DNA from: Promethearchaeota archaeon | GTDB taxonomy: Archaea; Asgardarchaeota; Odinarchaeia; Odinarchaeales; JBHLKK01 | Assembly (NCBI GenBank): GCA_048939465.1 | Contig: JBHLPL010000001.1 | Span: 23,562-87,561 of the forward strand | DNA: 64,000 nucleotides | Direction: 5' to 3' | Shown: piece by piece, positions 1 to 64,000 of the stretch | How positions within the stretch are numbered: the stretch's first letter is position 1 | How the letters are laid out: every line of letters begins with the position of its first letter | The notes under the pieces: generated by a model | Databases searched by the model: none | Told to the model about the DNA's origin: nothing | What the model saw: the letters and a program-made list of their open reading frames with translations, nothing else | Made by a program: the position numbers and the translations under genes

Positions 1-129
1 GAGATTGCCTCTCTCAGAGAAGTTAGACTGGTACGACTAATAAAGGCAATTTCGCCAGCTGGGGGGATTTAGATGTCAGGGATGACGAGGCAATCGCCGG
101 ACCGAGCATATATAAAATGAGTAATTGAG

Positions 130-1011
130 GTGGATCTGATGCCAGAATTCAAAACAATACAGGATTTGATTCAGCTAGCTGAGAACAAGAATACGTCGAT
201 GGGACAAATAGTCCTAGAATGGGAAGCTGAATCTGCAGAAAAACCCGTCGAGGAAATACGGACCAGAATGAGAAACTACTGGCAAGTAATGAAGCAGTCT
301 ATTGAACAAGGTCTCACTCAAAAAATAAGGTCTGTAACGGGTTTGACGGGCGGAGACGCAAAAAGAATGATGGACTCGAAGGCAAGGATTATTTGTGAAA
401 ACATGAAAGGGGCCATAGCTAGAGGTTTAGCTGTTGCAGAAGTCAATGCGGCAATGAAAAAGATCGTAGCTGCTCCTACAGCTGGCTCCAGTGGAATAAT
501 CCCGGCAACTCTTTCGGTGACAGCTGAAAAGCTAGGAGTATCTGAAAAGCAAGTTATCCAAGCCTTATTCACCGCCTCTGGTGTGGGGGTAGTCATTGCA
601 AATAATGCGACGATTTCTGGAGCTGAGGGAGGATGTCAAGCCGAATGCGGAGTAGCCTCGGCCATGGCCGCTGCCGCCGTCACAGAATTGGCTGGGGGAA
701 CTCCAAAGCAGGCTGGGCATGCAATCGCTATCGCTTTGACGAATACGCTGGGTTTGGTTTGCGATCCTGTGGCAGGACTGGTAGAAATCCCGTGCATTAT
801 GCGAAATGTCATTGGTGTTGTTAACGCTCTGATTTCCGCTGAGATGGCGTTGGCAGGAATAAGGAGTGTCATTCCAGTAGACGAGGTCATTCTTGCTCTG
901 GATGATGTAAGCAAACGTTTGCCGGAAGAACTGAAAGAAACCGCTTGTGGCGGTCTTGCTATAACCCCCACCGGGCTAAGAATAAAAGAGGAATTTCTGG
1001 GGAAAGAATAG
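130..1011 (+). CDS. sdaAA: L-serine dehydratase (Fe-S dependent), alpha chain
   Basis: 293 aa; Gly/Ala-rich with conserved Cys clusters (GGCQAECGVASAMAAA, CDPVAGLVEIPC) typical of SdaA alpha chain; beta chain not in window. Confidence 0.65.
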   Translation: MDLMPEFKTIQDLIQLAENKNTSMGQIVLEWEAESAEKPVEEIRTRMRNYWQVMKQSIEQGLTQKIRSVTGLTGGDAKRMMDSKARIICENMKGAIARGLAVAEVNAAMKKIVAAPTAGSSGIIPATLSVTAEKLGVSEKQVIQALFTASGVGVVIANNATISGAEGGCQAECGVASAMAAAAVTELAGGTPKQAGHAIAIALTNTLGLVCDPVAGLVEIPCIMRNVIGVVNALISAEMALAGIRSVIPVDEVILALDDVSKRLPEELKETACGGLAITPTGLRIKEEFLGKE

Positions 1012-1023
1012 CTGTGTGGTCAT

Positions 1024-1899
1024 TCAAATAACCTTCTCAAAAACTAAAAGGTTGTACTCATCGGAAGGTTCAAAACCCATTTCTCTCAATTTGCTCGGTA
1101 TGGGTTCAAAATTGCAAGCAAAAGCATGTATCTTCTCTAGCTTCCGTTTTAGGGCATAGTTAAGCAGAAACCCCATCATATCGCCAACTGATTCGGGGTC
1201 TCCACCAATATAGCATGTTTGTATGGCCTTTATGTTCCACGCTTGCTCAATTCTATCGTCGAGAAGAATCACACCTTTAATCTTACCTTCCTTCTCTGAG
1301 ATTATCACTCTCTTGTTTCTCGCGAACGTCTTTGTATCTTCTTCTTCCAATGAATACCAAACAAAGAGTATGGTGTAGAGCCCTGAAGACTTGTCGTAGA
1401 CTGCTGAGTTCTTCAAGAACTCGTTTATTTTTTCGACATCCTCCTTTTTACCCCATCGAGCATCCCCAACATCCTCGAAGTAGTATGGTTCGCACTCCAA
1501 ATGCACGAATTCTGTAATAGGTCTGAATCCCAACTTTCGGGCAAAACCCTGGGCTATCTTGTTAATAGATATTATGCAGGACCGGCCTATCTTGGCTCCT
1601 ACTTGTTTGGCGAAAGAAAAACATTCGCGGTTAAGCAAAGTGGCGATACCTTGTTCCCTGTATTGAGGATCCACCCTTAATCCTTGGAACCAAACTTCGC
1701 CGGGCTTAGTAAGCAAAACGTGACAAATCCCGACCGGCCTTTCGTTTATTAGTCCTACGAATAACCTTCCCCTATTATCCTGAATCCAAAGGTCCCATAC
1801 TTCGGAAATGTAGTCCCCCCATTCCCATGTGTTCTGACAGAATTCTAAAACAGTCTCCTTGTCCGAGTTCTTTGCTTTGCGAATCTTGACTTCCCGCAT
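1024..1899 (-). CDS. GNAT family N-acetyltransferase (two GNAT-like halves)
   Basis: 291 aa; acetyl-CoA-binding motif RVDPQYREQGIATLL (Q/R-x-x-G-x-A) in N-terminal half; second acetyltransferase-like half. Confidence 0.55.
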   Translation of the reverse strand: MREVKIRKAKNSDKETVLEFCQNTWEWGDYISEVWDLWIQDNRGRLFVGLINERPVGICHVLLTKPGEVWFQGLRVDPQYREQGIATLLNRECFSFAKQVGAKIGRSCIISINKIAQGFARKLGFRPITEFVHLECEPYYFEDVGDARWGKKEDVEKINEFLKNSAVYDKSSGLYTILFVWYSLEEEDTKTFARNKRVIISEKEGKIKGVILLDDRIEQAWNIKAIQTCYIGGDPESVGDMMGFLLNYALKRKLEKIHAFACNFEPIPSKLREMGFEPSDEYNLLVFEKVI

Positions 1900-1924
1900 T
1901 TTGATGCATACCTTATCAGATTTG

Positions 1925-3481
1925 CTAATAACTTAGCTCTGTGTGTCTTTGGAGATAGGGATGGGGATCCAAGCTAGACCAAGACAAGTCAATATCGCTA
2001 CGCTGAGACATCAACTCCTCAAGTAATCTCCCTGCTTTCTTTGTTTTCCACCAATAGTCACCGTAGTCATGCTCTAGCAATTGTTCGAGTTCAGCAACTC
2101 TTACTGACGCAATAACATAGCTTGGACTATAAAGGTTATAACTCGGCATAACATGATGTAATAGCCAATAGTCACCTGGCAGTCTGTGGAAGAACCTCGC
2201 AGTTAGTTCTTCATAACGCTCGGACGCTCCTTCTATGCTAAGATTATTCCGCCAATATTCAAGTTTCAAAATGCTGTTTGCTGCATAGAAGACCAGAAAC
2301 CAAAGATTCATGAAATGCCTTCTATTAATAATATCATTGGCTACTTCTTCATTGAATTTGAATACTTCGTTTAGAACGAGAGGATTTTCGACGATGTGTT
2401 CAAAGAGAATAGAAAATGTCTCATCAACTCCGATTGGCGTGAAATACCGGTTCCATATTGGTTTATCCGAACGTGCAGATACACCATGTATTGCATGTCC
2501 CATTTCGTGAAAAACGCTGCTTGTATCTTCAAAAGGATCACTTTGTCTAAAAAGAATACGAACATCATTTGGAATCTGAACGTAGAAGGTTACTGGACTT
2601 GGCGTTTTTCCTGGACGATCTGCATCGTCTACATTGACCCGAGATAGATCAAGACCCATTTCTTCAAAAACATCTTTAACAATTTCTATGGGATTTTTCA
2701 ATTTGGCAAAACGTCTTTTGAGGGGATGATAGACCCTACTCCTAAAAACATACATATCATCATAATAATCAAAGGGCTTTCCAAAGAGCTCCTCAGAGTA
2801 TCTCTCAGCACCTTTCATGAATGGTGATTTAGCTCGATCACCTAACATTTCAAGTAGTCTGTGAAGATCCTCGTATCGAACATCTTCCCACTCCAGATAT
2901 TTCTCAAGCGCGGTGGTATTGTACTTTGCATACGTTTGTCTGGAGATTTCAAAGAATTCCTCTATTAATGATTTGATTAAGGAAGCTTTCTGGATAAATT
3001 CATCAAAAACCGCCTTTCTTTTACTGGGCTCGGCTTCAGAATTGAATTGACGCCAATTTCCCCAGTTGACATTTTCTCCTCTGAATCTTTCCTTGCTGGA
3101 GATAACTCTATTGCGTTCTTCGTGTAATTTGTGTGTAACAGGAGTTTGCTCAGAGACAACAATGGACTCAACAAGTCCCTGCTTCAGCCTAAGATTTTCC
3201 GGTTGATGCCGTTGGAGGAACTCCCTTGATATTCGAATCATATCCTTGGCTGCTTTTTCCATCCTGTCCTTATTTACGTCCAAACCAGCGTATTGATTGT
3301 ACAACTCTTCGGCCTCTATGCTGTACAGCATTTCCCATTCTTTGTAGAATTTTGAAGGTTCCACGTTGATCCCCTCAATTGCCCTTCTGCTTTTTGAGAG
3401 ATAATCCTTACGATTATTTATGTTTTTCTTCCACAAGGAGACTCCATCCGCGGGGGTGGACGTGAATCGAGTTGTGTTCAA
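1925..3481 (-). CDS. pepF: M3 family oligoendopeptidase (PepF-like zinc metallopeptidase)
   Basis: 518 aa; zinc-binding HExxH motif HEMGHAIHG and overall M3B architecture. Confidence 0.7.
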   Translation of the reverse strand: MNTTRFTSTPADGVSLWKKNINNRKDYLSKSRRAIEGINVEPSKFYKEWEMLYSIEAEELYNQYAGLDVNKDRMEKAAKDMIRISREFLQRHQPENLRLKQGLVESIVVSEQTPVTHKLHEERNRVISSKERFRGENVNWGNWRQFNSEAEPSKRKAVFDEFIQKASLIKSLIEEFFEISRQTYAKYNTTALEKYLEWEDVRYEDLHRLLEMLGDRAKSPFMKGAERYSEELFGKPFDYYDDMYVFRSRVYHPLKRRFAKLKNPIEIVKDVFEEMGLDLSRVNVDDADRPGKTPSPVTFYVQIPNDVRILFRQSDPFEDTSSVFHEMGHAIHGVSARSDKPIWNRYFTPIGVDETFSILFEHIVENPLVLNEVFKFNEEVANDIINRRHFMNLWFLVFYAANSILKLEYWRNNLSIEGASERYEELTARFFHRLPGDYWLLHHVMPSYNLYSPSYVIASVRVAELEQLLEHDYGDYWWKTKKAGRLLEELMSQRSDIDLSWSSLDPHPYLQRHTELSY

Positions 3482-3742
3482 AACCCCTCTTGAGTGTTTA
3501 TGGCAAGGGTCTGTGACCCTGAAAGGAGAGTTGACATAGGTAACAGGCTCTTAGGCTATATGCTTAAAGAAGGGCTATCCCGCAGTCTGTGGCTGCTTGT
3601 GACGGGAATTTAACCGGCCCCAAACCTCCCCCAATGTTCGTTACTCTGAAAAGAGACTTGTTAGCGTTTCAAAGTCCGAGGGAGAAAACCCCTTGCGAAA
3701 GCTGGAGGTAGTTCACTCAGAGAAGAAGGATTTGTAAAACTT

Positions 3743-5008
3743 CTAGTAATTAGGCCTCGTTTCTTTTCTCAGATGTTTATTTGGTGGAACATCTTTCCAA
3801 ACCGTCAGATTGGGGTCAATTGTGCTGCTAGGACCGATCTTCAAACCAGGCATAATCATAACCCCTATCCCAGTTTTTACATCATCCCCCATAATCGCCC
3901 CCAGTTTACGACGTCCACTATCAACACGAATTCCCTTTAGAGTAACTGGGATGCTCCTTTCATCTAGACGAAGATTCGCAGTAATTGTACCTGCTCCAAA
4001 ATTGACGTTTTCTCCTATAATGCTATCTCCGGCATAAGAAAGATGTGCGATATGGCTCCCGTCCAGAATCACGCAATTCTTTATCTCACAGCCATTACCA
4101 ATTCGACATTCTTTTCCAATGTAGGTGTTTGGACGAATATAGCAATTAGGACCGATATCGGCCCCTTCATCTATTAGTGAAGGCCCTTCAATATAGGAGC
4201 CCGAACGGATAACAGCCCCTGTTTTCACCCCCACAGACCCAACTAGGACTGCTCCGGATTCAATCTTGCCTTCGACCTTCAATTCTTCTTTATTAAGAAG
4301 AATCTTGTTTGCCTCCAGTAGATCCCAAGGACGACCTATATCAATCCAAAAATCTGACAAAACGCAACCATAGACTGTTTTATTCTCCCTGATCATGATT
4401 TGAATGGAATCGGTTATTTCGTACTCATTCCTTCTTGATCGAGGAGTTTTCTTAATAGCATCGAAAATGTCCGTAGATAAAACCATAATGCCAGAACTTG
4501 CCAAGTTACCTGTCATTTCATCTGGCTTTGGCTTTTCGGCAATATCAGTTATTCTCTGTTCAGTGCCAAGTTTAACTACGCCATACAGTGAGGGATCCGA
4601 TACTTCTGCCAGTCCAATCGTGGCCTCGCATTCTTTCTTTTCGTGATGCTCAATAAGCCTCGGATAATTTCTTGAGTCAGTTAAAACATCACCGTTAGTA
4701 ACAATAAAGCTCTCCTGACCAACAAACTCTTCGGCCAGAGCTATAGCGTTTGCAGTACCCAGCACATCTCGTTGAACAGCATATTCAAGCTCTAACCCGA
4801 GATCATCACCGTCTCCGAATAACTCGATAATCTTCTCCTTGAAGTGCCCAACAATAAGCAAGGCCTTTCTTATCCCGGCTTGCTTAAATCCATTCAAGAT
4901 TATCTCCAAAAGCGGATGCCCCGCAACGGGAAGAATTTGCTTGGGACGTGTCAAAGTCAAAGGGTTAAGTCTTCTTCCTTCTCCAGCTGCGAGAACTACG
5001 CCTTTCAT
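3743..5008 (-). CDS. bifunctional sugar-1-phosphate nucleotidyltransferase/acetyltransferase (GlmU-like)
   Basis: N-terminal MKGVVLAAGEGRRLNPLTLTRPKQ nucleotidyltransferase signature; C-terminal left-handed beta-helix hexapeptide repeats (IGKECRIGNGCEIKNCVILDGSHIAHLSYAGDSIIGENVNFGAG). Confidence 0.7.
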   Translation of the reverse strand: MKGVVLAAGEGRRLNPLTLTRPKQILPVAGHPLLEIILNGFKQAGIRKALLIVGHFKEKIIELFGDGDDLGLELEYAVQRDVLGTANAIALAEEFVGQESFIVTNGDVLTDSRNYPRLIEHHEKKECEATIGLAEVSDPSLYGVVKLGTEQRITDIAEKPKPDEMTGNLASSGIMVLSTDIFDAIKKTPRSRRNEYEITDSIQIMIRENKTVYGCVLSDFWIDIGRPWDLLEANKILLNKEELKVEGKIESGAVLVGSVGVKTGAVIRSGSYIEGPSLIDEGADIGPNCYIRPNTYIGKECRIGNGCEIKNCVILDGSHIAHLSYAGDSIIGENVNFGAGTITANLRLDERSIPVTLKGIRVDSGRRKLGAIMGDDVKTGIGVMIMPGLKIGPSSTIDPNLTVWKDVPPNKHLRKETRPNY

Positions 5009-5089
5009 TTAATCACCAGATAAGAGGTAAGTCAATGAATTTAAATAAACAACGGTAGTTCTGGAATTATCCAACAAAAACTCAGGACT

Positions 5090-5755
5090 CTACCAAATCT
5101 CTTCGTCTTCTTTCTTATCATCGTATGTTTTGAAGTGCCTATCTCTGTCTGTTGTATCGAAGCTGGAACGATCCGCTGCGGTGTAGCGCCTGACACCTTC
5201 GGTTCTACGTTCAAGTTTCACGGCCTTTTCTATTGAATTGTGAACCATTTTTGTTGTCAGTGCATCAAATGCTTCTTCTACATGTTCCCCCGTCTTGGCA
5301 CTTGTTTCGATGTATTCACTTCCGATTTCGTTGGCAAACCATTCTGCATCTTCTTGTCTGACCTCTCTCAGGTGAGGCAGGTCCACCTTATTGCCAATTA
5401 AGACAACTGGAGCGTTGGGAGCTCCGTACTTGTATAGTTCCTCCAACCAACCCACTAGGTTTCTGAAGGTTACAATCCTCGTTAAATCAAAAACCAGCAA
5501 AGCTCCAGCGGTTCCTCCGTAGAATGCACTTCTAACCGCCTTAAACCTCTCTTGACCTGCTAGGTCCCATACAGACAGCTTTACCGTTCCTTCATCTGAA
5601 TTTACAGTCTTGGAGAATATGTCAACGCCTATGGTCATTTTGTAGTCTTTTTTGATAAATCCCTTGGTGAATTGAGAAATAAGGCTAGTCTTGCCGACAG
5701 CACCATCCCCCAGAAGCAATGTCTTGAATACGTAGATTGACTCTTTTTGGTTCAT
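5090..5755 (-). CDS. Rab-like Ras-superfamily small GTPase
   Basis: G1 GDGAVGKTSL; switch I Thr in YKMTIGVDIF; G3 WDLAGQERF; G4 GNKVDL; G5 ETSAKTG; charged C-terminal tail. Confidence 0.8.
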   Translation of the reverse strand: MNQKESIYVFKTLLLGDGAVGKTSLISQFTKGFIKKDYKMTIGVDIFSKTVNSDEGTVKLSVWDLAGQERFKAVRSAFYGGTAGALLVFDLTRIVTFRNLVGWLEELYKYGAPNAPVVLIGNKVDLPHLREVRQEDAEWFANEIGSEYIETSAKTGEHVEEAFDALTTKMVHNSIEKAVKLERRTEGVRRYTAADRSSFDTTDRDRHFKTYDDKKEDEEIW

Positions 5756-5830
5756 GTATCTTCACTCTCATGCCTACGACTACCCGCTTGTAGAGACCCT
5801 AAAGATATCTTATCTTTCATGTAAATAAAC

Positions 5831-6349
5831 TTAAGTCTTTTTCCTATATTCGAGCATCCTCCTAGTTATCGCCTTAAATGCTCCATTAACGTTCTTCCCT
5901 GTCTTGGCACTAGTTTCCGTGTATCCGTTACCAGTTGTCTTTGCATTCTGCCTCGCTTTTCGCGTAGATACCTTTCTCCGGTTTGTAAGATCTGTCTTGT
6001 TTCCTATGGTAACCACTGGCACTTTTCCTGCATACTCCTGCATTTCCTGCATCCATTCAGAAAGCGTCTCAAAAGTCGTTGGCCGAGTTACATCATAGAC
6101 AAGTAATGCTCCAGAGGCCCCCTCATAAAAGCCCTTTCTTATTATCTTAAAACGCTCTTGACCGGCAATGTCCCAGATTGTTAATTTGGTCTCGCAATCT
6201 CCTAGACGGATCTGTTTGGTGAAAAGATCCACACCTAGGGTCGGCTTATATTTGTGCCTAAAGCGATTTTCAACGTATTTCAGTGTCAACGTAGTTTTGC
6301 CAACAGAACCATCGCCGATTAGCAGCAGTTTTAAGTTGTACTTCTCCAT
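5831..6349 (-). CDS. Rab-like Ras-superfamily small GTPase (tandem paralog)
   Basis: G1 GDGSVGKTTL; YKPTLGVDLF; WDIAGQERF; GNKTDL; ETSAKTG. Confidence 0.8.
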   Translation of the reverse strand: MEKYNLKLLLIGDGSVGKTTLTLKYVENRFRHKYKPTLGVDLFTKQIRLGDCETKLTIWDIAGQERFKIIRKGFYEGASGALLVYDVTRPTTFETLSEWMQEMQEYAGKVPVVTIGNKTDLTNRRKVSTRKARQNAKTTGNGYTETSAKTGKNVNGAFKAITRRMLEYRKKT

Positions 6350-6478
6350 TTTTGAGGACCTCTCAATTTTTCCCTTCTTAAGTAATTCTTGGAAGCAGAT
6401 TACTTAAATATTTTGCAATTCTGACACTGATTATTTCCGATATGCTCAGAACCATTCCTAATGGCTTTTGTTTCATAA

Positions 6479-7204
6479 TTAAAGACTTCTGAGCTTCCTT
6501 ACAGCTTCTGTAACTGCTTTATCTGGCGTTGGGGCCCTCGAAGCATTATGTATCATTCTTTGATATGATTCAAACCGTTCTTCCGTAATACCGAATTTGC
6601 CGCAGATCTCGCTGACCAAGTCCCCTCGTTTTGTTGCTGAGCTTTTGTTTATAGCAAGCGTGATATCCAGAATTGTAGGAAGAAGCTTTGTTTCAGATTT
6701 GGGATCCCCAAAGCACGATTTCACGGCGTCATACAATTCTGGGCTGGTAACCGTTGCGGTGGTTAAAAAGGAGCTTCGCGTCTCTGTTAATGTCGGTATT
6801 ACCGTCAAAACCAGAGATTTGGAGGAATTACTTATTCTAATACCGCCACCTTCCTCCAATTTTCTAATAGTAATGTCGACTTTACTCTTAAGACAATCCA
6901 GGCTTTTTCTCACTACTTCATCCGAACTTATCTCATATTCCAGTCTTCTTTTCATTAGATTCACCCCAAGAGGCACTTTCGGCAACAGGTTCCTATTTGA
7001 TAGATACCTATTTAAGAGAATTCTCTTAACATAGCTAAAAACATACGGTGATATTAATGAAAAGAAGATTGGTTGTATTAGCGTTGATTGCGGCGTTATG
7101 TCTTTCGATGTACACCTTTGCATTCTCACAAGAAGGTTATGTAGATAATCAAAGACTCTTGGCGGCACCCGCGTTTGCACCAGAGATTTCAAGCTTTCCA
7201 TCAA
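6479..7204 (-). CDS. hypothetical protein (start uncertain; 5' end overlaps the PLD-like gene, internal Met near 6955 more plausible)
   Basis: longest ORF in the gap; no recognisable motif; the overlapping plus-strand ORF 6597..7034 looks compositionally like antisense noise. Confidence 0.3.
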   Translation of the reverse strand: MMESLKSLVQTRVPPRVFDYLHNLLVRMQRCTSKDITPQSTLIQPIFFSLISPYVFSYVKRILLNRYLSNRNLLPKVPLGVNLMKRRLEYEISSDEVVRKSLDCLKSKVDITIRKLEEGGGIRISNSSKSLVLTVIPTLTETRSSFLTTATVTSPELYDAVKSCFGDPKSETKLLPTILDITLAINKSSATKRGDLVSEICGKFGITEERFESYQRMIHNASRAPTPDKAVTEAVRKLRSL

Positions 7205-8397
7205 CTAAATTCACTGGAACAATGAATGTTACAGCTTACACATCGCCCGATTCAAGTTATGATCTGACCCTAGAATACCTACGGAGTGCCGAATTCGAGA
7301 TCGACATCGAGATTTATTCAATAAGTAACGGTTTCCTTGTAAAAGAACTAAATGATGCGCTGGCCAGAAACCATACTATGGAGATGAACGTCATAATCTC
7401 TGAGGGACACGCTTCGGGAGCCGAGACTCACTGGAGCCGAGCGACCATGTACAACCTGTCCCAAGCCAAAATAAGCATTCCAGCACCCAATCTCGATATT
7501 TTCGAATCAAATGGAACTGAATTCACCTTTACTCACGCCAAGTTCATAATCATAGATCGCGAAGTTGTTTTAGTTCAAAGCTGCAACTGGGCCAAGACCG
7601 GCGTTCCGCCTGATCCAAGCAGCGGCCATAGAGAATGGGGTGTTGCCATAAAGGACCAAGATGTAGTTGATTATTTCCTTGATGTGTTTACTAACGATAT
7701 GCTCATCGCAACACCGTATACACCTAACATAGCTCATCAAGACAATTTCGGTTCTTCAATTGATACTGGCCCGTATCCCCACCCATTCTCCTCTCAAACA
7801 TTCGTAGAATCCATGAGTATTCAGCCAGTTGTATCCCCTGATAATTCGAACGCCACTATCGGACAACTCCTAAGATCCGCTAATTCTACCCTGTACGTTC
7901 AACAAATGTATATCAAACGTTATTGGGACAGTGGAGATGACTACTTCCTTGAGGAATTAATAGCCGCAGCGGGAAGAGATGTAACTGTCAAGGTAATCAT
8001 AGATGGTGAAAGCAGTGGAATGACTGAAGTTGCCAACTATCTGATTGATAATGGCGTTGCAGTAGCTTTCGATAATGATACCTATTTCGATGAGCCGCTA
8101 TGGACCCACAATAAGGGCGTAATCGTGGATGGAAAAGTCGTTCTCGTCTCAAGTATCAATTGGTCCCATGAGTCAGTTAATGAAAACAGAGAGACTGGTG
8201 TATTAATATACAGTCAGAACATTGCTAGCTACTTCACTCAGGTCTTCCAATGGGACTGGGATGCTGCTGAATACCTCGGCGGTGGAAACGGCGGCGATGG
8301 TAACGGGTTGCAGATCCCAATTGAGTATTTGGCAATCGGTGGTGTAGTTGGAGTAATCATAATAGCAGTGCTGGCACTTCTTACCAAGAAGAAATGA
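7048..8397 (+). CDS. secreted, membrane-anchored phospholipase D-like protein with two HKD motifs
   Basis: N-terminal signal peptide (MKRRLVVLALIAALCLSMYTFAFS); HKD motifs FTHAKFIIIDREVVLVQSCNW and WTHNKGVIVDGKVVLVSSINW; many N-x-S/T sequons; C-terminal TM helix (IGGVVGVIIIAVLALL) plus KKK. Confidence 0.7.
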   Translation: MILMKRRLVVLALIAALCLSMYTFAFSQEGYVDNQRLLAAPAFAPEISSFPSTKFTGTMNVTAYTSPDSSYDLTLEYLRSAEFEIDIEIYSISNGFLVKELNDALARNHTMEMNVIISEGHASGAETHWSRATMYNLSQAKISIPAPNLDIFESNGTEFTFTHAKFIIIDREVVLVQSCNWAKTGVPPDPSSGHREWGVAIKDQDVVDYFLDVFTNDMLIATPYTPNIAHQDNFGSSIDTGPYPHPFSSQTFVESMSIQPVVSPDNSNATIGQLLRSANSTLYVQQMYIKRYWDSGDDYFLEELIAAAGRDVTVKVIIDGESSGMTEVANYLIDNGVAVAFDNDTYFDEPLWTHNKGVIVDGKVVLVSSINWSHESVNENRETGVLIYSQNIASYFTQVFQWDWDAAEYLGGGNGGDGNGLQIPIEYLAIGGVVGVIIIAVLALLTKKK

Positions 8398-8580
8398 AGA
8401 ACTCACTATAAGACCTTTCACCTTTTTCTATTCTCAACACTCCTGGATAAATCCATCACAATAAGGGGGGCCTTTTGCCGATAGAGTTAAAAGAATCTGC
8501 TCATCTGTCTTGTTGGGTAATTCACAGGCGTTTCAAATGACATATCTTTTTGGAGATATTGCTGTGTAGCGTGATTTCAG

Positions 8581-10164
8581 ATGAGAAAGATTATTGAAAT
8601 CAACGCCCTCAAGAAAGATTTTAAAAAGGTAGACTTACGTTTCGCTCTAGTCTATCCGAATCACTATCGTGCAGGGATGAGTAGCCTTGCTGTCCACCTT
8701 ATTTATGAATTGATAAACGATCGAGAAGACAGTTTGTGTGAACGTATTTTCATGTCTACTCGTCCGCTATCTGTTGAATCAAGACAACCATTGTCAAGGT
8801 TTGATGTCGTGGGTTTTTCTCTTCAATATGAGACTGACTATCTAAATGTCCTAAAGATTTTGAAAGCTTCTGACATACCGTTACGCTCAGCCGATCGAAC
8901 AAGAAGTAACCCTCTGGTAATCGCGGGAGGTCCTTGCGTATCTGAGAATCCAGAACCAATTGCTCATTTCGTTGATGTATTTGTGGTTGGAGAGCTTGAG
9001 CCGATTTTCAATGACCTAATGACAACACTTGTTCAAACTGAGCCTAAATCGAATTTGGAGGAACTTGCAGAAATCAAAGGAATATATGTTCCTTCTCTAA
9101 ATCCAGAATGTGTTGAACGAGTCTGGGCAAAGGACTTGGATTCAACCTACCATTCGATACGACAAATAATCCCTCAGGTTGAAAAAGATGATGAGTATTC
9201 CCCTGCGTTTGGCAAAGCTCTATTGGTGGAAGCATCGAGGGGATGCTGCCATCGGTGTCGTTTCTGTCTGATAGGCTACCAGTGCAACCCCTACCGGGAA
9301 CGCAACTTGAGTCAACTGGCGGCGATTATTGAAGACGGTATCAGAAGCACTGGCGTGAGAAAAATCGCATTAATAGGTCCTGCAATATCGGACTATACTC
9401 GGCTTGAAGATTTATGTTGGCAGATAGTAAACTCTGGATTGGAGCTATCAATTCCGTCTCTAAGGGCAGATCATGTCACCGAAAATATGATACAAGCCCT
9501 TGTTAACGGCGGCCAGAAAACAATTGCCCTTGCTCCTGAGGTAGCTTCTACTGCTCTTGCGGAAAGCATCAATAAGGGAATTACTAAAGATCATGTGCTC
9601 GATTCAGCTCAAACAGCACTAGCCAGCGGAATCAAGAATCTGAAACTCTACTTCATTATTGGCCTCCCGTCAGAAACCGACGACGATGCTCTCCAGATAG
9701 CGTATCTTTCAAAGGAAGTCGCAGATTTAGGATTCACCAAACATTCTGTACGACTTAGCGTAAATCCATTCATACCGAAGCCCCACACCCCCTTCCAATG
9801 GTTTGCGCAGCCACCATTGGATATCCTCAGAAAGAGACTAAGAATCGTCAAGACTCAACTCAAGCATGATTCGAGAATTGAGGTTGAAAACCTTGATCTT
9901 AAATGGGGGAGAATACAGACTGCCCTCTCACTTGGTGACCGCCGGCTCGGAAACGTTCTAGAATCTGCAGCCATGCTCAACGGCGGACTGGGTGATTGGA
10001 GACGCGCCTTTAGACTACATGGCCTGAGAATAGAAGATTACGTCAATAAGCCCAGATCAGTCGATGACAGACTACCATGGAATTTCATCAAAGTTGCGGA
10101 CTCTAATCTTCTTTTAAGGGAATATCGAAAGGCGCTCAATTATGTGGCCCGGTCTCCGAAATGA
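8581..10164 (+). CDS. B12-binding-domain radical SAM protein
   Basis: 527 aa; N-terminal B12-binding-like domain; radical SAM CxxxCxxC in ASRGCCHRCRFCLIGYQ. Confidence 0.7.
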   Translation: MRKIIEINALKKDFKKVDLRFALVYPNHYRAGMSSLAVHLIYELINDREDSLCERIFMSTRPLSVESRQPLSRFDVVGFSLQYETDYLNVLKILKASDIPLRSADRTRSNPLVIAGGPCVSENPEPIAHFVDVFVVGELEPIFNDLMTTLVQTEPKSNLEELAEIKGIYVPSLNPECVERVWAKDLDSTYHSIRQIIPQVEKDDEYSPAFGKALLVEASRGCCHRCRFCLIGYQCNPYRERNLSQLAAIIEDGIRSTGVRKIALIGPAISDYTRLEDLCWQIVNSGLELSIPSLRADHVTENMIQALVNGGQKTIALAPEVASTALAESINKGITKDHVLDSAQTALASGIKNLKLYFIIGLPSETDDDALQIAYLSKEVADLGFTKHSVRLSVNPFIPKPHTPFQWFAQPPLDILRKRLRIVKTQLKHDSRIEVENLDLKWGRIQTALSLGDRRLGNVLESAAMLNGGLGDWRRAFRLHGLRIEDYVNKPRSVDDRLPWNFIKVADSNLLLREYRKALNYVARSPK

Positions 10165-10253
10165 GAATTCTATCGTTGTCTGTTTTTCTATTTGGTCAGT
10201 GATTCCGATGCCTTTATTTATGGCCGTTTCGGTTAGTGACATAGGAAACCGAG

Positions 10254-10616
10254 GTGGGTGAGCGCATGGCTCTCAATCGGAGGGACATGAAAAAACACTT
10301 CCCTAAACTTGCGGAAGAGATCGAAAGCAGCAAGACCAGAAAGGTCGAAGTAGGAGGAGTCCGTTGGTCAGAAACAGATTACTATGAGGAACTTACTAAT
10401 CCTGATGTTATTAGCTTTTTGAGACGTTGTGATACCGAGAAACAAGGACAAGAGATAATAGACTACCTGGAGAATAGGGAAGAGATCACCCCCGAGTATG
10501 CTGACATCCTTCGACATCAATTGCAGACAAGAGGCGTTCGTTCCTTTGGCCCAAAAAAAACATGGGGCTACTTCGAGAAGGTGTACAGAAAGAAAGCAAA
10601 GCCTAAGAAGAAGTAG
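10254..10616 (+). CDS. hypothetical protein with Lys-rich C-terminus
   Basis: 120 aa ORF; basic tail KKAKPKKK; no recognised motif. Confidence 0.35.
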   Translation: MGERMALNRRDMKKHFPKLAEEIESSKTRKVEVGGVRWSETDYYEELTNPDVISFLRRCDTEKQGQEIIDYLENREEITPEYADILRHQLQTRGVRSFGPKKTWGYFEKVYRKKAKPKKK

Positions 10617-10724
10617 CGAGTTGAGAATCGCCGAAAAAGACCAGCAGGCAATGCCTAAAGTATCCTACATTACCTTTTTTTGGTTTGTTACTACATCTAA
10701 TATCAGGCCATTCAGATTTTCGAG

Positions 10725-11060
10725 GTGATATTAATGTGTGAATTCTCCGTTAAACTAGAAAAGAATGGAAATACTATGGTCATTGCAAAGGATATCGTAA
10801 GGGTGAGAATTTCTGATACAAAATGCGTTTTTCAGGACATCTTGAGGTCGAGCCAAGAGACTTCGCCGTATCTTATTGCGAAAGTTGATGTTCCTAACGA
10901 AGAGCTGATAGTTCGTGAGATTCCCATGCTCGGTCTATTGCTAAAGTTTGCTGATGAGTACGAGAAAGCTGAGTCAAGCGGAGAGCTGGCAAATCTAGAA
11001 AGAACGTGGACAAAAATCAAAAAATCGGGAGACGAATTGGTGAGCCAGCTGGCGAAGTAA
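10725..11060 (+). CDS. hypothetical protein
   Basis: 111 aa ORF, no recognised motif. Confidence 0.3.
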   Translation: MILMCEFSVKLEKNGNTMVIAKDIVRVRISDTKCVFQDILRSSQETSPYLIAKVDVPNEELIVREIPMLGLLLKFADEYEKAESSGELANLERTWTKIKKSGDELVSQLAK

Positions 11061-11616
11061 TCCTCTCCTTGAAGCTCAGGGATCGTTCATTCTCGTGCTT
11101 CTTCCTAAGAAATCCTTAGATTTGCTTTTTCTTGAGTAAAATCCATTTTCAATTTTCGATGAGCGAAGAGCAAAAAAAGACATGAGGAGAAGATTGGCTT
11201 TAAATCGGGCACTTGAACTCTGGCATTTTCTGGCCAGACTGATATTATATGATTCTTGAACCAAGATTTCAAAGGTTTTTGCTATCGATCAGAGCCTTAC
11301 AATCTTACGGGGTGAATATGATCCACTCAGCTTTTCTGTGGTTATTGAAGCTCATGATACTCAGAGTGGACAACTTCGGGAATCGTGATTCCATGAGAAG
11401 CAATGTGTATGGAGGTCATGTTTTACCCGCGGGCATTACTAATAGCGCGTTCGATGCAGACACTGCCCGTTAGTTCACCAACCTACTCCAAATTAGAATA
11501 GACGCAAATTGGATTTAAACCTTTCCATACGCTATGAATTATCTTCCGTATGACCAGGAGAACTTGTTGCTTACAATGTATCCTTCTGGGTAAAACATTT
11601 TAAGTCTTGGAAGTAA

Positions 11617-12585
11617 ATGCAGGATGGGAGGAAATCTGGAATGAAGTACTCTATTATAGTTCACGGCGGCGCCGGTACCGTTACACCGGAGAGATCGGAA
11701 GAAGCAAAAAAAGGCGTGCTTGCGGCCCTCCAGAAAGCATCCTCATTACTTGCAGAGGGTAGAGACGCTGTGACCGCAGTAGAAGAATCAGTAAAGATGA
11801 TGGAAGACAATCCAAACTTCAATGCCGGGAAAGGATCCACACTAACGATTGACGGCAGGGTTCAAATGGGAGCCTGTATAATGGATGGAAAAACGTTGGA
11901 TGTGGGTGCTGTCGCGCTGGTTTCAAATGTACGTTATCCTATCTCATTGGCCCGGATCGTCATGAGAGAAACCGATCACGTATTGATCACAGGCGACTTT
12001 GCTGAGCATTTAGCCAAGAAATTCGAGTTGGAAACTAGCGATCCTTTGACAAATAAGAGTGTAGAACGATGGAAACAACTACGCGAGAAGTTTATGAAAG
12101 GGGAACTCAGCTATCTGAAAAAGAATCCGAAGTTGATGAAGATGTTCCCGCGTCTGGTACAGCTTGGGACAGTGGGGGCGGTTGCGATAGATAACGATGG
12201 TAATCTGGCTGCAGCCACATCAACTGGCGGTATTCCCCTAAAATTACCCAATCGGATAGGGGACACCCCCCAAGTTGGGTGCGGAACTTACGCTGACAAC
12301 GCATCAGGAGCGGTTTCAGCCACAGGTGTGGGAGAAGTTATAGCCCGAGTATGTTTGGCAAAAACCGTATGCACCTTCATTGAAACTGGCGAATCCGCCC
12401 AAATGGCAGCCGGCAAGGCCATAGGGGTATTGACTTCGAGGCTAGGAGGGGAGACTGCAGGATGCATAGTCGTGGACAAGGACGGGCGCACCGGTATTTA
12501 TCATAATACCAAGAATCTTGTCTGGGCAAGATTGACACATAAAATGAAAAAGCCAGAAGTTGGGACTGAATATTCATCGGTGTGA
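11617..12585 (+). CDS. isoaspartyl peptidase / L-asparaginase (Ntn-hydrolase, plant-type asparaginase family)
   Basis: N-terminal IIVHGGAGT; autoproteolysis/nucleophile region GTVGAVAIDNDGNLAAATSTGG. Confidence 0.8.
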   Translation: MQDGRKSGMKYSIIVHGGAGTVTPERSEEAKKGVLAALQKASSLLAEGRDAVTAVEESVKMMEDNPNFNAGKGSTLTIDGRVQMGACIMDGKTLDVGAVALVSNVRYPISLARIVMRETDHVLITGDFAEHLAKKFELETSDPLTNKSVERWKQLREKFMKGELSYLKKNPKLMKMFPRLVQLGTVGAVAIDNDGNLAAATSTGGIPLKLPNRIGDTPQVGCGTYADNASGAVSATGVGEVIARVCLAKTVCTFIETGESAQMAAGKAIGVLTSRLGGETAGCIVVDKDGRTGIYHNTKNLVWARLTHKMKKPEVGTEYSSV

Positions 12586-14392
12586 GGGAGAATCTGTGCC
12601 ACGGATAGCAGTAATAAACATAGACAAATGCAAGCCCAAAGACTGCGGGAAACCATGTATGACCTTCTGCCCCGGAGTAAGGATGGGAGAGGAAACAGTG
12701 ACCTTCCCCGACCCTGCGAAACATCCAATAATATCCGAGAGTCTATGCACCGGATGTGGAATCTGTATAAAGAAATGTCCTTACGGCGCTATAAAAATAG
12801 TTAATACTCCAGAGCAATTGGAAGGCGAGGCCAGCCATAGGTACGGAGCTAATGCGTTTGTCTTATACAGACTGCCTGTTCCGAAAATCGGAAAGGTGAC
12901 CGGAATAGTAGGTCAAAATGGTGCGGGAAAGACTACTACCCTAAGAATACTGGCGGGAGAGATAAAACCGAATCTAGGGCACTATGATGATCCCCCCTCT
13001 TGGAATGAAATCGTCACTTTCTACAGGGGATCTGAACTCCAGCTCTATTTCGAAAGAATTGCAAATAATGAAATCAGAGTAAGCTATAAACCTCAGTATA
13101 TAACCGACCTGCCTCAAGTTACAAAAGGCGTAGTTGGTGACCTTCTGGAAAAAACCGACCAGCGAGAAGTTATGGAGGATCTGAAAAGACAGTTAGACTT
13201 GGAGAGCGTATGGGATCATGAGCTTCCAAAACTGTCTGGTGGTGAATTACAGCGGGTGGCGATAGCGGCAGCCTCCGCTAAGGATGCTGATGCATACCTA
13301 TTTGATGAACCAACAAGCTACCTTGATATATTCCAGAGAACCAAGATTGCCAAAGTCATACGCGCGCTTGCAGGAGAAAACAAGACTGTAATAGTAGTGG
13401 AGCACGATCTGGCTATTAACGACTATGTTAGTGACTACACTAGCGTAATCTTCGGAGAACCTGGTGTCTATGGCATAGTCTCCCATCCTTATGGAGTGCG
13501 AGAGGGGATAAATGCTTTCCTTAATGGATACCTAGTGGATGAAAACATTCGCTTCAGAGATCGGAGTATCACATTTCCTTTACATCCACCAACACCGAAA
13601 ACTGCACTTATAGAGACACCGTTAGTATTAGAATTTGGAGCCATGAAAAAGAAGCTGAATGGCTTTAAGCTTGCAATTGGCGGGGGAGTAATTCATCAAG
13701 GAGAAATCATCGGTGTTTTGGGACCAAACGGAATAGGAAAAACAACATTTGTAAAAATCCTTGCTGGGCTTCTCGAAATTGACAAAGGCGAACCTCCCAA
13801 AGTGGAACTAACTGTTTCCTACAAACCTCAGTATATAAGCGCAGAATATGACGGTACTGTTAGAGAGTATCTAAATGAAGCTTCGGGGAGAAAGATCTCC
13901 ACGAGTATCTACAAAACCGAGATAATCGGCCCACTTGGACTGAAAGAACTGCTTGATAGGCGAGTAGACAGTCTTAGCGGCGGAGAACTTCAAGCGGTTA
14001 CCATAGCTGGCTCACTGTCTAGAAAAACTGATCTCCTGCTCATAGACGAACCAAGCGCTTTTCTAGATGTGGAGCAAAGACTTGCTTCTGCAAAGACAAT
14101 AAAGCGAACAGTTGAGAGATATAAAAACGCCGCATTTGTTGTTGAGCATGACGTGGTTTACATCGATACCGTGGCTGATCACCTGATGGTTTTCGAGGGT
14201 GTGCCAAGCCTAGCAGGTCAAGTTGGTCCGCCGGTTAATATGCGTAGCGGCATGAACAAGTTTCTAAAGACAGTTGGCATTACCCTAAGAAGAGATGCGC
14301 GTACGGGGAGACCAAGGGTTAACAAGTCAGGTTCACGCCTCGACCAGGAGCAGAAGGCATCTGGAGAGTATTACTACGCACCGGCGAAGTAG
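12560..14392 (+). CDS. abcE1: ABCE1 / RNase L inhibitor (ribosome-recycling ABC ATPase)
   Basis: N-terminal Fe-S domain (CKPKDCGKPCMTFCP, CTGCGICIKKCP); two ABC domains (Walker A GQNGAGKTT and GPNGIGKTT, signature LSGGELQ twice); 5' end overlaps preceding gene by ~26 nt. Confidence 0.9.
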   Translation: MGLNIHRCEGESVPRIAVINIDKCKPKDCGKPCMTFCPGVRMGEETVTFPDPAKHPIISESLCTGCGICIKKCPYGAIKIVNTPEQLEGEASHRYGANAFVLYRLPVPKIGKVTGIVGQNGAGKTTTLRILAGEIKPNLGHYDDPPSWNEIVTFYRGSELQLYFERIANNEIRVSYKPQYITDLPQVTKGVVGDLLEKTDQREVMEDLKRQLDLESVWDHELPKLSGGELQRVAIAAASAKDADAYLFDEPTSYLDIFQRTKIAKVIRALAGENKTVIVVEHDLAINDYVSDYTSVIFGEPGVYGIVSHPYGVREGINAFLNGYLVDENIRFRDRSITFPLHPPTPKTALIETPLVLEFGAMKKKLNGFKLAIGGGVIHQGEIIGVLGPNGIGKTTFVKILAGLLEIDKGEPPKVELTVSYKPQYISAEYDGTVREYLNEASGRKISTSIYKTEIIGPLGLKELLDRRVDSLSGGELQAVTIAGSLSRKTDLLLIDEPSAFLDVEQRLASAKTIKRTVERYKNAAFVVEHDVVYIDTVADHLMVFEGVPSLAGQVGPPVNMRSGMNKFLKTVGITLRRDARTGRPRVNKSGSRLDQEQKASGEYYYAPAK

Positions 14393-14514
14393 TTTTGTTC
14401 TTGATTTTTTACGCCTTCAGAAAAGCTTTTATACTCTTGCATTAATCGAGTTTCTGCGAGTTAGAACTGGTTTTGTCATGCTCGCACTGATCATAAGAGG
14501 TCAAGAATAGAGGG

Positions 14515-16497
14515 TTGAGAAAGAACATGCCGAGAACTAAAGCCATTAAGTGGGTTGTTAAGGACCCCAAGAAAGACATGTATTGGCCGAGTGAAGAAAA
14601 CAAAAAGAAAGCGTGGGTCAACGACGAATCAATCTATGATGAGGCAAATAGAGACCCGGTCGCTTTTTGGGAAAAGCTGGCAAGAGAAGGGCTGGATTGG
14701 TACAAGGAATGGGACAAAGGGTATGAATGGAACCCGCCGTTCTATAAGTGGTTTGTGAATGGGAAAATCAATGCATGCTATAATGCTGTTGATCGACATG
14801 CAATGACGTGGAGGCGGAACAAAGCCGCAATAATCTGGGAACCAGAGCCAATTGGGGAAATGCCCCGAATACTCACTTATTATGACCTATATAGAGAAGT
14901 CAACAAGTTCGCCAACGTACTAAAGGATTTTGGCGTGAAGAAAGGAGATAGAGTGGGAATATATTTACCAATGATTCCAGAAGTTCAAATCGCCATGTTA
15001 GCGTGCGCTCGAATCGGAGCCGTTCACAGTGTGGTTTTCTCAGCGTTCAGCGGAGAATCTCTTAAGACAAGAATGATAGACGCTAAAGCCAAGGTTGTAA
15101 TTACGGCAGATGGCTACTATCGAAGAGGAAAGCTCATCGATCTCAAAAAGAGCGCAGATATTGGTGTAGAAGGAGCCGAAGTGAATAAGGTTGTTGTAGT
15201 AAAGAGAGCCGGAAATGATGCGAGAATGGTAGCAGGCAGAGACTTTTGGTGGCATGAACTGATGAAAAACGTGGAAGAGAAATATTGTGAACCCGAAGTG
15301 ATGGATAGTGAAGACTTGCTCTTTCTACTCTACACAAGCGGTACTACCGGACGTCCAAAAGGTGTCATGCACACTACGGGAGGCTATTTGACACAAGCAT
15401 ACTGGACATCTAAGTGGGATTTTGACCTTCATGATGAAGATGTATATTGGTGTACGGCAGATATCGGCTGGGTAACAGGCCACACTTATGCTTGCTACGG
15501 ACCGCTGCTGTGTGGTGCAACCATCCTGATCTTTGAAGGGTCGCCAGATTATCCACAATATGATCGATGGTGGGAGATAGTTGAAAAATACGGTGTGAAT
15601 AGCTTTTACACCGCTCCAACTGCAATAAGGATGTTCATGAAGCAGGGCAAAGAATGGCCTCTGAAACACGATTTAAGCAGTCTTCATGTTTTGGGCACGG
15701 TAGGTGAACCCATCAATCGAGAGGCGTGGATGTGGTACTTCGAGAATATCGGCGGCGGAAGATGCCCAATAATCGACACGTGGTGGCAGACTGAGACTGG
15801 AGGGAATCTGATTACTGCGCTACCTGGCGTCGGGCCGTTCATTCCGACAGTTGCGGGAAGGGGATTTCCGGGGACTGTCATGGAAGTGCTAGATGAAGAA
15901 GGAAAACCAGTAGGAATCGGCGAAGGTGGTTACCTGGTTCAGAAAAGTCCATTTGCCCCCGGAATGCTACGAGGGGTCTACGGCAACCCCCAAAGGTACA
16001 AGGATACCTACTGGAGTGAATATGGTGAGAAGATATACTATACAAGTGATGGTGCGCGATGGTACGATGAGAAGAATATACGTATCACGGGTAGGGTTGA
16101 CGACGTACTGAAAGTTGCCGGCCATAGAATGGCTACAGCAGAAGTTGAAAATGCGCTGACTGAACATGAAGCTGTTGCAGAGGCAGCAGTCGTCGGAGCG
16201 CCTCACGACATCAAAGGTGAAGTTCCAATTGCGTTCGTTTGCCTAAAGGGAGTTAAACCGTCTGATGAGTTACGAAAGCAATTGATGGACAAAGTACGGG
16301 AAATGATAGGACCAACTGCAAGACCTGAAAAGATTTACTTCACACCGGATTTGCCCAAAACAAGGAGTGGGAAAATCATGCGGAGAGTCCTGAAGAAACT
16401 TCTGATCAACGAATCGCTAGGAGATATAACAACTCTAAGCAATCCTGAGAGTGTAGAACTGCTCAAAAAAGAGGTAGGGTATTCAGGACCTAGCTAG
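14515..16497 (+). CDS. acs: acetyl-CoA synthetase (AMP-forming)
   Basis: 660 aa; AMP-binding motif YTSGTTGRPKGV; canonical Acs N-terminus; C-terminal Lys in PKTRSGKIMRR. Confidence 0.9.
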   Translation: MRKNMPRTKAIKWVVKDPKKDMYWPSEENKKKAWVNDESIYDEANRDPVAFWEKLAREGLDWYKEWDKGYEWNPPFYKWFVNGKINACYNAVDRHAMTWRRNKAAIIWEPEPIGEMPRILTYYDLYREVNKFANVLKDFGVKKGDRVGIYLPMIPEVQIAMLACARIGAVHSVVFSAFSGESLKTRMIDAKAKVVITADGYYRRGKLIDLKKSADIGVEGAEVNKVVVVKRAGNDARMVAGRDFWWHELMKNVEEKYCEPEVMDSEDLLFLLYTSGTTGRPKGVMHTTGGYLTQAYWTSKWDFDLHDEDVYWCTADIGWVTGHTYACYGPLLCGATILIFEGSPDYPQYDRWWEIVEKYGVNSFYTAPTAIRMFMKQGKEWPLKHDLSSLHVLGTVGEPINREAWMWYFENIGGGRCPIIDTWWQTETGGNLITALPGVGPFIPTVAGRGFPGTVMEVLDEEGKPVGIGEGGYLVQKSPFAPGMLRGVYGNPQRYKDTYWSEYGEKIYYTSDGARWYDEKNIRITGRVDDVLKVAGHRMATAEVENALTEHEAVAEAAVVGAPHDIKGEVPIAFVCLKGVKPSDELRKQLMDKVREMIGPTARPEKIYFTPDLPKTRSGKIMRRVLKKLLINESLGDITTLSNPESVELLKKEVGYSGPS

Positions 16498-16534
16498 ACA
16501 CACCATTTCTCCGTTCATTTATTCCAAATAAGGT

Positions 16535-16548
16535 CCTCTCTTTTTTCA
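16535..16548 (+). terminator. T-rich tract immediately downstream of acs (putative archaeal terminator)
   Basis: cctctcttttttc 38 nt after the acs stop; archaeal terminators are oligo-T runs. Confidence 0.3.
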
Positions 16549-16574
16549 TCGAAAAACCTCATTTTCTTGATCCA

Positions 16575-17837
16575 TTGCGTAAGATTTATAACTTATCTGT
16601 ATTTAGGAATTGGAAAAAGTCTTCATCCAATAATGGCCCGCAACTTCGGCCGCAAAGGCGGGGCAAGATAAGGTGTCTGCCGTTGAAAGCCCGAAAATCA
16701 TGGAATGATGCGGCACTTATACTTGAAGACGGGACTGCTTTTGTAGGGCAGGGATTTGGCTCCCAAAAAAAGGTAACAGGTGAGGTTGTTTTCAATACCG
16801 GGATGGTTGGGTATCCTGAGTCAATTACCGATCCGTCTTACTATGGACAAATCCTCACTTTGACATATCCCCTGATTGGAAATTATGGAGTACCTTCTTT
16901 TGGTGAAACGGAGCACGGAATACCCAGATTCTTCGAATCAGATTCTGTGAAGGTTAGAGGGCTTGTCGTCCACGAGCACTGTTATCTGCCGAGCCACTGG
17001 TCTTCCACTAGAACCTTAGATCAATGGTTGAAAAACGAGGGTGTGCCGGCCATCATGAATGTTGATACCCGCAAACTCACAAAAAGACTGCGTGAACACG
17101 GCGTAATGCTGGGTATTCTACAGGTGTGTAGCGAAGAAGAAAAAATCGATATATCTGGGCTTCGTGAAGAGGCAAGAAATATCGAAAATCCCAACAAGAG
17201 GAATCTTGCCGGAGAAGTTGCAACAGACAAACCAATTACTTATGATTGTCACGGTAAAGGAACAGTTCTAATTCTGGATTGTGGCGTAAAGTACAACATC
17301 CTGAGAAGTTTTTTGAAAAGAAATCTGAATGTTGTTCGGGTTCCTTATAATACCTCAATCTCAGAGATACTTGATTATCAACCGAATGGCGTTGTAATCA
17401 GCAATGGACCCGGCGACCCCAAGAGGATTCCGAGTATTACTCAGACTGTTACTGAAATAATTGGAGAAGCTCTTCCTCTTCTTGGAATCTGTCTTGGAAC
17501 TCAGATTCTGTCACTTGCCTGCGGTGGGGATACCTACAAACTGAAGTATGGCCACCGCTCTCAGAATCAGCCAAGTATGAACCTAGAAACTGGTCGCTGT
17601 TTTATTACAAGCCAAAATCACGGCTATGCTGTTGATCCGACTTCTTTGAAAGAGACAGATCTGGAAATCTGGTTTGTTAATGCAAATGATAAGACCATAG
17701 AAGGGATTAAACACAAAAGGGTCAATGCATTCGCAGTTCAGTTTCATCCTGAACATGCACCCGGACCTGTTGATACTGAATATATATTCTGGCAATTTAT
17801 CAAAGCCATGGGGGGTCAAAAGTCTGCCCAGATTTGA
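16575..17837 (+). CDS. carA: carbamoyl-phosphate synthase small (glutaminase) subunit
   Basis: ALILEDGTAFVGQGFG N-terminal CarA motif; GATase catalytic Cys in GICLGTQIL; His in FHPEH; true start probably downstream of 16575 (conserved core begins near aa 45). Confidence 0.85.
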   Translation: MRKIYNLSVFRNWKKSSSNNGPQLRPQRRGKIRCLPLKARKSWNDAALILEDGTAFVGQGFGSQKKVTGEVVFNTGMVGYPESITDPSYYGQILTLTYPLIGNYGVPSFGETEHGIPRFFESDSVKVRGLVVHEHCYLPSHWSSTRTLDQWLKNEGVPAIMNVDTRKLTKRLREHGVMLGILQVCSEEEKIDISGLREEARNIENPNKRNLAGEVATDKPITYDCHGKGTVLILDCGVKYNILRSFLKRNLNVVRVPYNTSISEILDYQPNGVVISNGPGDPKRIPSITQTVTEIIGEALPLLGICLGTQILSLACGGDTYKLKYGHRSQNQPSMNLETGRCFITSQNHGYAVDPTSLKETDLEIWFVNANDKTIEGIKHKRVNAFAVQFHPEHAPGPVDTEYIFWQFIKAMGGQKSAQI

Positions 17838-20800
17838 ATGGATACGTAAAACCCTAGTACTGGGAAGCGGGGCCATCCAAATAGGCCAGGCTGGAGAATT
17901 TGACTATTCTGGAAGCCAAGCGCTCAAAGCCCTTCGCGAAGAAGGAATAAAGTCCGTTCTAATAAACTCAAACATCGCTACAATTCAGACAGACCCCAGG
18001 TTGGCGGGGGATGTATATTTGCTGCCCGTAACTCCAGAATTCGTCGAGAAGGTAATTCAGAAGGAAAAGCCTGATAGTATTCTCCTCAGTTTTGGTGGTC
18101 AAACCGCTCTAAACTGCGGTGTCGAACTTGCAGCACAGGGTATCTTGGAGAAATACGATGTAAAGGTGTTGGGAACGCCGATTGAGGCTATTGAGAAAAC
18201 TGAAGATCGAGAATTGTTCAAAAAATCCATGCGGCAAGCCGGTGTTGACGTTCTAAGGAGCAAGATTGCGAAGACGGTCAAACATGCCGTTTCCATAGGC
18301 GATGAGCTTGATTATCCCGTAATCATTCGTGCGGCCTATACTCTGGGTGGCAGAGGATCAGGAGTAGCCAGGACCAAAAGCGAATTGAAGGAAATAGCCG
18401 CGCGAGGTCTGGCTCAGAGTATGATACACCAAATCTTGGTTGAAGAGTATGCCAAACATTGGAAAGAAATTGAATATGAGGTTGTTCGCGACCACGAAGA
18501 CAATTGTATTACCGTATGCAACATGGAGAATTTGGATCCTATGGGTGTACATACTGGGGAGTCCATTGTTGTTTCCCCCTCACAAACCTTGACTAACCGT
18601 GAGTATCATCTGCTGAGGGGTGCCTCGATAAGGGCTGTTCGATCAATAGGGGTAGTGGGGGAATGCAATATCCAATATGCCCTTCATCCCTATTCAGAAG
18701 CCTTTAGGGCAATAGAGATTAACGCCCGCTTATCACGTTCATCTGCGCTCGCATCTAAAGCAACTGGCTATCCTCTGGCATATGTCGCAGCTAAGCTAGC
18801 ACTTGGCCATACCCTTCCAGAGCTCGTAAACAATGTTACTCATGTTACCACAGCTTGCTTCGAACCCGCCTTGGACTACATAGTTGTGAAAATACCTAGA
18901 TGGGATCTCCAAAAGTTCAAAAGTGTTAGCAGACGGATTGGGACCCAGATGAAGAGCGTTGGCGAAGTTATGGGCATTGGAAGGTGCTTTGAAGAGGCTC
19001 TGCAAAAGGCAGTTCGAATGCTTAACATCGGAAGAATCGGGATCGTTGGGAACGGGGAAGAAAGCATCCCAAATGAAGAACTGGCTGAATTATTGAAGGA
19101 ACCAACTGACAAGAGATTGTTTGACATAGTTAGAGCCATGAAAGCCGGCATATCTGTTGACAGAATCTATGAGTTAACCGGCATTGACAAATGGTTTCTC
19201 TTCAAAATCCACAATATTATTCGTACTGAAAATGCACTGATGGAGATAGGCAAGCAAACCGTTATCGAAAGAACTGGTGATGATTATCTGAGTCACGTCG
19301 TAAGAGAAGCAAAGAGATTGGGCTTTTCTGATGATCAAATTGCCAGGTGTTTGGGAATCTCAGCCCCAGAAGCGCGTGAGTACAGGAGGAAAAGGGGCAT
19401 AGTTCCTGTAGTGAAGCAGATTGATACTCTAAGTGCAGAATGGCCTGCCCAAACGAACTATTTGTACGTAACCTATGGAGGAGAAGAAAACGATGTATCG
19501 TCTGATGTGAGATCTTTAAAGAAAGTAATAGTGTTGGGTTCAGGATCCTATAGGATCGGGAGTAGCGTCGAATTCGATTGGTGCGGTGTAAACATGGTAT
19601 GGGCCCTAAAAGAAGCAGGAATAGAAGAAGTCATAATGGTAAATTGTAATCCTGAAACTGTTTCAACCGATTTCGATATTGGCGACAAATTGTATTTTGA
19701 GGAACTGTCCGTCGAAAGAGTCCTAGATATTTGTGAGATGGAATATCCCTATGGAGTAGTTGTGTCTGTTGGAGGACAAATACCCAACAATCTGGCACTG
19801 GAGCTCGCAGGAGCTGGAGTCAGAATATTAGGAACATCGGCAGATGATATTGATCGTGCCGAAGATCGGTCGAAATTTAGCCAGCTTCTTGATGAGCTCA
19901 AGATCCCTCAGCCTCAATGGAGGGAGATAACTTCAATGGCGTCTGCAGAAACGTTTTCAAAGAGAGTGGGTTTTCCGGTACTCATACGCCCATCTTATGT
20001 GCTTTCTGGAGCAGCCATGAGGGTTGCTTATAATGAAAAGCAGCTTAGGGAGTTCCTAGGACTAGCGGAAAGAGTATCTAAAGAACATCCCGTAGTTTTA
20101 AGCAAGTTCATGCGAGACGCTAAGGAGGTTGAAGTTGACGGGGTCTCAGACGGTGAGTCCGTATTGATTGGGGCGATCATCGAGCACGTTGAACACGCAG
20201 GAACTCATAGCGGGGACGCTACTATGGTTATTCCGCCGCAAACATTAGCCAGCAAAATCTTGGAGAAAATAAGAGACCATACAAAGAATATAGCTACTGC
20301 CCTAAACATAAAGGGGCCTTTCAATATTCAGTTTCTCGTCAAGAATGGGTCTGTATACGTCATAGAATGCAATCTCAGAGCTTCCAGATCAATGCCCTTT
20401 GTTTCCAAAATTAGAGGCTTAAATCTAATGACCATGGCGGCTCCTGCAATACTGGGTCATAGGCTCACCAACATTCCTGAAGAGGTTTATTCAGAGTTTG
20501 CTGGAGTGAAGGTTCCCCGATTCTCTTTTATGAGACTAGAGGGAGCCGACCCCGTTCTGGGCGTTGAAATGATGTCTACAGGTGAAGTAGCATGTATCGG
20601 AAGAAACTTCGAGGAAGCTTTCATTAAAGCACTCCTGTCTGCGGAAATGAAGATTCCGCTTAGTAGGGGGAGAGTATTGATAACAGTTGGCGGGATTGAG
20701 CTGAAAAAGAGAATACTCCCTGTCGCCAAAATGTTCTCAGACCTCGGATACGAAATATTCGCAACCGAACATACAGCCGAACCTCTGGAAAAAGAAGGAA

Positions 20801-21105
20801 TTAAGACAAAGATTCTTTATAAGCTCATGGAAGATCGTGAACCTAACCTTCGCAACTTCATTATCAGGAGGAAACTCGATTTAATCATTAACATCCCTGC
20901 GACGACGACTCTCGAAAAGTATGTTCAGATGCTTGAGGATGAATACAATATGCGAAGAAATGCAGTTGAGTATAATATACCCCTTATAACCAGCTTAGAG
21001 CTTGCTAATGCTCTGGCAGCTGCTCTCAAGAGAATCAAGAAAGAGAAATTGACGATAATCTCTCTTAATGAGTACATTGATATGTTGACCCAAAAAAAAT
21101 GGTAG
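17725..21105 (+). CDS. carB: carbamoyl-phosphate synthase large subunit
   Basis: KTLVLGSGAIQIGQAGEFDYSG and second-half VIVLGSGSYRIGSSVEFDWCG ATP-grasp duplications; MGS-like C-terminus; ORF start overlaps carA by >100 nt and no ATG/GTG/TTG lies near the expected start (~17842). Confidence 0.88.
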   Translation: MHSQFSFILNMHPDLLILNIYSGNLSKPWGVKSLPRFEWIRKTLVLGSGAIQIGQAGEFDYSGSQALKALREEGIKSVLINSNIATIQTDPRLAGDVYLLPVTPEFVEKVIQKEKPDSILLSFGGQTALNCGVELAAQGILEKYDVKVLGTPIEAIEKTEDRELFKKSMRQAGVDVLRSKIAKTVKHAVSIGDELDYPVIIRAAYTLGGRGSGVARTKSELKEIAARGLAQSMIHQILVEEYAKHWKEIEYEVVRDHEDNCITVCNMENLDPMGVHTGESIVVSPSQTLTNREYHLLRGASIRAVRSIGVVGECNIQYALHPYSEAFRAIEINARLSRSSALASKATGYPLAYVAAKLALGHTLPELVNNVTHVTTACFEPALDYIVVKIPRWDLQKFKSVSRRIGTQMKSVGEVMGIGRCFEEALQKAVRMLNIGRIGIVGNGEESIPNEELAELLKEPTDKRLFDIVRAMKAGISVDRIYELTGIDKWFLFKIHNIIRTENALMEIGKQTVIERTGDDYLSHVVREAKRLGFSDDQIARCLGISAPEAREYRRKRGIVPVVKQIDTLSAEWPAQTNYLYVTYGGEENDVSSDVRSLKKVIVLGSGSYRIGSSVEFDWCGVNMVWALKEAGIEEVIMVNCNPETVSTDFDIGDKLYFEELSVERVLDICEMEYPYGVVVSVGGQIPNNLALELAGAGVRILGTSADDIDRAEDRSKFSQLLDELKIPQPQWREITSMASAETFSKRVGFPVLIRPSYVLSGAAMRVAYNEKQLREFLGLAERVSKEHPVVLSKFMRDAKEVEVDGVSDGESVLIGAIIEHVEHAGTHSGDATMVIPPQTLASKILEKIRDHTKNIATALNIKGPFNIQFLVKNGSVYVIECNLRASRSMPFVSKIRGLNLMTMAAPAILGHRLTNIPEEVYSEFAGVKVPRFSFMRLEGADPVLGVEMMSTGEVACIGRNFEEAFIKALLSAEMKIPLSRGRVLITVGGIELKKRILPVAKMFSDLGYEIFATEHTAEPLEKEGIKTKILYKLMEDREPNLRNFIIRRKLDLIINIPATTTLEKYVQMLEDEYNMRRNAVEYNIPLITSLELANALAAALKRIKKEKLTIISLNEYIDMLTQKKW

Positions 21106-21139
21106 GTTGATGATTGGAGCAATTTATCCCGTAGTCACC

Positions 21140-21646
21140 TTATAGGTGTTGAAAACCATCGAGTAACTCTCTGGATTGCTCCTTGAAATCCTCCAAATCT
21201 CTATCGACGATTTCGTGGGATTCCAGCTCTTTTGCCTTCTCTATCTCTTTTCCTATGGCTTCATTGAGCGTAGGAGCGGCCATGGGTGCTTCTTCTTTGG
21301 CAAATGCTTTGGCAAACACAAGCGATTTGAGCCTGCCATAAGCATACTTCCTAAACTCATCTTCCTTCCTCTTTGATAGCCAGGCCCGTCCCAGATACGC
21401 GACGGTGTTTGCCGCTCCCGATATCCCCTCAAATTTCTCAGCTTGTATCAAAGCAAGGCCGGATAATCCCTTATCTTCAATACCAATAAGCACTGGTCGT
21501 TCCGAGGTCCTCAATATGGCAATTGATGACGCGAAACCAAATAGATCTATGTACTCAATTTCGTAACCTACGCCTCTCCGGCGCAACATGCGTATAGCAT
21601 CTTCGAAGTTTTCGGGCTTTTCAGACATCTTCCTCTCAACTAGCAA
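21140..21646 (-). CDS. hypothetical protein (downstream of gelsolin-domain gene, same strand)
   Basis: 168 aa ORF, no recognised motif. Confidence 0.35.
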   Translation of the reverse strand: MLVERKMSEKPENFEDAIRMLRRRGVGYEIEYIDLFGFASSIAILRTSERPVLIGIEDKGLSGLALIQAEKFEGISGAANTVAYLGRAWLSKRKEDEFRKYAYGRLKSLVFAKAFAKEEAPMAAPTLNEAIGKEIEKAKELESHEIVDRDLEDFKEQSRELLDGFQHL

Positions 21647-21686
21647 TTCAAAATTCTGTTAATTGATACTCCAAATCTCGTTTGAA

Positions 21687-22541
21687 TTAGTTCGTGGGTA
21701 AGTTCTTGGCCACTTCGACGAATATCTTTTGAATTCTTATCTTCTTTTCCTCGCCGCCAAAAGTTGATTCGGGAGATATGATCAACTTTGAACCATCTAC
21801 CCTAAACTTGCATACTGTACCATCGGGCGCTTCCAGTTCATATTCTTCGCTTTCTTTTGCTGATCGACAATTCACATATAGCTCGGGGTATTCTTTCATC
21901 ACGCTTGTGATTAGGATACCTGTTTTGATACTGCCCAAAACGTCGCTTAAACTCTCCTTGGGGGCCGAAGGAGTCTCGCTCGCATTACTCACTTGGCTCA
22001 TTATCTCTTGGGGAGTTATTTTCAAGACCGCTGGTGTTGATGGTTCAGGCTGTACGTTCACATCAACTTCCGGGGAAGCTTGCGGTTCAGGAGGTTGAGG
22101 AGCAGGCTGAATTATTGTTTCAACTTCAGGCAAGCCCACAGGTTTGGCAGCAATAGCCTTATCTCCAAAAGAGACAAGGAATTTGCCAACAGGTGAAAAA
22201 TCCGACTGTACCAATCTCTTCAGTTTTTCGTATTTCTCCTTCATATCGGATTCTCCCAAGAGACTTTCCTCGATAACCTCTAGTGTCTTAATGCCTTTGC
22301 CTACAAGGATATTCTGAACCTCGTATCCGAATCGTTTGATAGAATTAGCAATCCGACTTGCTGCTCTTTTCCGGACAAAACTGATCTGCTGGCCGATCCA
22401 AAGCCAGACCACCTCATTCGGCTCATCAATTACAACTACCACATTTTCTCCCTTTAGACTTTCCTCGGAAAATGGTATCAGTACACTTTCTCCACTCTCA
22501 TCTAAGCTGAGCATCAGACTGTATCTTGATATCTTTGACAT
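21687..22541 (-). CDS. gelsolin-domain protein (gelsolin/villin fold N-terminal, Pro-rich linker, C-terminal extension)
   Basis: N-terminal ~90 aa VVVVIDEPNEVVWLWIGQQISFVRKRAASRIANSIKRFGY matches the gelsolin repeat pattern (hydrophobic strand-D-x-G-x-hydrophobic-W-x-G-x-x-S..E/K..A); followed by PQPPEPQ linker. Confidence 0.5.
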   Translation of the reverse strand: MSKISRYSLMLSLDESGESVLIPFSEESLKGENVVVVIDEPNEVVWLWIGQQISFVRKRAASRIANSIKRFGYEVQNILVGKGIKTLEVIEESLLGESDMKEKYEKLKRLVQSDFSPVGKFLVSFGDKAIAAKPVGLPEVETIIQPAPQPPEPQASPEVDVNVQPEPSTPAVLKITPQEIMSQVSNASETPSAPKESLSDVLGSIKTGILITSVMKEYPELYVNCRSAKESEEYELEAPDGTVCKFRVDGSKLIISPESTFGGEEKKIRIQKIFVEVAKNLPTN

Positions 22542-22632
22542 ATTAATTCACCAATCCATCCGCAAGGAAGCCCACAATTTCAGTCGTGATTTCTTGACTA
22601 ATTAACTTTTTCTACATTTTCGCTATAAAATG

Positions 22633-24399
22633 TTAAGATTGTTTTTTCTTTCTTAGCTTCATTTTATACATTTGTGTTATCTCCTCTTCGGTTGTAGCAT
22701 CTTCAGGGGCCTTATCTTGACGCCAATTGCCGGTAAACCTTGGAAATCTTATGGCAAGCCCGCTTCCTTTTGCTACTTTATCAAAACCGCATGTGTGAGT
22801 TGGACTCAATGTGATCTCAGCCCCTTTCACTTCTAACACTGAGTTGGGCACGAACCAAACATCTGCATCCTGCTGCGAATTAACTCGGGAATGTATATGA
22901 TCTATCTTGTATTTTCTTAACTTTGATGGTAATGCCTCGAGTTCCTCGTCACTGAATCCGCTTCCAACTCTTGCTACAGTCTTAAAAACATCGTTCTCCG
23001 GGTCGTAACATGCAAGCAGTAATGCTCCATAGGTTCCAGCCCTTCTTCCACGACCCATGAAAGCACCAACAACCACTAAATCAACAGTATCTGCCAGTTC
23101 ACTTATGGCTTCTCTTTTGAACTTTATCCAAAGCCAGCCTCTGGCACCCGCTTGATATATGGAATCGGGATTAATTGATTTTGCCATTAGACCTTCACAG
23201 CCTGCTTCAACAGCCTCATCAAAGAAATCTTCCAGATCTTTCGGAGATTCCACGGTCCTCTGGTTCGCGATTCTGATCCTCTTATTGCCTTTCACAATTC
23301 TTATTAGCTCCTCTCTTCTCCTGGGGTATGGCTCCTTAATTAAATCCTTTCCATTGATCAGAAGGCTATCAAAAAGGAATAAGCTTACGGGATACTCTTC
23401 CATAGCCCTTTTTACTTCGTATTTTCTTCTCCTATGCATGAGTTCTTGAAATGGTCTGAACTCATCCGTATCCAAATCAATTGCAACAACCTCACCCTCA
23501 ATGATTGCCTCCCTAGCCTTTATGTTACTACGGATTAAGGCGACTATATCGGGGTATTGTTGAGTAATATTCTCAAGTCTCCTTGAAAAAATCCTTATAA
23601 TATTCTCCTTCTTATGTATTTGAAGCCTTTCGCCGTCGTATTTGTATTCTGCTGCAAGCCTTCCTCCCAACTTCTCCAATATCCCCTCAGGATCTGTAAG
23701 TCTCTGAGCAGCCATCATACGGATTGGTTTACCTACCTCTATTGAGAACTTCTTTATGGCTTTGATTCCTTCCTTTGCCAATGCTTTTGCCACATATCCC
23801 AGGTCAGAACTCAGGTTATATGCTTCTTCGATTGGAGGACGATTCTCTTTGCCTCCGGCAAAGGCTTGAGCCAAAGTGTCTAGTATGGTCATATCGGCTA
23901 TTCCAAGTCTGAGCGTCCCTGTTACGGTCCTTGCCAAGAATTTTGCCTCAATGGGCCTGGCGCTAAGCAGCAATCCTGAGAAGAGTCTCTTCTTCAACCC
24001 GACAGAACCTGCCCCGCTCGCGGCAGCAATCTTATCTAGTCTATTATAGACCTCATCAATAGTCAAGGGTTTAGCAAGAAGAGATCTCTGTTTTTTCTCT
24101 CTCGTTTCATATTCGGCAGTTAACCCTATGTCACCCATTTTCAATAGGGTCTTTTCTATGTGGCTATTCCTAACTCCGACTGCGATTGATATGGCATCAA
24201 CGACCATTTTTTCGGCCATGCCTATTTCGGGCAGCCCCATCCAGTCTGGATGCAGTTTTCCTTGCGTAAGATAAATAACCTTGTCTATGATTTGTATGGG
24301 AGTCTTCTCAAACAAGTCCGTTAGCAAATCAATCATTTCTAGTCTTTTTGATGTGTCCTCAATCTTTGAGTAGTATTCACACAAAGTCTCATATCTCAT
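22633..24399 (-). CDS. lig: ATP-dependent DNA ligase
   Basis: 588 aa; adenylation motif I EYKYDGERLQIH (KxDG); archaeal/eukaryal Lig architecture. Confidence 0.9.
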   Translation of the reverse strand: MRYETLCEYYSKIEDTSKRLEMIDLLTDLFEKTPIQIIDKVIYLTQGKLHPDWMGLPEIGMAEKMVVDAISIAVGVRNSHIEKTLLKMGDIGLTAEYETREKKQRSLLAKPLTIDEVYNRLDKIAAASGAGSVGLKKRLFSGLLLSARPIEAKFLARTVTGTLRLGIADMTILDTLAQAFAGGKENRPPIEEAYNLSSDLGYVAKALAKEGIKAIKKFSIEVGKPIRMMAAQRLTDPEGILEKLGGRLAAEYKYDGERLQIHKKENIIRIFSRRLENITQQYPDIVALIRSNIKAREAIIEGEVVAIDLDTDEFRPFQELMHRRRKYEVKRAMEEYPVSLFLFDSLLINGKDLIKEPYPRRREELIRIVKGNKRIRIANQRTVESPKDLEDFFDEAVEAGCEGLMAKSINPDSIYQAGARGWLWIKFKREAISELADTVDLVVVGAFMGRGRRAGTYGALLLACYDPENDVFKTVARVGSGFSDEELEALPSKLRKYKIDHIHSRVNSQQDADVWFVPNSVLEVKGAEITLSPTHTCGFDKVAKGSGLAIRFPRFTGNWRQDKAPEDATTEEEITQMYKMKLRKKKQS

Positions 24400-24500
24400 A
24401 TTCAGTTCCCTACAACAGATTAATCATTAACTCCTTGTGAGTTTCTCTTTATTTTACTTTCCCCCGCCCTCCGGCATTTGACGTTAAAGATAAATACGGT

Positions 24501-25763
24501 TTGTTTGTAATAGATATGCGTGGTGATACTTTGGCCAATGAACCACCATCTTCACTTTCTGAATCGCAGAATTCTAGAATGCACGAACATGGCGAGGTCA
24601 AAATTGGTAAGGGCGAGATAGCCATAATTATGTGCGTGGCAGCGATATACGTTTATCTTCGTTTCTTCTATGCAGCGGATACCCTTTTTGGTTTCCCTAT
24701 GGATTACTTACTACTGCCTATAGGATTCACTATAGGTGTTTGGCTTGCACTTAGAATGAGTGATCTGGCTATCAAGGGACTGGCTGCAACAGCTATATAC
24801 TTCGGCCTAAGCCTATATGTAGTAGGAGTCCTATCCAGCATTGCATCTAACACACCGGAACTCGTAGTCGGGCTTTTGATGTCATGGAGGGGTTACACAC
24901 ACCCAGATCCGGTTCTAGGTTTGACTCTAACTGAGACTTCTATCTTGACGGTTCTTACAGCCTCTGGTTTCAACACCCTTCTTCTAAGCCTAATAATCCT
25001 TTTGGGCTCAAGGAAGAGTGGATATGTTAAAGTGCCTCGAGAACTAATTCTTAGCGAATCTGAGCTCATAAGGAGCACGTTTATTGCAATAATGATGATT
25101 TTTACGTTTGGTCTTATACTCCATGTTTTTCCGATAGGCGGGGGTGAAGGCGGAATCGGATATATCCCCCCCTTAGTTGCATTCTGCTTATTGCTGATAT
25201 ACCTTTTCTACGTCGTTCAGCTGTTGAGAAGAAAAGAACATGATTTGATGGTTTCGCCAGCAAGAACTGAATCTCCAAAACCTTCAGAAAACGAACGCCG
25301 TGAACGCACCGCCGGTATTTCTATGAAAATGGCGGTCGTTTTCATGATTGTGTCTTTTCTTGGGATTTTTGCTGCTGGAGAGGTGATCACAAGCACAGTG
25401 GAACTTACTATTGAACACTTCGAGCTTGAGGTTCCCGTTGTCGCTCTCATAGTGGGTGCCTGTGGTTCGATACCTGAGCATGGCATCGCACTGGTTGCTG
25501 CGAGGAGAGGGCAACTTAATGTAGCTCTGGGCAATATCATTGGCGGATTGGCGCAGATAGTGTTGATGGTCTTGGGTGTTGTGGGTATTGTTGTTCCGAT
25601 ACCACTCGACGCCTTTGTTTTGTTTCAACTGATAGTAACCGGCTGGGTCCTATACTATGTCAAACGTGCAATACTTGATGACGAACGTCTCGACTTCATG
25701 GAGGGATTCATAATCCTGATCTTCCAAATAATTGCGTTCTCACTACTACTGGGACTTCTATGA
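24501..25763 (+). CDS. Ca2+/cation antiporter (CaCA family, Na+/Ca2+ exchanger-like)
   Basis: two alpha-repeats with the CaCA signature (SSIASNTPELVVG and CGSIPEHGIALVAA); ~10 TM helices; start likely downstream of 24501. Confidence 0.6.
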   Translation: MFVIDMRGDTLANEPPSSLSESQNSRMHEHGEVKIGKGEIAIIMCVAAIYVYLRFFYAADTLFGFPMDYLLLPIGFTIGVWLALRMSDLAIKGLAATAIYFGLSLYVVGVLSSIASNTPELVVGLLMSWRGYTHPDPVLGLTLTETSILTVLTASGFNTLLLSLIILLGSRKSGYVKVPRELILSESELIRSTFIAIMMIFTFGLILHVFPIGGGEGGIGYIPPLVAFCLLLIYLFYVVQLLRRKEHDLMVSPARTESPKPSENERRERTAGISMKMAVVFMIVSFLGIFAAGEVITSTVELTIEHFELEVPVVALIVGACGSIPEHGIALVAARRGQLNVALGNIIGGLAQIVLMVLGVVGIVVPIPLDAFVLFQLIVTGWVLYYVKRAILDDERLDFMEGFIILIFQIIAFSLLLGLL

Positions 25764-25786
25764 TCCTAGATCGCTTAAAAAAACTC

Positions 25787-26503
25787 TCACTTCTTCATCA
25801 TGATTGCAATCGGCACGCTTGCCTCGCGCCATTTGGCATACTTCCCCTCGTATTCGATCTGAATCTCGTGCCGTCCATGATCCCCGAGTACAATCAATAG
25901 AGTTCCAGGTATGGCTTGCTTAAAGAGAGACAGAATCCAGTTATCCGTACGTGTAATTAATTTCTGGGCTATTTCTTCTGGTGGCTGAGTGCTGTATTTT
26001 TGATACATGGCCTCAAAATCCAGAAAGTGGAGCCAAATGAAGTCCACCCTGTTAATCACTTTTATCGCTTCAATATACGTTCTCATGTCATCCTCGGCTG
26101 CTTTTGCTTTGGTTTTTCCCATGAACATTACTAAATCCTCTGCCCTCCCGATCATGGTAACGTTTTTCCTGCTCTTAGCCAAGAAATCCAACAAATGGAA
26201 CTTCTTCTTTGAGGCACTTCCGTAGACTATCTCGTTTAAGACATTGAACGTATGAGGGTCTTCTGTATTTAATACCAGTATCGCCTCTGAGGTTTTTATC
26301 AAAAACTTGGGCTTATAATATGTACATTCGAAAAGTCCAAAGTTGTCGAAGATGGCCAATATTACATGGTCTGATCTGAATTCATCTATTCCCGTAATGG
26401 GTGGAGGGATTTTCTTTGGAGGTTGCAGTCCTAGCAAATGGGATAGAGTAGCGGGAATTTGTGTCATGTTCCCTTCAAACGTAGGTAATTCCTCTTTGGC
26501 CAT
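25787..26503 (-). CDS. alkaline-phosphatase-superfamily (metalloenzyme/phosphodiesterase-like) protein
   Basis: 238 aa; C-terminal LLIVLGDHGRHE resembles the conserved DHG metal-binding motif of the AP/type-I phosphodiesterase superfamily. Confidence 0.35.
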   Translation of the reverse strand: MAKEELPTFEGNMTQIPATLSHLLGLQPPKKIPPPITGIDEFRSDHVILAIFDNFGLFECTYYKPKFLIKTSEAILVLNTEDPHTFNVLNEIVYGSASKKKFHLLDFLAKSRKNVTMIGRAEDLVMFMGKTKAKAAEDDMRTYIEAIKVINRVDFIWLHFLDFEAMYQKYSTQPPEEIAQKLITRTDNWILSLFKQAIPGTLLIVLGDHGRHEIQIEYEGKYAKWREASVPIAIMMKK

Positions 26504-26595
26504 TGGACTTCATCTACCGATACCTGAACGATAAGTAAGTATTAGCTTTAAATAACTTCTTTCATATATTAAATTACACACTGCGAGGGACACAC

Positions 26596-26691
26596 ATGTC
26601 CAGGAGATGGAGAAGAATATTAGGTGGGCTCTTCTTTGTTATCCTCATGTTGGCTGGGCTTTTTACATACCTAGTACTCTACTTCTTGTAA
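26596..26691 (+). CDS. possible small single-TM protein (31 aa), absent from the ORF track
   Basis: MSRRWRRILGGLFFVILMLAGLFTYLVLYFL: positive N-terminus plus one hydrophobic helix; sits in an otherwise empty 200-nt gap. Confidence 0.2.
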   Translation: MSRRWRRILGGLFFVILMLAGLFTYLVLYFL

Positions 26692-26711
26692 TGATTAATT
26701 ATTAATCGTGC

Positions 26712-28097
26712 TTGCAGGATTTTGTTTGTAAAACCTGCGAACGAAAGCAGATAATTGAGGGATTGAAATTGCCGGGACTTGAAATTACTTTGCTTGGTGG
26801 TGCCCGTGAAGTTGGCCGATCTTGCATCTTGATATCTGGGGGGAGTTCACATTTGCTATTAGATGCAGGCATAAAACTGGGTGTAGATCCTCCAGAGAAA
26901 TACCCGCTAATTCCGCCTGAAACACCTGATGCCATAATAAACTCTCATGCGCATCTCGATCACACAGGTTTTGTGCCCGCTTTTGTGAAGAGGTATGATT
27001 GCCCGGTGTATGCTACACCGCCCACGCAAGATATATCTGAGCTGCTGTTTATGGACTCAATCAAAATCTCTAAGGAGGCTGATGAAGAACCACCTTATGA
27101 CGTAGAGGATGTTATGGCCGTAAGAAGACGCGCCATTGATTTGTATTATAACGTTCCTATTGAAATGCAGGATGCAAGAATCGTGCTGTACAGAGCCGGA
27201 CATATCTTAGGCTCAGCCATGATAAAGCTTGAACTTGCAGGGATCTCCATTCTCTACACTGGAGATTTCAGTATGAGAAATACGCGTACGCTTCAAATGG
27301 CGGATTTCAACGTAGGAAAAATCGATGTTCTTGTAATAGAATCCACCTATGGGTCACCCTCAGATAAGCATCCGAGCCATAAAAGAATTGGTCGTGAATT
27401 TGCCAATGCCGTAGACAGGACAACAAAACGCGGGGGAAAAGTAATCATTCCAGTTTTTGCCGTCGGACGAGCTCAGCAGGTAATGCTAATGCTGGAAGAT
27501 TATATGCGGAGCAACTATATCGATCAAGTGAATATCTTTGTTGATGGGCTTGTCAGAAGAGTAAATAGAGTCTATGAACTCTATTGGGAGTGGTTGAAAC
27601 CGGAGATTCAGAAAAGGATACGATATACTCATAGTAGTCCATTAGAATCTGAGATCTTTCATGTTGTGGGAGACCGCGATGAACCGATAGAATATGATGG
27701 ACCATGCATAATCATCACTACTTCAGGAATGGTTGAGGGAGGACCGGTCTTACATTACCTTAAGGAGTTAGGTAACGATCCCAGTAACTTGATATGCTTA
27801 ACTGGCTATCAGGCCCCAAAGACTCGTGGAAGAGCTCTTCTTGATGGTTCGAGAGAACTAACGGTTCACAATAACACAAAAATCGACATTTCTGCAGAGG
27901 TTTTAACCTTTGAATTTAGCGCTCATGCTGATCGGTCAAACATTCATAGGTTTGTCTCCATGCTTAACGGGGTGAGGCATGTTCTATGCGTCCACGGTGA
28001 AGAAGCGAAAACGATAGCGTTGGCAAATAGCATAAAGAAATTGAAAAAAGTAGATGCATACGCTCCAAAAATTGGAGAGACTATTGATTTAGTATGA
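26712..28097 (+). CDS. beta-CASP family metallo-beta-lactamase ribonuclease (aCPSF2/RNase J-like, no KH domains)
   Basis: MBL motif INSHAHLDHTG (HxHxDH); further His/Asp motifs (FSAHAD, VLCVHGE); ~460 aa. Confidence 0.8.
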   Translation: MQDFVCKTCERKQIIEGLKLPGLEITLLGGAREVGRSCILISGGSSHLLLDAGIKLGVDPPEKYPLIPPETPDAIINSHAHLDHTGFVPAFVKRYDCPVYATPPTQDISELLFMDSIKISKEADEEPPYDVEDVMAVRRRAIDLYYNVPIEMQDARIVLYRAGHILGSAMIKLELAGISILYTGDFSMRNTRTLQMADFNVGKIDVLVIESTYGSPSDKHPSHKRIGREFANAVDRTTKRGGKVIIPVFAVGRAQQVMLMLEDYMRSNYIDQVNIFVDGLVRRVNRVYELYWEWLKPEIQKRIRYTHSSPLESEIFHVVGDRDEPIEYDGPCIIITTSGMVEGGPVLHYLKELGNDPSNLICLTGYQAPKTRGRALLDGSRELTVHNNTKIDISAEVLTFEFSAHADRSNIHRFVSMLNGVRHVLCVHGEEAKTIALANSIKKLKKVDAYAPKIGETIDLV

Positions 28098-28358
28098 TTC
28101 TACCGGTTTTCTAACTGTTGCAATAGTCCTGTCTGAATGACCATTGCTTTTCATCTCATCTATGTTTAGCCACACTTCATTCTCCGGGATGTCCGGATTG
28201 GCAAGAGCACTAAAAGAAAACCGTCTCTTGTTAACGACGATCTCAATAGTATTGCCGACATTCACTCCTATGCTTCTGAGGATCTTTGCGTTCAAAACAG
28301 CTTCACCGGTCTTAACCTCTGTTTTCTGCATTAGTCTCATTCTCTTTTCCATATCCAA
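28089..28358 (-). CDS. small AbrB/MazE-like (swapped-hairpin) domain protein
   Basis: 89 aa; GEAVLNAKILRSIGVNVGNTIEIVV resembles the SpoVT/AbrB fold pattern. Confidence 0.3.
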   Translation of the reverse strand: MDMEKRMRLMQKTEVKTGEAVLNAKILRSIGVNVGNTIEIVVNKRRFSFSALANPDIPENEVWLNIDEMKSNGHSDRTIATVRKPVESY

Positions 28359-28400
28359 ACCTCAGTTAAGCAGTACTATAGGGAACCTCCAGGCTTAAAT

Positions 28401-30137
28401 CTATATGGTTTTTCCGAGCTCTTCAAACCCGATTCTTTCCTTGAAAAACTCGCCAAAAAGCTTGCCTAGATCTTCTATTTTGTTTCGCAACTGCTGCCAG
28501 CTATCTCGATTTCTTATCGTTACCGTATCATCCTCCAGAGTTTGATAGTCTACCGTTACTGCTACTGGAGTCCCGATTTCATCCGACCTGGCATATCTAC
28601 GTCCGATGCTTCCAGACACATCCAATTCTGCCCTAAATCCTTCTTCAAGTAACATGTTATAGATGTCTTGTGCGACTTCGGGGAGTTTGTCTCTTTCCAA
28701 TAGAGGAAATACTGCAATCTGTATTGGCGTAATGGCCGGAGGAAGCCTCAATATGATCCTCTTCTCTCTCTCAGAGTAAGCACATTCCAAAGCCGAATAT
28801 ACGAGTCTATCCGCCCCAAATGAGGGTTCTATGACGTGTGGAATGAATCTGGAACCAGATGCCTTCTCCGTTCTCTCATCAAAAGTTAAGAGTTCAGAAC
28901 CTACGCGGTTTTCTCCTATTAAATAAAAACCGTCCTCTCTTACAGATTTCTGGACAATCTCGGGATCACTTCCTTTCAGAGAAGAAAGAATCTCTCCTGT
29001 TGCGTTACCGAACTTCTCTCTTATCGCCTTTACGTGTGGCTTAATTATGGTTCTCTTTACAATCTTAGGCTGTTCGTATTGTTTGAAAGCACGAAGATCG
29101 GTTCCACTAAATTTCATATGTCTGCCTAGGTCCCAGTCAGTCCTGTAAGCGTGTCCCGCTACCTCTGACCAACCAAATCTCTCCAAAAGAACTTGATGGT
29201 CTATAGTCTGTTTGGAATAATGCGCTCTTTCCCATGGAAGTTGCTCCCTAAATCGCTGTTTCTCTGGAGGGACACCAAGACTTGAAACGAAAGACTTTGA
29301 TATAACTAGAAAATAAGCTATCCACTCACTGACAACTACTCCCCTTTTAACAGCTTCTCTTGCTGTAATGACTTCTGTATCGCCTTCCTTTTGCTGGGCA
29401 TCCGACGTCAGAATAGCCAGTTCCTCATTCTCTACATCAACTAACCTAGCACATGAAGCCAACTCGCTCGGATCAATGAAGACTTCAACTTCCATAATGG
29501 TGAACTCACGAAGGCGGATTACCCCCTTTCTGGGTGAAATTTCGTTTCTAAACGTACGACCAATCTGAGCAATACCTAGAGGCAGTTGTTCACGCTTTGC
29601 ACTAAATATGCGCTTGAAGTCTACGAACATTCCCTGAGCTGCTTCCGGTCTAGCGTAACCAACATTCCCTCCGTACGGGCCAATTGTCGTTCTAAACATC
29701 AGATTGAATAGTTCAACTTTGCCCAGAGATCCACCGCAATCCGGGCAGGTAATGTTATTCTCTTTTATCAAACTATCGAGTTCTTCTGTGGTAAGCCCTT
29801 CAACGATCTTACCTATAGCGTTCTCGACCAAATGATCTGCTCTATACTGTTTCTTGCAATCCAGGCAGCCAACCATTGGGTCCGTGAAGTGATCTGAATG
29901 TCCGCTTGCCTTGAAAACCACTTGAGGCATAATTATGGGAGAATCTATCTCCACAAACTCTTGTTTAGTTATAAACCACTCACGCCACTTATCTTCCACA
30001 TTCCTTTTGAGTATGGCTCCGATCGGTCCATATGTTACGAATCCACTCAATCCGCCATATATCTCGAAACTTGGCCAAAGTATACCGCGTCTTCTACAAA
30101 GCTCCATGACTTTCTCGTATTTATCCAACGTCTTCAC
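28401..30137 (-). CDS. glyS: glycine--tRNA ligase (archaeal/eukaryal-type class II)
   Basis: 578 aa; N-terminus KVMELCRRRGILWPSFEIYGGLSGFVTYGPIG and class II motifs typical of dimeric GlyRS. Confidence 0.9.
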   Translation of the reverse strand: MKTLDKYEKVMELCRRRGILWPSFEIYGGLSGFVTYGPIGAILKRNVEDKWREWFITKQEFVEIDSPIIMPQVVFKASGHSDHFTDPMVGCLDCKKQYRADHLVENAIGKIVEGLTTEELDSLIKENNITCPDCGGSLGKVELFNLMFRTTIGPYGGNVGYARPEAAQGMFVDFKRIFSAKREQLPLGIAQIGRTFRNEISPRKGVIRLREFTIMEVEVFIDPSELASCARLVDVENEELAILTSDAQQKEGDTEVITAREAVKRGVVVSEWIAYFLVISKSFVSSLGVPPEKQRFREQLPWERAHYSKQTIDHQVLLERFGWSEVAGHAYRTDWDLGRHMKFSGTDLRAFKQYEQPKIVKRTIIKPHVKAIREKFGNATGEILSSLKGSDPEIVQKSVREDGFYLIGENRVGSELLTFDERTEKASGSRFIPHVIEPSFGADRLVYSALECAYSEREKRIILRLPPAITPIQIAVFPLLERDKLPEVAQDIYNMLLEEGFRAELDVSGSIGRRYARSDEIGTPVAVTVDYQTLEDDTVTIRNRDSWQQLRNKIEDLGKLFGEFFKERIGFEELGKTI

Positions 30138-30388
30138 ATTCCTGGCCGTCTTTATCCTGCAAAGAAATTCAGCCAGCAGGGATGGCGACAGACTACACTG
30201 AGTTAAATATGATTCTGGATATTAAATTTTGGGTAAAGAGACAAGAATCGAACTCCGTTAGTTTTTTCGACGGAAAACCCCTCCGCGGAAGCACGTGGGC
30301 AGAATCATCCATTTTCTGTCTCATATTCTAAACGTTAGCTAAACCTTATTCATAGTAACAATTGAGACAAATCAAGAAAGATTTTTGA

Positions 30389-31555
30389 ATGTCCGGTAAT
30401 TTAAATATTAGAGCCACTGAGGTGTTATGGATGCAAGTCTCGGCACAAAGGTTAGAGAGCATCAGGAGAATAATGACCAGAGAAGGAATAGATGTCTTGT
30501 TTTCTACAAAAACAGAAAACATATTCTACCTAGCTGGATTTGCCCCCTCAATAGTACCCTCTCTCGCGATCATCGTACCCGTGGATAATGAGGCAACTCT
30601 AATAGCCCCCTCTAATGTGCTGGCCCTAGCAGATGAGCCCTCAAAAATCAAAAGCATAAGACCCTACTTTCTGCATCCGACAGAAGGTGAAAGTGAAAGA
30701 AAGAGACCGGGCTTTCTTGATACTATTAAAACTGTACTGGGTGAAAACGGTCTGGAAAAAGGAATCATCGGGTTAGAATATGACGATATCTCGCTTTCTG
30801 TTTTTAATAGATTGAAGGATACACTGCCCGATGCTGGTTTCAAAGACTCATCCCCTCTAATTTGGGAAATGAGAATGATCAAAGAAGAATCTGAGCTCGA
30901 AACGATGTCTAAGACTATAGAGGTCGCTGAAATCGGATTAAGGACTGCCATCGAGATCATACAACCGGGTATTACAGAACTTGAAGTTGCTCTGGAGCTC
31001 CGGAATACAATGATCAGAGCCGGTGCCTCAAGAGACTTGTGCCTAGGCAGCGTGACATCTGGTCCACGCGCAGGTTCTCCCCGTGCGGCCACAGAGTCTA
31101 GAAAGATCGAGAAAGATGAGTTTGTGGTTATTAATGTCTGCATAATGTTTGACAATTACTGTGGACATGTAGCACGCACGATTTTCACAGGTACACCCAG
31201 AAAGGAGTGTAGAACACTCTTCAACGCAGCAAAGAACGTACTAAACGTCGCTTTGAAAGAAGCCAGACCTGGAACTACTGCCGGCGATCTTACTGTCGCA
31301 GTCTGCAAGAGGATAAGTAAACTGGGGTATATTGACTATCACAATTATCCGATAGGCTATGGTGTTGGCTTGAATCCACGTGAACCTCCGATCCTCGAGA
31401 CTGGTGATAATACACTTCTTCGCCCGGGAATGGTCTTGCACGTATATTCTAATATTTACATTCCTGAAGTATGGGGAATCAAGATTGGAGGACAGATACT
31501 TGTTGCTGAAGGAGAGTCGAAGATTATGGAGAAACTGCCCTTGGAGATGATTTGA
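30389..31555 (+). CDS. M24 family metallopeptidase (Xaa-Pro aminopeptidase/prolidase-like)
   Basis: creatinase N-domain plus pita-bread C-domain; metal ligand motifs HYPIGYGVGLNPREPP and DNYCGHVARTIF. Confidence 0.8.
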   Translation: MSGNLNIRATEVLWMQVSAQRLESIRRIMTREGIDVLFSTKTENIFYLAGFAPSIVPSLAIIVPVDNEATLIAPSNVLALADEPSKIKSIRPYFLHPTEGESERKRPGFLDTIKTVLGENGLEKGIIGLEYDDISLSVFNRLKDTLPDAGFKDSSPLIWEMRMIKEESELETMSKTIEVAEIGLRTAIEIIQPGITELEVALELRNTMIRAGASRDLCLGSVTSGPRAGSPRAATESRKIEKDEFVVINVCIMFDNYCGHVARTIFTGTPRKECRTLFNAAKNVLNVALKEARPGTTAGDLTVAVCKRISKLGYIDYHNYPIGYGVGLNPREPPILETGDNTLLRPGMVLHVYSNIYIPEVWGIKIGGQILVAEGESKIMEKLPLEMI

Positions 31556-31564
31556 TTTGGAGGT

Positions 31565-32266
31565 TTGAGAGTGCTCAAGGCTGTTGCGACTGACATTGAC
31601 GGAACCATAACGTACGCTAACAAGCACCTAAGCTTCGAAGCAATAGATGAGATAAGACGACTCGAAGAAAACGGAATACCCGTTATCTTGGTAACCGGAC
31701 ATATGCTTTGTGTAGCCGGGGCTTTAAGCGAATATATCGGGACTTCTGGTCCGCTAGTATGCGAAAATGGCTCCATTGTGACTTCGAAGCGATGGAAAGC
31801 TCCGATGATTTTAGGATCCAGAAGGAAGACAGATGAAGCTCTTGCCGTCTTAAAAAGGGAATTAGGGAAGCAAGTAGAAGTGAAACCTCACATAGATTAC
31901 CGTGTAGTTGATATCTCTCTACAAAGAACTTTTGATGTAAACAAGGGAAATCTGATTCTGGAGAAATACAAGTTGGGGGTGTACCTCACTGACAGCGGCT
32001 ATGCAATACACATTACGGACAGTGATGTGAATAAGGCCAAGGGCTTGAGGAAAGCTGCTGAAATGATAGATATTGAGACTAGTGAAATCGCTGGCATTGG
32101 AGACGGCAAAAACGATATCCCCCTGCTTGAGGAAACCGGATACAGTATAGCTTTAAACAACGCTCCTGAAGAGCTAAAAAGGTTTGCGGACTACGTTACA
32201 AGAAATAGCTACGGAAAAGGATTTGCTGAAGCCGTAAACCATCTAAGGCAAAATCGCCTAATATGA
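31565..32266 (+). CDS. HAD-superfamily phosphatase (archaeal phosphoglycolate phosphatase/Cof-like)
   Basis: motif I ATDIDGTIT (DxDGT); motif IV GIGDGKNDIPLL; likely TTG start. Confidence 0.7.
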   Translation: MRVLKAVATDIDGTITYANKHLSFEAIDEIRRLEENGIPVILVTGHMLCVAGALSEYIGTSGPLVCENGSIVTSKRWKAPMILGSRRKTDEALAVLKRELGKQVEVKPHIDYRVVDISLQRTFDVNKGNLILEKYKLGVYLTDSGYAIHITDSDVNKAKGLRKAAEMIDIETSEIAGIGDGKNDIPLLEETGYSIALNNAPEELKRFADYVTRNSYGKGFAEAVNHLRQNRLI

Positions 32267-32336
32267 GCCAATATTGCGAACATAGGCAACAATACGCCAA
32301 CTCAAAAAAATGAGAATGAGAATCAATCATGAACTC

Positions 32337-32744
32337 TCAAATGATCTTATTAATCTCTCTTGCGGCCCTGTCAGCTGCAATATATGCTGTTTGTGGAGAG
32401 CCTTGGCTTGTAATATAGCACATAAATAGTGCTTTTTGTCCTACGGCCGCAACAACTAAGTGCCCCATACCTTTCATGTTGGTTGCAATGAACCTATCTT
32501 GAGTAGCATTGATTGTTGAATACTTTATGCCCTGAACTACAACACTGGGCGTTTTGTTTGTAAAAGCTGAAACAATATCGGGTCCTTGAACTGTCCAGTT
32601 TTGTGTTTGGTGGATTATTCCCCCATTCATGCCAACTAATGCTGTGGCTGTTATGTTTGGATCAGACTGCATCAGGTTACTAGATATAGACGCAACATCT
32701 GCCATTATTATACCTCCGAGACCTTTCAGCTGTTTCGTTCTCAA
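32337..32744 (-). CDS. profilin
   Basis: 135 aa; alignable block-by-block to eukaryotic profilin: ATALVGMNGGIIHQTQNW ~ AAAIVGHDGSVWAQSASF; VVVQGIKYSTINATQDRFIATNMKGMGHLVVAAVGQKALFMCY ~ [42 protein letters not shown]; C-terminal helix. Confidence 0.6.
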   Translation of the reverse strand: MRTKQLKGLGGIIMADVASISSNLMQSDPNITATALVGMNGGIIHQTQNWTVQGPDIVSAFTNKTPSVVVQGIKYSTINATQDRFIATNMKGMGHLVVAAVGQKALFMCYITSQGSPQTAYIAADRAAREINKII

Positions 32745-32777
32745 TTGAATATAATCTCTCTTTAGTCATTTAAGTTT

Positions 32778-33245
32778 TTGGCAAGTTGCAAAGGGGTAAA
32801 ATATTGTTTGGCCAACAGTCCTTCTGAGAAGTTCAATCTGCCGAATAACTTACAAAATGGAAAGACATGTTCCGTGAGACTTATAAGAAACCAGGAAACA
32901 GATTGCTCAACGAGGGCAGCTATCTTGCAGGAAAGTCAGGAGATTGAAAAACGAGAAGAAGAGAAAACAAGTCCAATATCGGTACTTTCTTTTATTCTCT
33001 TCTGCGCCGTTGTAGTCTATCTGCTTCAAGCTCAGTATATTGGATTATTCCCTTTCCGACCATTAGATTTTCCTGACCGAGGCACCATGTTGATCTCCCC
33101 ATCTGGTCTCTATCTGATATATTGGGTCGGCATGATGGGATTGCTTTTGGGGCTTTATAGGGAAACAAAGGATAAACTGCTTCTCGGAGTGGTATTCTTC
33201 TTTGCGTCTCTGATATTCCTTTTCATCCTAATCTCCACATTATGA
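32778..33245 (+). CDS. hypothetical small membrane protein (start uncertain)
   Basis: C-terminal half has 3 hydrophobic helices; N-terminal part may be untranslated. Confidence 0.3.
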   Translation: MASCKGVKYCLANSPSEKFNLPNNLQNGKTCSVRLIRNQETDCSTRAAILQESQEIEKREEEKTSPISVLSFILFCAVVVYLLQAQYIGLFPFRPLDFPDRGTMLISPSGLYLIYWVGMMGLLLGLYRETKDKLLLGVVFFFASLIFLFILISTL

Positions 33246-33316
33246 CAGCTGAAGCTGATAATAACGCAACCTTAAAACGTTAGGCCTTATTAGTAAAAAG
33301 ACGGGATGGATAAAAC

Positions 33317-34276
33317 ATGACTCTTGAAGAAATGATCCTCAAGAAAAGATTGAAATATATTCTGTTTGGAGGAAAAGGCGGTGTGGGGAAAACAACCGCT
33401 GCTGCTGCGTGCTCAGTATGGGCCGCTCAACAAGGAAGAGAGACACTCATAATAAGCACCGATCCTGCACATAGCTTATCGGACAGCCTAGCTCAGGATC
33501 TAAGTGGCGGAGACATCAAAGAAGTTCGAGGGGTACCTGATCTTTATGGATTGGAGGTGAATCCTCAAAAGGAGTTCTCAAAATATCAAAAAAGCCTTGA
33601 GTCGGCTTCTGATTCTTCTGAAATCGCAGGTATCCCGGGTTCTGAATTACTTGAGGATTTGGGAGGACTTACCCCACCAGGTGCAGATGAGGCCCTAGCA
33701 TTTGCAAAAGTGCTAGAATTCATCGAAAAAAGTGAGCACGACCTCATCATATTTGATACAGCACCCACGGGTCACACCCTGCGCCTACTGAGTCTGCCCG
33801 ACCTCCTGAATAGCTTCTTTGGCAAACTTCTCACTTTTAGGCTCAGGCTGTCCAGAGTCTGGGGAAGGATTAAGAGACTCTTTGGCCGAGGGGAGGAAGA
33901 GGAGGACAGGACTCTTGAGACTTTAGAAAGACTTAAAACCACCATTGATGCGGCTGGCAAAGAACTCAAGGACGAAACGAAGACAAACTTCGTCATAGTC
34001 ATGATTCCCGAACTCATGGCTATCTATGAGACTGAGAGGCTGCTTTCGGCATTGTACGAATACGAGATTCCTGCAAGTTTTATTCTTGTAAATATGGTCT
34101 ATCCAGATATACCAGATTGTTGGTTCTGTAAGTCCAGAAAATCGATGCAGGATAAACATCTGAAGGAGATTAGAGAACTTTACGACGAGTTTACGATCAT
34201 AGAGATTCCCTTGGCTGAAACAGAGATTCGAGGAATAGAAGGATTAGAAAGGATCGGCAAAATCCTTTTCATCTAA
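33317..34276 (+). CDS. Get3/ArsA-family ATPase (tail-anchored-protein targeting factor homolog)
   Basis: P-loop GGKGGVGKTT; A-loop/switch DTAPTGHTLRLL; conserved CxxC pair (DIPDCWFCKSR) characteristic of Get3 dimer zinc site; single ATPase domain (319 aa). Confidence 0.8.
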   Translation: MTLEEMILKKRLKYILFGGKGGVGKTTAAAACSVWAAQQGRETLIISTDPAHSLSDSLAQDLSGGDIKEVRGVPDLYGLEVNPQKEFSKYQKSLESASDSSEIAGIPGSELLEDLGGLTPPGADEALAFAKVLEFIEKSEHDLIIFDTAPTGHTLRLLSLPDLLNSFFGKLLTFRLRLSRVWGRIKRLFGRGEEEEDRTLETLERLKTTIDAAGKELKDETKTNFVIVMIPELMAIYETERLLSALYEYEIPASFILVNMVYPDIPDCWFCKSRKSMQDKHLKEIRELYDEFTIIEIPLAETEIRGIEGLERIGKILFI

Positions 34277-34301
34277 TTTACTCTTTGAAAGGGGATGTGA
34301 A

Positions 34302-34712
34302 TTGACTGTATACACTAAATCGTTTGAAGTCAAGACAAAGAACCGTATAGAATGGGTTGACATCACAGAAAGCATCAGAGATATTGTTAAGAGTTCAAAT
34401 ATTCTGAATGGGACTGTCGCTATCTTCACAAAACACACGACCACAGGGATCACGATTAATGAGCATGAAAGCGGCCTACTCCATGATTTACGCTCCAAAC
34501 TTTCCGAACTCATTCCACGAGGAGCTGGTTATCTCCATGACAGGGTCGATGACAATGCTGACTCTCATCTTAAGTGTTCGATACTGGGAAATTCGGCAAG
34601 TGTACCTTTGGTTGACGGGTCCCCCGCCCTAGGTACGTGGCAATCTGTCCTATTTGGAGAGTTTGATGGGCCAAGAACTCGAACTGTTTTGGTCGTTGTT
34701 TCTGGAGATTAA
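34302..34712 (+). CDS. YjbQ/UPF0047 family protein (secondary thiamine-phosphate synthase-like)
   Basis: 136 aa; WVDITESIRDIV, TKHTTTGITINEHESGLLHDL, HLKCSILGNSASVPLVDG match UPF0047. Confidence 0.7.
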   Translation: MTVYTKSFEVKTKNRIEWVDITESIRDIVKSSNILNGTVAIFTKHTTTGITINEHESGLLHDLRSKLSELIPRGAGYLHDRVDDNADSHLKCSILGNSASVPLVDGSPALGTWQSVLFGEFDGPRTRTVLVVVSGD

Positions 34713-34715
34713 GAA

Positions 34716-35951
34716 CTAAGACTTGATTCCATGTATCGGAAAAACATCATCTTTAATTCTCTTGACCATTTTCTTTGTGTAACCAAATATGGCTCTCCGC
34801 ATGCTGGGGCTCACTTTCATGGTCGGCGTATATTGGTCAAATATTGTTTCTGGAGCTTCCTCTCCTGTCAATTCTCTGTACTCTTCACGCCAGGTGGCAG
34901 GAGCTGCTTTTGGAATAGCTGTTTCAGAAACTACAGAAACTATAATCGTCCAGACTCTTGTGGTTGCATTAATACTATAGCCGCCGCCGCCCGTTGCCAA
35001 ATACCTACCCTTTGAATGTTTATGTGCCAGGAAATGCATTGTTGCAGCAATCTCTGCATAGGCTGTTGTGGTAAGCCCTAGGTGAGCAAGCCTATCCAAG
35101 AAGTGCGCATCAGCACCGCACTGATGTACGATTACTTCCGGTTTGAATGCATCAACAAGGGGCGGAACGATTTCTCTAAACGCGTAGAGATACTCCTTAT
35201 TTGAAGTGTAGGGTTGAAGGGGAACATTCACTGAATAACCCTTCGCGTCACTCTCTCCAATATCATCGACAAAGCCTGTGCCTGGAAAAATATAGCTTCC
35301 GCTTTCATGAAGTGATATTTTCAATACTTGTGGGTTCGAGTTGAATATTCTTTGAACACCATCAGCGTGATGCGCATCTATGTCTAGATATAGAACCCGC
35401 GATATGTTGAATTTCTCAATTAAATACTGAATTGCGATCGCCACGTCATTAAAAATACAGAATCCTGATGCCTGTTCTCTTGAAGCGTGATGGAACCCAC
35501 CACCTGGATTCCACGCGTAATCGACTTCCCCGTCCATGATTAGATCAGCTGCCTTAAGTGTTGCCCCCACAGCCATCTTCCCGGCTTCATACATCCCCTT
35601 GAAAGCAGGCGTATCTCCCGTATCTAGGTAGCCCGTTCCGGAGAGACTGCCTTTGCGAATTCTCTCTATATACCTCTTACTGTGGACAAGTTCTATCTCT
35701 TCGTCAGTTGCAATTCTTGGCTCGTATAAGAAGATTCTTGGCTCATATAGGAAGACATCCGATCTTTCGAATCCTCCAATCTCCCTAAAGAGCTTATAAT
35801 GAAGTGGTATTCTCACTTGGTTTAACGGATGTAGTTTTCCGAAATCGTATTTTACAAAATCATCGCTGTAAATGAACGCGGTCTTATCACGCATTGTCTT
35901 TTCTTCAATTTTGTCGCTGTCGATGAAGGCTTTATTATACATATTCTTCAC
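34716..35951 (-). CDS. histone deacetylase-family enzyme (HDAC/AcuC/acetylpolyamine amidohydrolase-like)
   Basis: GGGFHHA, charge-relay DIDAHHADG, zinc ligands; contains an in-frame 7-aa tandem repeat FLYEPRI-FLYEPRI. Confidence 0.85.
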   Translation of the reverse strand: MKNMYNKAFIDSDKIEEKTMRDKTAFIYSDDFVKYDFGKLHPLNQVRIPLHYKLFREIGGFERSDVFLYEPRIFLYEPRIATDEEIELVHSKRYIERIRKGSLSGTGYLDTGDTPAFKGMYEAGKMAVGATLKAADLIMDGEVDYAWNPGGGFHHASREQASGFCIFNDVAIAIQYLIEKFNISRVLYLDIDAHHADGVQRIFNSNPQVLKISLHESGSYIFPGTGFVDDIGESDAKGYSVNVPLQPYTSNKEYLYAFREIVPPLVDAFKPEVIVHQCGADAHFLDRLAHLGLTTTAYAEIAATMHFLAHKHSKGRYLATGGGGYSINATTRVWTIIVSVVSETAIPKAAPATWREEYRELTGEEAPETIFDQYTPTMKVSPSMRRAIFGYTKKMVKRIKDDVFPIHGIKS

Positions 35952-36078
35952 TTTTCCATGATGAACCGATTCTACTCTCCACTTGAATGGATATAAACCC
36001 GCTGATTTGAATCACAATGCTAAATTGACAGAAAAAACTTATCAACCTTTGTGTCGAAACATTTCTTGAGGTAATAAG

Positions 36079-36864
36079 ATGAAGTGTCCCCGATGCGATT
36101 ATGAGATTTCAGCAGATCAATTAACATGCCCGCAATGTGGTTTTAGAATGACGATTGAAAAACTTGAACGCGTAATTCCCTTGCTTAGACGCCCCGTTAG
36201 AACAACTGTAGAACCGTTATCTACCCTGCAGAGACTGAAAGGGACGTTCATTTCTCCAGCTTTGACCTTCTGGAACATTTCCAAAATCCCTGACAAAAAG
36301 GGATTCTTGTTCATTTTATTCTTCAATGCACTCCTTATTTCTCTCAATTACCCCATCTTATGGACGCACATAAATGTAATAGGATCTGAAACCTTCGTCG
36401 GAATTGTAAGTCTCCACATATGGGGGAGCTTTATTGGCTTGTTTCTATCTGGCCTTGGCATATTATTGCTCGCGTGGATTCTGATCGTTTTTGCATTCTG
36501 GACAATCTCCAGAGTGACTGGAGGAAAAGGATCATATCGAGCAACCTTTCTGGTCACAAGCTATGCCTTTGCCCCTCTTATAATCGCAAGGTTAATTTCT
36601 CTGGTTGTCTTGGCAGGTGGACTCCCAAGCGTTACCATTACCGAAGCCATGGCTCCTGGAGAATTGGGCACAGCACTGATACCTTTACTCAATTCTGTAG
36701 TCTGGACTTATTCCCTTGGTGTTGAGACTTTCTTTTGGCTTTGGTCTGCACTGCTTTCTTCATTGGCAATAAGAGAAACTCAGAATACGTCAACTCTCAA
36801 AGCGGTAGTAATGGCTTACGCTGTTATCATATGCTCTCTACTAATACTTTGGACAATTCATTGA
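36079..36864 (+). CDS. zinc-ribbon-containing polytopic membrane protein (possibly Yip1-like)
   Basis: N-terminal CPRCDYEISADQLTCPQCGF zinc ribbon followed by ~5 TM helices; family assignment tentative. Confidence 0.35.
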   Translation: MKCPRCDYEISADQLTCPQCGFRMTIEKLERVIPLLRRPVRTTVEPLSTLQRLKGTFISPALTFWNISKIPDKKGFLFILFFNALLISLNYPILWTHINVIGSETFVGIVSLHIWGSFIGLFLSGLGILLLAWILIVFAFWTISRVTGGKGSYRATFLVTSYAFAPLIIARLISLVVLAGGLPSVTITEAMAPGELGTALIPLLNSVVWTYSLGVETFFWLWSALLSSLAIRETQNTSTLKAVVMAYAVIICSLLILWTIH

Positions 36865-36931
36865 AGATAGGTCTGGGAACTGGCTTGGTCCATATTTGAA
36901 AGTCCTGTAATCTCTGAAGGGCTCAAGTAGG

Positions 36932-37954
36932 TCATCGGATCATCACTATGAGTTTGATGGGACTGGCCAGATTCTTATCATTAACAAAAATGAGATCTCC
37001 TTCTTTCACTCCGGTATCTTTCAATACGATGCTATCCGGGACAATCTTGCCCTCGATAATAATCTCAGGATTCTGAAGGCCATAGGTCATTATCAGCCTG
37101 TTTTTTAATTCTTGAATGGGTTCTTCCAGGTTCACGACATATTTGACGCCTACGGTGCGGTACTTAGGACTGCAAACAACACAGCTCGGATTACGGACAA
37201 GCCTAATCTTTGTAAAAGACTGGCTCAATCCATCGTAAAATAGATAGTTGTCAAGCAGATCCTTGCGTTCTAAAATAATCTTTAGCGTTTCTTGTGCTTG
37301 GATTCCTCCGACTACTGTAGTTGTTGTGGAAATCATTGGAAATTTCTCCTTCTCTTGCTCTTTCTCTTTTCGCGCCTCTCCAGGAAGAGTACAGGCCTTC
37401 TGTAATCTTTCTTTTGGTATCAATGGTTGGCATTCCAGGCAGGGCGTTTCAAAGGGGATGATTACCTGAACGTTCCCCCACCAGCCAAATAATCCTCCAT
37501 GAATTAGAGGCTTATTCAAGTGAACACACATGGAATTCAGCCATCTGCGTGCCTCAAAAGTATCTAAGCCTTCCACGATGACCGAACTTCTCTGGTAGAC
37601 TTCTTTATCTATCGACCGCATATCCTTCATATAGGTACTTACCTTGACTTCCGGATTGAGTTTCTCAAGGAATTCCTCAGCAGCCTCCACTTTCAATCTT
37701 CCAATATCTTCTTCTCTGAAAAGTATTTGTCGGTTCAAATTCGAAAGCTCAATTGTGTCGTTGTCTATAAGAATCAACTTTCCTATTCCCATCAACGCCA
37801 GATCAAGAGCAACTACCGAGCCTAAAGCCCCCACTCCTACGACCAAAACCGTTGAATTGCGAATCAATCCTTGGTCCCATTCTTCGAGAAGTTCCTGTCT
37901 ATGATAACGACCTTCTCCTTCTTTCAAGCCTGCCCCCTCCTGAGGTGTTTCCAA
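36932..37954 (-). CDS. ubiquitin-activating E1-like enzyme (ThiF/MoeB/UBA family) with C-terminal beta-grasp-like extension
   Basis: Rossmann nucleotide motif VLVVGVGALGSVVALDLALMGIGKLILIDNDTIELSNLNRQ; catalytic region; two CxxC zinc pairs (TPCLECQ, PSCVVCSP); ~90-aa C-terminal extra domain. Confidence 0.8.
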   Translation of the reverse strand: METPQEGAGLKEGEGRYHRQELLEEWDQGLIRNSTVLVVGVGALGSVVALDLALMGIGKLILIDNDTIELSNLNRQILFREEDIGRLKVEAAEEFLEKLNPEVKVSTYMKDMRSIDKEVYQRSSVIVEGLDTFEARRWLNSMCVHLNKPLIHGGLFGWWGNVQVIIPFETPCLECQPLIPKERLQKACTLPGEARKEKEQEKEKFPMISTTTTVVGGIQAQETLKIILERKDLLDNYLFYDGLSQSFTKIRLVRNPSCVVCSPKYRTVGVKYVVNLEEPIQELKNRLIMTYGLQNPEIIIEGKIVPDSIVLKDTGVKEGDLIFVNDKNLASPIKLIVMIR

Positions 37955-38364
37955 GTAGCATACCTTTTGATATACTCTTTTACTTTCTCCTTGAATTCTC
38001 TTGGCGACTCACGCATTTCCTTTGCAGCCACTCGATTCAGAGGGTCGTGAGGGTTGGGAAAGCTCAGGACGTTTCTTATGGCCTCGATTACGCCAACTAA
38101 ATTTATGCTTGGAGACCAATCTTTCCCCAGAATGCCCAGACATATTCTTCCCTCCCTGGTGATATTTGGATGCCAAATTGGAGTCAAGAACCGAGCTTTG
38201 GGAGGTTTAAATGGATAGCTTCTGTCTACTTCTAACTCGATTTGGAAGACCCCTCCATCGTAAACACTGGTACCTAGAATGAATCCACGCCATTTTGTGA
38301 GGTCTCCACTTAGCGGTTGAAATGAAGGTTCCTCCTCCTCTATGCTCTTAGCTTCAAGTGCCAA
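37924..38364 (-). CDS. ubiquitin-conjugating enzyme E2 (UBC fold, catalytic Cys present)
   Basis: FKPPKARFLTPIWHPNITREGRICLGILGKDWSPSINL: canonical HPN motif and active-site Cys; overlaps E1 by 31 nt. Confidence 0.8.
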   Translation of the reverse strand: MALEAKSIEEEEPSFQPLSGDLTKWRGFILGTSVYDGGVFQIELEVDRSYPFKPPKARFLTPIWHPNITREGRICLGILGKDWSPSINLVGVIEAIRNVLSFPNPHDPLNRVAAKEMRESPREFKEKVKEYIKRYATWKHLRRGQA

Positions 38365-38540
38365 GCGCTCTAAGAATGCCTCTCTGTCTAAAATCTTTCC
38401 ATACCTCCCTCTGAATATGTAAAATCACAAAGAAATAAGTATGTGAAAAATATTAAAACCTTATAGTTCAGGATCGATCCTCCTGAATGATACGGCCTTC
38501 TATCCTCCAGATGAAAGATCCTAAGCGAAATAGAAAGTAT

Positions 38541-38783
38541 TTAAGGATCTCCTCCTTCGGTTCTAGTAATAAGATACACCTTATCTCTTTCGACGCACCC
38601 TGCTTCTTTAAGTGTCGTACTATCCAGCTGTTCCATACCTTTGAATGCAAGGACAAAGGTTGCTTCTGGTATACGTCTCTGTCTGGCAATTATTCTCTTG
38701 AGTTCACCGAATGAAATATTAGGCGCCACATCAAGTGTGGTCTTCATTCCACCAATTGCAGAGACAATCTCTACCTCCATCAT
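38541..38783 (-). CDS. ubiquitin-like beta-grasp protein with C-terminal GG-DP (pro-ubiquitin)
   Basis: alignable to ubiquitin over its length (MEVEIVSAIGGMKTTLDVAPNISFGELKRIIARQRRIPEATFVLAFKGMEQLDSTTLKEAG..LITRTEGG) and ends ..TEGGDP. Confidence 0.65.
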   Translation of the reverse strand: MMEVEIVSAIGGMKTTLDVAPNISFGELKRIIARQRRIPEATFVLAFKGMEQLDSTTLKEAGCVERDKVYLITRTEGGDP

Positions 38784-38798
38784 AAATCACCCCAATTA

Positions 38799-39038
38799 CT
38801 ATTTTACCATAAGATGTCTAGTGGAGAGTTTTCTTTTGCAGAAGGGACATTGGCCCTTCGTCTTAACCCATTCCAGCAGTTCAATCTTGTGAGCTTGGCT
38901 TCCGCAGTATGGACAGTATATTGTCTTCTCGCCGGGTCTTATTGGCAGAAGGCAAACGATGCACCTTTCTGGCTCCCAAAGCCACTCTCCTAAGACTCTA
39001 ACTTGCTTTATTACGAATCTGTCAGCTGCCTTCGACAT
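38799..39038 (-). CDS. Cys-rich RING-like zinc-finger protein (candidate E3)
   Basis: CIVCLLPIRPGEKTIYCPYCGSQAHKIELLEWVKTKGQCPFCK: CxxC-x12-CxxC-x4-H-x15-CxxC; paralogous to N-terminus of the next gene. Confidence 0.5.
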   Translation of the reverse strand: MSKAADRFVIKQVRVLGEWLWEPERCIVCLLPIRPGEKTIYCPYCGSQAHKIELLEWVKTKGQCPFCKRKLSTRHLMVK

Positions 39039-39181
39039 TTAGTATCTCCAAAGAAGATTAATTAAGAACACTATTAAATACTTTTGCGAATGCCCCCACT
39101 CGGGGCAGTTCAGACTCTTTGCTCTGAATTGATCATCTCCTACAGCCTTGGAATTGCAGATTAGTCGAAAAACCAACAGAG

Positions 39182-39913
39182 CTAACCCCCCAAAACCTCT
39201 TCAAACATATCAAGCAAAACATAGCGAGTTGAGGGATCAATGGCAACAGTTCCATAAGTTGGCACACCCAATAGTCTTCCCACAAGTTCTGGGTCCAATG
39301 AGTGGGGAAGGTCTTGTTTGTTTGCAATTGCAACAACCTTTGCATCAGGAACACGTTCTTGGACGAGGCTCATGATTCTCTTCCTGGTCCTGGCTACACT
39401 CGTTACAGACGAGTCCGTAACAACGATGATAATATCTGAGCCCCTGATCATTACGTCCCAGAATCGACCAAATCGTTCTTGTCCAGCGAAATCCCACACG
39501 ATCACTTTTACTGGCGTTTCCACCCCTTCGAGATTTTTGATATTGACCATTAGGGTAGGAGTATGGTTTATGGGAACTTCTTCATCAAAAAGCAATTTCA
39601 GCAGTGTTGTCTTGCCTGCACCGCCAAATCCCAAAAAGGAGACCTTAATGATCCTCATTAGCTGGCTTACGGAAAGTCTCATCTTACAGAAGGGACATTT
39701 ACCTTTGGTCTTAACCCATTCAAGTATTTCTCTTCTGTGAGCAATACATCCACAGTTTGGGCAGTCTATTGTCTTATCGTTAGGTCCTATTGGCAGAAGG
39801 CATACTATGCAATTCTTCGCTCCCACTTTTTCCACCCAGTCTTCCGATCTGTGGATATTGCAGAGCGTCAAATCGATTAGGAAATCCTGTCTCTCTTCAC
39901 TGGGCCACCTCAA
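39182..39913 (-). CDS. RING-like zinc finger fused to small GTPase
   Basis: N-terminal CIVCLLPIGPNDKTIDCPNCGCIAHRREILEWVKTKGKCPFCK; GTPase G1 GFGGAGKTTL, G3 WDFAGQERF, G4 ANKQDL. Confidence 0.7.
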   Translation of the reverse strand: MRWPSEERQDFLIDLTLCNIHRSEDWVEKVGAKNCIVCLLPIGPNDKTIDCPNCGCIAHRREILEWVKTKGKCPFCKMRLSVSQLMRIIKVSFLGFGGAGKTTLLKLLFDEEVPINHTPTLMVNIKNLEGVETPVKVIVWDFAGQERFGRFWDVMIRGSDIIIVVTDSSVTSVARTRKRIMSLVQERVPDAKVVAIANKQDLPHSLDPELVGRLLGVPTYGTVAIDPSTRYVLLDMFEEVLGG

Positions 39914-40074
39914 ATCTTACAAGATTTTGTAGCCTAACTACATAATTGACACTTGTAGTATAAAAGATTTGTGATGCGCTATTAATTCACAGCAAAGAAG
40001 TGTGTAAAACACGGTAACCCGCGGTTTCTTTGTTTAGAGTGAGTTGAAGGTACGATTAAATCTCCTTTGAGTAA

Positions 40075-40623
40075 TTGAGTACTACGAATGTTTTTAAGTA
40101 TTCTACTACAAATATGTATTGCGTTTGTGAGGGACTGAATTTGAGCAGTTCAAAGCGGAAGCAATTTGAGATAAAGCTTGAAGTAATCAAAACTCCTAAG
40201 GGTGAAGTTCCCACGGTCAAAAGCTTAAGGCAGGTAGTTATGGGTCTAAATGAATTGAATAGTGATATCGTTAATGTGAGGTCTCAGATTATGGGGGAAA
40301 TAAAGGATTTAAAGCGTGATGTTACCGCAGTAAAGAAGTTGCTTGCCGAAGAGGCGGTTACTTTTGATGCCATCAATGAGAAGTTCACAGACCTTAACAA
40401 CAGCTTGGAGTCTCTATTAAAGCAAAAAACAGATGATAAAACCCTGAAGGCTGTTAAGGGGGTAGGGGCTACTCTAAACTCTCTTGAGACTCAGCTTTCT
40501 GAAATGGCGAAAAATGTGAAAGATGGACTTGCGGAACAGGCCAAAAATGTTGCTAATGCCGTAGGCAAACTCTACCTTTTCCTTGAAAAGGCAGAAGAAG
40601 GAAAGAAGAAAAAGACCTCCTAG
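40075..40623 (+). CDS. coiled-coil protein of unknown function (start uncertain)
   Basis: heptad-rich, K/E-rich sequence; no motif recognised. Confidence 0.35.
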   Translation: MSTTNVFKYSTTNMYCVCEGLNLSSSKRKQFEIKLEVIKTPKGEVPTVKSLRQVVMGLNELNSDIVNVRSQIMGEIKDLKRDVTAVKKLLAEEAVTFDAINEKFTDLNNSLESLLKQKTDDKTLKAVKGVGATLNSLETQLSEMAKNVKDGLAEQAKNVANAVGKLYLFLEKAEEGKKKKTS

Positions 40624-40633
40624 GCCTCTCTTA

Positions 40634-41689
40634 TTATGTGTAAAATCTATCTCTCTGTCTTTGTCTCTCTTCTAAGAAACTCACAAAGTCACTTAGGGTC
40701 GGATCATTCTCAAGTTCGTCGTGAATCAGTTCGGCTACGCTCAGAATTGATGCTGCAACATGTGCCTTGACTTGTTGTGTTTTCTTGTCGTCGGGCTTCA
40801 GGAAACTCATTATTCTTTTTTGAAACTGCTGTAGAGTCAGCAACCTATCAACCAAAAGACCGAATGATTTCATAATGTTCTCTCTTGTGGCTGAAGCATC
40901 CTCCTTTATTCCTACTGCTTCCATGGCACGAAGACATGGATATAATATCTCAGAGCCAAACCAATTTACCAGAAGGCCTCTTTTGTCTATGGTCTTGAGA
41001 AAAACCGATAGTGGAATCCCAAGTTCTTTTATTCTATTCTTCGCCAGCTGGGCCGCTTTTTCTAGCCCTACTTCATGTGTGGCCTTAAGAACCCCTACCA
41101 TGATTGAACTGACGGCAATGGAAAGAACCCTCCTGAGATTGTTGGCTTCCAACAGCTTGTTGATTAGCTCCTTTGCTTCATCCAGATTAATGTCTGATAT
41201 GACAAATGATTTTACGATTTCCAAAAGCTGACCTCTGACCTCTAAGCTTTTCCCGTAACCTGTTCCGTCCAGGGCAAGTAGAGTATAGGCAGTCTCAAGT
41301 ATTTCTTTATCAAACCATTGCACGACCAGGTATTCATTTGTAACCCTTCTCAAATCTGTGGCGGTCTTAACGTCTTTGAGTATATGTGCTAGCCGTTCAA
41401 TAAACGTTTCAAAAATCGCAACTATGTATTCTTGGACATTTGCGTCTATTCCGTATCTCTTCAACTCTTTTTTTATAATCTTTCTAAAGCCGGACTCGGT
41501 TATCTCTCCCTTCAAGTATTTAATGAACGGAGCAAAAAGATCTTTTTTGAGATTGTCCAAAGAGGGCGGCTTGAGTTCCCTGACTAGCCTCTCAGTCATT
41601 CCCCACACTATGAAATAGTAGAAGTCTCCCATTGCCTTATAGTATTCGCTAGCGAATTCCTCACCCAATTGCTGCTCACCTCTCATCAA
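40634..41689 (-). CDS. hypothetical all-alpha protein (operonic partner of HerA-like ATPase)
   Basis: 351 aa; overlaps upstream ATPase gene by 14 nt, suggesting co-translation. Confidence 0.4.
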   Translation of the reverse strand: MMRGEQQLGEEFASEYYKAMGDFYYFIVWGMTERLVRELKPPSLDNLKKDLFAPFIKYLKGEITESGFRKIIKKELKRYGIDANVQEYIVAIFETFIERLAHILKDVKTATDLRRVTNEYLVVQWFDKEILETAYTLLALDGTGYGKSLEVRGQLLEIVKSFVISDINLDEAKELINKLLEANNLRRVLSIAVSSIMVGVLKATHEVGLEKAAQLAKNRIKELGIPLSVFLKTIDKRGLLVNWFGSEILYPCLRAMEAVGIKEDASATRENIMKSFGLLVDRLLTLQQFQKRIMSFLKPDDKKTQQVKAHVAASILSVAELIHDELENDPTLSDFVSFLEERQRQRDRFYT

Positions 41690-44282
41690 TGAGGTTTATC
41701 AGAGTATTCAAGAGTTCGCAGAACTTCCTGGCGTCTTCTTCGCTAGATGATACACCGACAAGAGATGCGATAGCGATTCTGTTGTTCTTTGCCGAAGTAA
41801 TGGCAATTCTCAAGTTTCCCTTTCCAGCCAAAATTACAGGTATCTCCTCATCTGATGGCACACTATCGATTGTCCAATTCTTGGATTTCAGTAAATCATG
41901 GATCTCCTGCAGGACTACTTGAGGTTCCTTGGATACTTTCTTGTGACAAGTCTTGGAATATACCTTGATATCACTTGGGAACAAATGTTCGTGATATCTA
42001 TACCTCATAAGTCTATTTAGAAATCTTTTTAACATGTCATCTGGAACATCAAGGGTCTTCGGTGCTGGTATTTCATAAGATCCGGCCGCTGCCACTTTTT
42101 CTGAGTCTTCGGGGTTGGCCCCTTCTTCAATGACTTCTTCGTCAGGTATTGCATATTCAATAAGCTTTGGAGATGCTTCTCTTCCGGCATGCTGACTTGT
42201 TCTGGGTCGAATTCTCAAAACAAATCCCCGGTTCGTAGTTAGTCTGGTTGACTGATCCATTATTATGGGGGTTCCAACTGGAAGGCTTCTTATGAAACTC
42301 GACTTTGAAATTTCTTTGGGAATCTCTGCCGGGGATCTTTTCATGAGTGCCTTAATATCATCTGCATAAGTCAAGTTGTGAGCAATCAGAATATCTACTT
42401 GAGAGAGGATACGGGCGTCAGTTGCTGCTGGTTGTTGGGTACACAACAACAGCCCACATCCCGGTTTTCTGCCTTCTTTAGCGTAATCAATGAGGGGCTC
42501 AGAAGCAATTGTCTCTCCATCTGAAGGGACTACTTGCTGGGCTTCGTCTATTAGAAGCCAGGTTACTGGTATCTTTTCTTCTATATCCCCATATCCGAGA
42601 TGTTTTGCCTCAATCGTTCTGGAGATCTTCTTTCGCTCTCTTAGGATCTTCCGTGCAAGAATCCCAACTACCAACTCCCGGATACTGTCCCCCAGAAAGC
42701 TTACATCTACTATAGTAATCTGATTTGGAACAACTATTTCGTTGAATGCTGTCCCTTTCTTAGAGAATATCCCCCATTGTTTGGCGGATTCCAGTCTAGA
42801 AATAACGGCTCTTCGAGTATCAAGTCTGAATCCTCCTTCCTTGGAAAGGATTTCCGTATCATCTTGAACGCACTTTATCATATCGTCAATAGTGTAATCT
42901 TCTCCTTTACCATCAATACGCATTCGGTTTCCATAGGCATCCACCACGGAATAGCCGTCTCTAACCTTATTGACTACTCTTCCGGTCAGAAAACCTCTTG
43001 GACTGGACTGCTCCAGTTTAAAGAGATAACACCAATCATCTGCAGTAAGCTCACCAGGCTTTATCGAGAATGCATCATCTCTTGTTTGTTCTGGAATCTG
43101 ATGGAATAATCCTACAGGAACTAGGACCTGAACGTTTGAATATCCCTCTGGGTCTAGTTTCCATTCCCCAAGATTCTCTAGCTCGTCCTTCTCCCAGTTC
43201 GGATATTTCATGCTCCAAAATATGCCCATCGGATCAACTATCACAACAGCTATCCCGAGACCACATCTAGCTAGTTCTTCAGCAATGACTCCGAGTGTGT
43301 ATGATTTTCCGGATCCCCGATGGCCGCATATGAAAATAACGTGGGGTTTCACTGCGTCTACCAGTACCTTACGGCCGAAATACCCTTTACCGCCAGCAGG
43401 TTTTTCGCAGATCCTCCCAATATACAAAGTCCCACGACATCCAAATTTCTCTTGAAATTGCTTGGTCCTCCCAACAATAACTGACTCTCCGAGACAGTCA
43501 TCAAGGAGTCTCAGCTCCTCCTTCATTGCGGGGCTGTATTCAACAGGAAACGATTCCTCCTTGAGGACTCTCATCTCCCCCCTTACGTGGTTGATGAGCA
43601 TCTGCAGTTCTTCTATACTTCTCGGAGGTATGGTCAGCATGCTTTCTATATATTTCCGAAGCTTATCCTTCTTTGGATAGTGCCCAGAGGAATATCCTGA
43701 GAGTTCCCACAGCATAAGCTCGATAGTCTCTTCTTTCGTCAGCCCCTCAAAAGGCACTGCGTCAACTGAAGCGGTGTCCAGAAATTTTGAATCACCCAAC
43801 GCGAGGTACAAAAGGAGGGACGCATTTATCCTATCGTTTCCGTCGAATTCCTTCAGCATACTGATAGCATTCTCTAGGTATCTCGGTTCTTTTTTCACGT
43901 TATATGCCTGAAGAAGTATGCGAAATCGATGTACGTCTATCTTGTTGTTAGATAGTGCGTAATCATATACCTTCTTCTCAGCCTCGTCAATATTTATTTC
44001 TAAGGCTCCCGAGGCTCCTTTCAATGCTTGAATGGTTTCCCAGGTATTCTTCAAAGGATCATCCTGAAATGCCCATTCCCCGGATGGTAATTGTGAGGAG
44101 AGAATGTCTTCGACAATGATTGATGCTATTTCCAGAAAGACAAGGTCTTTTGTCATCTGATAGACTCGTACGCATGCATCGACGAGGAACGGTCTATCAA
44201 CAGCTCTTGCGGATTCGGCACTGAAACTTGTTATGTAGTCTAGGATATGTGGTAATATTTCACATAGAGGTCTTCCATGCAA
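41676..44282 (-). CDS. HerA/DUF87-like P-loop ATPase with large novel N-terminal domain
   Basis: Walker A HVIFICGHRGSGKSYTLGVIAEEL, then VVIVDPMGIFW (HerA-like DphGEY equivalent); Walker B LLIDEAQQVVP; N-terminal ~290 aa with repeat-like SGEWAF..WETIQAL segment. Confidence 0.55.
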   Translation of the reverse strand: MHGRPLCEILPHILDYITSFSAESARAVDRPFLVDACVRVYQMTKDLVFLEIASIIVEDILSSQLPSGEWAFQDDPLKNTWETIQALKGASGALEINIDEAEKKVYDYALSNNKIDVHRFRILLQAYNVKKEPRYLENAISMLKEFDGNDRINASLLLYLALGDSKFLDTASVDAVPFEGLTKEETIELMLWELSGYSSGHYPKKDKLRKYIESMLTIPPRSIEELQMLINHVRGEMRVLKEESFPVEYSPAMKEELRLLDDCLGESVIVGRTKQFQEKFGCRGTLYIGRICEKPAGGKGYFGRKVLVDAVKPHVIFICGHRGSGKSYTLGVIAEELARCGLGIAVVIVDPMGIFWSMKYPNWEKDELENLGEWKLDPEGYSNVQVLVPVGLFHQIPEQTRDDAFSIKPGELTADDWCYLFKLEQSSPRGFLTGRVVNKVRDGYSVVDAYGNRMRIDGKGEDYTIDDMIKCVQDDTEILSKEGGFRLDTRRAVISRLESAKQWGIFSKKGTAFNEIVVPNQITIVDVSFLGDSIRELVVGILARKILRERKKISRTIEAKHLGYGDIEEKIPVTWLLIDEAQQVVPSDGETIASEPLIDYAKEGRKPGCGLLLCTQQPAATDARILSQVDILIAHNLTYADDIKALMKRSPAEIPKEISKSSFIRSLPVGTPIIMDQSTRLTTNRGFVLRIRPRTSQHAGREASPKLIEYAIPDEEVIEEGANPEDSEKVAAAGSYEIPAPKTLDVPDDMLKRFLNRLMRYRYHEHLFPSDIKVYSKTCHKKVSKEPQVVLQEIHDLLKSKNWTIDSVPSDEEIPVILAGKGNLRIAITSAKNNRIAIASLVGVSSSEEDARKFCELLNTLINLIDER

Positions 44283-44324
44283 ATGGTTTCCCCCATTGGC
44301 AGATTCAGATGTTTTCAGAAGGAA

Positions 44325-44939
44325 TCATGACCTGCTTTCCTTTAGTTTCTTAATTTCTTTTTCCAGCTCTGAGACCTTCTTCTCCGGTGCTGGAAGAGCA
44401 ATACCTGTTTCAACAGTTATCTCCTGATCGATTTCGGTCAACGTTTTTTCAATTTCCTTATCACTAATCTCTTGCGAAACCGTGATTTCGAGTCCTGATT
44501 CAGCGATCTCTTTCGACACCTCAAATTGCTGTAGCTGACCTTCAACTTCTTTAATCAATTTGGCTATCTTTGGTACCTTCACAGCGTTCTTAAGTCCCCC
44601 AAGGACGTTACGGAGACTACCTAATATTTTGGACAAATCAGTAACAGATTCGCTTTGTCTGAGTTTTACAATTAGTCCCTCTATGGTCAATCTGTAGTTG
44701 TCAATGCCAACTGCCCACTTCTGAAATTGCAGGTAATGCTTTGCGTACGTCTTTGCAGCCTCATTATTGCCCTTGATACGTTGAGTTCGAGCTTTAGTAC
44801 GGCTCTTGTCGCCTTCTCTTTCCAGTTGCATCCTTTGTCTATCGAGTTTCCGTGTGAGCAAATCCAACTGAAAAATGGCCTTCTCAAGCCTTTTTCTCTT
44901 AGACCCCCCTAACCAGTCAAACAAACGGCCTAACGACAA
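44325..44939 (-). CDS. ESCRT-III (Snf7/CHMP family; Vps2/24/46-like)
   Basis: 204 aa; basic N-terminal helices (KRKRLEKAIFQLDLLTRKLDRQRMQLERE...KGNNEAAKTYAKHYLQ) and acidic C-terminal helices with E/I-rich tail; Snf7-like charge asymmetry. Confidence 0.6.
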   Translation of the reverse strand: MSLGRLFDWLGGSKRKRLEKAIFQLDLLTRKLDRQRMQLEREGDKSRTKARTQRIKGNNEAAKTYAKHYLQFQKWAVGIDNYRLTIEGLIVKLRQSESVTDLSKILGSLRNVLGGLKNAVKVPKIAKLIKEVEGQLQQFEVSKEIAESGLEITVSQEISDKEIEKTLTEIDQEITVETGIALPAPEKKVSELEKEIKKLKESRS

Positions 44940-45100
44940 CTATTACACCTCATTAGTCACTGAAAGGTTGTACAACACACACAATTAAAGCTTACGAAAT
45001 TACATCAAATACGGCTTTTCATCACCTAAGTTTTTTAGGTTTGTTCTTCTAATAGTTAACTAGCCTATCGCAATGTCTACAGAATCCTATTTTCCTGAGG

Positions 45101-46264
45101 TTGGGATTGATGTCTGATAAGCTGTTCAAATACGCCACCCAGATGGCGAAGGAAGCTGTGAAACTTGACAAGCAAGGCAAACAGAAGCTGGCTGTACAGA
45201 AATATATTCATGCGGCCGATATCTTGATGAGGTTTCTGAAATTAACCGAGAATCCCGCACTGAGAAAAGTATGTTATGAAAAGGCGGAGCAGTATGTGCA
45301 AAGAGCTAAAGAACTACAAGGTGTAACACCAGGTCTGCCGGCAGTATCAGAAAAAGCAGCGGGGAAAGCGCTGACCAAGGAAGATCAAGCCCTCCAAGAA
45401 GCAATCTCGGATACCATAATCACTGAGAAACCAAGTGTTGAATGGGAAGACGTAGCAAATCTAGAGACGGCAAAACAAGCCTTGAGAGAGGCTGTTATCT
45501 TACCGATGCTCAGACCAGATATTTTTACTGGTGCAAGGGAACCTTGGCGTGGATTATTGTTGATCGGACCACCCGGATGTGGAAAAACACTGCTCGCAAA
45601 AGCTGTGGCGAACGAATGCAACGCAACATTCTTCAGCGCTGACGCAGCCTCTTTGGTTTCAAAGTGGCTGGGAGAATCGGAAAAACTTGTAAGCACATTA
45701 TTTACCGTTGCACGAAGTAGCTCCCCTTCCGTTGTGTTCATCGACGAAGTGGATGCTTTGGCAACAGTTAGATCGGGTGATGAGGTTGGAGGTGAGCGGA
45801 GAATGAAGACGCAGCTATTAATAGAAATGGATGGGGTTCGAAAACGAAAGGGAGAGCAAGTAGTAGTTCTTGGCGCCACGAACAGGCCATGGGATCTTGA
45901 CCCGGGTTTTCGTAGAAGGTTCGAAAAAAGAATTTATGTGCCCCTTCCTGATAAGGAAGGCCGTCGCGAGATATTTAAGATTCACGTCAGAGGAATTGAA
46001 ATAGCTTCAGATGTTGATTTTGATGAACTAGCGACTCTTACTGAGGGATACTCCGGCTCAGATATTGCGCTGATATGTAGGGATGCTGCCATGATGCCAA
46101 TACGTGAACTGGATACCGCAGGCACGTTGACTAGGAAAGATATCAAAGTTCGATCGGTAGATCGTGAGGATTTTCTGAAGTCCATGAAAAAGGTTAGGCC
46201 AACTGTTTCACCAGACGAACTGGAGAAATACGAGGAATGGACCAAAGAATTCGCATCAGAATGA
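45101..46264 (+). CDS. vps4: Vps4-like AAA ATPase (N-terminal MIT domain)
   Basis: MIT-like three-helix N-terminus (LDKQGKQKLAVQKYIHAADILMRFLKL...AEQYVQRAKELQ); AAA Walker A GPPGCGKTLLAKAVA; Walker B VVFIDEVD; second region of homology. Confidence 0.85.
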   Translation: MGLMSDKLFKYATQMAKEAVKLDKQGKQKLAVQKYIHAADILMRFLKLTENPALRKVCYEKAEQYVQRAKELQGVTPGLPAVSEKAAGKALTKEDQALQEAISDTIITEKPSVEWEDVANLETAKQALREAVILPMLRPDIFTGAREPWRGLLLIGPPGCGKTLLAKAVANECNATFFSADAASLVSKWLGESEKLVSTLFTVARSSSPSVVFIDEVDALATVRSGDEVGGERRMKTQLLIEMDGVRKRKGEQVVVLGATNRPWDLDPGFRRRFEKRIYVPLPDKEGRREIFKIHVRGIEIASDVDFDELATLTEGYSGSDIALICRDAAMMPIRELDTAGTLTRKDIKVRSVDREDFLKSMKKVRPTVSPDELEKYEEWTKEFASE

Positions 46265-46278
46265 ACTGGTGATATATA

Positions 46279-47025
46279 TTGTCGGTAAGGGAAAAGCCAC
46301 GTAAAAAAGCTGGGAAGTCTCAAAAGGAAGAAACTGACAAGAAGGAGCGAATCAAAGAAGAGCTTGAGGAACTCAAGGAAGAAGTTGAAACAATGGTGGA
46401 GGCAGAAGAAGCTGAGACAATAGAAGAGGTTGAGAAAATCCAAGAGCCTAGCGCTAGGCAACTTCCGAAGGCGGTTGCTGAGGAAATCTCCTCTGAATTG
46501 GAGAAGATCTGTAACTTATATGAATGGGTTGCAAATCCTGAACAAGTCAGATGGATGTATTGGATGCCCTCCAATAAAGAGCATATTGATTCATGGAGAG
46601 ACGAATGGGCTGATTTCTTGTTTCAATGGGCCCGAGCAAAAATCCTTCATATAGTAACACTGGTCTTGCTTATGGGTGAACACCCATTTGATAAGTTATC
46701 TCCAAAGGTGGATTCGCTGAGAGTTATTATGAAAACCCTAGCTGAGAAGGATCTTGCTGAATTCTTGGATAATAAAGAAACCAGATTGCGAATATACTGG
46801 AGGACTCTTAATGAGTGGGCAGAAATAATCTATAACTGGGCACTCAATACCGGAAGAATGGATATAAGTGTTTTTGATGTTATTAATGACAGAGGGGAAA
46901 AGTGGGGCTTTCACACGCTGCCAGCGAAAGAAATTAGACTCATCTTCAGGATTATGGTAGAGCGTGGGTTGGCCCGTTGGATGGACGAGAAGAGAGGCCA
47001 TATTGAGATAAGAGTAGACTTTTGA
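46279..47025 (+). CDS. Vps25-like ESCRT-II subunit (tandem winged helix) with acidic N-terminal extension
   Basis: IYWRTLNEWAEIIYNWALNTGRMDISVFDVIND ~ human VPS25 IMWRRPEEWGKLIYQWVSRSGQNNSVFTLYEL; C-terminal HTLPAKEIRLIFRIMVERGLARWMDEKRGHIEI ~ HGLDEATLLRALQALQQEHKAEII..DGRGVKF. Confidence 0.6.
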   Translation: MSVREKPRKKAGKSQKEETDKKERIKEELEELKEEVETMVEAEEAETIEEVEKIQEPSARQLPKAVAEEISSELEKICNLYEWVANPEQVRWMYWMPSNKEHIDSWRDEWADFLFQWARAKILHIVTLVLLMGEHPFDKLSPKVDSLRVIMKTLAEKDLAEFLDNKETRLRIYWRTLNEWAEIIYNWALNTGRMDISVFDVINDRGEKWGFHTLPAKEIRLIFRIMVERGLARWMDEKRGHIEIRVDF

Positions 47026-47145
47026 CCTGTCTTTCGCGGTTATGCACCATCTAAGCGGATTATCTTGCGAAAATCTTAAATCTTTTTATGTGAATATTAT
47101 AACAGATCACGCGTAACTCCGATTCATGGATTAGATTAAGATGAA

Positions 47146-50100
47146 GTGGTCGTCATGCAAGCCAAAAGAAAAAATCTGCTAATATCTCTGGTCTTCACAC
47201 TATTTCTGATCTCAACGCTCTCATCAATTACAGTTCCACCCGTCACAGCTTCTCCAGATACTGCTGACTGGTGGAATTATAACTGGAATCAGAGGGTTCC
47301 AGTGATGATAAACACAACAGGTCACAACACATCCGACATACCGATAAAGATCGAAGGAATTAATTTCACTCAGCTTCTACTGGATCTGGGTGTCGGCTCT
47401 CCCCACGATAATAACTCGGTAAGAGTCGTGGAGTGGAACGTAGCATCGGAACTGAACACTGAATTACCGAGCTTATTTGCTCCTGCAGGCACGTATGACA
47501 GCTCCAGCAATGCTGTAGGTGATGTTTACTGGACAATGAATGGAACAACACTTGAAAACACAAACAGAACCTTCTATGTATACTTCGATACTACTGATGC
47601 TCCTGGTGGTCCCAAGAGCCCACCAAGCTACAGTGTGGATCCTCGTCTACCTGAAGGAATAGCCTATGTAAGAAACGCTAAGGACGATATATCTTATGAA
47701 TCGGCCCAACAACTTGCTGCGGAATATGGGCTCGCCCAAGCTGCACTGTTCAATGAAAGCGTGAAATCAGGAAGTCATTACAGGAGCGGATCGGGTTGGC
47801 AAAACAACAGTATAGATCTCGTACCTGATGACTACTCAATGATAATACTTGGGTCAGACTCCCTAGACGGTGGCGAAATACCTGGAAAACTCGATATAGA
47901 CTCCCAATTCAGATCAAACTTGGAAGCTTTCATTGCTGGCGGCGGGATACTTGTTATTCAACAGATAACGTCAAGCGATCCTGCCCAGCCACTGACTGGA
48001 ATTCAGTTCACAAGCTCTCACGGAGAAAGCTATAAGAAACCACTGCAACAGCACGAAATCACAACTAATCCAAACAATATTCGAACTGAAAATCTCAATT
48101 CGCTTTCAGATGGATTTGATAAAATTACGGACTCTACTCGCTACTCTTCGATAGCCAACGTGACAGATAACGGCGGAGGTCCAACAGGCCATCGAATCAG
48201 AATCATTCAGAGAGGAGCAGGCTATGTTATTGTAGAGGTACTGGGATGGACCTCAACTGGCGATATAGATAAGTGGAAACAGATCTTTGAAAACTATCTG
48301 AATTATCATATCAACCACACAAAGGATAGTCTGGCCATAACCGTTGGCAGCCAAGCAGAATATAGTCTGATTAACGATGTTACCGTAGTTGTAACAAATC
48401 ATGAAGGATTATTCGTTCCTGACGCAAATGTTACTATGGTCAACACGACAGCCCAGGCAAACAATCTTAGTGGCTACAACCAATGGGCATTAACAGATAG
48501 CAACGGCCAAGTTTTCTTCCCGGATGTACCAGATAACAACTATAATGTTACGGCAACTTACGTAACTAACATGGGAGATAGCACCGGAATTCTGAACGAT
48601 ACATTTTCAAACTTCAACATCAATTATACTCAAACCCTCAATCTTAAAGTAAACATTACAAGGCTATTAGTGAACATCACTGATGTAGATAATATGACCC
48701 AGTATGATCTGATACCTAACTGGGCAGAACATTATATCGTTGGCCTTTTCAACCAGTCCGATGGGAGTCCGATGGCCAACACAACGACAACAACCTTGTA
48801 CGAGTCTGGTGGTATTAACTGGCTTGTAGGAGAACTCTGGTGGCATAATTCATCGGACAATCATGTGATCAAAGTATTGTATGAGCATCCTGATTATTCG
48901 AATACACTGACTCTTAACGAGACTAGTAACATACAACTTGATGTTTCGACTTCCTTCAACGTCAACGTCAGTATGACAAGGCTGACTGTTTTTGCCCGTG
49001 GGTATCCGACCATCGATCCGCTTGTTAATGTGGTTCTTGAGTTGAGCAACGATACGCAAGCAATAGCTAATGTCACAGCAGACGATTCAGGAGCGGTAGT
49101 CTTCTACTGGAGGACTCAACCCTCGCAGAATTACTCTATACGCGCATTCTACTTCGATACACTGGTCTCATTCATCAAATTCCATGAAAGCTGGTCTGAT
49201 TGGAATGAAAGCGTTAGCCTACCACTTCCAAATGCTACCGAAAAGCTGATTGATATTCAGCTGGGTGCGGAGTATGAGACGGATCTTGTACTAACTGCTT
49301 TTACCCCCGACGTCACGTATGGGGATAACGTAACGGTCACCGTGTATTTCAATGTCACAAGTCCTTCGCCAAGACCCGTAACTGGAGCAACCGCCAGATG
49401 CTACCTCAGAGTGGGAACAACAGATATCTTTATGGAAACAATGACTGAGGCAGGTTCCGGATATTATACACTGACATTCAACACGACTCACTACGGTGGC
49501 ATAATAGGCGATGAAAACATAGAATATCGTATCTTAGTAATTGTTGAAAAATCAGGGTATACCTCTCCTACGCCGATATTCACCGACCTGACAATCAGGG
49601 GGCTCGCAACAACTTTGGATTGTTCAATCTCACCAGAAACCATTTACTGGGGCGACCTCATAACAGTAGACGTTACGTACGAGGATTTGGAGGACGCAAC
49701 AGTCTCATACATAATTGGAAGTTGGGATTCTGGCGTATTCAGTGATCTTGGAAATGGAAACTACCGCACCTCGATAGACACCTCTAAATCGTCCTTCTGG
49801 GGAGACTACATATTAAAAATAACTGCCGAAAAGCCGAATTATGAAATGAAGTACGCAGAAATAGCTCTTAGAATCAATCAGATACAGACTCTGATAAACG
49901 GATCTCGTATACTTGTCACATCACCCATCAGCGTGTATGCAATGGAAGACAGTTTAATACACTTCAACTACACAACAGCTGGCAATATCGGCATCAACTC
50001 GACAGTCCATCAGTACTACTGGGAGAGCATATCAAGCGGTAGTGGCTACGGAGACTTGTCTTATCTTGGGAACGGTATGTATGGGCTGGATTTTGATACT

Positions 50101-51102
50101 TCGAACAGATTTGTTGATGAATACACAATTGCTGTTATATTTGAGAAATCGAATTATGAGGCAAGAACTGCTACATTCAATCTGAAGGTACTCGGGAGAC
50201 CCGCAGATTTTGAAACCGTCAGTTCATCCGTTTCAGCTGCTCACGGTAATGAGGCAACATTCAGCTTCCACATTTCAGATGCTCTAACCGGTCTTCCTCT
50301 TGAAAATGTGTCCATAGTCCTAGACTGTAGCATAAATCCGGCATATTTGTCTTGGATTAATGGTAGTGGATGGTATAACCTAACCATACTCACTGCAAAT
50401 CTTTCGCCCGGTTCATACGATATCAAATTGGTCATTACTCAATCAAACTACACAACTGAAGTCGAAAACGTTCATATGACCGTTGAATATGAAAGAATCC
50501 TTGGGATGCCTTGGCCTTCATTTATTCTAATGATTTCATTCATAGCTGGTGCCGTTGCTGCTACTGGGGGCCTTTTCAGATTCTACACTTGGAAGAAAGT
50601 ACCGCCTCTTGTCAGGAACATCAATAAGAGCCTCAAACACATGCAGCAAGGAGAAGTTGTAAACATAAAAAAGACGTTTCCAGACACAAAGGATAGGGAC
50701 TATGTTCTCGGAGAATTCCTGAACGAAGAGCTGGAGATTCTGGGAATAAGATCTGCAGCCTATGGGGAAGAAGGTTCTCAACTGCTCTCCATAGTTTCGG
50801 CGGCGACTTCATCCGAAACCGAAACAACGGAGTCTGAAACGCAGGTTATCAGGGCAGCGGAATCTGAGACTTTGCCTGAACCGGAAGCAACACAACCTGA
50901 AATGAAGGAATCTGAAGCAATGCCAAAAGAACCAGTCGAAGAACTTGAGGTAACCAAGGAACCTGAAATAGAGAAACCGGAGAAGAAAAAGCCTTACTCG
51001 GCAAAAGCCGGACCTAAGAGGCTAAAGACCAAGAAAACAGAAAAGAGAGAATCGAAATCAAGGTCAGGGAAGTCAAAGGCAAAAAACAAGGTGCAGAAAT
51101 AA
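47146..51102 (+). CDS. large N-glycosylation-sequon-rich surface protein (type I membrane topology, long cytoplasmic tail)
   Basis: signal peptide (LLISLVFTLFLISTLSSITVPPVTASP); >60 N-x-S/T sequons; beta-rich repeats; single TM (ILMISFIAGAVAATGGLF) near aa 1115; ~200-aa acidic then Lys-rich tail. Confidence 0.6.
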   Translation: MVVMQAKRKNLLISLVFTLFLISTLSSITVPPVTASPDTADWWNYNWNQRVPVMINTTGHNTSDIPIKIEGINFTQLLLDLGVGSPHDNNSVRVVEWNVASELNTELPSLFAPAGTYDSSSNAVGDVYWTMNGTTLENTNRTFYVYFDTTDAPGGPKSPPSYSVDPRLPEGIAYVRNAKDDISYESAQQLAAEYGLAQAALFNESVKSGSHYRSGSGWQNNSIDLVPDDYSMIILGSDSLDGGEIPGKLDIDSQFRSNLEAFIAGGGILVIQQITSSDPAQPLTGIQFTSSHGESYKKPLQQHEITTNPNNIRTENLNSLSDGFDKITDSTRYSSIANVTDNGGGPTGHRIRIIQRGAGYVIVEVLGWTSTGDIDKWKQIFENYLNYHINHTKDSLAITVGSQAEYSLINDVTVVVTNHEGLFVPDANVTMVNTTAQANNLSGYNQWALTDSNGQVFFPDVPDNNYNVTATYVTNMGDSTGILNDTFSNFNINYTQTLNLKVNITRLLVNITDVDNMTQYDLIPNWAEHYIVGLFNQSDGSPMANTTTTTLYESGGINWLVGELWWHNSSDNHVIKVLYEHPDYSNTLTLNETSNIQLDVSTSFNVNVSMTRLTVFARGYPTIDPLVNVVLELSNDTQAIANVTADDSGAVVFYWRTQPSQNYSIRAFYFDTLVSFIKFHESWSDWNESVSLPLPNATEKLIDIQLGAEYETDLVLTAFTPDVTYGDNVTVTVYFNVTSPSPRPVTGATARCYLRVGTTDIFMETMTEAGSGYYTLTFNTTHYGGIIGDENIEYRILVIVEKSGYTSPTPIFTDLTIRGLATTLDCSISPETIYWGDLITVDVTYEDLEDATVSYIIGSWDSGVFSDLGNGNYRTSIDTSKSSFWGDYILKITAEKPNYEMKYAEIALRINQIQTLINGSRILVTSPISVYAMEDSLIHFNYTTAGNIGINSTVHQYYWESISSGSGYGDLSYLGNGMYGLDFDTSNRFVDEYTIAVIFEKSNYEARTATFNLKVLGRPADFETVSSSVSAAHGNEATFSFHISDALTGLPLENVSIVLDCSINPAYLSWINGSGWYNLTILTANLSPGSYDIKLVITQSNYTTEVENVHMTVEYERILGMPWPSFILMISFIAGAVAATGGLFRFYTWKKVPPLVRNINKSLKHMQQGEVVNIKKTFPDTKDRDYVLGEFLNEELEILGIRSAAYGEEGSQLLSIVSAATSSETETTESETQVIRAAESETLPEPEATQPEMKESEAMPKEPVEELEVTKEPEIEKPEKKKPYSAKAGPKRLKTKKTEKRESKSRSGKSKAKNKVQK

Positions 51103-51175
51103 GGGACGCCTAAGGTGCCCCCTGAATCAATTTAAACCTCGGAGCGAACCCCCTCATTCCTATTTTCCTGTTTAC

Positions 51176-51922
51176 TTATGAGTTTTTACTTGCCTTGCCT
51201 CCTAGCCCGGGAAAGTAGTACTTTTCTCCTCTTGAATAGCTAGGATCCATTCTGGTAACCTTGGCTTTTTTTAATGCCTCTAATGCTCTTTTGACTCTGG
51301 TCTCGTTCCACCCGGTTTTCACCATGATTTCCTCAGGAGTCGTCCAGCCTTTCTCGCTTGCAATGTTCAATATCTCATTCTGATCATTTCCCAGCTCCAC
51401 AGAAATGAATTGAACAACCTTCACGTCTGACTTCAACTTCATGATTCCTGGTATCATATCTTCTTCTTCCATTTTCCTTATGGCCTTCATAACATCCTCT
51501 ACTGATATCTTTCCCTTGATCATTCCTGTGTTGACCAATAAAACAGCTTCTGGAATTGTCATAATTCCACCTGTTTCTTGCCTTCTCATCAGGGCTCTCT
51601 GATAAAGAAGCAAACCCAGTTTCTCATGATCAACTTTAGTTCTGAAAAATCCCTTCCTCACCACATCCTCTTCTCTCACAATCTGGGTAATAATAGCGCT
51701 TTTGGGAATACCGAACTTCTTTCTAATCTTTTCAACTTCCGAGCGGAACTCGGGATTTATGTCGAGCAGGATTCCATACTTCTTGACTATCTCTACCAGC
51801 TTTTCCCTCGTACGCTTGGCCATTTCAAGCTCGCTTGCCATATTCTGAAGTCTCAACTCAACGCCTTTTTCTTCCAAGGCTCGTTTTGCTCTCATCTCCT
51901 TCTCAATTTCGTAAAGACCCAA
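51176..51922 (-). CDS. Vps22-like ESCRT-II subunit (EAP30 domain)
   Basis: tandem winged-helix EAP30-like pattern: GGIMTIPEAVLLVNTGM...ISVEDVMKAIRKMEE...ILNIASEKGWTTPEEIMVKTGWNETRVKRALEALKKAKVTRMDPSYSRGEKYYFP. Confidence 0.55.
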   Translation of the reverse strand: MGLYEIEKEMRAKRALEEKGVELRLQNMASELEMAKRTREKLVEIVKKYGILLDINPEFRSEVEKIRKKFGIPKSAIITQIVREEDVVRKGFFRTKVDHEKLGLLLYQRALMRRQETGGIMTIPEAVLLVNTGMIKGKISVEDVMKAIRKMEEEDMIPGIMKLKSDVKVVQFISVELGNDQNEILNIASEKGWTTPEEIMVKTGWNETRVKRALEALKKAKVTRMDPSYSRGEKYYFPGLGGKASKNS

Positions 51923-52729
51923 TCAAACGCCCCCCTCGGACACTTCCTTCAGCTTAGCTTCAAAGTCTTTAAGCCATCTATCCGCTTGGAACCCAAGCCT
52001 TTCGGCCTCCTCTTCACTGACAGTCTCGCTTGGTTTTCGAGACTTAAGCCTGTCGCGCCATTCTTCAATCTCCTTGATAACCCAGTACTTCGCATTGAAT
52101 CCAGGAAATCTCTTCATAATACTCAGAAGCTCGTCTAGTCGTGGAACAAGCATATCAACTCTTGCTACGTCCTTCAGTCTTGTAAGATCCATCACAGTAA
52201 TCAGATTCGTTGTGATGTCGAGCGTTTTAGAAGCGACTGTTGCAGGAGAAGCTGTCAAAATCTCTAGAAGAGCGCCTGTCTCACCCTCTGCAAGTTTTAG
52301 TTTATTGATCGCCAAAGGAAACTCCCTTACTATTCCTTCATCTTCCAAGAACTTGGCAACGTCGATATTCAGTTCTTCCAATCTGCCTTTAGCCTTGAAT
52401 GCGCCTGTCATTAGCGCTCGGACTTGACGCTTGTACATTGCTGGCTCTATTCTGGCTTCCTTGAAACTCTCGATTATGGATTCCAGTGTTGCGATGCATG
52501 CATAGAGTTCTGCCTGTTTGTCAAGAACGTATTTTCTCTGGGAAGGACTGAGCCTCTGAAGTGCTTCAGACTCCCCCCCTCGAACCGACTCGCTTAGTGT
52601 CGATTTGTATTCCGACGCAGTTGAGCTGTTTTCAAGGGGCTCTTTTGGGGCTTCTTCTTTTTTCTTTTCCTTTCTTTTCTTTTCTGCCTCGGATGTTTCA
52701 CGCTTTCTGGTTACTTCCATCCCGTTCAC
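51923..52729 (-). CDS. Vps28-like ESCRT-I subunit
   Basis: AELYACIATLESIIESFKEARIEPAMYKRQVRALMTGAFKA ~ human VPS28 [42 protein letters not shown]; C-terminal ITVMDLTRL ~ ITVMDKLRL four-helix-bundle region. Confidence 0.6.
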   Translation of the reverse strand: MNGMEVTRKRETSEAEKKRKEKKKEEAPKEPLENSSTASEYKSTLSESVRGGESEALQRLSPSQRKYVLDKQAELYACIATLESIIESFKEARIEPAMYKRQVRALMTGAFKAKGRLEELNIDVAKFLEDEGIVREFPLAINKLKLAEGETGALLEILTASPATVASKTLDITTNLITVMDLTRLKDVARVDMLVPRLDELLSIMKRFPGFNAKYWVIKEIEEWRDRLKSRKPSETVSEEEAERLGFQADRWLKDFEAKLKEVSEGGV

Positions 52730-52750
52730 CAGCGAGTGAGAAAAAGAATA

Positions 52751-53548
52751 TTACTTCTTCAGTTCCTCAAGCTTCTTGGTAACCAAATACAAGTCTTTCT
52801 TATAACGTTTATAGAGCTTACCATACTCTACGTCGCTGATTTCGCCCGATTCGTACTTCATCTCGAGGTTTTGCAGGAGGTCCTCAGTTGCGATCTTTTC
52901 ACCCTCAAGGTCCAATATCCTCTCTTCTTTTGGGTCGCCAAGTTTGGGGGCCTCATGTTGGCCTGAAAGCGAAATGCTTCGAGCGTCCATCGCTCCGCGT
53001 ATTCTGGCCAGTTCCTCGTCCTTTTTCTGCATAACATCTCTCAATCTTAACGTTTCTCTCTCAAGGTTCAGAACCTTTGATTGGAGTTGTCTAACGCCTT
53101 CCGAAACCGCGGCTGTAGGTTCCAGAGCAGTTGTGGCTGTTGCGGGGGCAGAAACATATATGGGTCTGGGCGGCTTACGTGCAAAGAGACCTTTCAGTGT
53201 ATTGACAACCTGATGGATGTGATATTCTGGACGCCATTCGGAGAGTATTTTCAGGCTAACTTCTCCGGATTGCCTATTGATCTGGGGGTGATCTGTCGGC
53301 GTAATCATTTTCACACTAGGCGCTGACCTTGGAAAGTCATCAGGTAATGCTATCTCAACTTCGAATCTCCTCTTCGCGTGTTGTCCTCTACCCGGTATGG
53401 AACCTCTCCAAAGCCTCAGGTTTCCTCTGACTGGAGTAAATTCCTGCGCTCGTCTGTACATGAGTTGGGCTTCTTTAGCAACAATCAATTCAGCATCTTC
53501 AGACAAGTGATTGCCTCCCTTTTGGGTTTTTTCAAGAATAATTATCAA
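52751..53548 (-). CDS. UEV-domain protein (Tsg101/Vps23-like ESCRT-I subunit; catalytically inactive E2 fold plus coiled-coil stalk)
   Basis: UBC-fold region FPRSAPSVKMITPTDHPQINRQSGEVSLKILSEWRP with HP(N) motif but the E2 catalytic Cys replaced by Ser (EVSLKIL vs RICLGIL in the true E2 at 37924..38364); C-terminal coiled coil. Confidence 0.55.
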   Translation of the reverse strand: MIIILEKTQKGGNHLSEDAELIVAKEAQLMYRRAQEFTPVRGNLRLWRGSIPGRGQHAKRRFEVEIALPDDFPRSAPSVKMITPTDHPQINRQSGEVSLKILSEWRPEYHIHQVVNTLKGLFARKPPRPIYVSAPATATTALEPTAAVSEGVRQLQSKVLNLERETLRLRDVMQKKDEELARIRGAMDARSISLSGQHEAPKLGDPKEERILDLEGEKIATEDLLQNLEMKYESGEISDVEYGKLYKRYKKDLYLVTKKLEELKK

Positions 53549-53602
53549 GAACAGACATAAAAACTCTTGCCATATTGTGCTTCTCAGAAGGAAAAGGAAT
53601 GA

Positions 53603-54946
53603 TTATTTCAGAAACTTCTTTTCAAACGAATTGACTACTTCTTCAAGGTTTGGTCTACCAATCTCTTGGAGTTCGTACCTGACCCTTACAGTCGGTTTGT
53701 CAATTCTGATAATCCTGGTTAAATCTATTGGCGTTCCTATTACAACAACATCACAGTCGGCCGCATTGATCGTGTCCTCAAGATCTTTTATTTGCTCTTC
53801 GCCGTAGCCTACAGCAGGCAGCACTTTACCTATGTGTGGGTATTTCTCAAAAATCCTTTTGATAGATCCAGTGGAATAAGGACGGGGGTCAATAACTTCT
53901 GCTTCAAGTTCTCGAGCCATGATCATGCCCGCGCCGTAAGCCATACCGCCGTGTGTTACGCTCGGACCGTCTTCGATGACCAAAACCCGCCTTCCTTTTA
54001 TCGACTGATCTTTATCTATGGACTTCTTCATAACCGCCCTAATTATCGTTGCCTTTGGATTCACGTGTTCTATATTATTCCTCACATATTCTACGTTTTT
54101 TTGGGCCGCAGTATCTACCTTATTGATTATTACCACGTCTGCCATCCTGAGATTTGCCTCGCCAGGATGATAAGTAATCTCATGGCCTGGTCTGTGAGGA
54201 TCTGTTATCACGATATGTAAGTCGGGTTTGATAAATGGCAAGTCATTATTGCCTCCATCCCAAATAATTACGTCTGCCTCTGCCTCTGCCTCTCTCAGAA
54301 TCCTTTCATAATCTACGCCGGAATAAACTACAATTCCTTGTTCTATGTGTGGGGCATAATCTTCCCTTTCCTCAATTGTGCAGTCATATTTATCCAGATC
54401 TTCGAAAGTCGCAAATCTCTGACTTATTTGGTTTATTAAGTCTCCATAAGGCATTGGGTGCCTTATGACAACAGTGCGATATCCCTTACTCCGCAATATC
54501 CTACTCACTCTCCGCGTTGTTGGTGATTTTCCGGCTCCGGTTCTGACTGCGCACACAGAAATAACCGGTTTTCTGGATGTCAGTGCTGTGCTTTTGAGAC
54601 CCATCAGTCTGAAATCTGGGCCACATGAAAGCACGATAGAAGCTTTATGCATTACTTCCACATGAGAAAGATCACTGTATGCCAGAACTACTTGGTCTAC
54701 ATCATGTTCTTTTATTAGATTTGGCAAATCCTCCTCGGGATATATAGGAATCCCATTGGGGTAATTCGGACCAGCTAACTTGGGATGATACAATCTGTTG
54801 GCAATATTGGGTATTTGAGACGCTGTAAATGCGATGACGCGATATCTTTTGTCGTTCCTGAAGTATACGTTGAAATTGTGGAAGTCCCTTCCCGCAGCAC
54901 CCATTATGACTACTTTTATCTGTTTCACCAACCTCACCAACTTCAA
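53603..54946 (-). CDS. P-loop NTPase of the COG2403 / cyclic 2,3-diphosphoglycerate-synthetase-like family
   Basis: 447 aa; Walker A VCAVRTGAGKSPTT; family assignment from recollection, not verified. Confidence 0.4.
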   Translation of the reverse strand: MKLVRLVKQIKVVIMGAAGRDFHNFNVYFRNDKRYRVIAFTASQIPNIANRLYHPKLAGPNYPNGIPIYPEEDLPNLIKEHDVDQVVLAYSDLSHVEVMHKASIVLSCGPDFRLMGLKSTALTSRKPVISVCAVRTGAGKSPTTRRVSRILRSKGYRTVVIRHPMPYGDLINQISQRFATFEDLDKYDCTIEEREDYAPHIEQGIVVYSGVDYERILREAEAEADVIIWDGGNNDLPFIKPDLHIVITDPHRPGHEITYHPGEANLRMADVVIINKVDTAAQKNVEYVRNNIEHVNPKATIIRAVMKKSIDKDQSIKGRRVLVIEDGPSVTHGGMAYGAGMIMARELEAEVIDPRPYSTGSIKRIFEKYPHIGKVLPAVGYGEEQIKDLEDTINAADCDVVVIGTPIDLTRIIRIDKPTVRVRYELQEIGRPNLEEVVNSFEKKFLK

Positions 54947-55266
54947 CCCTATTTGATAGGAGACGGTCTACCAAAGATTGGGGATGAAAATTGCCGAGTA
55001 TTTATGTCCTTCTTCTTTATATATTTTTGACACTTGAAATTCCGGGCATTTCTAATTCCGAAATAGGAGAATCAGATCCTTGATCGGTAATCAGTGTATA
55101 TGGATTCGATCTATCAAGATTCCAAAAAAAGGAAAATCTTCTTGACGCTCTTCCCTATCGGCGGGTAGAATTGGCGCAGTCTGCGCACCCAGAAAAGAAG
55201 CAAACTACTCCCCCCTTCAGGAAGGAGTCTCCTTGAGGTGGTTTAGATGGATTCTCCAATTAATGA

Positions 55267-55791
55267 CTACTCACTCTGGGTTTTCAACTTCGTAAAAAGT
55301 TGCTTTAACTCCATGTTTAGTGCTCTTCGGACATTTACTGGACTGATAGGTATTGCGGGTCTGGGCGGCTCAGCTGCTCCTTGTGCGGCCACAGGAGTAG
55401 CTCCGCCTGTAGCTGCGGGTGCAACTCCAGGAGCAGTAGCGGGGGTAGGTGACGGTGAAGCTGAGGCAGACGTAGAGGCTGGAGCCGTTGGCGATACTGC
55501 TGAAGGTCTTATTGCGGTCTCTGCAGGTTTCCCAGCGGCCCCTTGGGAAACGGTACTTGCAGTGACTGGAAGAGAGACTCGAGACTCAATCGAGTTAATC
55601 CTACTCTCTATTACGCCTATTTTGATTTCGAGGTTCTTGGACAGACTATTCAGGTTTTGCTCCAGCATATCAATGGCGTTTATAACGATTTCCATAACTC
55701 TGCTTAGTATCGTACTAATTTCCTGGATACGCTTTGGTTGTGACAGCGTTTCATCAATAAGCCTTACGAAGTCTTCTCCCATATCGAACAC
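55267..55791 (-). CDS. coiled-coil protein with Ala/Pro/Thr-rich low-complexity segment
   Basis: N-terminal heptad pattern (LEQNLNSLSKNLEIKIGVIESRINSIESRV); APAST-rich middle; competing plus-strand ORF 55247..55810 covers the same biased DNA. Confidence 0.35.
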   Translation of the reverse strand: MFDMGEDFVRLIDETLSQPKRIQEISTILSRVMEIVINAIDMLEQNLNSLSKNLEIKIGVIESRINSIESRVSLPVTASTVSQGAAGKPAETAIRPSAVSPTAPASTSASASPSPTPATAPGVAPAATGGATPVAAQGAAEPPRPAIPISPVNVRRALNMELKQLFTKLKTQSE

Positions 55792-55806
55792 CGTCTATGA
55801 TTATCA

Positions 55807-56649
55807 CTAAACTTTGCGGTTTATAATCTTTTCTTTTGTATGACTAATAATCATCGCTGTCTTTTTCCCTTCTTCTTTCCTCCTGTCCGAGGCAACCTCG
55901 TGGTTAGTGTTTTGGGTCTCTTTTGCTTCCATCTTCTCCCCCGAGATCTCTTCCTTTCTTTTCTCCTTGGTTATGAATGAACCCCAATCTATTCTGAGCA
56001 TCAGATAGACCAATAGAATCGTTCCCAAAATTCCTATCACGGTACCTGCTGTGCCCCCGCCTCCAAATAATGCTTCAACCAGCGGCCGGAAAAACCTCCC
56101 TCCGTAAGCCAAGATTGCGCATAGAACTATCTTCCCCAAAATGGCTGCGACAACCGCTTTGACAATGCTATACTTCATTACGCCTACAGGGATAAGAAGC
56201 ATATCATCAGGTAAAGGCGTAGCTGCGAACAAGAATATTGCTGCAAATCCATACTTCTCAATTAACTTCTTCATGGATTCTATTCTCTTACCGTATTTTT
56301 CTTCGATTAGCTCCCTTCCTCCCCGCCCTATCGCATAGGCGCTCAATTCTCCAATAGCTGCGCCAAATCCGCAGACTAATGCAAGTATCAGCGGCTCAAT
56401 AAACTCCTGGGTTCCCAGAAGGATTACAGCCAGAGCGTAGGGAACGGGTAGGAAAACTGTGAAGTTGCCAAAGGTGGATATTAGGAAGGCCCCGAAATAG
56501 ACAGACAGTGGACTTCCCACAGCAAAGTTGAACATCCCAATCGTTAAGCTGTCAAAGAAATTGGCAATAGCTTCTATTGAAAACAGAACCACCAATGCTA
56601 TTCCGGTGATTACAAAAGCTATTATGAAAATAATGTCTCGACGTTCCAT
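55807..56649 (-). CDS. DedA/TVP38 family membrane protein
   Basis: DedA core: AYAIGRGGRELIEEKYGKRIESMKKLIEKYGFAAIFLFAATPLPDDMLLIPVGVMKYS (G-R-x-x-G ... re-entrant P-containing helices); ~6 TM. Confidence 0.55.
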   Translation of the reverse strand: MERRDIIFIIAFVITGIALVVLFSIEAIANFFDSLTIGMFNFAVGSPLSVYFGAFLISTFGNFTVFLPVPYALAVILLGTQEFIEPLILALVCGFGAAIGELSAYAIGRGGRELIEEKYGKRIESMKKLIEKYGFAAIFLFAATPLPDDMLLIPVGVMKYSIVKAVVAAILGKIVLCAILAYGGRFFRPLVEALFGGGGTAGTVIGILGTILLVYLMLRIDWGSFITKEKRKEEISGEKMEAKETQNTNHEVASDRRKEEGKKTAMIISHTKEKIINRKV

Positions 56650-56719
56650 GCTTCATCCGCTCGGTCTGCATCGCGATATGTATAACGTGATGTATAGTAA
56701 TATAAGCCAATAAGCATAT

Positions 56720-57685
56720 ATGACTATTTCCACTCCGAATTCTCCGTTAACCTTGATGGAGGATATACTGCTGGCAGAGCTTAAGGCCCTTGTAGAAATA
56801 ATTCGGTTGCCCAATTGCCTCATGGGTAGCTTGACCACGTCGATTTCCGTATTGACAGTAGACAGCATCCTAGACCTGACAGCCGGAGTAAGCCTGTCCG
56901 CTGTTAGCCTCATCTGGTTGCTTGTTATTGCCTATATTACTTACGTCTTTGCAGCGGCTGCAGGGAACGTTGTAAATGACGTATTCGATATCGAAGTAGA
57001 CAGGATAAATCGGCCAAATCGGGTGCTTCCAAGAAGAGCACTAACTGTGCGTCAAGCTAAGATATACACAATTCTGCTTTGGCTGGCCTGTTCATTCTGC
57101 GCCTTCTTAACAAGCATCCCGGCTGGAATTATTGCTACAACCTTTTCACTAGTTGGTTTCGGTTATGCATCAAGGGCCAAACTGCTAGGAATATGGGGGA
57201 ACTTCACCGTTTCGTTTTCTTTTGCCTTTGGTTTGATTTACGGCTCTCTAATAACTTATTATGCCGCTTTGGGCACGCTGGGTCTCCCCCTCCTAATATG
57301 GCTTTACTTCTTCACGGCGTTCTTTATCCTTCAGGGCAGAGAAGTGATTAAGGGGATGGAGGATGTTGAGGGTGACCGAGTGAGGGGTGTGAAAACCGTA
57401 GCTTTGGTTTACGGCTTTAGGAGGGCATCTATCGTGGCTGCTCTTTTCAATATCATAAGCATGATTTGCTTCACAGCCGCGTGGTTTCTGAGTTGGTCCG
57501 GCTGGTCGTCCTTACCAAATATCTGGTACACCGTTTTTCTATTACCCGGCGATGGTATTGTGCTGGCTTCTACAATCTTGATCTTAATGAAATCATCTTC
57601 ATCTTCAGCTCAGAATAGAGCCAGTTTCTATTCCAAAATAGGAAGTCTCCTAGGTCTGTTGGCATTCTTGGTAGGAGCACTATAA
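56720..57685 (+). CDS. UbiA-family prenyltransferase (DGGGP-synthase-like)
   Basis: Asp-rich motif NDVFDIEVDRINRPNRVLP (NDxxDxxxD); 8-9 TM helices; second Asp-rich region EDVEGDRVRGVKT. Confidence 0.8.
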   Translation: MTISTPNSPLTLMEDILLAELKALVEIIRLPNCLMGSLTTSISVLTVDSILDLTAGVSLSAVSLIWLLVIAYITYVFAAAAGNVVNDVFDIEVDRINRPNRVLPRRALTVRQAKIYTILLWLACSFCAFLTSIPAGIIATTFSLVGFGYASRAKLLGIWGNFTVSFSFAFGLIYGSLITYYAALGTLGLPLLIWLYFFTAFFILQGREVIKGMEDVEGDRVRGVKTVALVYGFRRASIVAALFNIISMICFTAAWFLSWSGWSSLPNIWYTVFLLPGDGIVLASTILILMKSSSSSAQNRASFYSKIGSLLGLLAFLVGAL

Positions 57686-57902
57686 ACGGTTTTCTGAGAG
57701 TCTGCGCATCTCGAATTGCGTAGTTCTCAACATAAAGCTGATTTCATTAAAGATTCAACATTAAAACCTACTGCGTCTCGTAATGTTTTTATACTATTAT
57801 GACAATAATTTATGTAGCTAAACTACAAAATTGGGAACCTCTCGATGATGTGTCTGCTGAGTGACCTAGAAACTCTACACTAATCATTGTGAGGGATATG
57901 CA

Positions 57903-58760
57903 ATGATTCATTCGGTTTATGTAATCCGAAGGACAGGAGAATGCCTATTCTCCAGAGTATATGATAAGAACGGAATCGACGAAGCCCTAATATCCGGCTT
58001 CTTAAGCGCTCTACAATCTTTCATAAATGAAATCAGTGGAGATTATGTAAGGACTCTGAAAACTGGAAATGTGAAATTTGTCTATAATTTACTGGATGAT
58101 CTGATATTCGTATTCTGCGTCGATCTAGAAGAAGATGAGGAAAAACTGAGAAAGAAGATAAATCTCACTCAGAGTGTCTTCGTAAGGAGATTTGGCAGCA
58201 TAATAGAAGGCTGGAATGGTCAAACCAGCATCTTCGAATCCTTCAATGTAACAGTAGATGACATTGTTACAGATCTCGTAAAGGTATCCGTAATTGGATT
58301 TGGGGGTGTCGGTAAGACGACTCTCCTCAAGCTTATTCTAAGGGAAGAAGTTCCCGTACAACACATTCCAACAATAGCGGTTGATATCAAAGATCTTAAC
58401 GGTGTAAAATCCCCGGCAAAGGTGGTCATGTGGGATTTTGCTGGACAACAGCGTTTTGAATCCCTTTGGGATGTGATGATTAAAGGCTCAGACGTTATTC
58501 TAATTGTTACGGATTCTTCCATGTTAAATATAGTAAAGACCAAGAAAAAAATCATCTCCCTCATTAAAGAGCATAATCCCGGCGCGAGAGTTATTGCTAT
58601 TGCAAACAAACAAGACCTTCCGAATTCGATAAAGCCAAGAGCAATTAGTGACCTTCTAGGCGTACCGGTTTATGGAATTGTCGGCATAGACCCTTCAAAT
58701 CGAGGGCAATTGCTTGAGATAATAGGCGATACTGTTAATAGCTGGCTAGAATATTCATAA
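57903..58760 (+). CDS. roadblock/longin-like domain fused to small GTPase
   Basis: N-terminal ~100 aa MIHSVYVIRRTGECLFSRVY...ISGFLSALQSFINEISGDY (roadblock/LC7-longin-like); GTPase G1 GFGGVGKTTL, G3 WDFAGQQRF, G4 ANKQDL; ~60% identical to GTPase core of 39182..39913. Confidence 0.7.
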   Translation: MIHSVYVIRRTGECLFSRVYDKNGIDEALISGFLSALQSFINEISGDYVRTLKTGNVKFVYNLLDDLIFVFCVDLEEDEEKLRKKINLTQSVFVRRFGSIIEGWNGQTSIFESFNVTVDDIVTDLVKVSVIGFGGVGKTTLLKLILREEVPVQHIPTIAVDIKDLNGVKSPAKVVMWDFAGQQRFESLWDVMIKGSDVILIVTDSSMLNIVKTKKKIISLIKEHNPGARVIAIANKQDLPNSIKPRAISDLLGVPVYGIVGIDPSNRGQLLEIIGDTVNSWLEYS

Positions 58761-58806
58761 ACTATCCACTAGGCCGTTTGTTCATTCGCCGCTGGAGTAG
58801 GGCTTA

Positions 58807-59559
58807 ATGTTTCTTGTGGGGGCCGTAGGAGACATTCATGGACCGAAGTATCTATACCTGTTTAAGAATGGACTAAGCTCACTAAAAGGAAATGTCTTAG
58901 ACGATATTAATTGTCTATTTTTTGCCGGCGATATCATATCAAAAGGCCATACTGAAGATCTCCAAGCGGTAATAAGGACCATCGATGACTTTGAAGTTAG
59001 ATGTCCTTTGATCTCCTGCTTCGGTAACGAGGAGTATGAAGAAACGCATAACATAATACGAGAGAAATTCGGCAGTAGGGTTACATTCCTGGATGATGAG
59101 TCTTTTGTCTTGAACCTGAAAGACGATAGGACACTAGGGATTGTGGGATCTAAAGGGAGTCTAGATCGACCCACATGGTGGCAAAGTAGGAATATTCCAA
59201 ACATCCTTCAGATATATTCTCAGAGAATCAGTGTAATAGGTGGTCTCCTTCAGAAATTGAAGACTGATTTCAAGATCTTACTCCTACATTATGCTCCGAC
59301 TTTCAAAACATTAGGTGGCGAAGGAAGAACTTTTTACCAGCAATTAGGAAGCAAAAAGCTTGAGACTATAATCAGCAGAAGCAAACCGGACGTAGTTATC
59401 CATGCCCATGCCCACAATGGACGCAGATTTGCCCTTTTGGGTGAGATTCCTATATACAACGTTTCTCTTCCTCTTACCCGGACAATCACAGTCATAAAAC
59501 TACCGGGATTTGCTATCTCCGATTCCTCGGAAGATAATAAGGAAGAATATACATCATGA
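58807..59559 (+). CDS. calcineurin-like metallophosphoesterase
   Basis: motifs GDIHG, FFAGDIISKGH, GNEEYE, HAHAHN. Confidence 0.6.
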   Translation: MFLVGAVGDIHGPKYLYLFKNGLSSLKGNVLDDINCLFFAGDIISKGHTEDLQAVIRTIDDFEVRCPLISCFGNEEYEETHNIIREKFGSRVTFLDDESFVLNLKDDRTLGIVGSKGSLDRPTWWQSRNIPNILQIYSQRISVIGGLLQKLKTDFKILLLHYAPTFKTLGGEGRTFYQQLGSKKLETIISRSKPDVVIHAHAHNGRRFALLGEIPIYNVSLPLTRTITVIKLPGFAISDSSEDNKEEYTS

Positions 59560-59838
59560 ATACTTCAGTGTTATTTATGTTTATATGACTTAAAAAACAT
59601 CTAACTCCTTGTTGTGCAAAACGACTTTATCCCTTTCACCGTCGCTTAGTCCGGCGAGACACGATTCTGATAAGCTAATCTGATTGCTGTTGCCGATTGG
59701 ATAAGGTCTTGTAGATCGCTTCAATCTGATGAAAATGTGAGGGTCAAATCCTTTAATCTGAAAATGCTGCCCTTGAGAGCGACCAGAATAGCCCGACTCC
59801 TCGTGAGGTCAAACAACCCGTTTGCTTGAGGGAGTTTC

Positions 59839-61644
59839 ATGAAGACTGTGAGAATCTGCAATTTTTGTGGAAGCAGAGAAGCAACTCATTATTGTGAGGA
59901 GTGTGGAGCCTCATTCTGCAGCAGGTGCGCAAGAAAGAAGAAGATCCAAATTAGCATATGTGTAAATTGCGGTGCATCTGTTGACAAACTCAGAAAACAG
60001 AGTAGTATTACGGCCTGCAATGACTGTAATCCGTCAAGCACAAAATCTGCGATAAAATACATAACCCTATGCCCTGATTGCTCTTCAAAGACGGTAGTAC
60101 GCATCAAGAAAAAAAACCATGATTTGTTGATCAAACTCAAAAGTGCAGTTTCAAGTCTTATATCCGGCTACTATATCCTAAAACAATTTTTGGCTGAAGT
60201 GAATACCGTACGGCGCAGGATAGTAGCAATGAGGTATTATGGATTTAGACAGTATCCTGAACTCGAAAAGACATTGATTGCTGTCTATTCTGAAGTTCAT
60301 ACGTTGGGTCAGAACTTTGTCAATACAGTATTCAAAACATTACAGGGAGTAGATTCTGAATTGCTTGTGGTTCTAAGGAAGAGACCATGGGACTCCAAAG
60401 ATTTTCCCTCGGTAGAATCTCTGACAGAACAACTTAGAAAAGATGGACAGATGACTCAGAAAGACTTGATGAACAGACTAACTGATTTAAGACAGCTATT
60501 TATCGACCTTCTTCCTCTAATTGGGTCTCTGGAGTACTTCAGACAAGTGTACGATAGCATAGGGGAGCATTTAATCCTTGATAAGTATGAGAGAATCATC
60601 TGTGCGTTTAGCAAGGTGTCTCTGTCATCGAACTCATCCAAGCGGAGCAAGAATAACGGAACCTTGGTTCTTACAAACCGCAGAATAGTTCTTCATCAAC
60701 AAGCAAAGGGAAAAGGGGCTTTCAATGTAATTGGGGCAAGATTGACTGATTTAAACTCCTATCATGTCGATGAAACAGATGGAAGAATAACTCTGGAAAC
60801 AACGAATGGTAGAACGGAGTTCCTTGTTTCACAGAATGCTGCGAGTTTATTCAAGAGATCTCTAGAGGTAACCGACCGATACGACGGGAATTTAGTAGAT
60901 TTGGATCGCTTAAATCGTCTCATTAATATCCAGTGGGTTTCTTCGGAGTTATATCGTCTGAATAAGAAACTGCAGCTAGAGGTTCTCAATGTGCTGGGGG
61001 AGAAACCCAGACTTCTCGATTCAGCAGTTGTTGCTACATCTGTCTTTAGAGAGTACTCAAATGACACTCCTGAGCCACCGCAGGAGGGGCCAAATGTCTC
61101 GTTTGGGATCAAGAAAGACGATCCCAAAGAGGCCATGAATTCGGAATCTTATAAGGGAACCAAGCCGGCAGGCGTTATTCGTCGCATTGTGAATTTATTT
61201 AAGAATAATAGAAATCGTGAATTATCCGATCTAGTTCTGGAAATTGGCAGAAAGAACAGAACCAATACGGGCGGGATGGTTCCTTTAGCTGAAGTGTACC
61301 TATCGATAAAAGAACTCAGACCTAATCGGAACATCGATGTTGAGGAAGTTGAAAAAGCAATTGAAACACTTAAAGAAAAAGGACTTATAGTTGATTTTAG
61401 GGAACATAACTCTGGAATAAAAGTTGTTGAGTTCTTTCCATTAGAGTTCAGTAGTGATAAGAATACTGTTATAGATTTGGCAGCAGAAAGAGGTCACCTG
61501 ACGCTTGAGGATGTCATACGCAATACGGGATGGTTAGGGGTCAGAGCTGCAAGAGCACTTAAAGGGTTAGAGAAAATTGGGATAGCCAAGCTTGACCCTA
61601 CATATTCTAGGGGAAAGCGTTGGTATTTCCCATACCTGAAATGA
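59839..61644 (+). CDS. Vps36-like ESCRT-II subunit (N-terminal zinc ribbons, GLUE/PH-like domain, C-terminal EAP30-like winged helices)
   Basis: CNFCGSREATHYCEECGASFCSRCA / CVNCGAS / CNDCNPS / CPDCSSK zinc-ribbon pairs; GRAM/GLUE-like GTLVLTNRRIVLHQQAKGKGAFNVIG...ITLETTNGRTEFLV; C-terminus TLEDVIRNTGWLGVRAARALKGLEKIGIAKLDPTYSRGKRWYFP paralogous to 51176..51922 C-terminus. Confidence 0.55.
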   Translation: MKTVRICNFCGSREATHYCEECGASFCSRCARKKKIQISICVNCGASVDKLRKQSSITACNDCNPSSTKSAIKYITLCPDCSSKTVVRIKKKNHDLLIKLKSAVSSLISGYYILKQFLAEVNTVRRRIVAMRYYGFRQYPELEKTLIAVYSEVHTLGQNFVNTVFKTLQGVDSELLVVLRKRPWDSKDFPSVESLTEQLRKDGQMTQKDLMNRLTDLRQLFIDLLPLIGSLEYFRQVYDSIGEHLILDKYERIICAFSKVSLSSNSSKRSKNNGTLVLTNRRIVLHQQAKGKGAFNVIGARLTDLNSYHVDETDGRITLETTNGRTEFLVSQNAASLFKRSLEVTDRYDGNLVDLDRLNRLINIQWVSSELYRLNKKLQLEVLNVLGEKPRLLDSAVVATSVFREYSNDTPEPPQEGPNVSFGIKKDDPKEAMNSESYKGTKPAGVIRRIVNLFKNNRNRELSDLVLEIGRKNRTNTGGMVPLAEVYLSIKELRPNRNIDVEEVEKAIETLKEKGLIVDFREHNSGIKVVEFFPLEFSSDKNTVIDLAAERGHLTLEDVIRNTGWLGVRAARALKGLEKIGIAKLDPTYSRGKRWYFPYLK

Positions 61645-61689
61645 TGTTGAAGAAATCTCTTGAGAAAGCCCATCAGCCTGGCTTTTGGT

Positions 61690-62238
61690 TCATCGCCTTC
61701 CCTCGCGGGAACGGCGGTAAGATCCCCTACTGTAGGGTCTTCGTCTTGGTCTAAATCGGTCCTGTTCATATTGTTTTTCGGAGAGATTGTTCTCTGTGTT
61801 TACATCGCCAAACTCGGCATCCTCAAATGACTCAATCGTACCATATCTACCGATATTTAATCGCAAGGATCCCTTGAATACTGTACAGTATCCGTTGTTG
61901 ATTTTGTATATCTGATCTATTTCCACCTTGTCAATGTCCTGATTCCAAAGAGTTAAGTACACGCTACCAGTCTCGTCACCCACCAGAGCTTCGGTGACTC
62001 TTAGTTGTTCACCTGTCTTTCTTGAGAATACCTCTCTTGCCTCATTCTTAGAGGCTACCTTAACTTTTACGTTTACACCTCTAGAGTTCGGATTTAGCTC
62101 TTCTACGACTACAAATTCCTCAGATTCGCTCATTTTAGTTACATCTCTATTCATATACTTTGTTCGTTTAACAAGGATAGCAAAACAAGTCCCTAGAGCA
62201 AGTTTTACATCCTTAAGCGGTATCGGGTTAGATTCCAA
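61690..62238 (-). CDS. OB-fold single-strand nucleic-acid-binding protein (SSB/RPA-like) with Arg-rich tail
   Basis: VNVKVKVASKNEAREVFSRKTGEQLRVTEALVGDETGSVYLTLWNQ...YKINNGYCTVFKGSLRLNIG OB-fold pattern; C-terminal RRRPYSRGSYRRSREGRR. Confidence 0.5.
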   Translation of the reverse strand: MESNPIPLKDVKLALGTCFAILVKRTKYMNRDVTKMSESEEFVVVEELNPNSRGVNVKVKVASKNEAREVFSRKTGEQLRVTEALVGDETGSVYLTLWNQDIDKVEIDQIYKINNGYCTVFKGSLRLNIGRYGTIESFEDAEFGDVNTENNLSEKQYEQDRFRPRRRPYSRGSYRRSREGRR

Positions 62239-62279
62239 GATATTTAAACCTTACTATATGGAAGAAATAGCTTTCTCGA

Positions 62280-62927
62280 TTACTCTTTTTCTTTTTCCTC
62301 TTCTGGTATGTCTTCTTTAAGCCCTTTCTTAATATCTTCAAGTTCCTTCCGTATTTTGTCCTTCTTCTTTTCAGCGACAGCCTTCTCTTTTTCGGTGGGA
62401 ATCTCAGGTAACTCTTCTTCTATGGCCACTTCCTCTTGAAGTTTTGCTAACTCCCTCTCTACGTCAATGTCTTCGCCTTCATCCAAAGCTGTGGCACTTA
62501 ACATCTCACTGGTTTTCTCTATCTCATCAACCAGTTGTTCAGTTTTTAGCATAACTTCAGTAGCTTTCTCACTTGACATAAGTCTTCTTGCTTCTTCAAG
62601 TTGTTCAAGACCAACTTCAAGGGCACGTCCCATGTCGGCAGTATCTCTAGCAGTCTCGATCATATCAATAACATCTTCTAGGCTGCCTACCTGTCTATGA
62701 TAACGATTCATCCATGTGGTATATCTTTTCCATTTTCGAAGATGTGTCCTTGCCCCATCTGTGTTTCCTTGCCTTACAAGCTCTCTTGCTCTCTGCTTGC
62801 TTTCTCCTGCCTTTCTTTCAAATCCACGAACTCTGAGTGTCATCTTGTTGATTGTTGCACGCATTTCTGTAACTGCTTCGTCTCTGCTTTCCTTTTTCTT
62901 GGGGAATAGCTTCCTCAGAAAACCCAA
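62280..62927 (-). CDS. ESCRT-III (Snf7/CHMP family; Vps20/32/60-like)
   Basis: 215 aa; N-terminal MGFLRKLFPKKK basic start, basic helices (ARELVRQGNTDGARTHLRKWKRY), acidic C-terminal half ending in EEL..EKEKE; Snf7 organisation. Confidence 0.6.
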   Translation of the reverse strand: MGFLRKLFPKKKESRDEAVTEMRATINKMTLRVRGFERKAGESKQRARELVRQGNTDGARTHLRKWKRYTTWMNRYHRQVGSLEDVIDMIETARDTADMGRALEVGLEQLEEARRLMSSEKATEVMLKTEQLVDEIEKTSEMLSATALDEGEDIDVERELAKLQEEVAIEEELPEIPTEKEKAVAEKKKDKIRKELEDIKKGLKEDIPEEEKEKE

Positions 62928-63636
62928 ACAACTTCACCTCATCAATACTAGAATTGACATTTTGAGCTTATTATACTTTACTTTTTAGTTCTCCTATTTC
63001 TAAACCTTATGCTCTGTCGAAAGGAGCACTGAGTCTCCTCATTCTTTCTTATCGTCTTTGCCTATTTCCCTTATTAGCGGCTTTTCCTCCTTCAGTCCGA
63101 GAATTCTGAACTTGGGGTATTGCTTTTCCAATTGTTCTCTCAGTCTTTCTTTATTTACGTTTCCGTGCGTTTCAACATTAACAATCGGTCTGTCGCCTTC
63201 GTATGTTACTTGAATCGGATAACCGCCTGCACCGCCAAAATCGTCGTTCAGAAATCTCTTTTCTAAGGCCTCAGATAATCCGAAATCTTCATCAAATGGA
63301 TCAGAAATGGTTCCCTTTTTTTTCTTTTTGCCTAAAGGGTTCCCCCCCTGCTGAAAAATATACCCAATTATCTTATGATTTACGGAAAAATAAAAAACTA
63401 ATGGTTTCCGATAAGGTTTATCGTTTGAGGGTTAGGTATGGTTTCCTAGAAATGCTTTTCATCAGGGAATTCGCATACTTCCCGCATGTGGGTGGTTTTG
63501 CTGTCACTGAAGGGAAAATCGAGGAAGCACGGGAGAGGAGATTGAGAAGGCTTGGGAAATAAGTTCACGAGGGCTGTCAAGAGGGATTGTTATACGTCTA
63601 TGATCGACTCAATGAGTTGAAGGACCAGGAGGAATT

Positions 63637-64000
63637 ATGTTGGTTGGCAAAAAATACTCATCGCTCAAAAAGAAAATCGTAGAAATAGAAAAAAAGCTCC
63701 TTGAAAAGGGTTTTGTTGTTGGCCCTGCAGGAAATGTAAGTGCTAGGACTCCCGAAGAGGACAAGATCCTCATAACTCCAAGTGGAGTAACTCATGATAG
63801 GATTAAGACTGAGGATATCCTGATCGTAGATTTTAAAGGTGATATCTTAGATGGTGAGCTTGCCCCCTCGAGTGAAATAGAAATGCACTTGTCTATATAC
63901 CGAACGCAAGAAGATGCTGGTGCAGTAATCCACTCTCACCCACCCTTTTCCACAGCTTTGGCAGTCGTTGGGGAAACTATTCCTCCTCTTACGGATGAAT
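63637..64000 (+). CDS. class II aldolase/adducin-family protein (partial, runs off window end)
   Basis: GFVVGPAGNVSAR...ILITPSGV...EIEMHLSIYRTQEDAGAVIHSHPPFSTALA matches class II aldolase N-domain (fuculose-P aldolase/MTRu-1-P dehydratase-like). Confidence 0.6.
   Translation, partial: MLVGKKYSSLKKKIVEIEKKLLEKGFVVGPAGNVSARTPEEDKILITPSGVTHDRIKTEDILIVDFKGDILDGELAPSSEIEMHLSIYRTQEDAGAVIHSHPPFSTALAVVGETIPPLTDE

Follow-up and report, generated by a model that had tools for sequence, protein, structure and literature searches.

A predicted B-type ESCRT-III subunit in a ubiquitin–ESCRT super-locus of a Hodarchaeota-like Asgard archaeon

Background

The window analysed here, a stretch of 64,000 nucleotides of Asgard archaeal DNA, contains an open reading frame at 62280..62927 that an earlier note had read as a Vps20/32-like ESCRT-III protein, divergent from a first paralog at 44325..44939. 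The locus raises the question of whether the two genes encode distinct classes of ESCRT-III, and to which class, or even which eukaryotic subunit, the product of 62280..62927 corresponds. A two-class organisation of Asgard ESCRT-III has been described from phylogenies (Lu 2020, PMC7240154; Hatano 2022, PMC9192718; Makarova 2024, PMC11188069), and the proteins have been solved (9ftl and 9fn1) and reconstituted (Souza 2025, PMC11804906; Melnikov 2025, PMC11791191). The division into A- and B-type proteins corresponds to that between early, initiating and late, executing subunits (PMC11804906).

Reading frame and selection

The open reading frame lies on the minus strand and encodes a protein of 215 amino acids with the N-terminus MGFLRKLFPKKK, as previously described. 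The gene and its putative ribosome-binding site are as follows.

62280..62927, minus strand, coding sequence of the ESCRT-IIIB protein (B-type, Vps20/32/60-like), 215 aa, TTG start; assigned from Pfam, PDB matches, HMMs and pN/pS
62934..62940, minus strand, Shine-Dalgarno-like GAGGTGA, 6 nt 5' of the TTG codon

A TGA stop is found in frame immediately 5' of the TTG start, overlapping the Shine-Dalgarno-like motif. A single-protein scan for related loci returned only two close ones, both from public MAGs, namely L001 ('Candidatus Hodarchaeota archaeon') and L002 ('Promethearchaeota archaeon'), and in both of these orthologous loci the TTG codon and GAGGTGA are kept. Relative to these orthologues, at a nucleotide identity of 86–88%, the pN/pS ratio is 0.08–0.09, which together with the kept start and Shine-Dalgarno-like motif marks a real gene under strong purifying selection. 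On the 5' side, at about 63038–63300 of the minus strand, there is a short frame with no start for an ORF of at least 40 aa and no family match. A scan for sigma-70 promoters and terminators, the sigma-70 model not being applicable to archaeal promoters, gave nothing above shuffle expectation.

Membership of the Snf7 family

The basic N-terminal and acidic C-terminal halves noticed earlier are borne out by calculation (pI 10.5 and net charge +10 for the former, pI 4.5 and net charge -17 for the latter). Charged residues make up 38% of the protein and its tail is rich in Glu and Lys, a composition that could favour spurious matches between a generic charged coiled coil and Snf7 through low-complexity Lys/Glu-rich helices; weak chance matches to the helical families TPR, CENP-K and mS63 were indeed recorded. 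The Pfam Snf7 profile (PF03357), however, is aligned end to end, over positions 1–170 of 171, with a score of 71.7 bits (cutoff 27.3; E 7.5e-20). The best PDB sequence match found by phmmer is 9ftl, the ESCRT-IIIB filament of Heimdallarchaeota AB_125 (E 2.9e-17), followed by 9fn1, the Lokiarchaeal 'Vps20/32/60-like' protein (E 1.1e-11), residue 1 of which, in MGLKKKLFPRKK, aligns with residue 1 of the present protein. Weaker matches comprise yeast Snf7 (6.6e-4) and CHMP1B, the latter at merely 0.39. The generic coiled-coil reading is refuted by the Snf7 profile and these PDB matches, by a score 34 bits higher with one subfamily HMM than with the other and conserved specific motifs (both below); orthologous Asgard structures on top of the fold as well as the sequence matches, and the ESCRT gene neighbourhood, speak against it too, leaving it a scarcely credible explanation.

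When 1.84 billion cluster representatives were searched exhaustively, only 175 relatives were obtained at E<=1e-3. Only 5 representatives were found at E<=1e-30, so that this sub-lineage is thinly sampled. Deposited proteins 91–95% identical to the query exist, and one of them is annotated 'Snf7 family protein [Candidatus Hodarchaeota archaeon]'.

The AlphaFold (AF2) model has a mean pLDDT of 75. It was built from a 7-sequence alignment, the alignments being shallow because the word-index homologue search returned 7 matches for this protein and 3 for the 601-aa protein discussed below. Confidence is highest over residues 21–120 (86–96) and low at 1–12, 140–150 and 173–177. The helices comprise alpha0 (3–7, low confidence), an alpha1/alpha2 hairpin (16–52 and 56–92), alpha3-4 (96–140) and alpha5 (150–172), followed by an unstructured linker (173–177) and a terminal helix (179–205). 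In a Foldseek search of the PDB the Asgard IIIB filament (9ftl) and the Lokiarchaeal CHMP4-7 rods (9fn1) come on top, then PspA, CHMP1B and Snf7; the large rmsd values result from the comparison of a closed model with open filament subunits. The protein is a full-length member of the Snf7 family with the canonical helical layout. By analogy with homologues at about 30% identity (PMC11804906, PMC11791191), it would polymerise on membranes and remodel them.

The alpha1–alpha5 ESCRT-III fold is also common to CdvB of TACK archaea and to bacterial PspA/Vipp1 (Foldseek matches 9s9j and 7abk, respectively). An identity of the PspA/Vipp1 type was rejected, as the protein has no Pfam PspA_IM30 match. 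The same holds for CdvB: unlike the latter, the protein has no C-terminal winged helix (Pfam, AF2), no CdvA partner gene in the window and no CdvB among its PDB sequence matches at E<=10.

The paralog, which likewise matches Snf7 as had been anticipated for both genes, is the following.

44325..44939, minus strand, ESCRT-IIIA (A-type, Vps2/24/46-like), 204 aa; assigned from Pfam Snf7 (8e-14), PDB matches and HMM

The two genes are 17,341 bp apart and their products share 20% identity, in agreement with the distance and divergence claimed for them. No third gene of the ESCRT-III superfamily was found in the window, either by phmmer in all stop-to-stop frames or by Pfam in essentially every long ORF.

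Class assignment

Subfamily HMMs were built from eukaryotic sequences only, using nine references confirmed by exact database look-up: CHMP4B, CHMP6, CHMP5 and Vps20 for the B-type, and CHMP2A, CHMP3, CHMP1B, Vps2/Did4 and Vps24 for the A-type. Yeast Snf7 was left out of both the HMMs and the tree. The protein encoded by 62280..62927 scores 45.3 bits with the B-type HMM and 11.0 bits with the A-type HMM, while the corresponding scores of the paralog are 21.5 and 60.4 bits. The B-type HMM also prevails for 145 of the 149 relatives listed among the 175; about 50 of these 149, the eukaryote-type CHMP4-7 proteins, exceed 100 bits with it. The PDB matches of the paralog are CHMP1B (6.8e-7), CHMP2A (2.8e-6) and CHMP3 (2.9e-5), and Snf7 is not among its PDB sequence matches.

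In a tree built by neighbour joining from 36 sequences over 206 columns (300 bootstraps), a split placing the paralog with the five A-type references on one side, and the protein of 62280..62927 with the four B-type references and the Asgard-like matches on the other, was recovered in 212 of 300 bootstraps. Support for the A/B division in this simple tree (71%) is moderate; published maximum-likelihood trees give 100% support for both clades (PMC11804906). The HMM scores and tree placement lead to assignment of the protein to Asgard ESCRT-IIIB (hereafter IIIB), predicted from sequence to be co-orthologous to all eukaryotic B-type proteins (CHMP4-7), and of the paralog to ESCRT-IIIA (IIIA). The phylogeny proposed as a check in the earlier note, separating Vps20/32/60 from Vps2/24/46, thus places the two paralogs in different subfamilies, and its claim of two distinct classes in the window holds, being backed by the HMMs, the tree and the PDB matches.

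The more specific possibility is that IIIB is a dedicated Vps20/CHMP6 orthologue, perhaps an N-terminally lipidated nucleator, with the other paralog acting as the polymeriser. Its MG start and basic N-terminus are those of CHMP6, Gly at position 2 recurs in 19 of 41 Asgard-like homologues, and its LPEIP motif is closest in sequence to LPEVP of CHMP6. In the tree, however, IIIB does not group with Vps20/CHMP6 but belongs to an Asgard clade, and CHMP4B, CHMP5, CHMP6 and Vps20 form a clade that excludes it; the published phylogeny likewise makes Asgard IIIB co-orthologous to CHMP4-7 (PMC11804906), and the supposed polymeriser is A-type and not Snf7-like. The N-terminal motif (hydrophobic-LF-G/P-basic) is present in A-type CHMP2A (MDLLFGRRK), CHMP3 (MGLFGKTQEK) and Vps2 (MSLFEWVFGK), as well as in CHMP4B, CHMP5, CHMP6 and the IIIA protein of the window (MSLGRLFDWLGGSKRKR). 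Being common to both classes, it backs membership of ESCRT-III but not of a subclass, and was rejected as a Vps20-specific marker. We also know of no description of protein N-myristoylation in archaea, which counts against a lipidated nucleator. A dedicated Vps20/CHMP6 orthologue is accordingly very improbable. Of the original Vps20/32-like assignment the B-type class stands, on the HMMs, tree and PDB matches, and Vps20 in particular is not borne out by the tree; the resemblance to the CHMP6/Vps20 N-terminus is real but not diagnostic. The two classes had further been taken as the minimal pair for a eukaryotic division of labour between nucleator and polymeriser. Both classes are present, but eukaryotes draw their nucleator (Vps20) as well as their main polymeriser (Snf7) from the B-type.

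IIIB is very probably the B-type ESCRT-III subunit of a Hodarchaeota-like Asgard archaeon, with a mechanism that can be proposed by homology to reconstituted systems.

Motifs of the IIIB protein

The following elements were delimited within the gene.

62892..62927, minus strand, N-terminal amphipathic/basic motif MGFLRKLFPKKK (alpha0), a putative membrane-insertion element; MGxxxKLFPKKK in homologues
62388..62879, minus strand, Snf7 core, residues 17–180 (alpha1/alpha2, alpha3-4, alpha5); from the Pfam stretch, AF2 and Foldseek
62397..62411, minus strand, MIM2-like LPEIP, residues 173–177, a putative Vps4 MIT-binding site; from alignment
62313..62393, minus strand, C-terminal helix alpha6, residues 179–205, KELEDIKKGL; from AF2, with a KELEELKK consensus in Asgard homologues

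LPEIP aligns with LPEVP of CHMP6, LPNVP of CHMP4B and LPSLP of Vps20, and P174 is invariant in this alignment, which also includes Asgard homologues. Of the CHMP6 MIM2 consensus it matches the first half only, lacking the phi-P that follows, and binding of Vps4 through LPEIP is therefore put forward as a proposal. Asgard Vps20/32/60 proteins carry MIM2-like proline-rich motifs that 'do not fully conform', Asgard Vps2/24/46 proteins carry MIM1-like helices, and both motif types bind the Vps4 MIT domain (Lu et al. 2020, PMC7240154). In the IIIA protein phi-P-x-phi-P is absent and the C-terminus carries a MIM1-like Leu/Ile heptad, LEKEIKKLK, so that, judged by these motifs, the pair matches the pattern of Lu et al. 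2020 (PMC7240154). KELEDIKKGL, in turn, aligns with KELENWAGSM of CHMP4B.

Compared with eukaryotic B-type proteins (CHMP4/Snf7 (Vps32), CHMP6/Vps20, CHMP5/Vps60 and CHMP7), IIIB has the same Snf7 core fold, basic N-terminal and acidic C-terminal halves and putative N-terminal membrane motif, with a MIM2-like phi-P-x-phi-P that aligns with those of CHMP6, CHMP4B and Vps20 and a terminal helix that aligns with alpha6 of CHMP4B. It differs in that one archaeal gene stands for four eukaryotic subfamilies (PMC11804906), LPEIP conforms to the MIM2 consensus only in part and identity is 20–25%. A-type proteins (CHMP1/2/3, Vps2/24/46 and Asgard ESCRT-IIIA) belong to the same superfamily and have a similar N-terminal motif and overall helical layout, whereas IIIB scores 34 bits lower with their HMM and carries the proline MIM2-like motif, not only a MIM1-like Leu/Ile helix.

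Gene neighbourhood

Both ESCRT-III genes are located inside a 26-kb super-locus encoding a ubiquitin system, ESCRT-I, ESCRT-II, ESCRT-III and Vps4, with the following components besides those listed above.

36932..37954, E1-like ThiF protein
37924..38364, E2
38541..38783, ubiquitin-like protein with C-terminal GGDP
38799..39038, small RING protein
39182..39913, RING-GTPase fusion
41676..44282, HerA-like (HerA/FtsK-like) ATPase, just downstream of IIIA
45101..46264, plus strand, Vps4 AAA ATPase with N-terminal MIT (Pfam MIT 4.3e-12, AAA 7.5e-42, Vps4_C 1.5e-12)
46279..47025, plus strand, Vps25-like ESCRT-II subunit (Pfam ESCRT-II PF05871, 2.8e-12)
51176..51922, minus strand, Vps22-like EAP30 protein of ESCRT-II (Pfam EAP30 2.5e-16)
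51923..52729, minus strand, Vps28-like protein of ESCRT-I (Pfam VPS28 8.2e-17)
52751..53548, minus strand, UEV/E2-variant and coiled coil, Vps23/Tsg101-like, ESCRT-I (UQ_con 5.7e-17, UEV 8e-07)
57903..58760, longin-GTPase
59839..61644, plus strand, Zn-ribbon x3/coiled coil/PH-like/EAP30 (2 x winged helix) protein; ESCRT-II paralog, separated from IIIB by a single gene
61690..62238, SSB-like OB-fold protein adjoining IIIB

The Vps4 protein may serve as the disassembly factor for both ESCRT-III proteins. The Vps25-like subunit would be the recruiter of IIIB, by analogy with other Asgard proteins, among which a consistent two-hybrid interaction between Vps25 and ESCRT-IIIB has been reported (PMC9192718). 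The IIIB gene itself is placed outside the Vps4/IIIA/Vps25 operon, 17 kb from that core. Its order with the SSB-like gene, a 605-aa Zn/PH/EAP30 gene, a phosphoesterase and a GTPase is kept in L002. Elsewhere in the window a profilin and several Ras/Arf-family GTPases are encoded, consistent with an Asgard genome.

The neighbourhood also bears on the biological role. Cell division in Sulfolobales is driven by ESCRT-III and Vps4 (PMC7240154), and IIIA is closely followed on its downstream side by the HerA/FtsK-like ATPase, so IIIB might act mainly in division, as does CdvB in TACK archaea, and not in ubiquitin-linked budding. Against a primarily Cdv-like role stand its embedding in a ubiquitin/ESCRT-I/ESCRT-II locus and the lack of CdvA, of a CdvB-type winged helix and of CdvB matches noted above, which make it unlikely. 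This alternative concerns the biological role only and is compatible with the molecular mechanism proposed for IIIB.

The Zn-ribbon/PH/EAP30 neighbour

The 601-aa product of 59839..61644 is more unusual than IIIB. It has three Zn ribbons, made up of six CxxC pairs, as well as a long stretch of helix and a domain of the PH superfamily, and ends in a double winged helix of the EAP30 type. Pfam returned EAP30 (1.8e-11), bPH_3 and, below the cutoff, Vps36 GLUE (1.8e-4). Assignment of the PH domain is based on bPH_3 (best 7e-6) and the same sub-cutoff GLUE match across all three known orthologues, together with the predicted secondary structure of residues 274–347, six strands and a helix. The window encodes a separate, plain Vps22-like protein as well.

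The domain architecture is like that of eukaryotic Vps36. According to Hatano et al., Asgard genomes contain a single Vps22/36-like gene each and full-length Vps36 is absent (PMC9192718). Makarova et al. described Asgard-specific architectures, among them three Zn ribbons with SB and two wH, and Znr_CC_PH_SB, and did not find domain architectures common specifically to Asgard archaea and eukaryotes (PMC11188069). In comparisons with PDB sequences Vps22 (5.5e-6) is a better match to the winged-helix part than Vps36 (3.4e-3), and the AF2 model, with a pLDDT of 48, is too poor for fold comparison. In view of this, the related Asgard architectures and the nearness to Vps22, the protein is most likely an Asgard-specific fusion resembling Vps36 rather than a demonstrated orthologue.

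It is conceivable, if quite doubtful, that ESCRT-II of the Hodarchaeota-like lineage is a heteromer in the eukaryotic style, composed of Vps22, the Vps36-like protein and Vps25, in which the PH/Zn module would target nucleation of IIIB to membranes and ubiquitinated cargo. If so, it would be a derived architecture common to this lineage and eukaryotes, of a kind reported absent in published surveys. A smaller variant of this idea is that IIIB may have two Vps4/Bro1-binding elements, LPEIP and the conserved KELEDIKKGL helix.

Proposed mechanism

The following steps are drawn from homologues (PMC11804906, PMC9192718, PMC7240154). IIIB would bind flat, negatively charged membrane via the basic hairpin that alpha1 and alpha2 form and via its N-terminal hydrophobic/basic motif, and would pass its nucleation barrier probably with the help of ESCRT-II/Vps25. 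It would then open and polymerise into protofilament arrays, starting membrane deformation. These arrays would recruit IIIA, which is expected to favour curved membrane and to drive tube formation, constriction and scission. Engagement of LPEIP, and possibly also of the terminal helix, by the MIT domain of Vps4 would lead to extraction of IIIB subunits. In the cell, Asgard IIIB may serve in vesicle budding that depends on ubiquitin, in membrane repair or in division.

Relation to known Asgard systems

IIIB is of the same class as the ESCRT-IIIB of Heimdallarchaeota AB_125 (9ftl; Souza et al. 2025, PMC11804906) and the Lokiarchaeal CHMP4-7/Vps20/32/60-like protein (9fn1; Melnikov et al. 2025, PMC11791191), aligning over the full length with about 30% and 22% identity, respectively. 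Common to them are length (215 versus 218 aa), an N-terminal MG..LFP.KK, the helix layout, a proline motif past alpha5, and IIIA, Vps4 and Vps25 as partners; what sets the present gene apart is its location 17 kb from Vps4/IIIA/Vps25 and near the SSB-like and Zn-ribbon/PH/EAP30 genes. Since the Asgard A/B system has already been published and reconstituted, IIIB is of low novelty, a regular member of an established family, and its identification rediscovers known biology. With this window comes a further example, Hodarchaeota-like and rather divergent, set in a complete ubiquitin/ESCRT-I/II/III/Vps4 locus; it provides useful comparative data and leaves the overall picture unchanged. The Zn-ribbon/PH/EAP30 neighbour, for its part, could bear on the question of whether ESCRT-II had a Vps36-like subunit before eukaryotes arose.

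N-terminal glycine and downstream neighbour of ESCRT-IIIB

Two features at and beside the B-type Snf7-family protein ESCRT-IIIB were considered.

62922..62924, minus strand: residue 2 (glycine) of ESCRT-IIIB
61690..62238, minus strand: SSB-like OB-fold protein

The glycine is reminiscent of the myristoylated Gly2 of CHMP6/Vps20; N-myristoylation is not known to occur in archaea. Glycine occupies position 2 in 19 of the 41 full-length Asgard-like ESCRT-IIIB homologues (P0008-P0053), a count that depends on start-codon calls which are uncertain in metagenomic proteins, and in our judgement this frequency is well above chance expectation.

The SSB-like protein, which carries an Arg-rich tail (RPRRRPYSRGSYRRSREGRR), is encoded on the same strand as ESCRT-IIIB, 41 nt downstream. 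L002, an orthologous locus of a public MAG, has the same pairing, and because of this conservation the two genes may be co-transcribed; a functional link between them is not obvious.

A protein of Vps36-like architecture

59839..61644, plus strand: Zn-ribbon/coiled-coil/PH/EAP30 protein, 601 aa

Six CxxC pairs at the N-terminus of this protein form three Zn ribbons. A coiled coil of considerable length comes next, then a PH/GLUE-like domain at approximately residues 246-347, and the C-terminal part is an EAP30 double winged helix. The overall architecture is Vps36-like and comes in addition to the plain Vps22-like gene (51176..51922). The winged-helix part itself is nearer to Vps22 than to Vps36. 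The search yielded only three homologues, with identities of 100, 75 and 64%; each of them matches bPH_3 and, below the cutoff, the Vps36 GLUE model. The AF2 model of the 601-aa protein is of low quality (pLDDT 48). No full-length Vps36 is reported from Asgard archaea in published surveys.

Ubiquitin-system genes and RING proteins

38541..38783, minus strand: ubiquitin-like protein, 80 aa, ending in ...TEGGDP
37924..38364, minus strand: E2
36932..37954, minus strand: E1-like ThiF protein
36079..36864: Zn-ribbon and Yip1-domain membrane protein
39182..39913, minus strand: fusion of a RING-finger domain and an Arf/Roc-like small GTPase, 243 aa
38799..39038, minus strand: stand-alone RING protein, 79 aa

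The first three genes constitute a ubiquitin-system operon (36932..38783, minus strand), which is flanked by the Yip1-domain protein and in which the ORF for E2 shares 31 nt with that for E1. The stand-alone RING protein directly adjoins the RING-GTPase fusion and has a nearly identical motif (CIVCLLPI...CPxCG...CPFCK); both neighbour the ubiquitin, E2 and E1 genes.

Other genes of the ESCRT super-locus

41676..44282, minus strand: HerA/DUF87-type ATPase, 868 aa
40634..41689, minus strand: ORF of 351 aa
47146..51102, plus strand: 1318-aa protein
57903..58760, plus strand: fusion of a longin-like N-terminal domain and an Arf/Roc-like GTPase, 285 aa
55807..56649: VTT/DedA-family membrane protein
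56720..57685: putative membrane protein, UbiA-like prenyltransferase-sized

The ATPase follows the A-type paralog ESCRT-IIIA downstream on the same strand, 42 nt away, and is extended by a long stretch at its N-terminus; the next ORF overlaps its gene and has no family match. Between Vps25 and Vps22, the 1318-aa product is probably a surface protein, with one hydrophobic segment at the N-terminus and another near the C-terminus, numerous N-x-S/T sites, a Lys/Glu-rich tail and a CarboxypepD_reg-like domain as its sole Pfam match. The longin-GTPase fusion is located inside the super-locus, near the two remaining membrane proteins.

Eukaryotic signature proteins elsewhere in the window

32337..32744, minus strand: profilin homologue (Pfam 1.3e-6)
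5090..5755 and 5831..6349, minus strand: tandem pair of Ras-family small GTPases (E 1e-50 to 1e-54)

The profilin and the tandem GTPases belong to the eukaryotic signature proteins, and their presence fits a window of Asgard origin.
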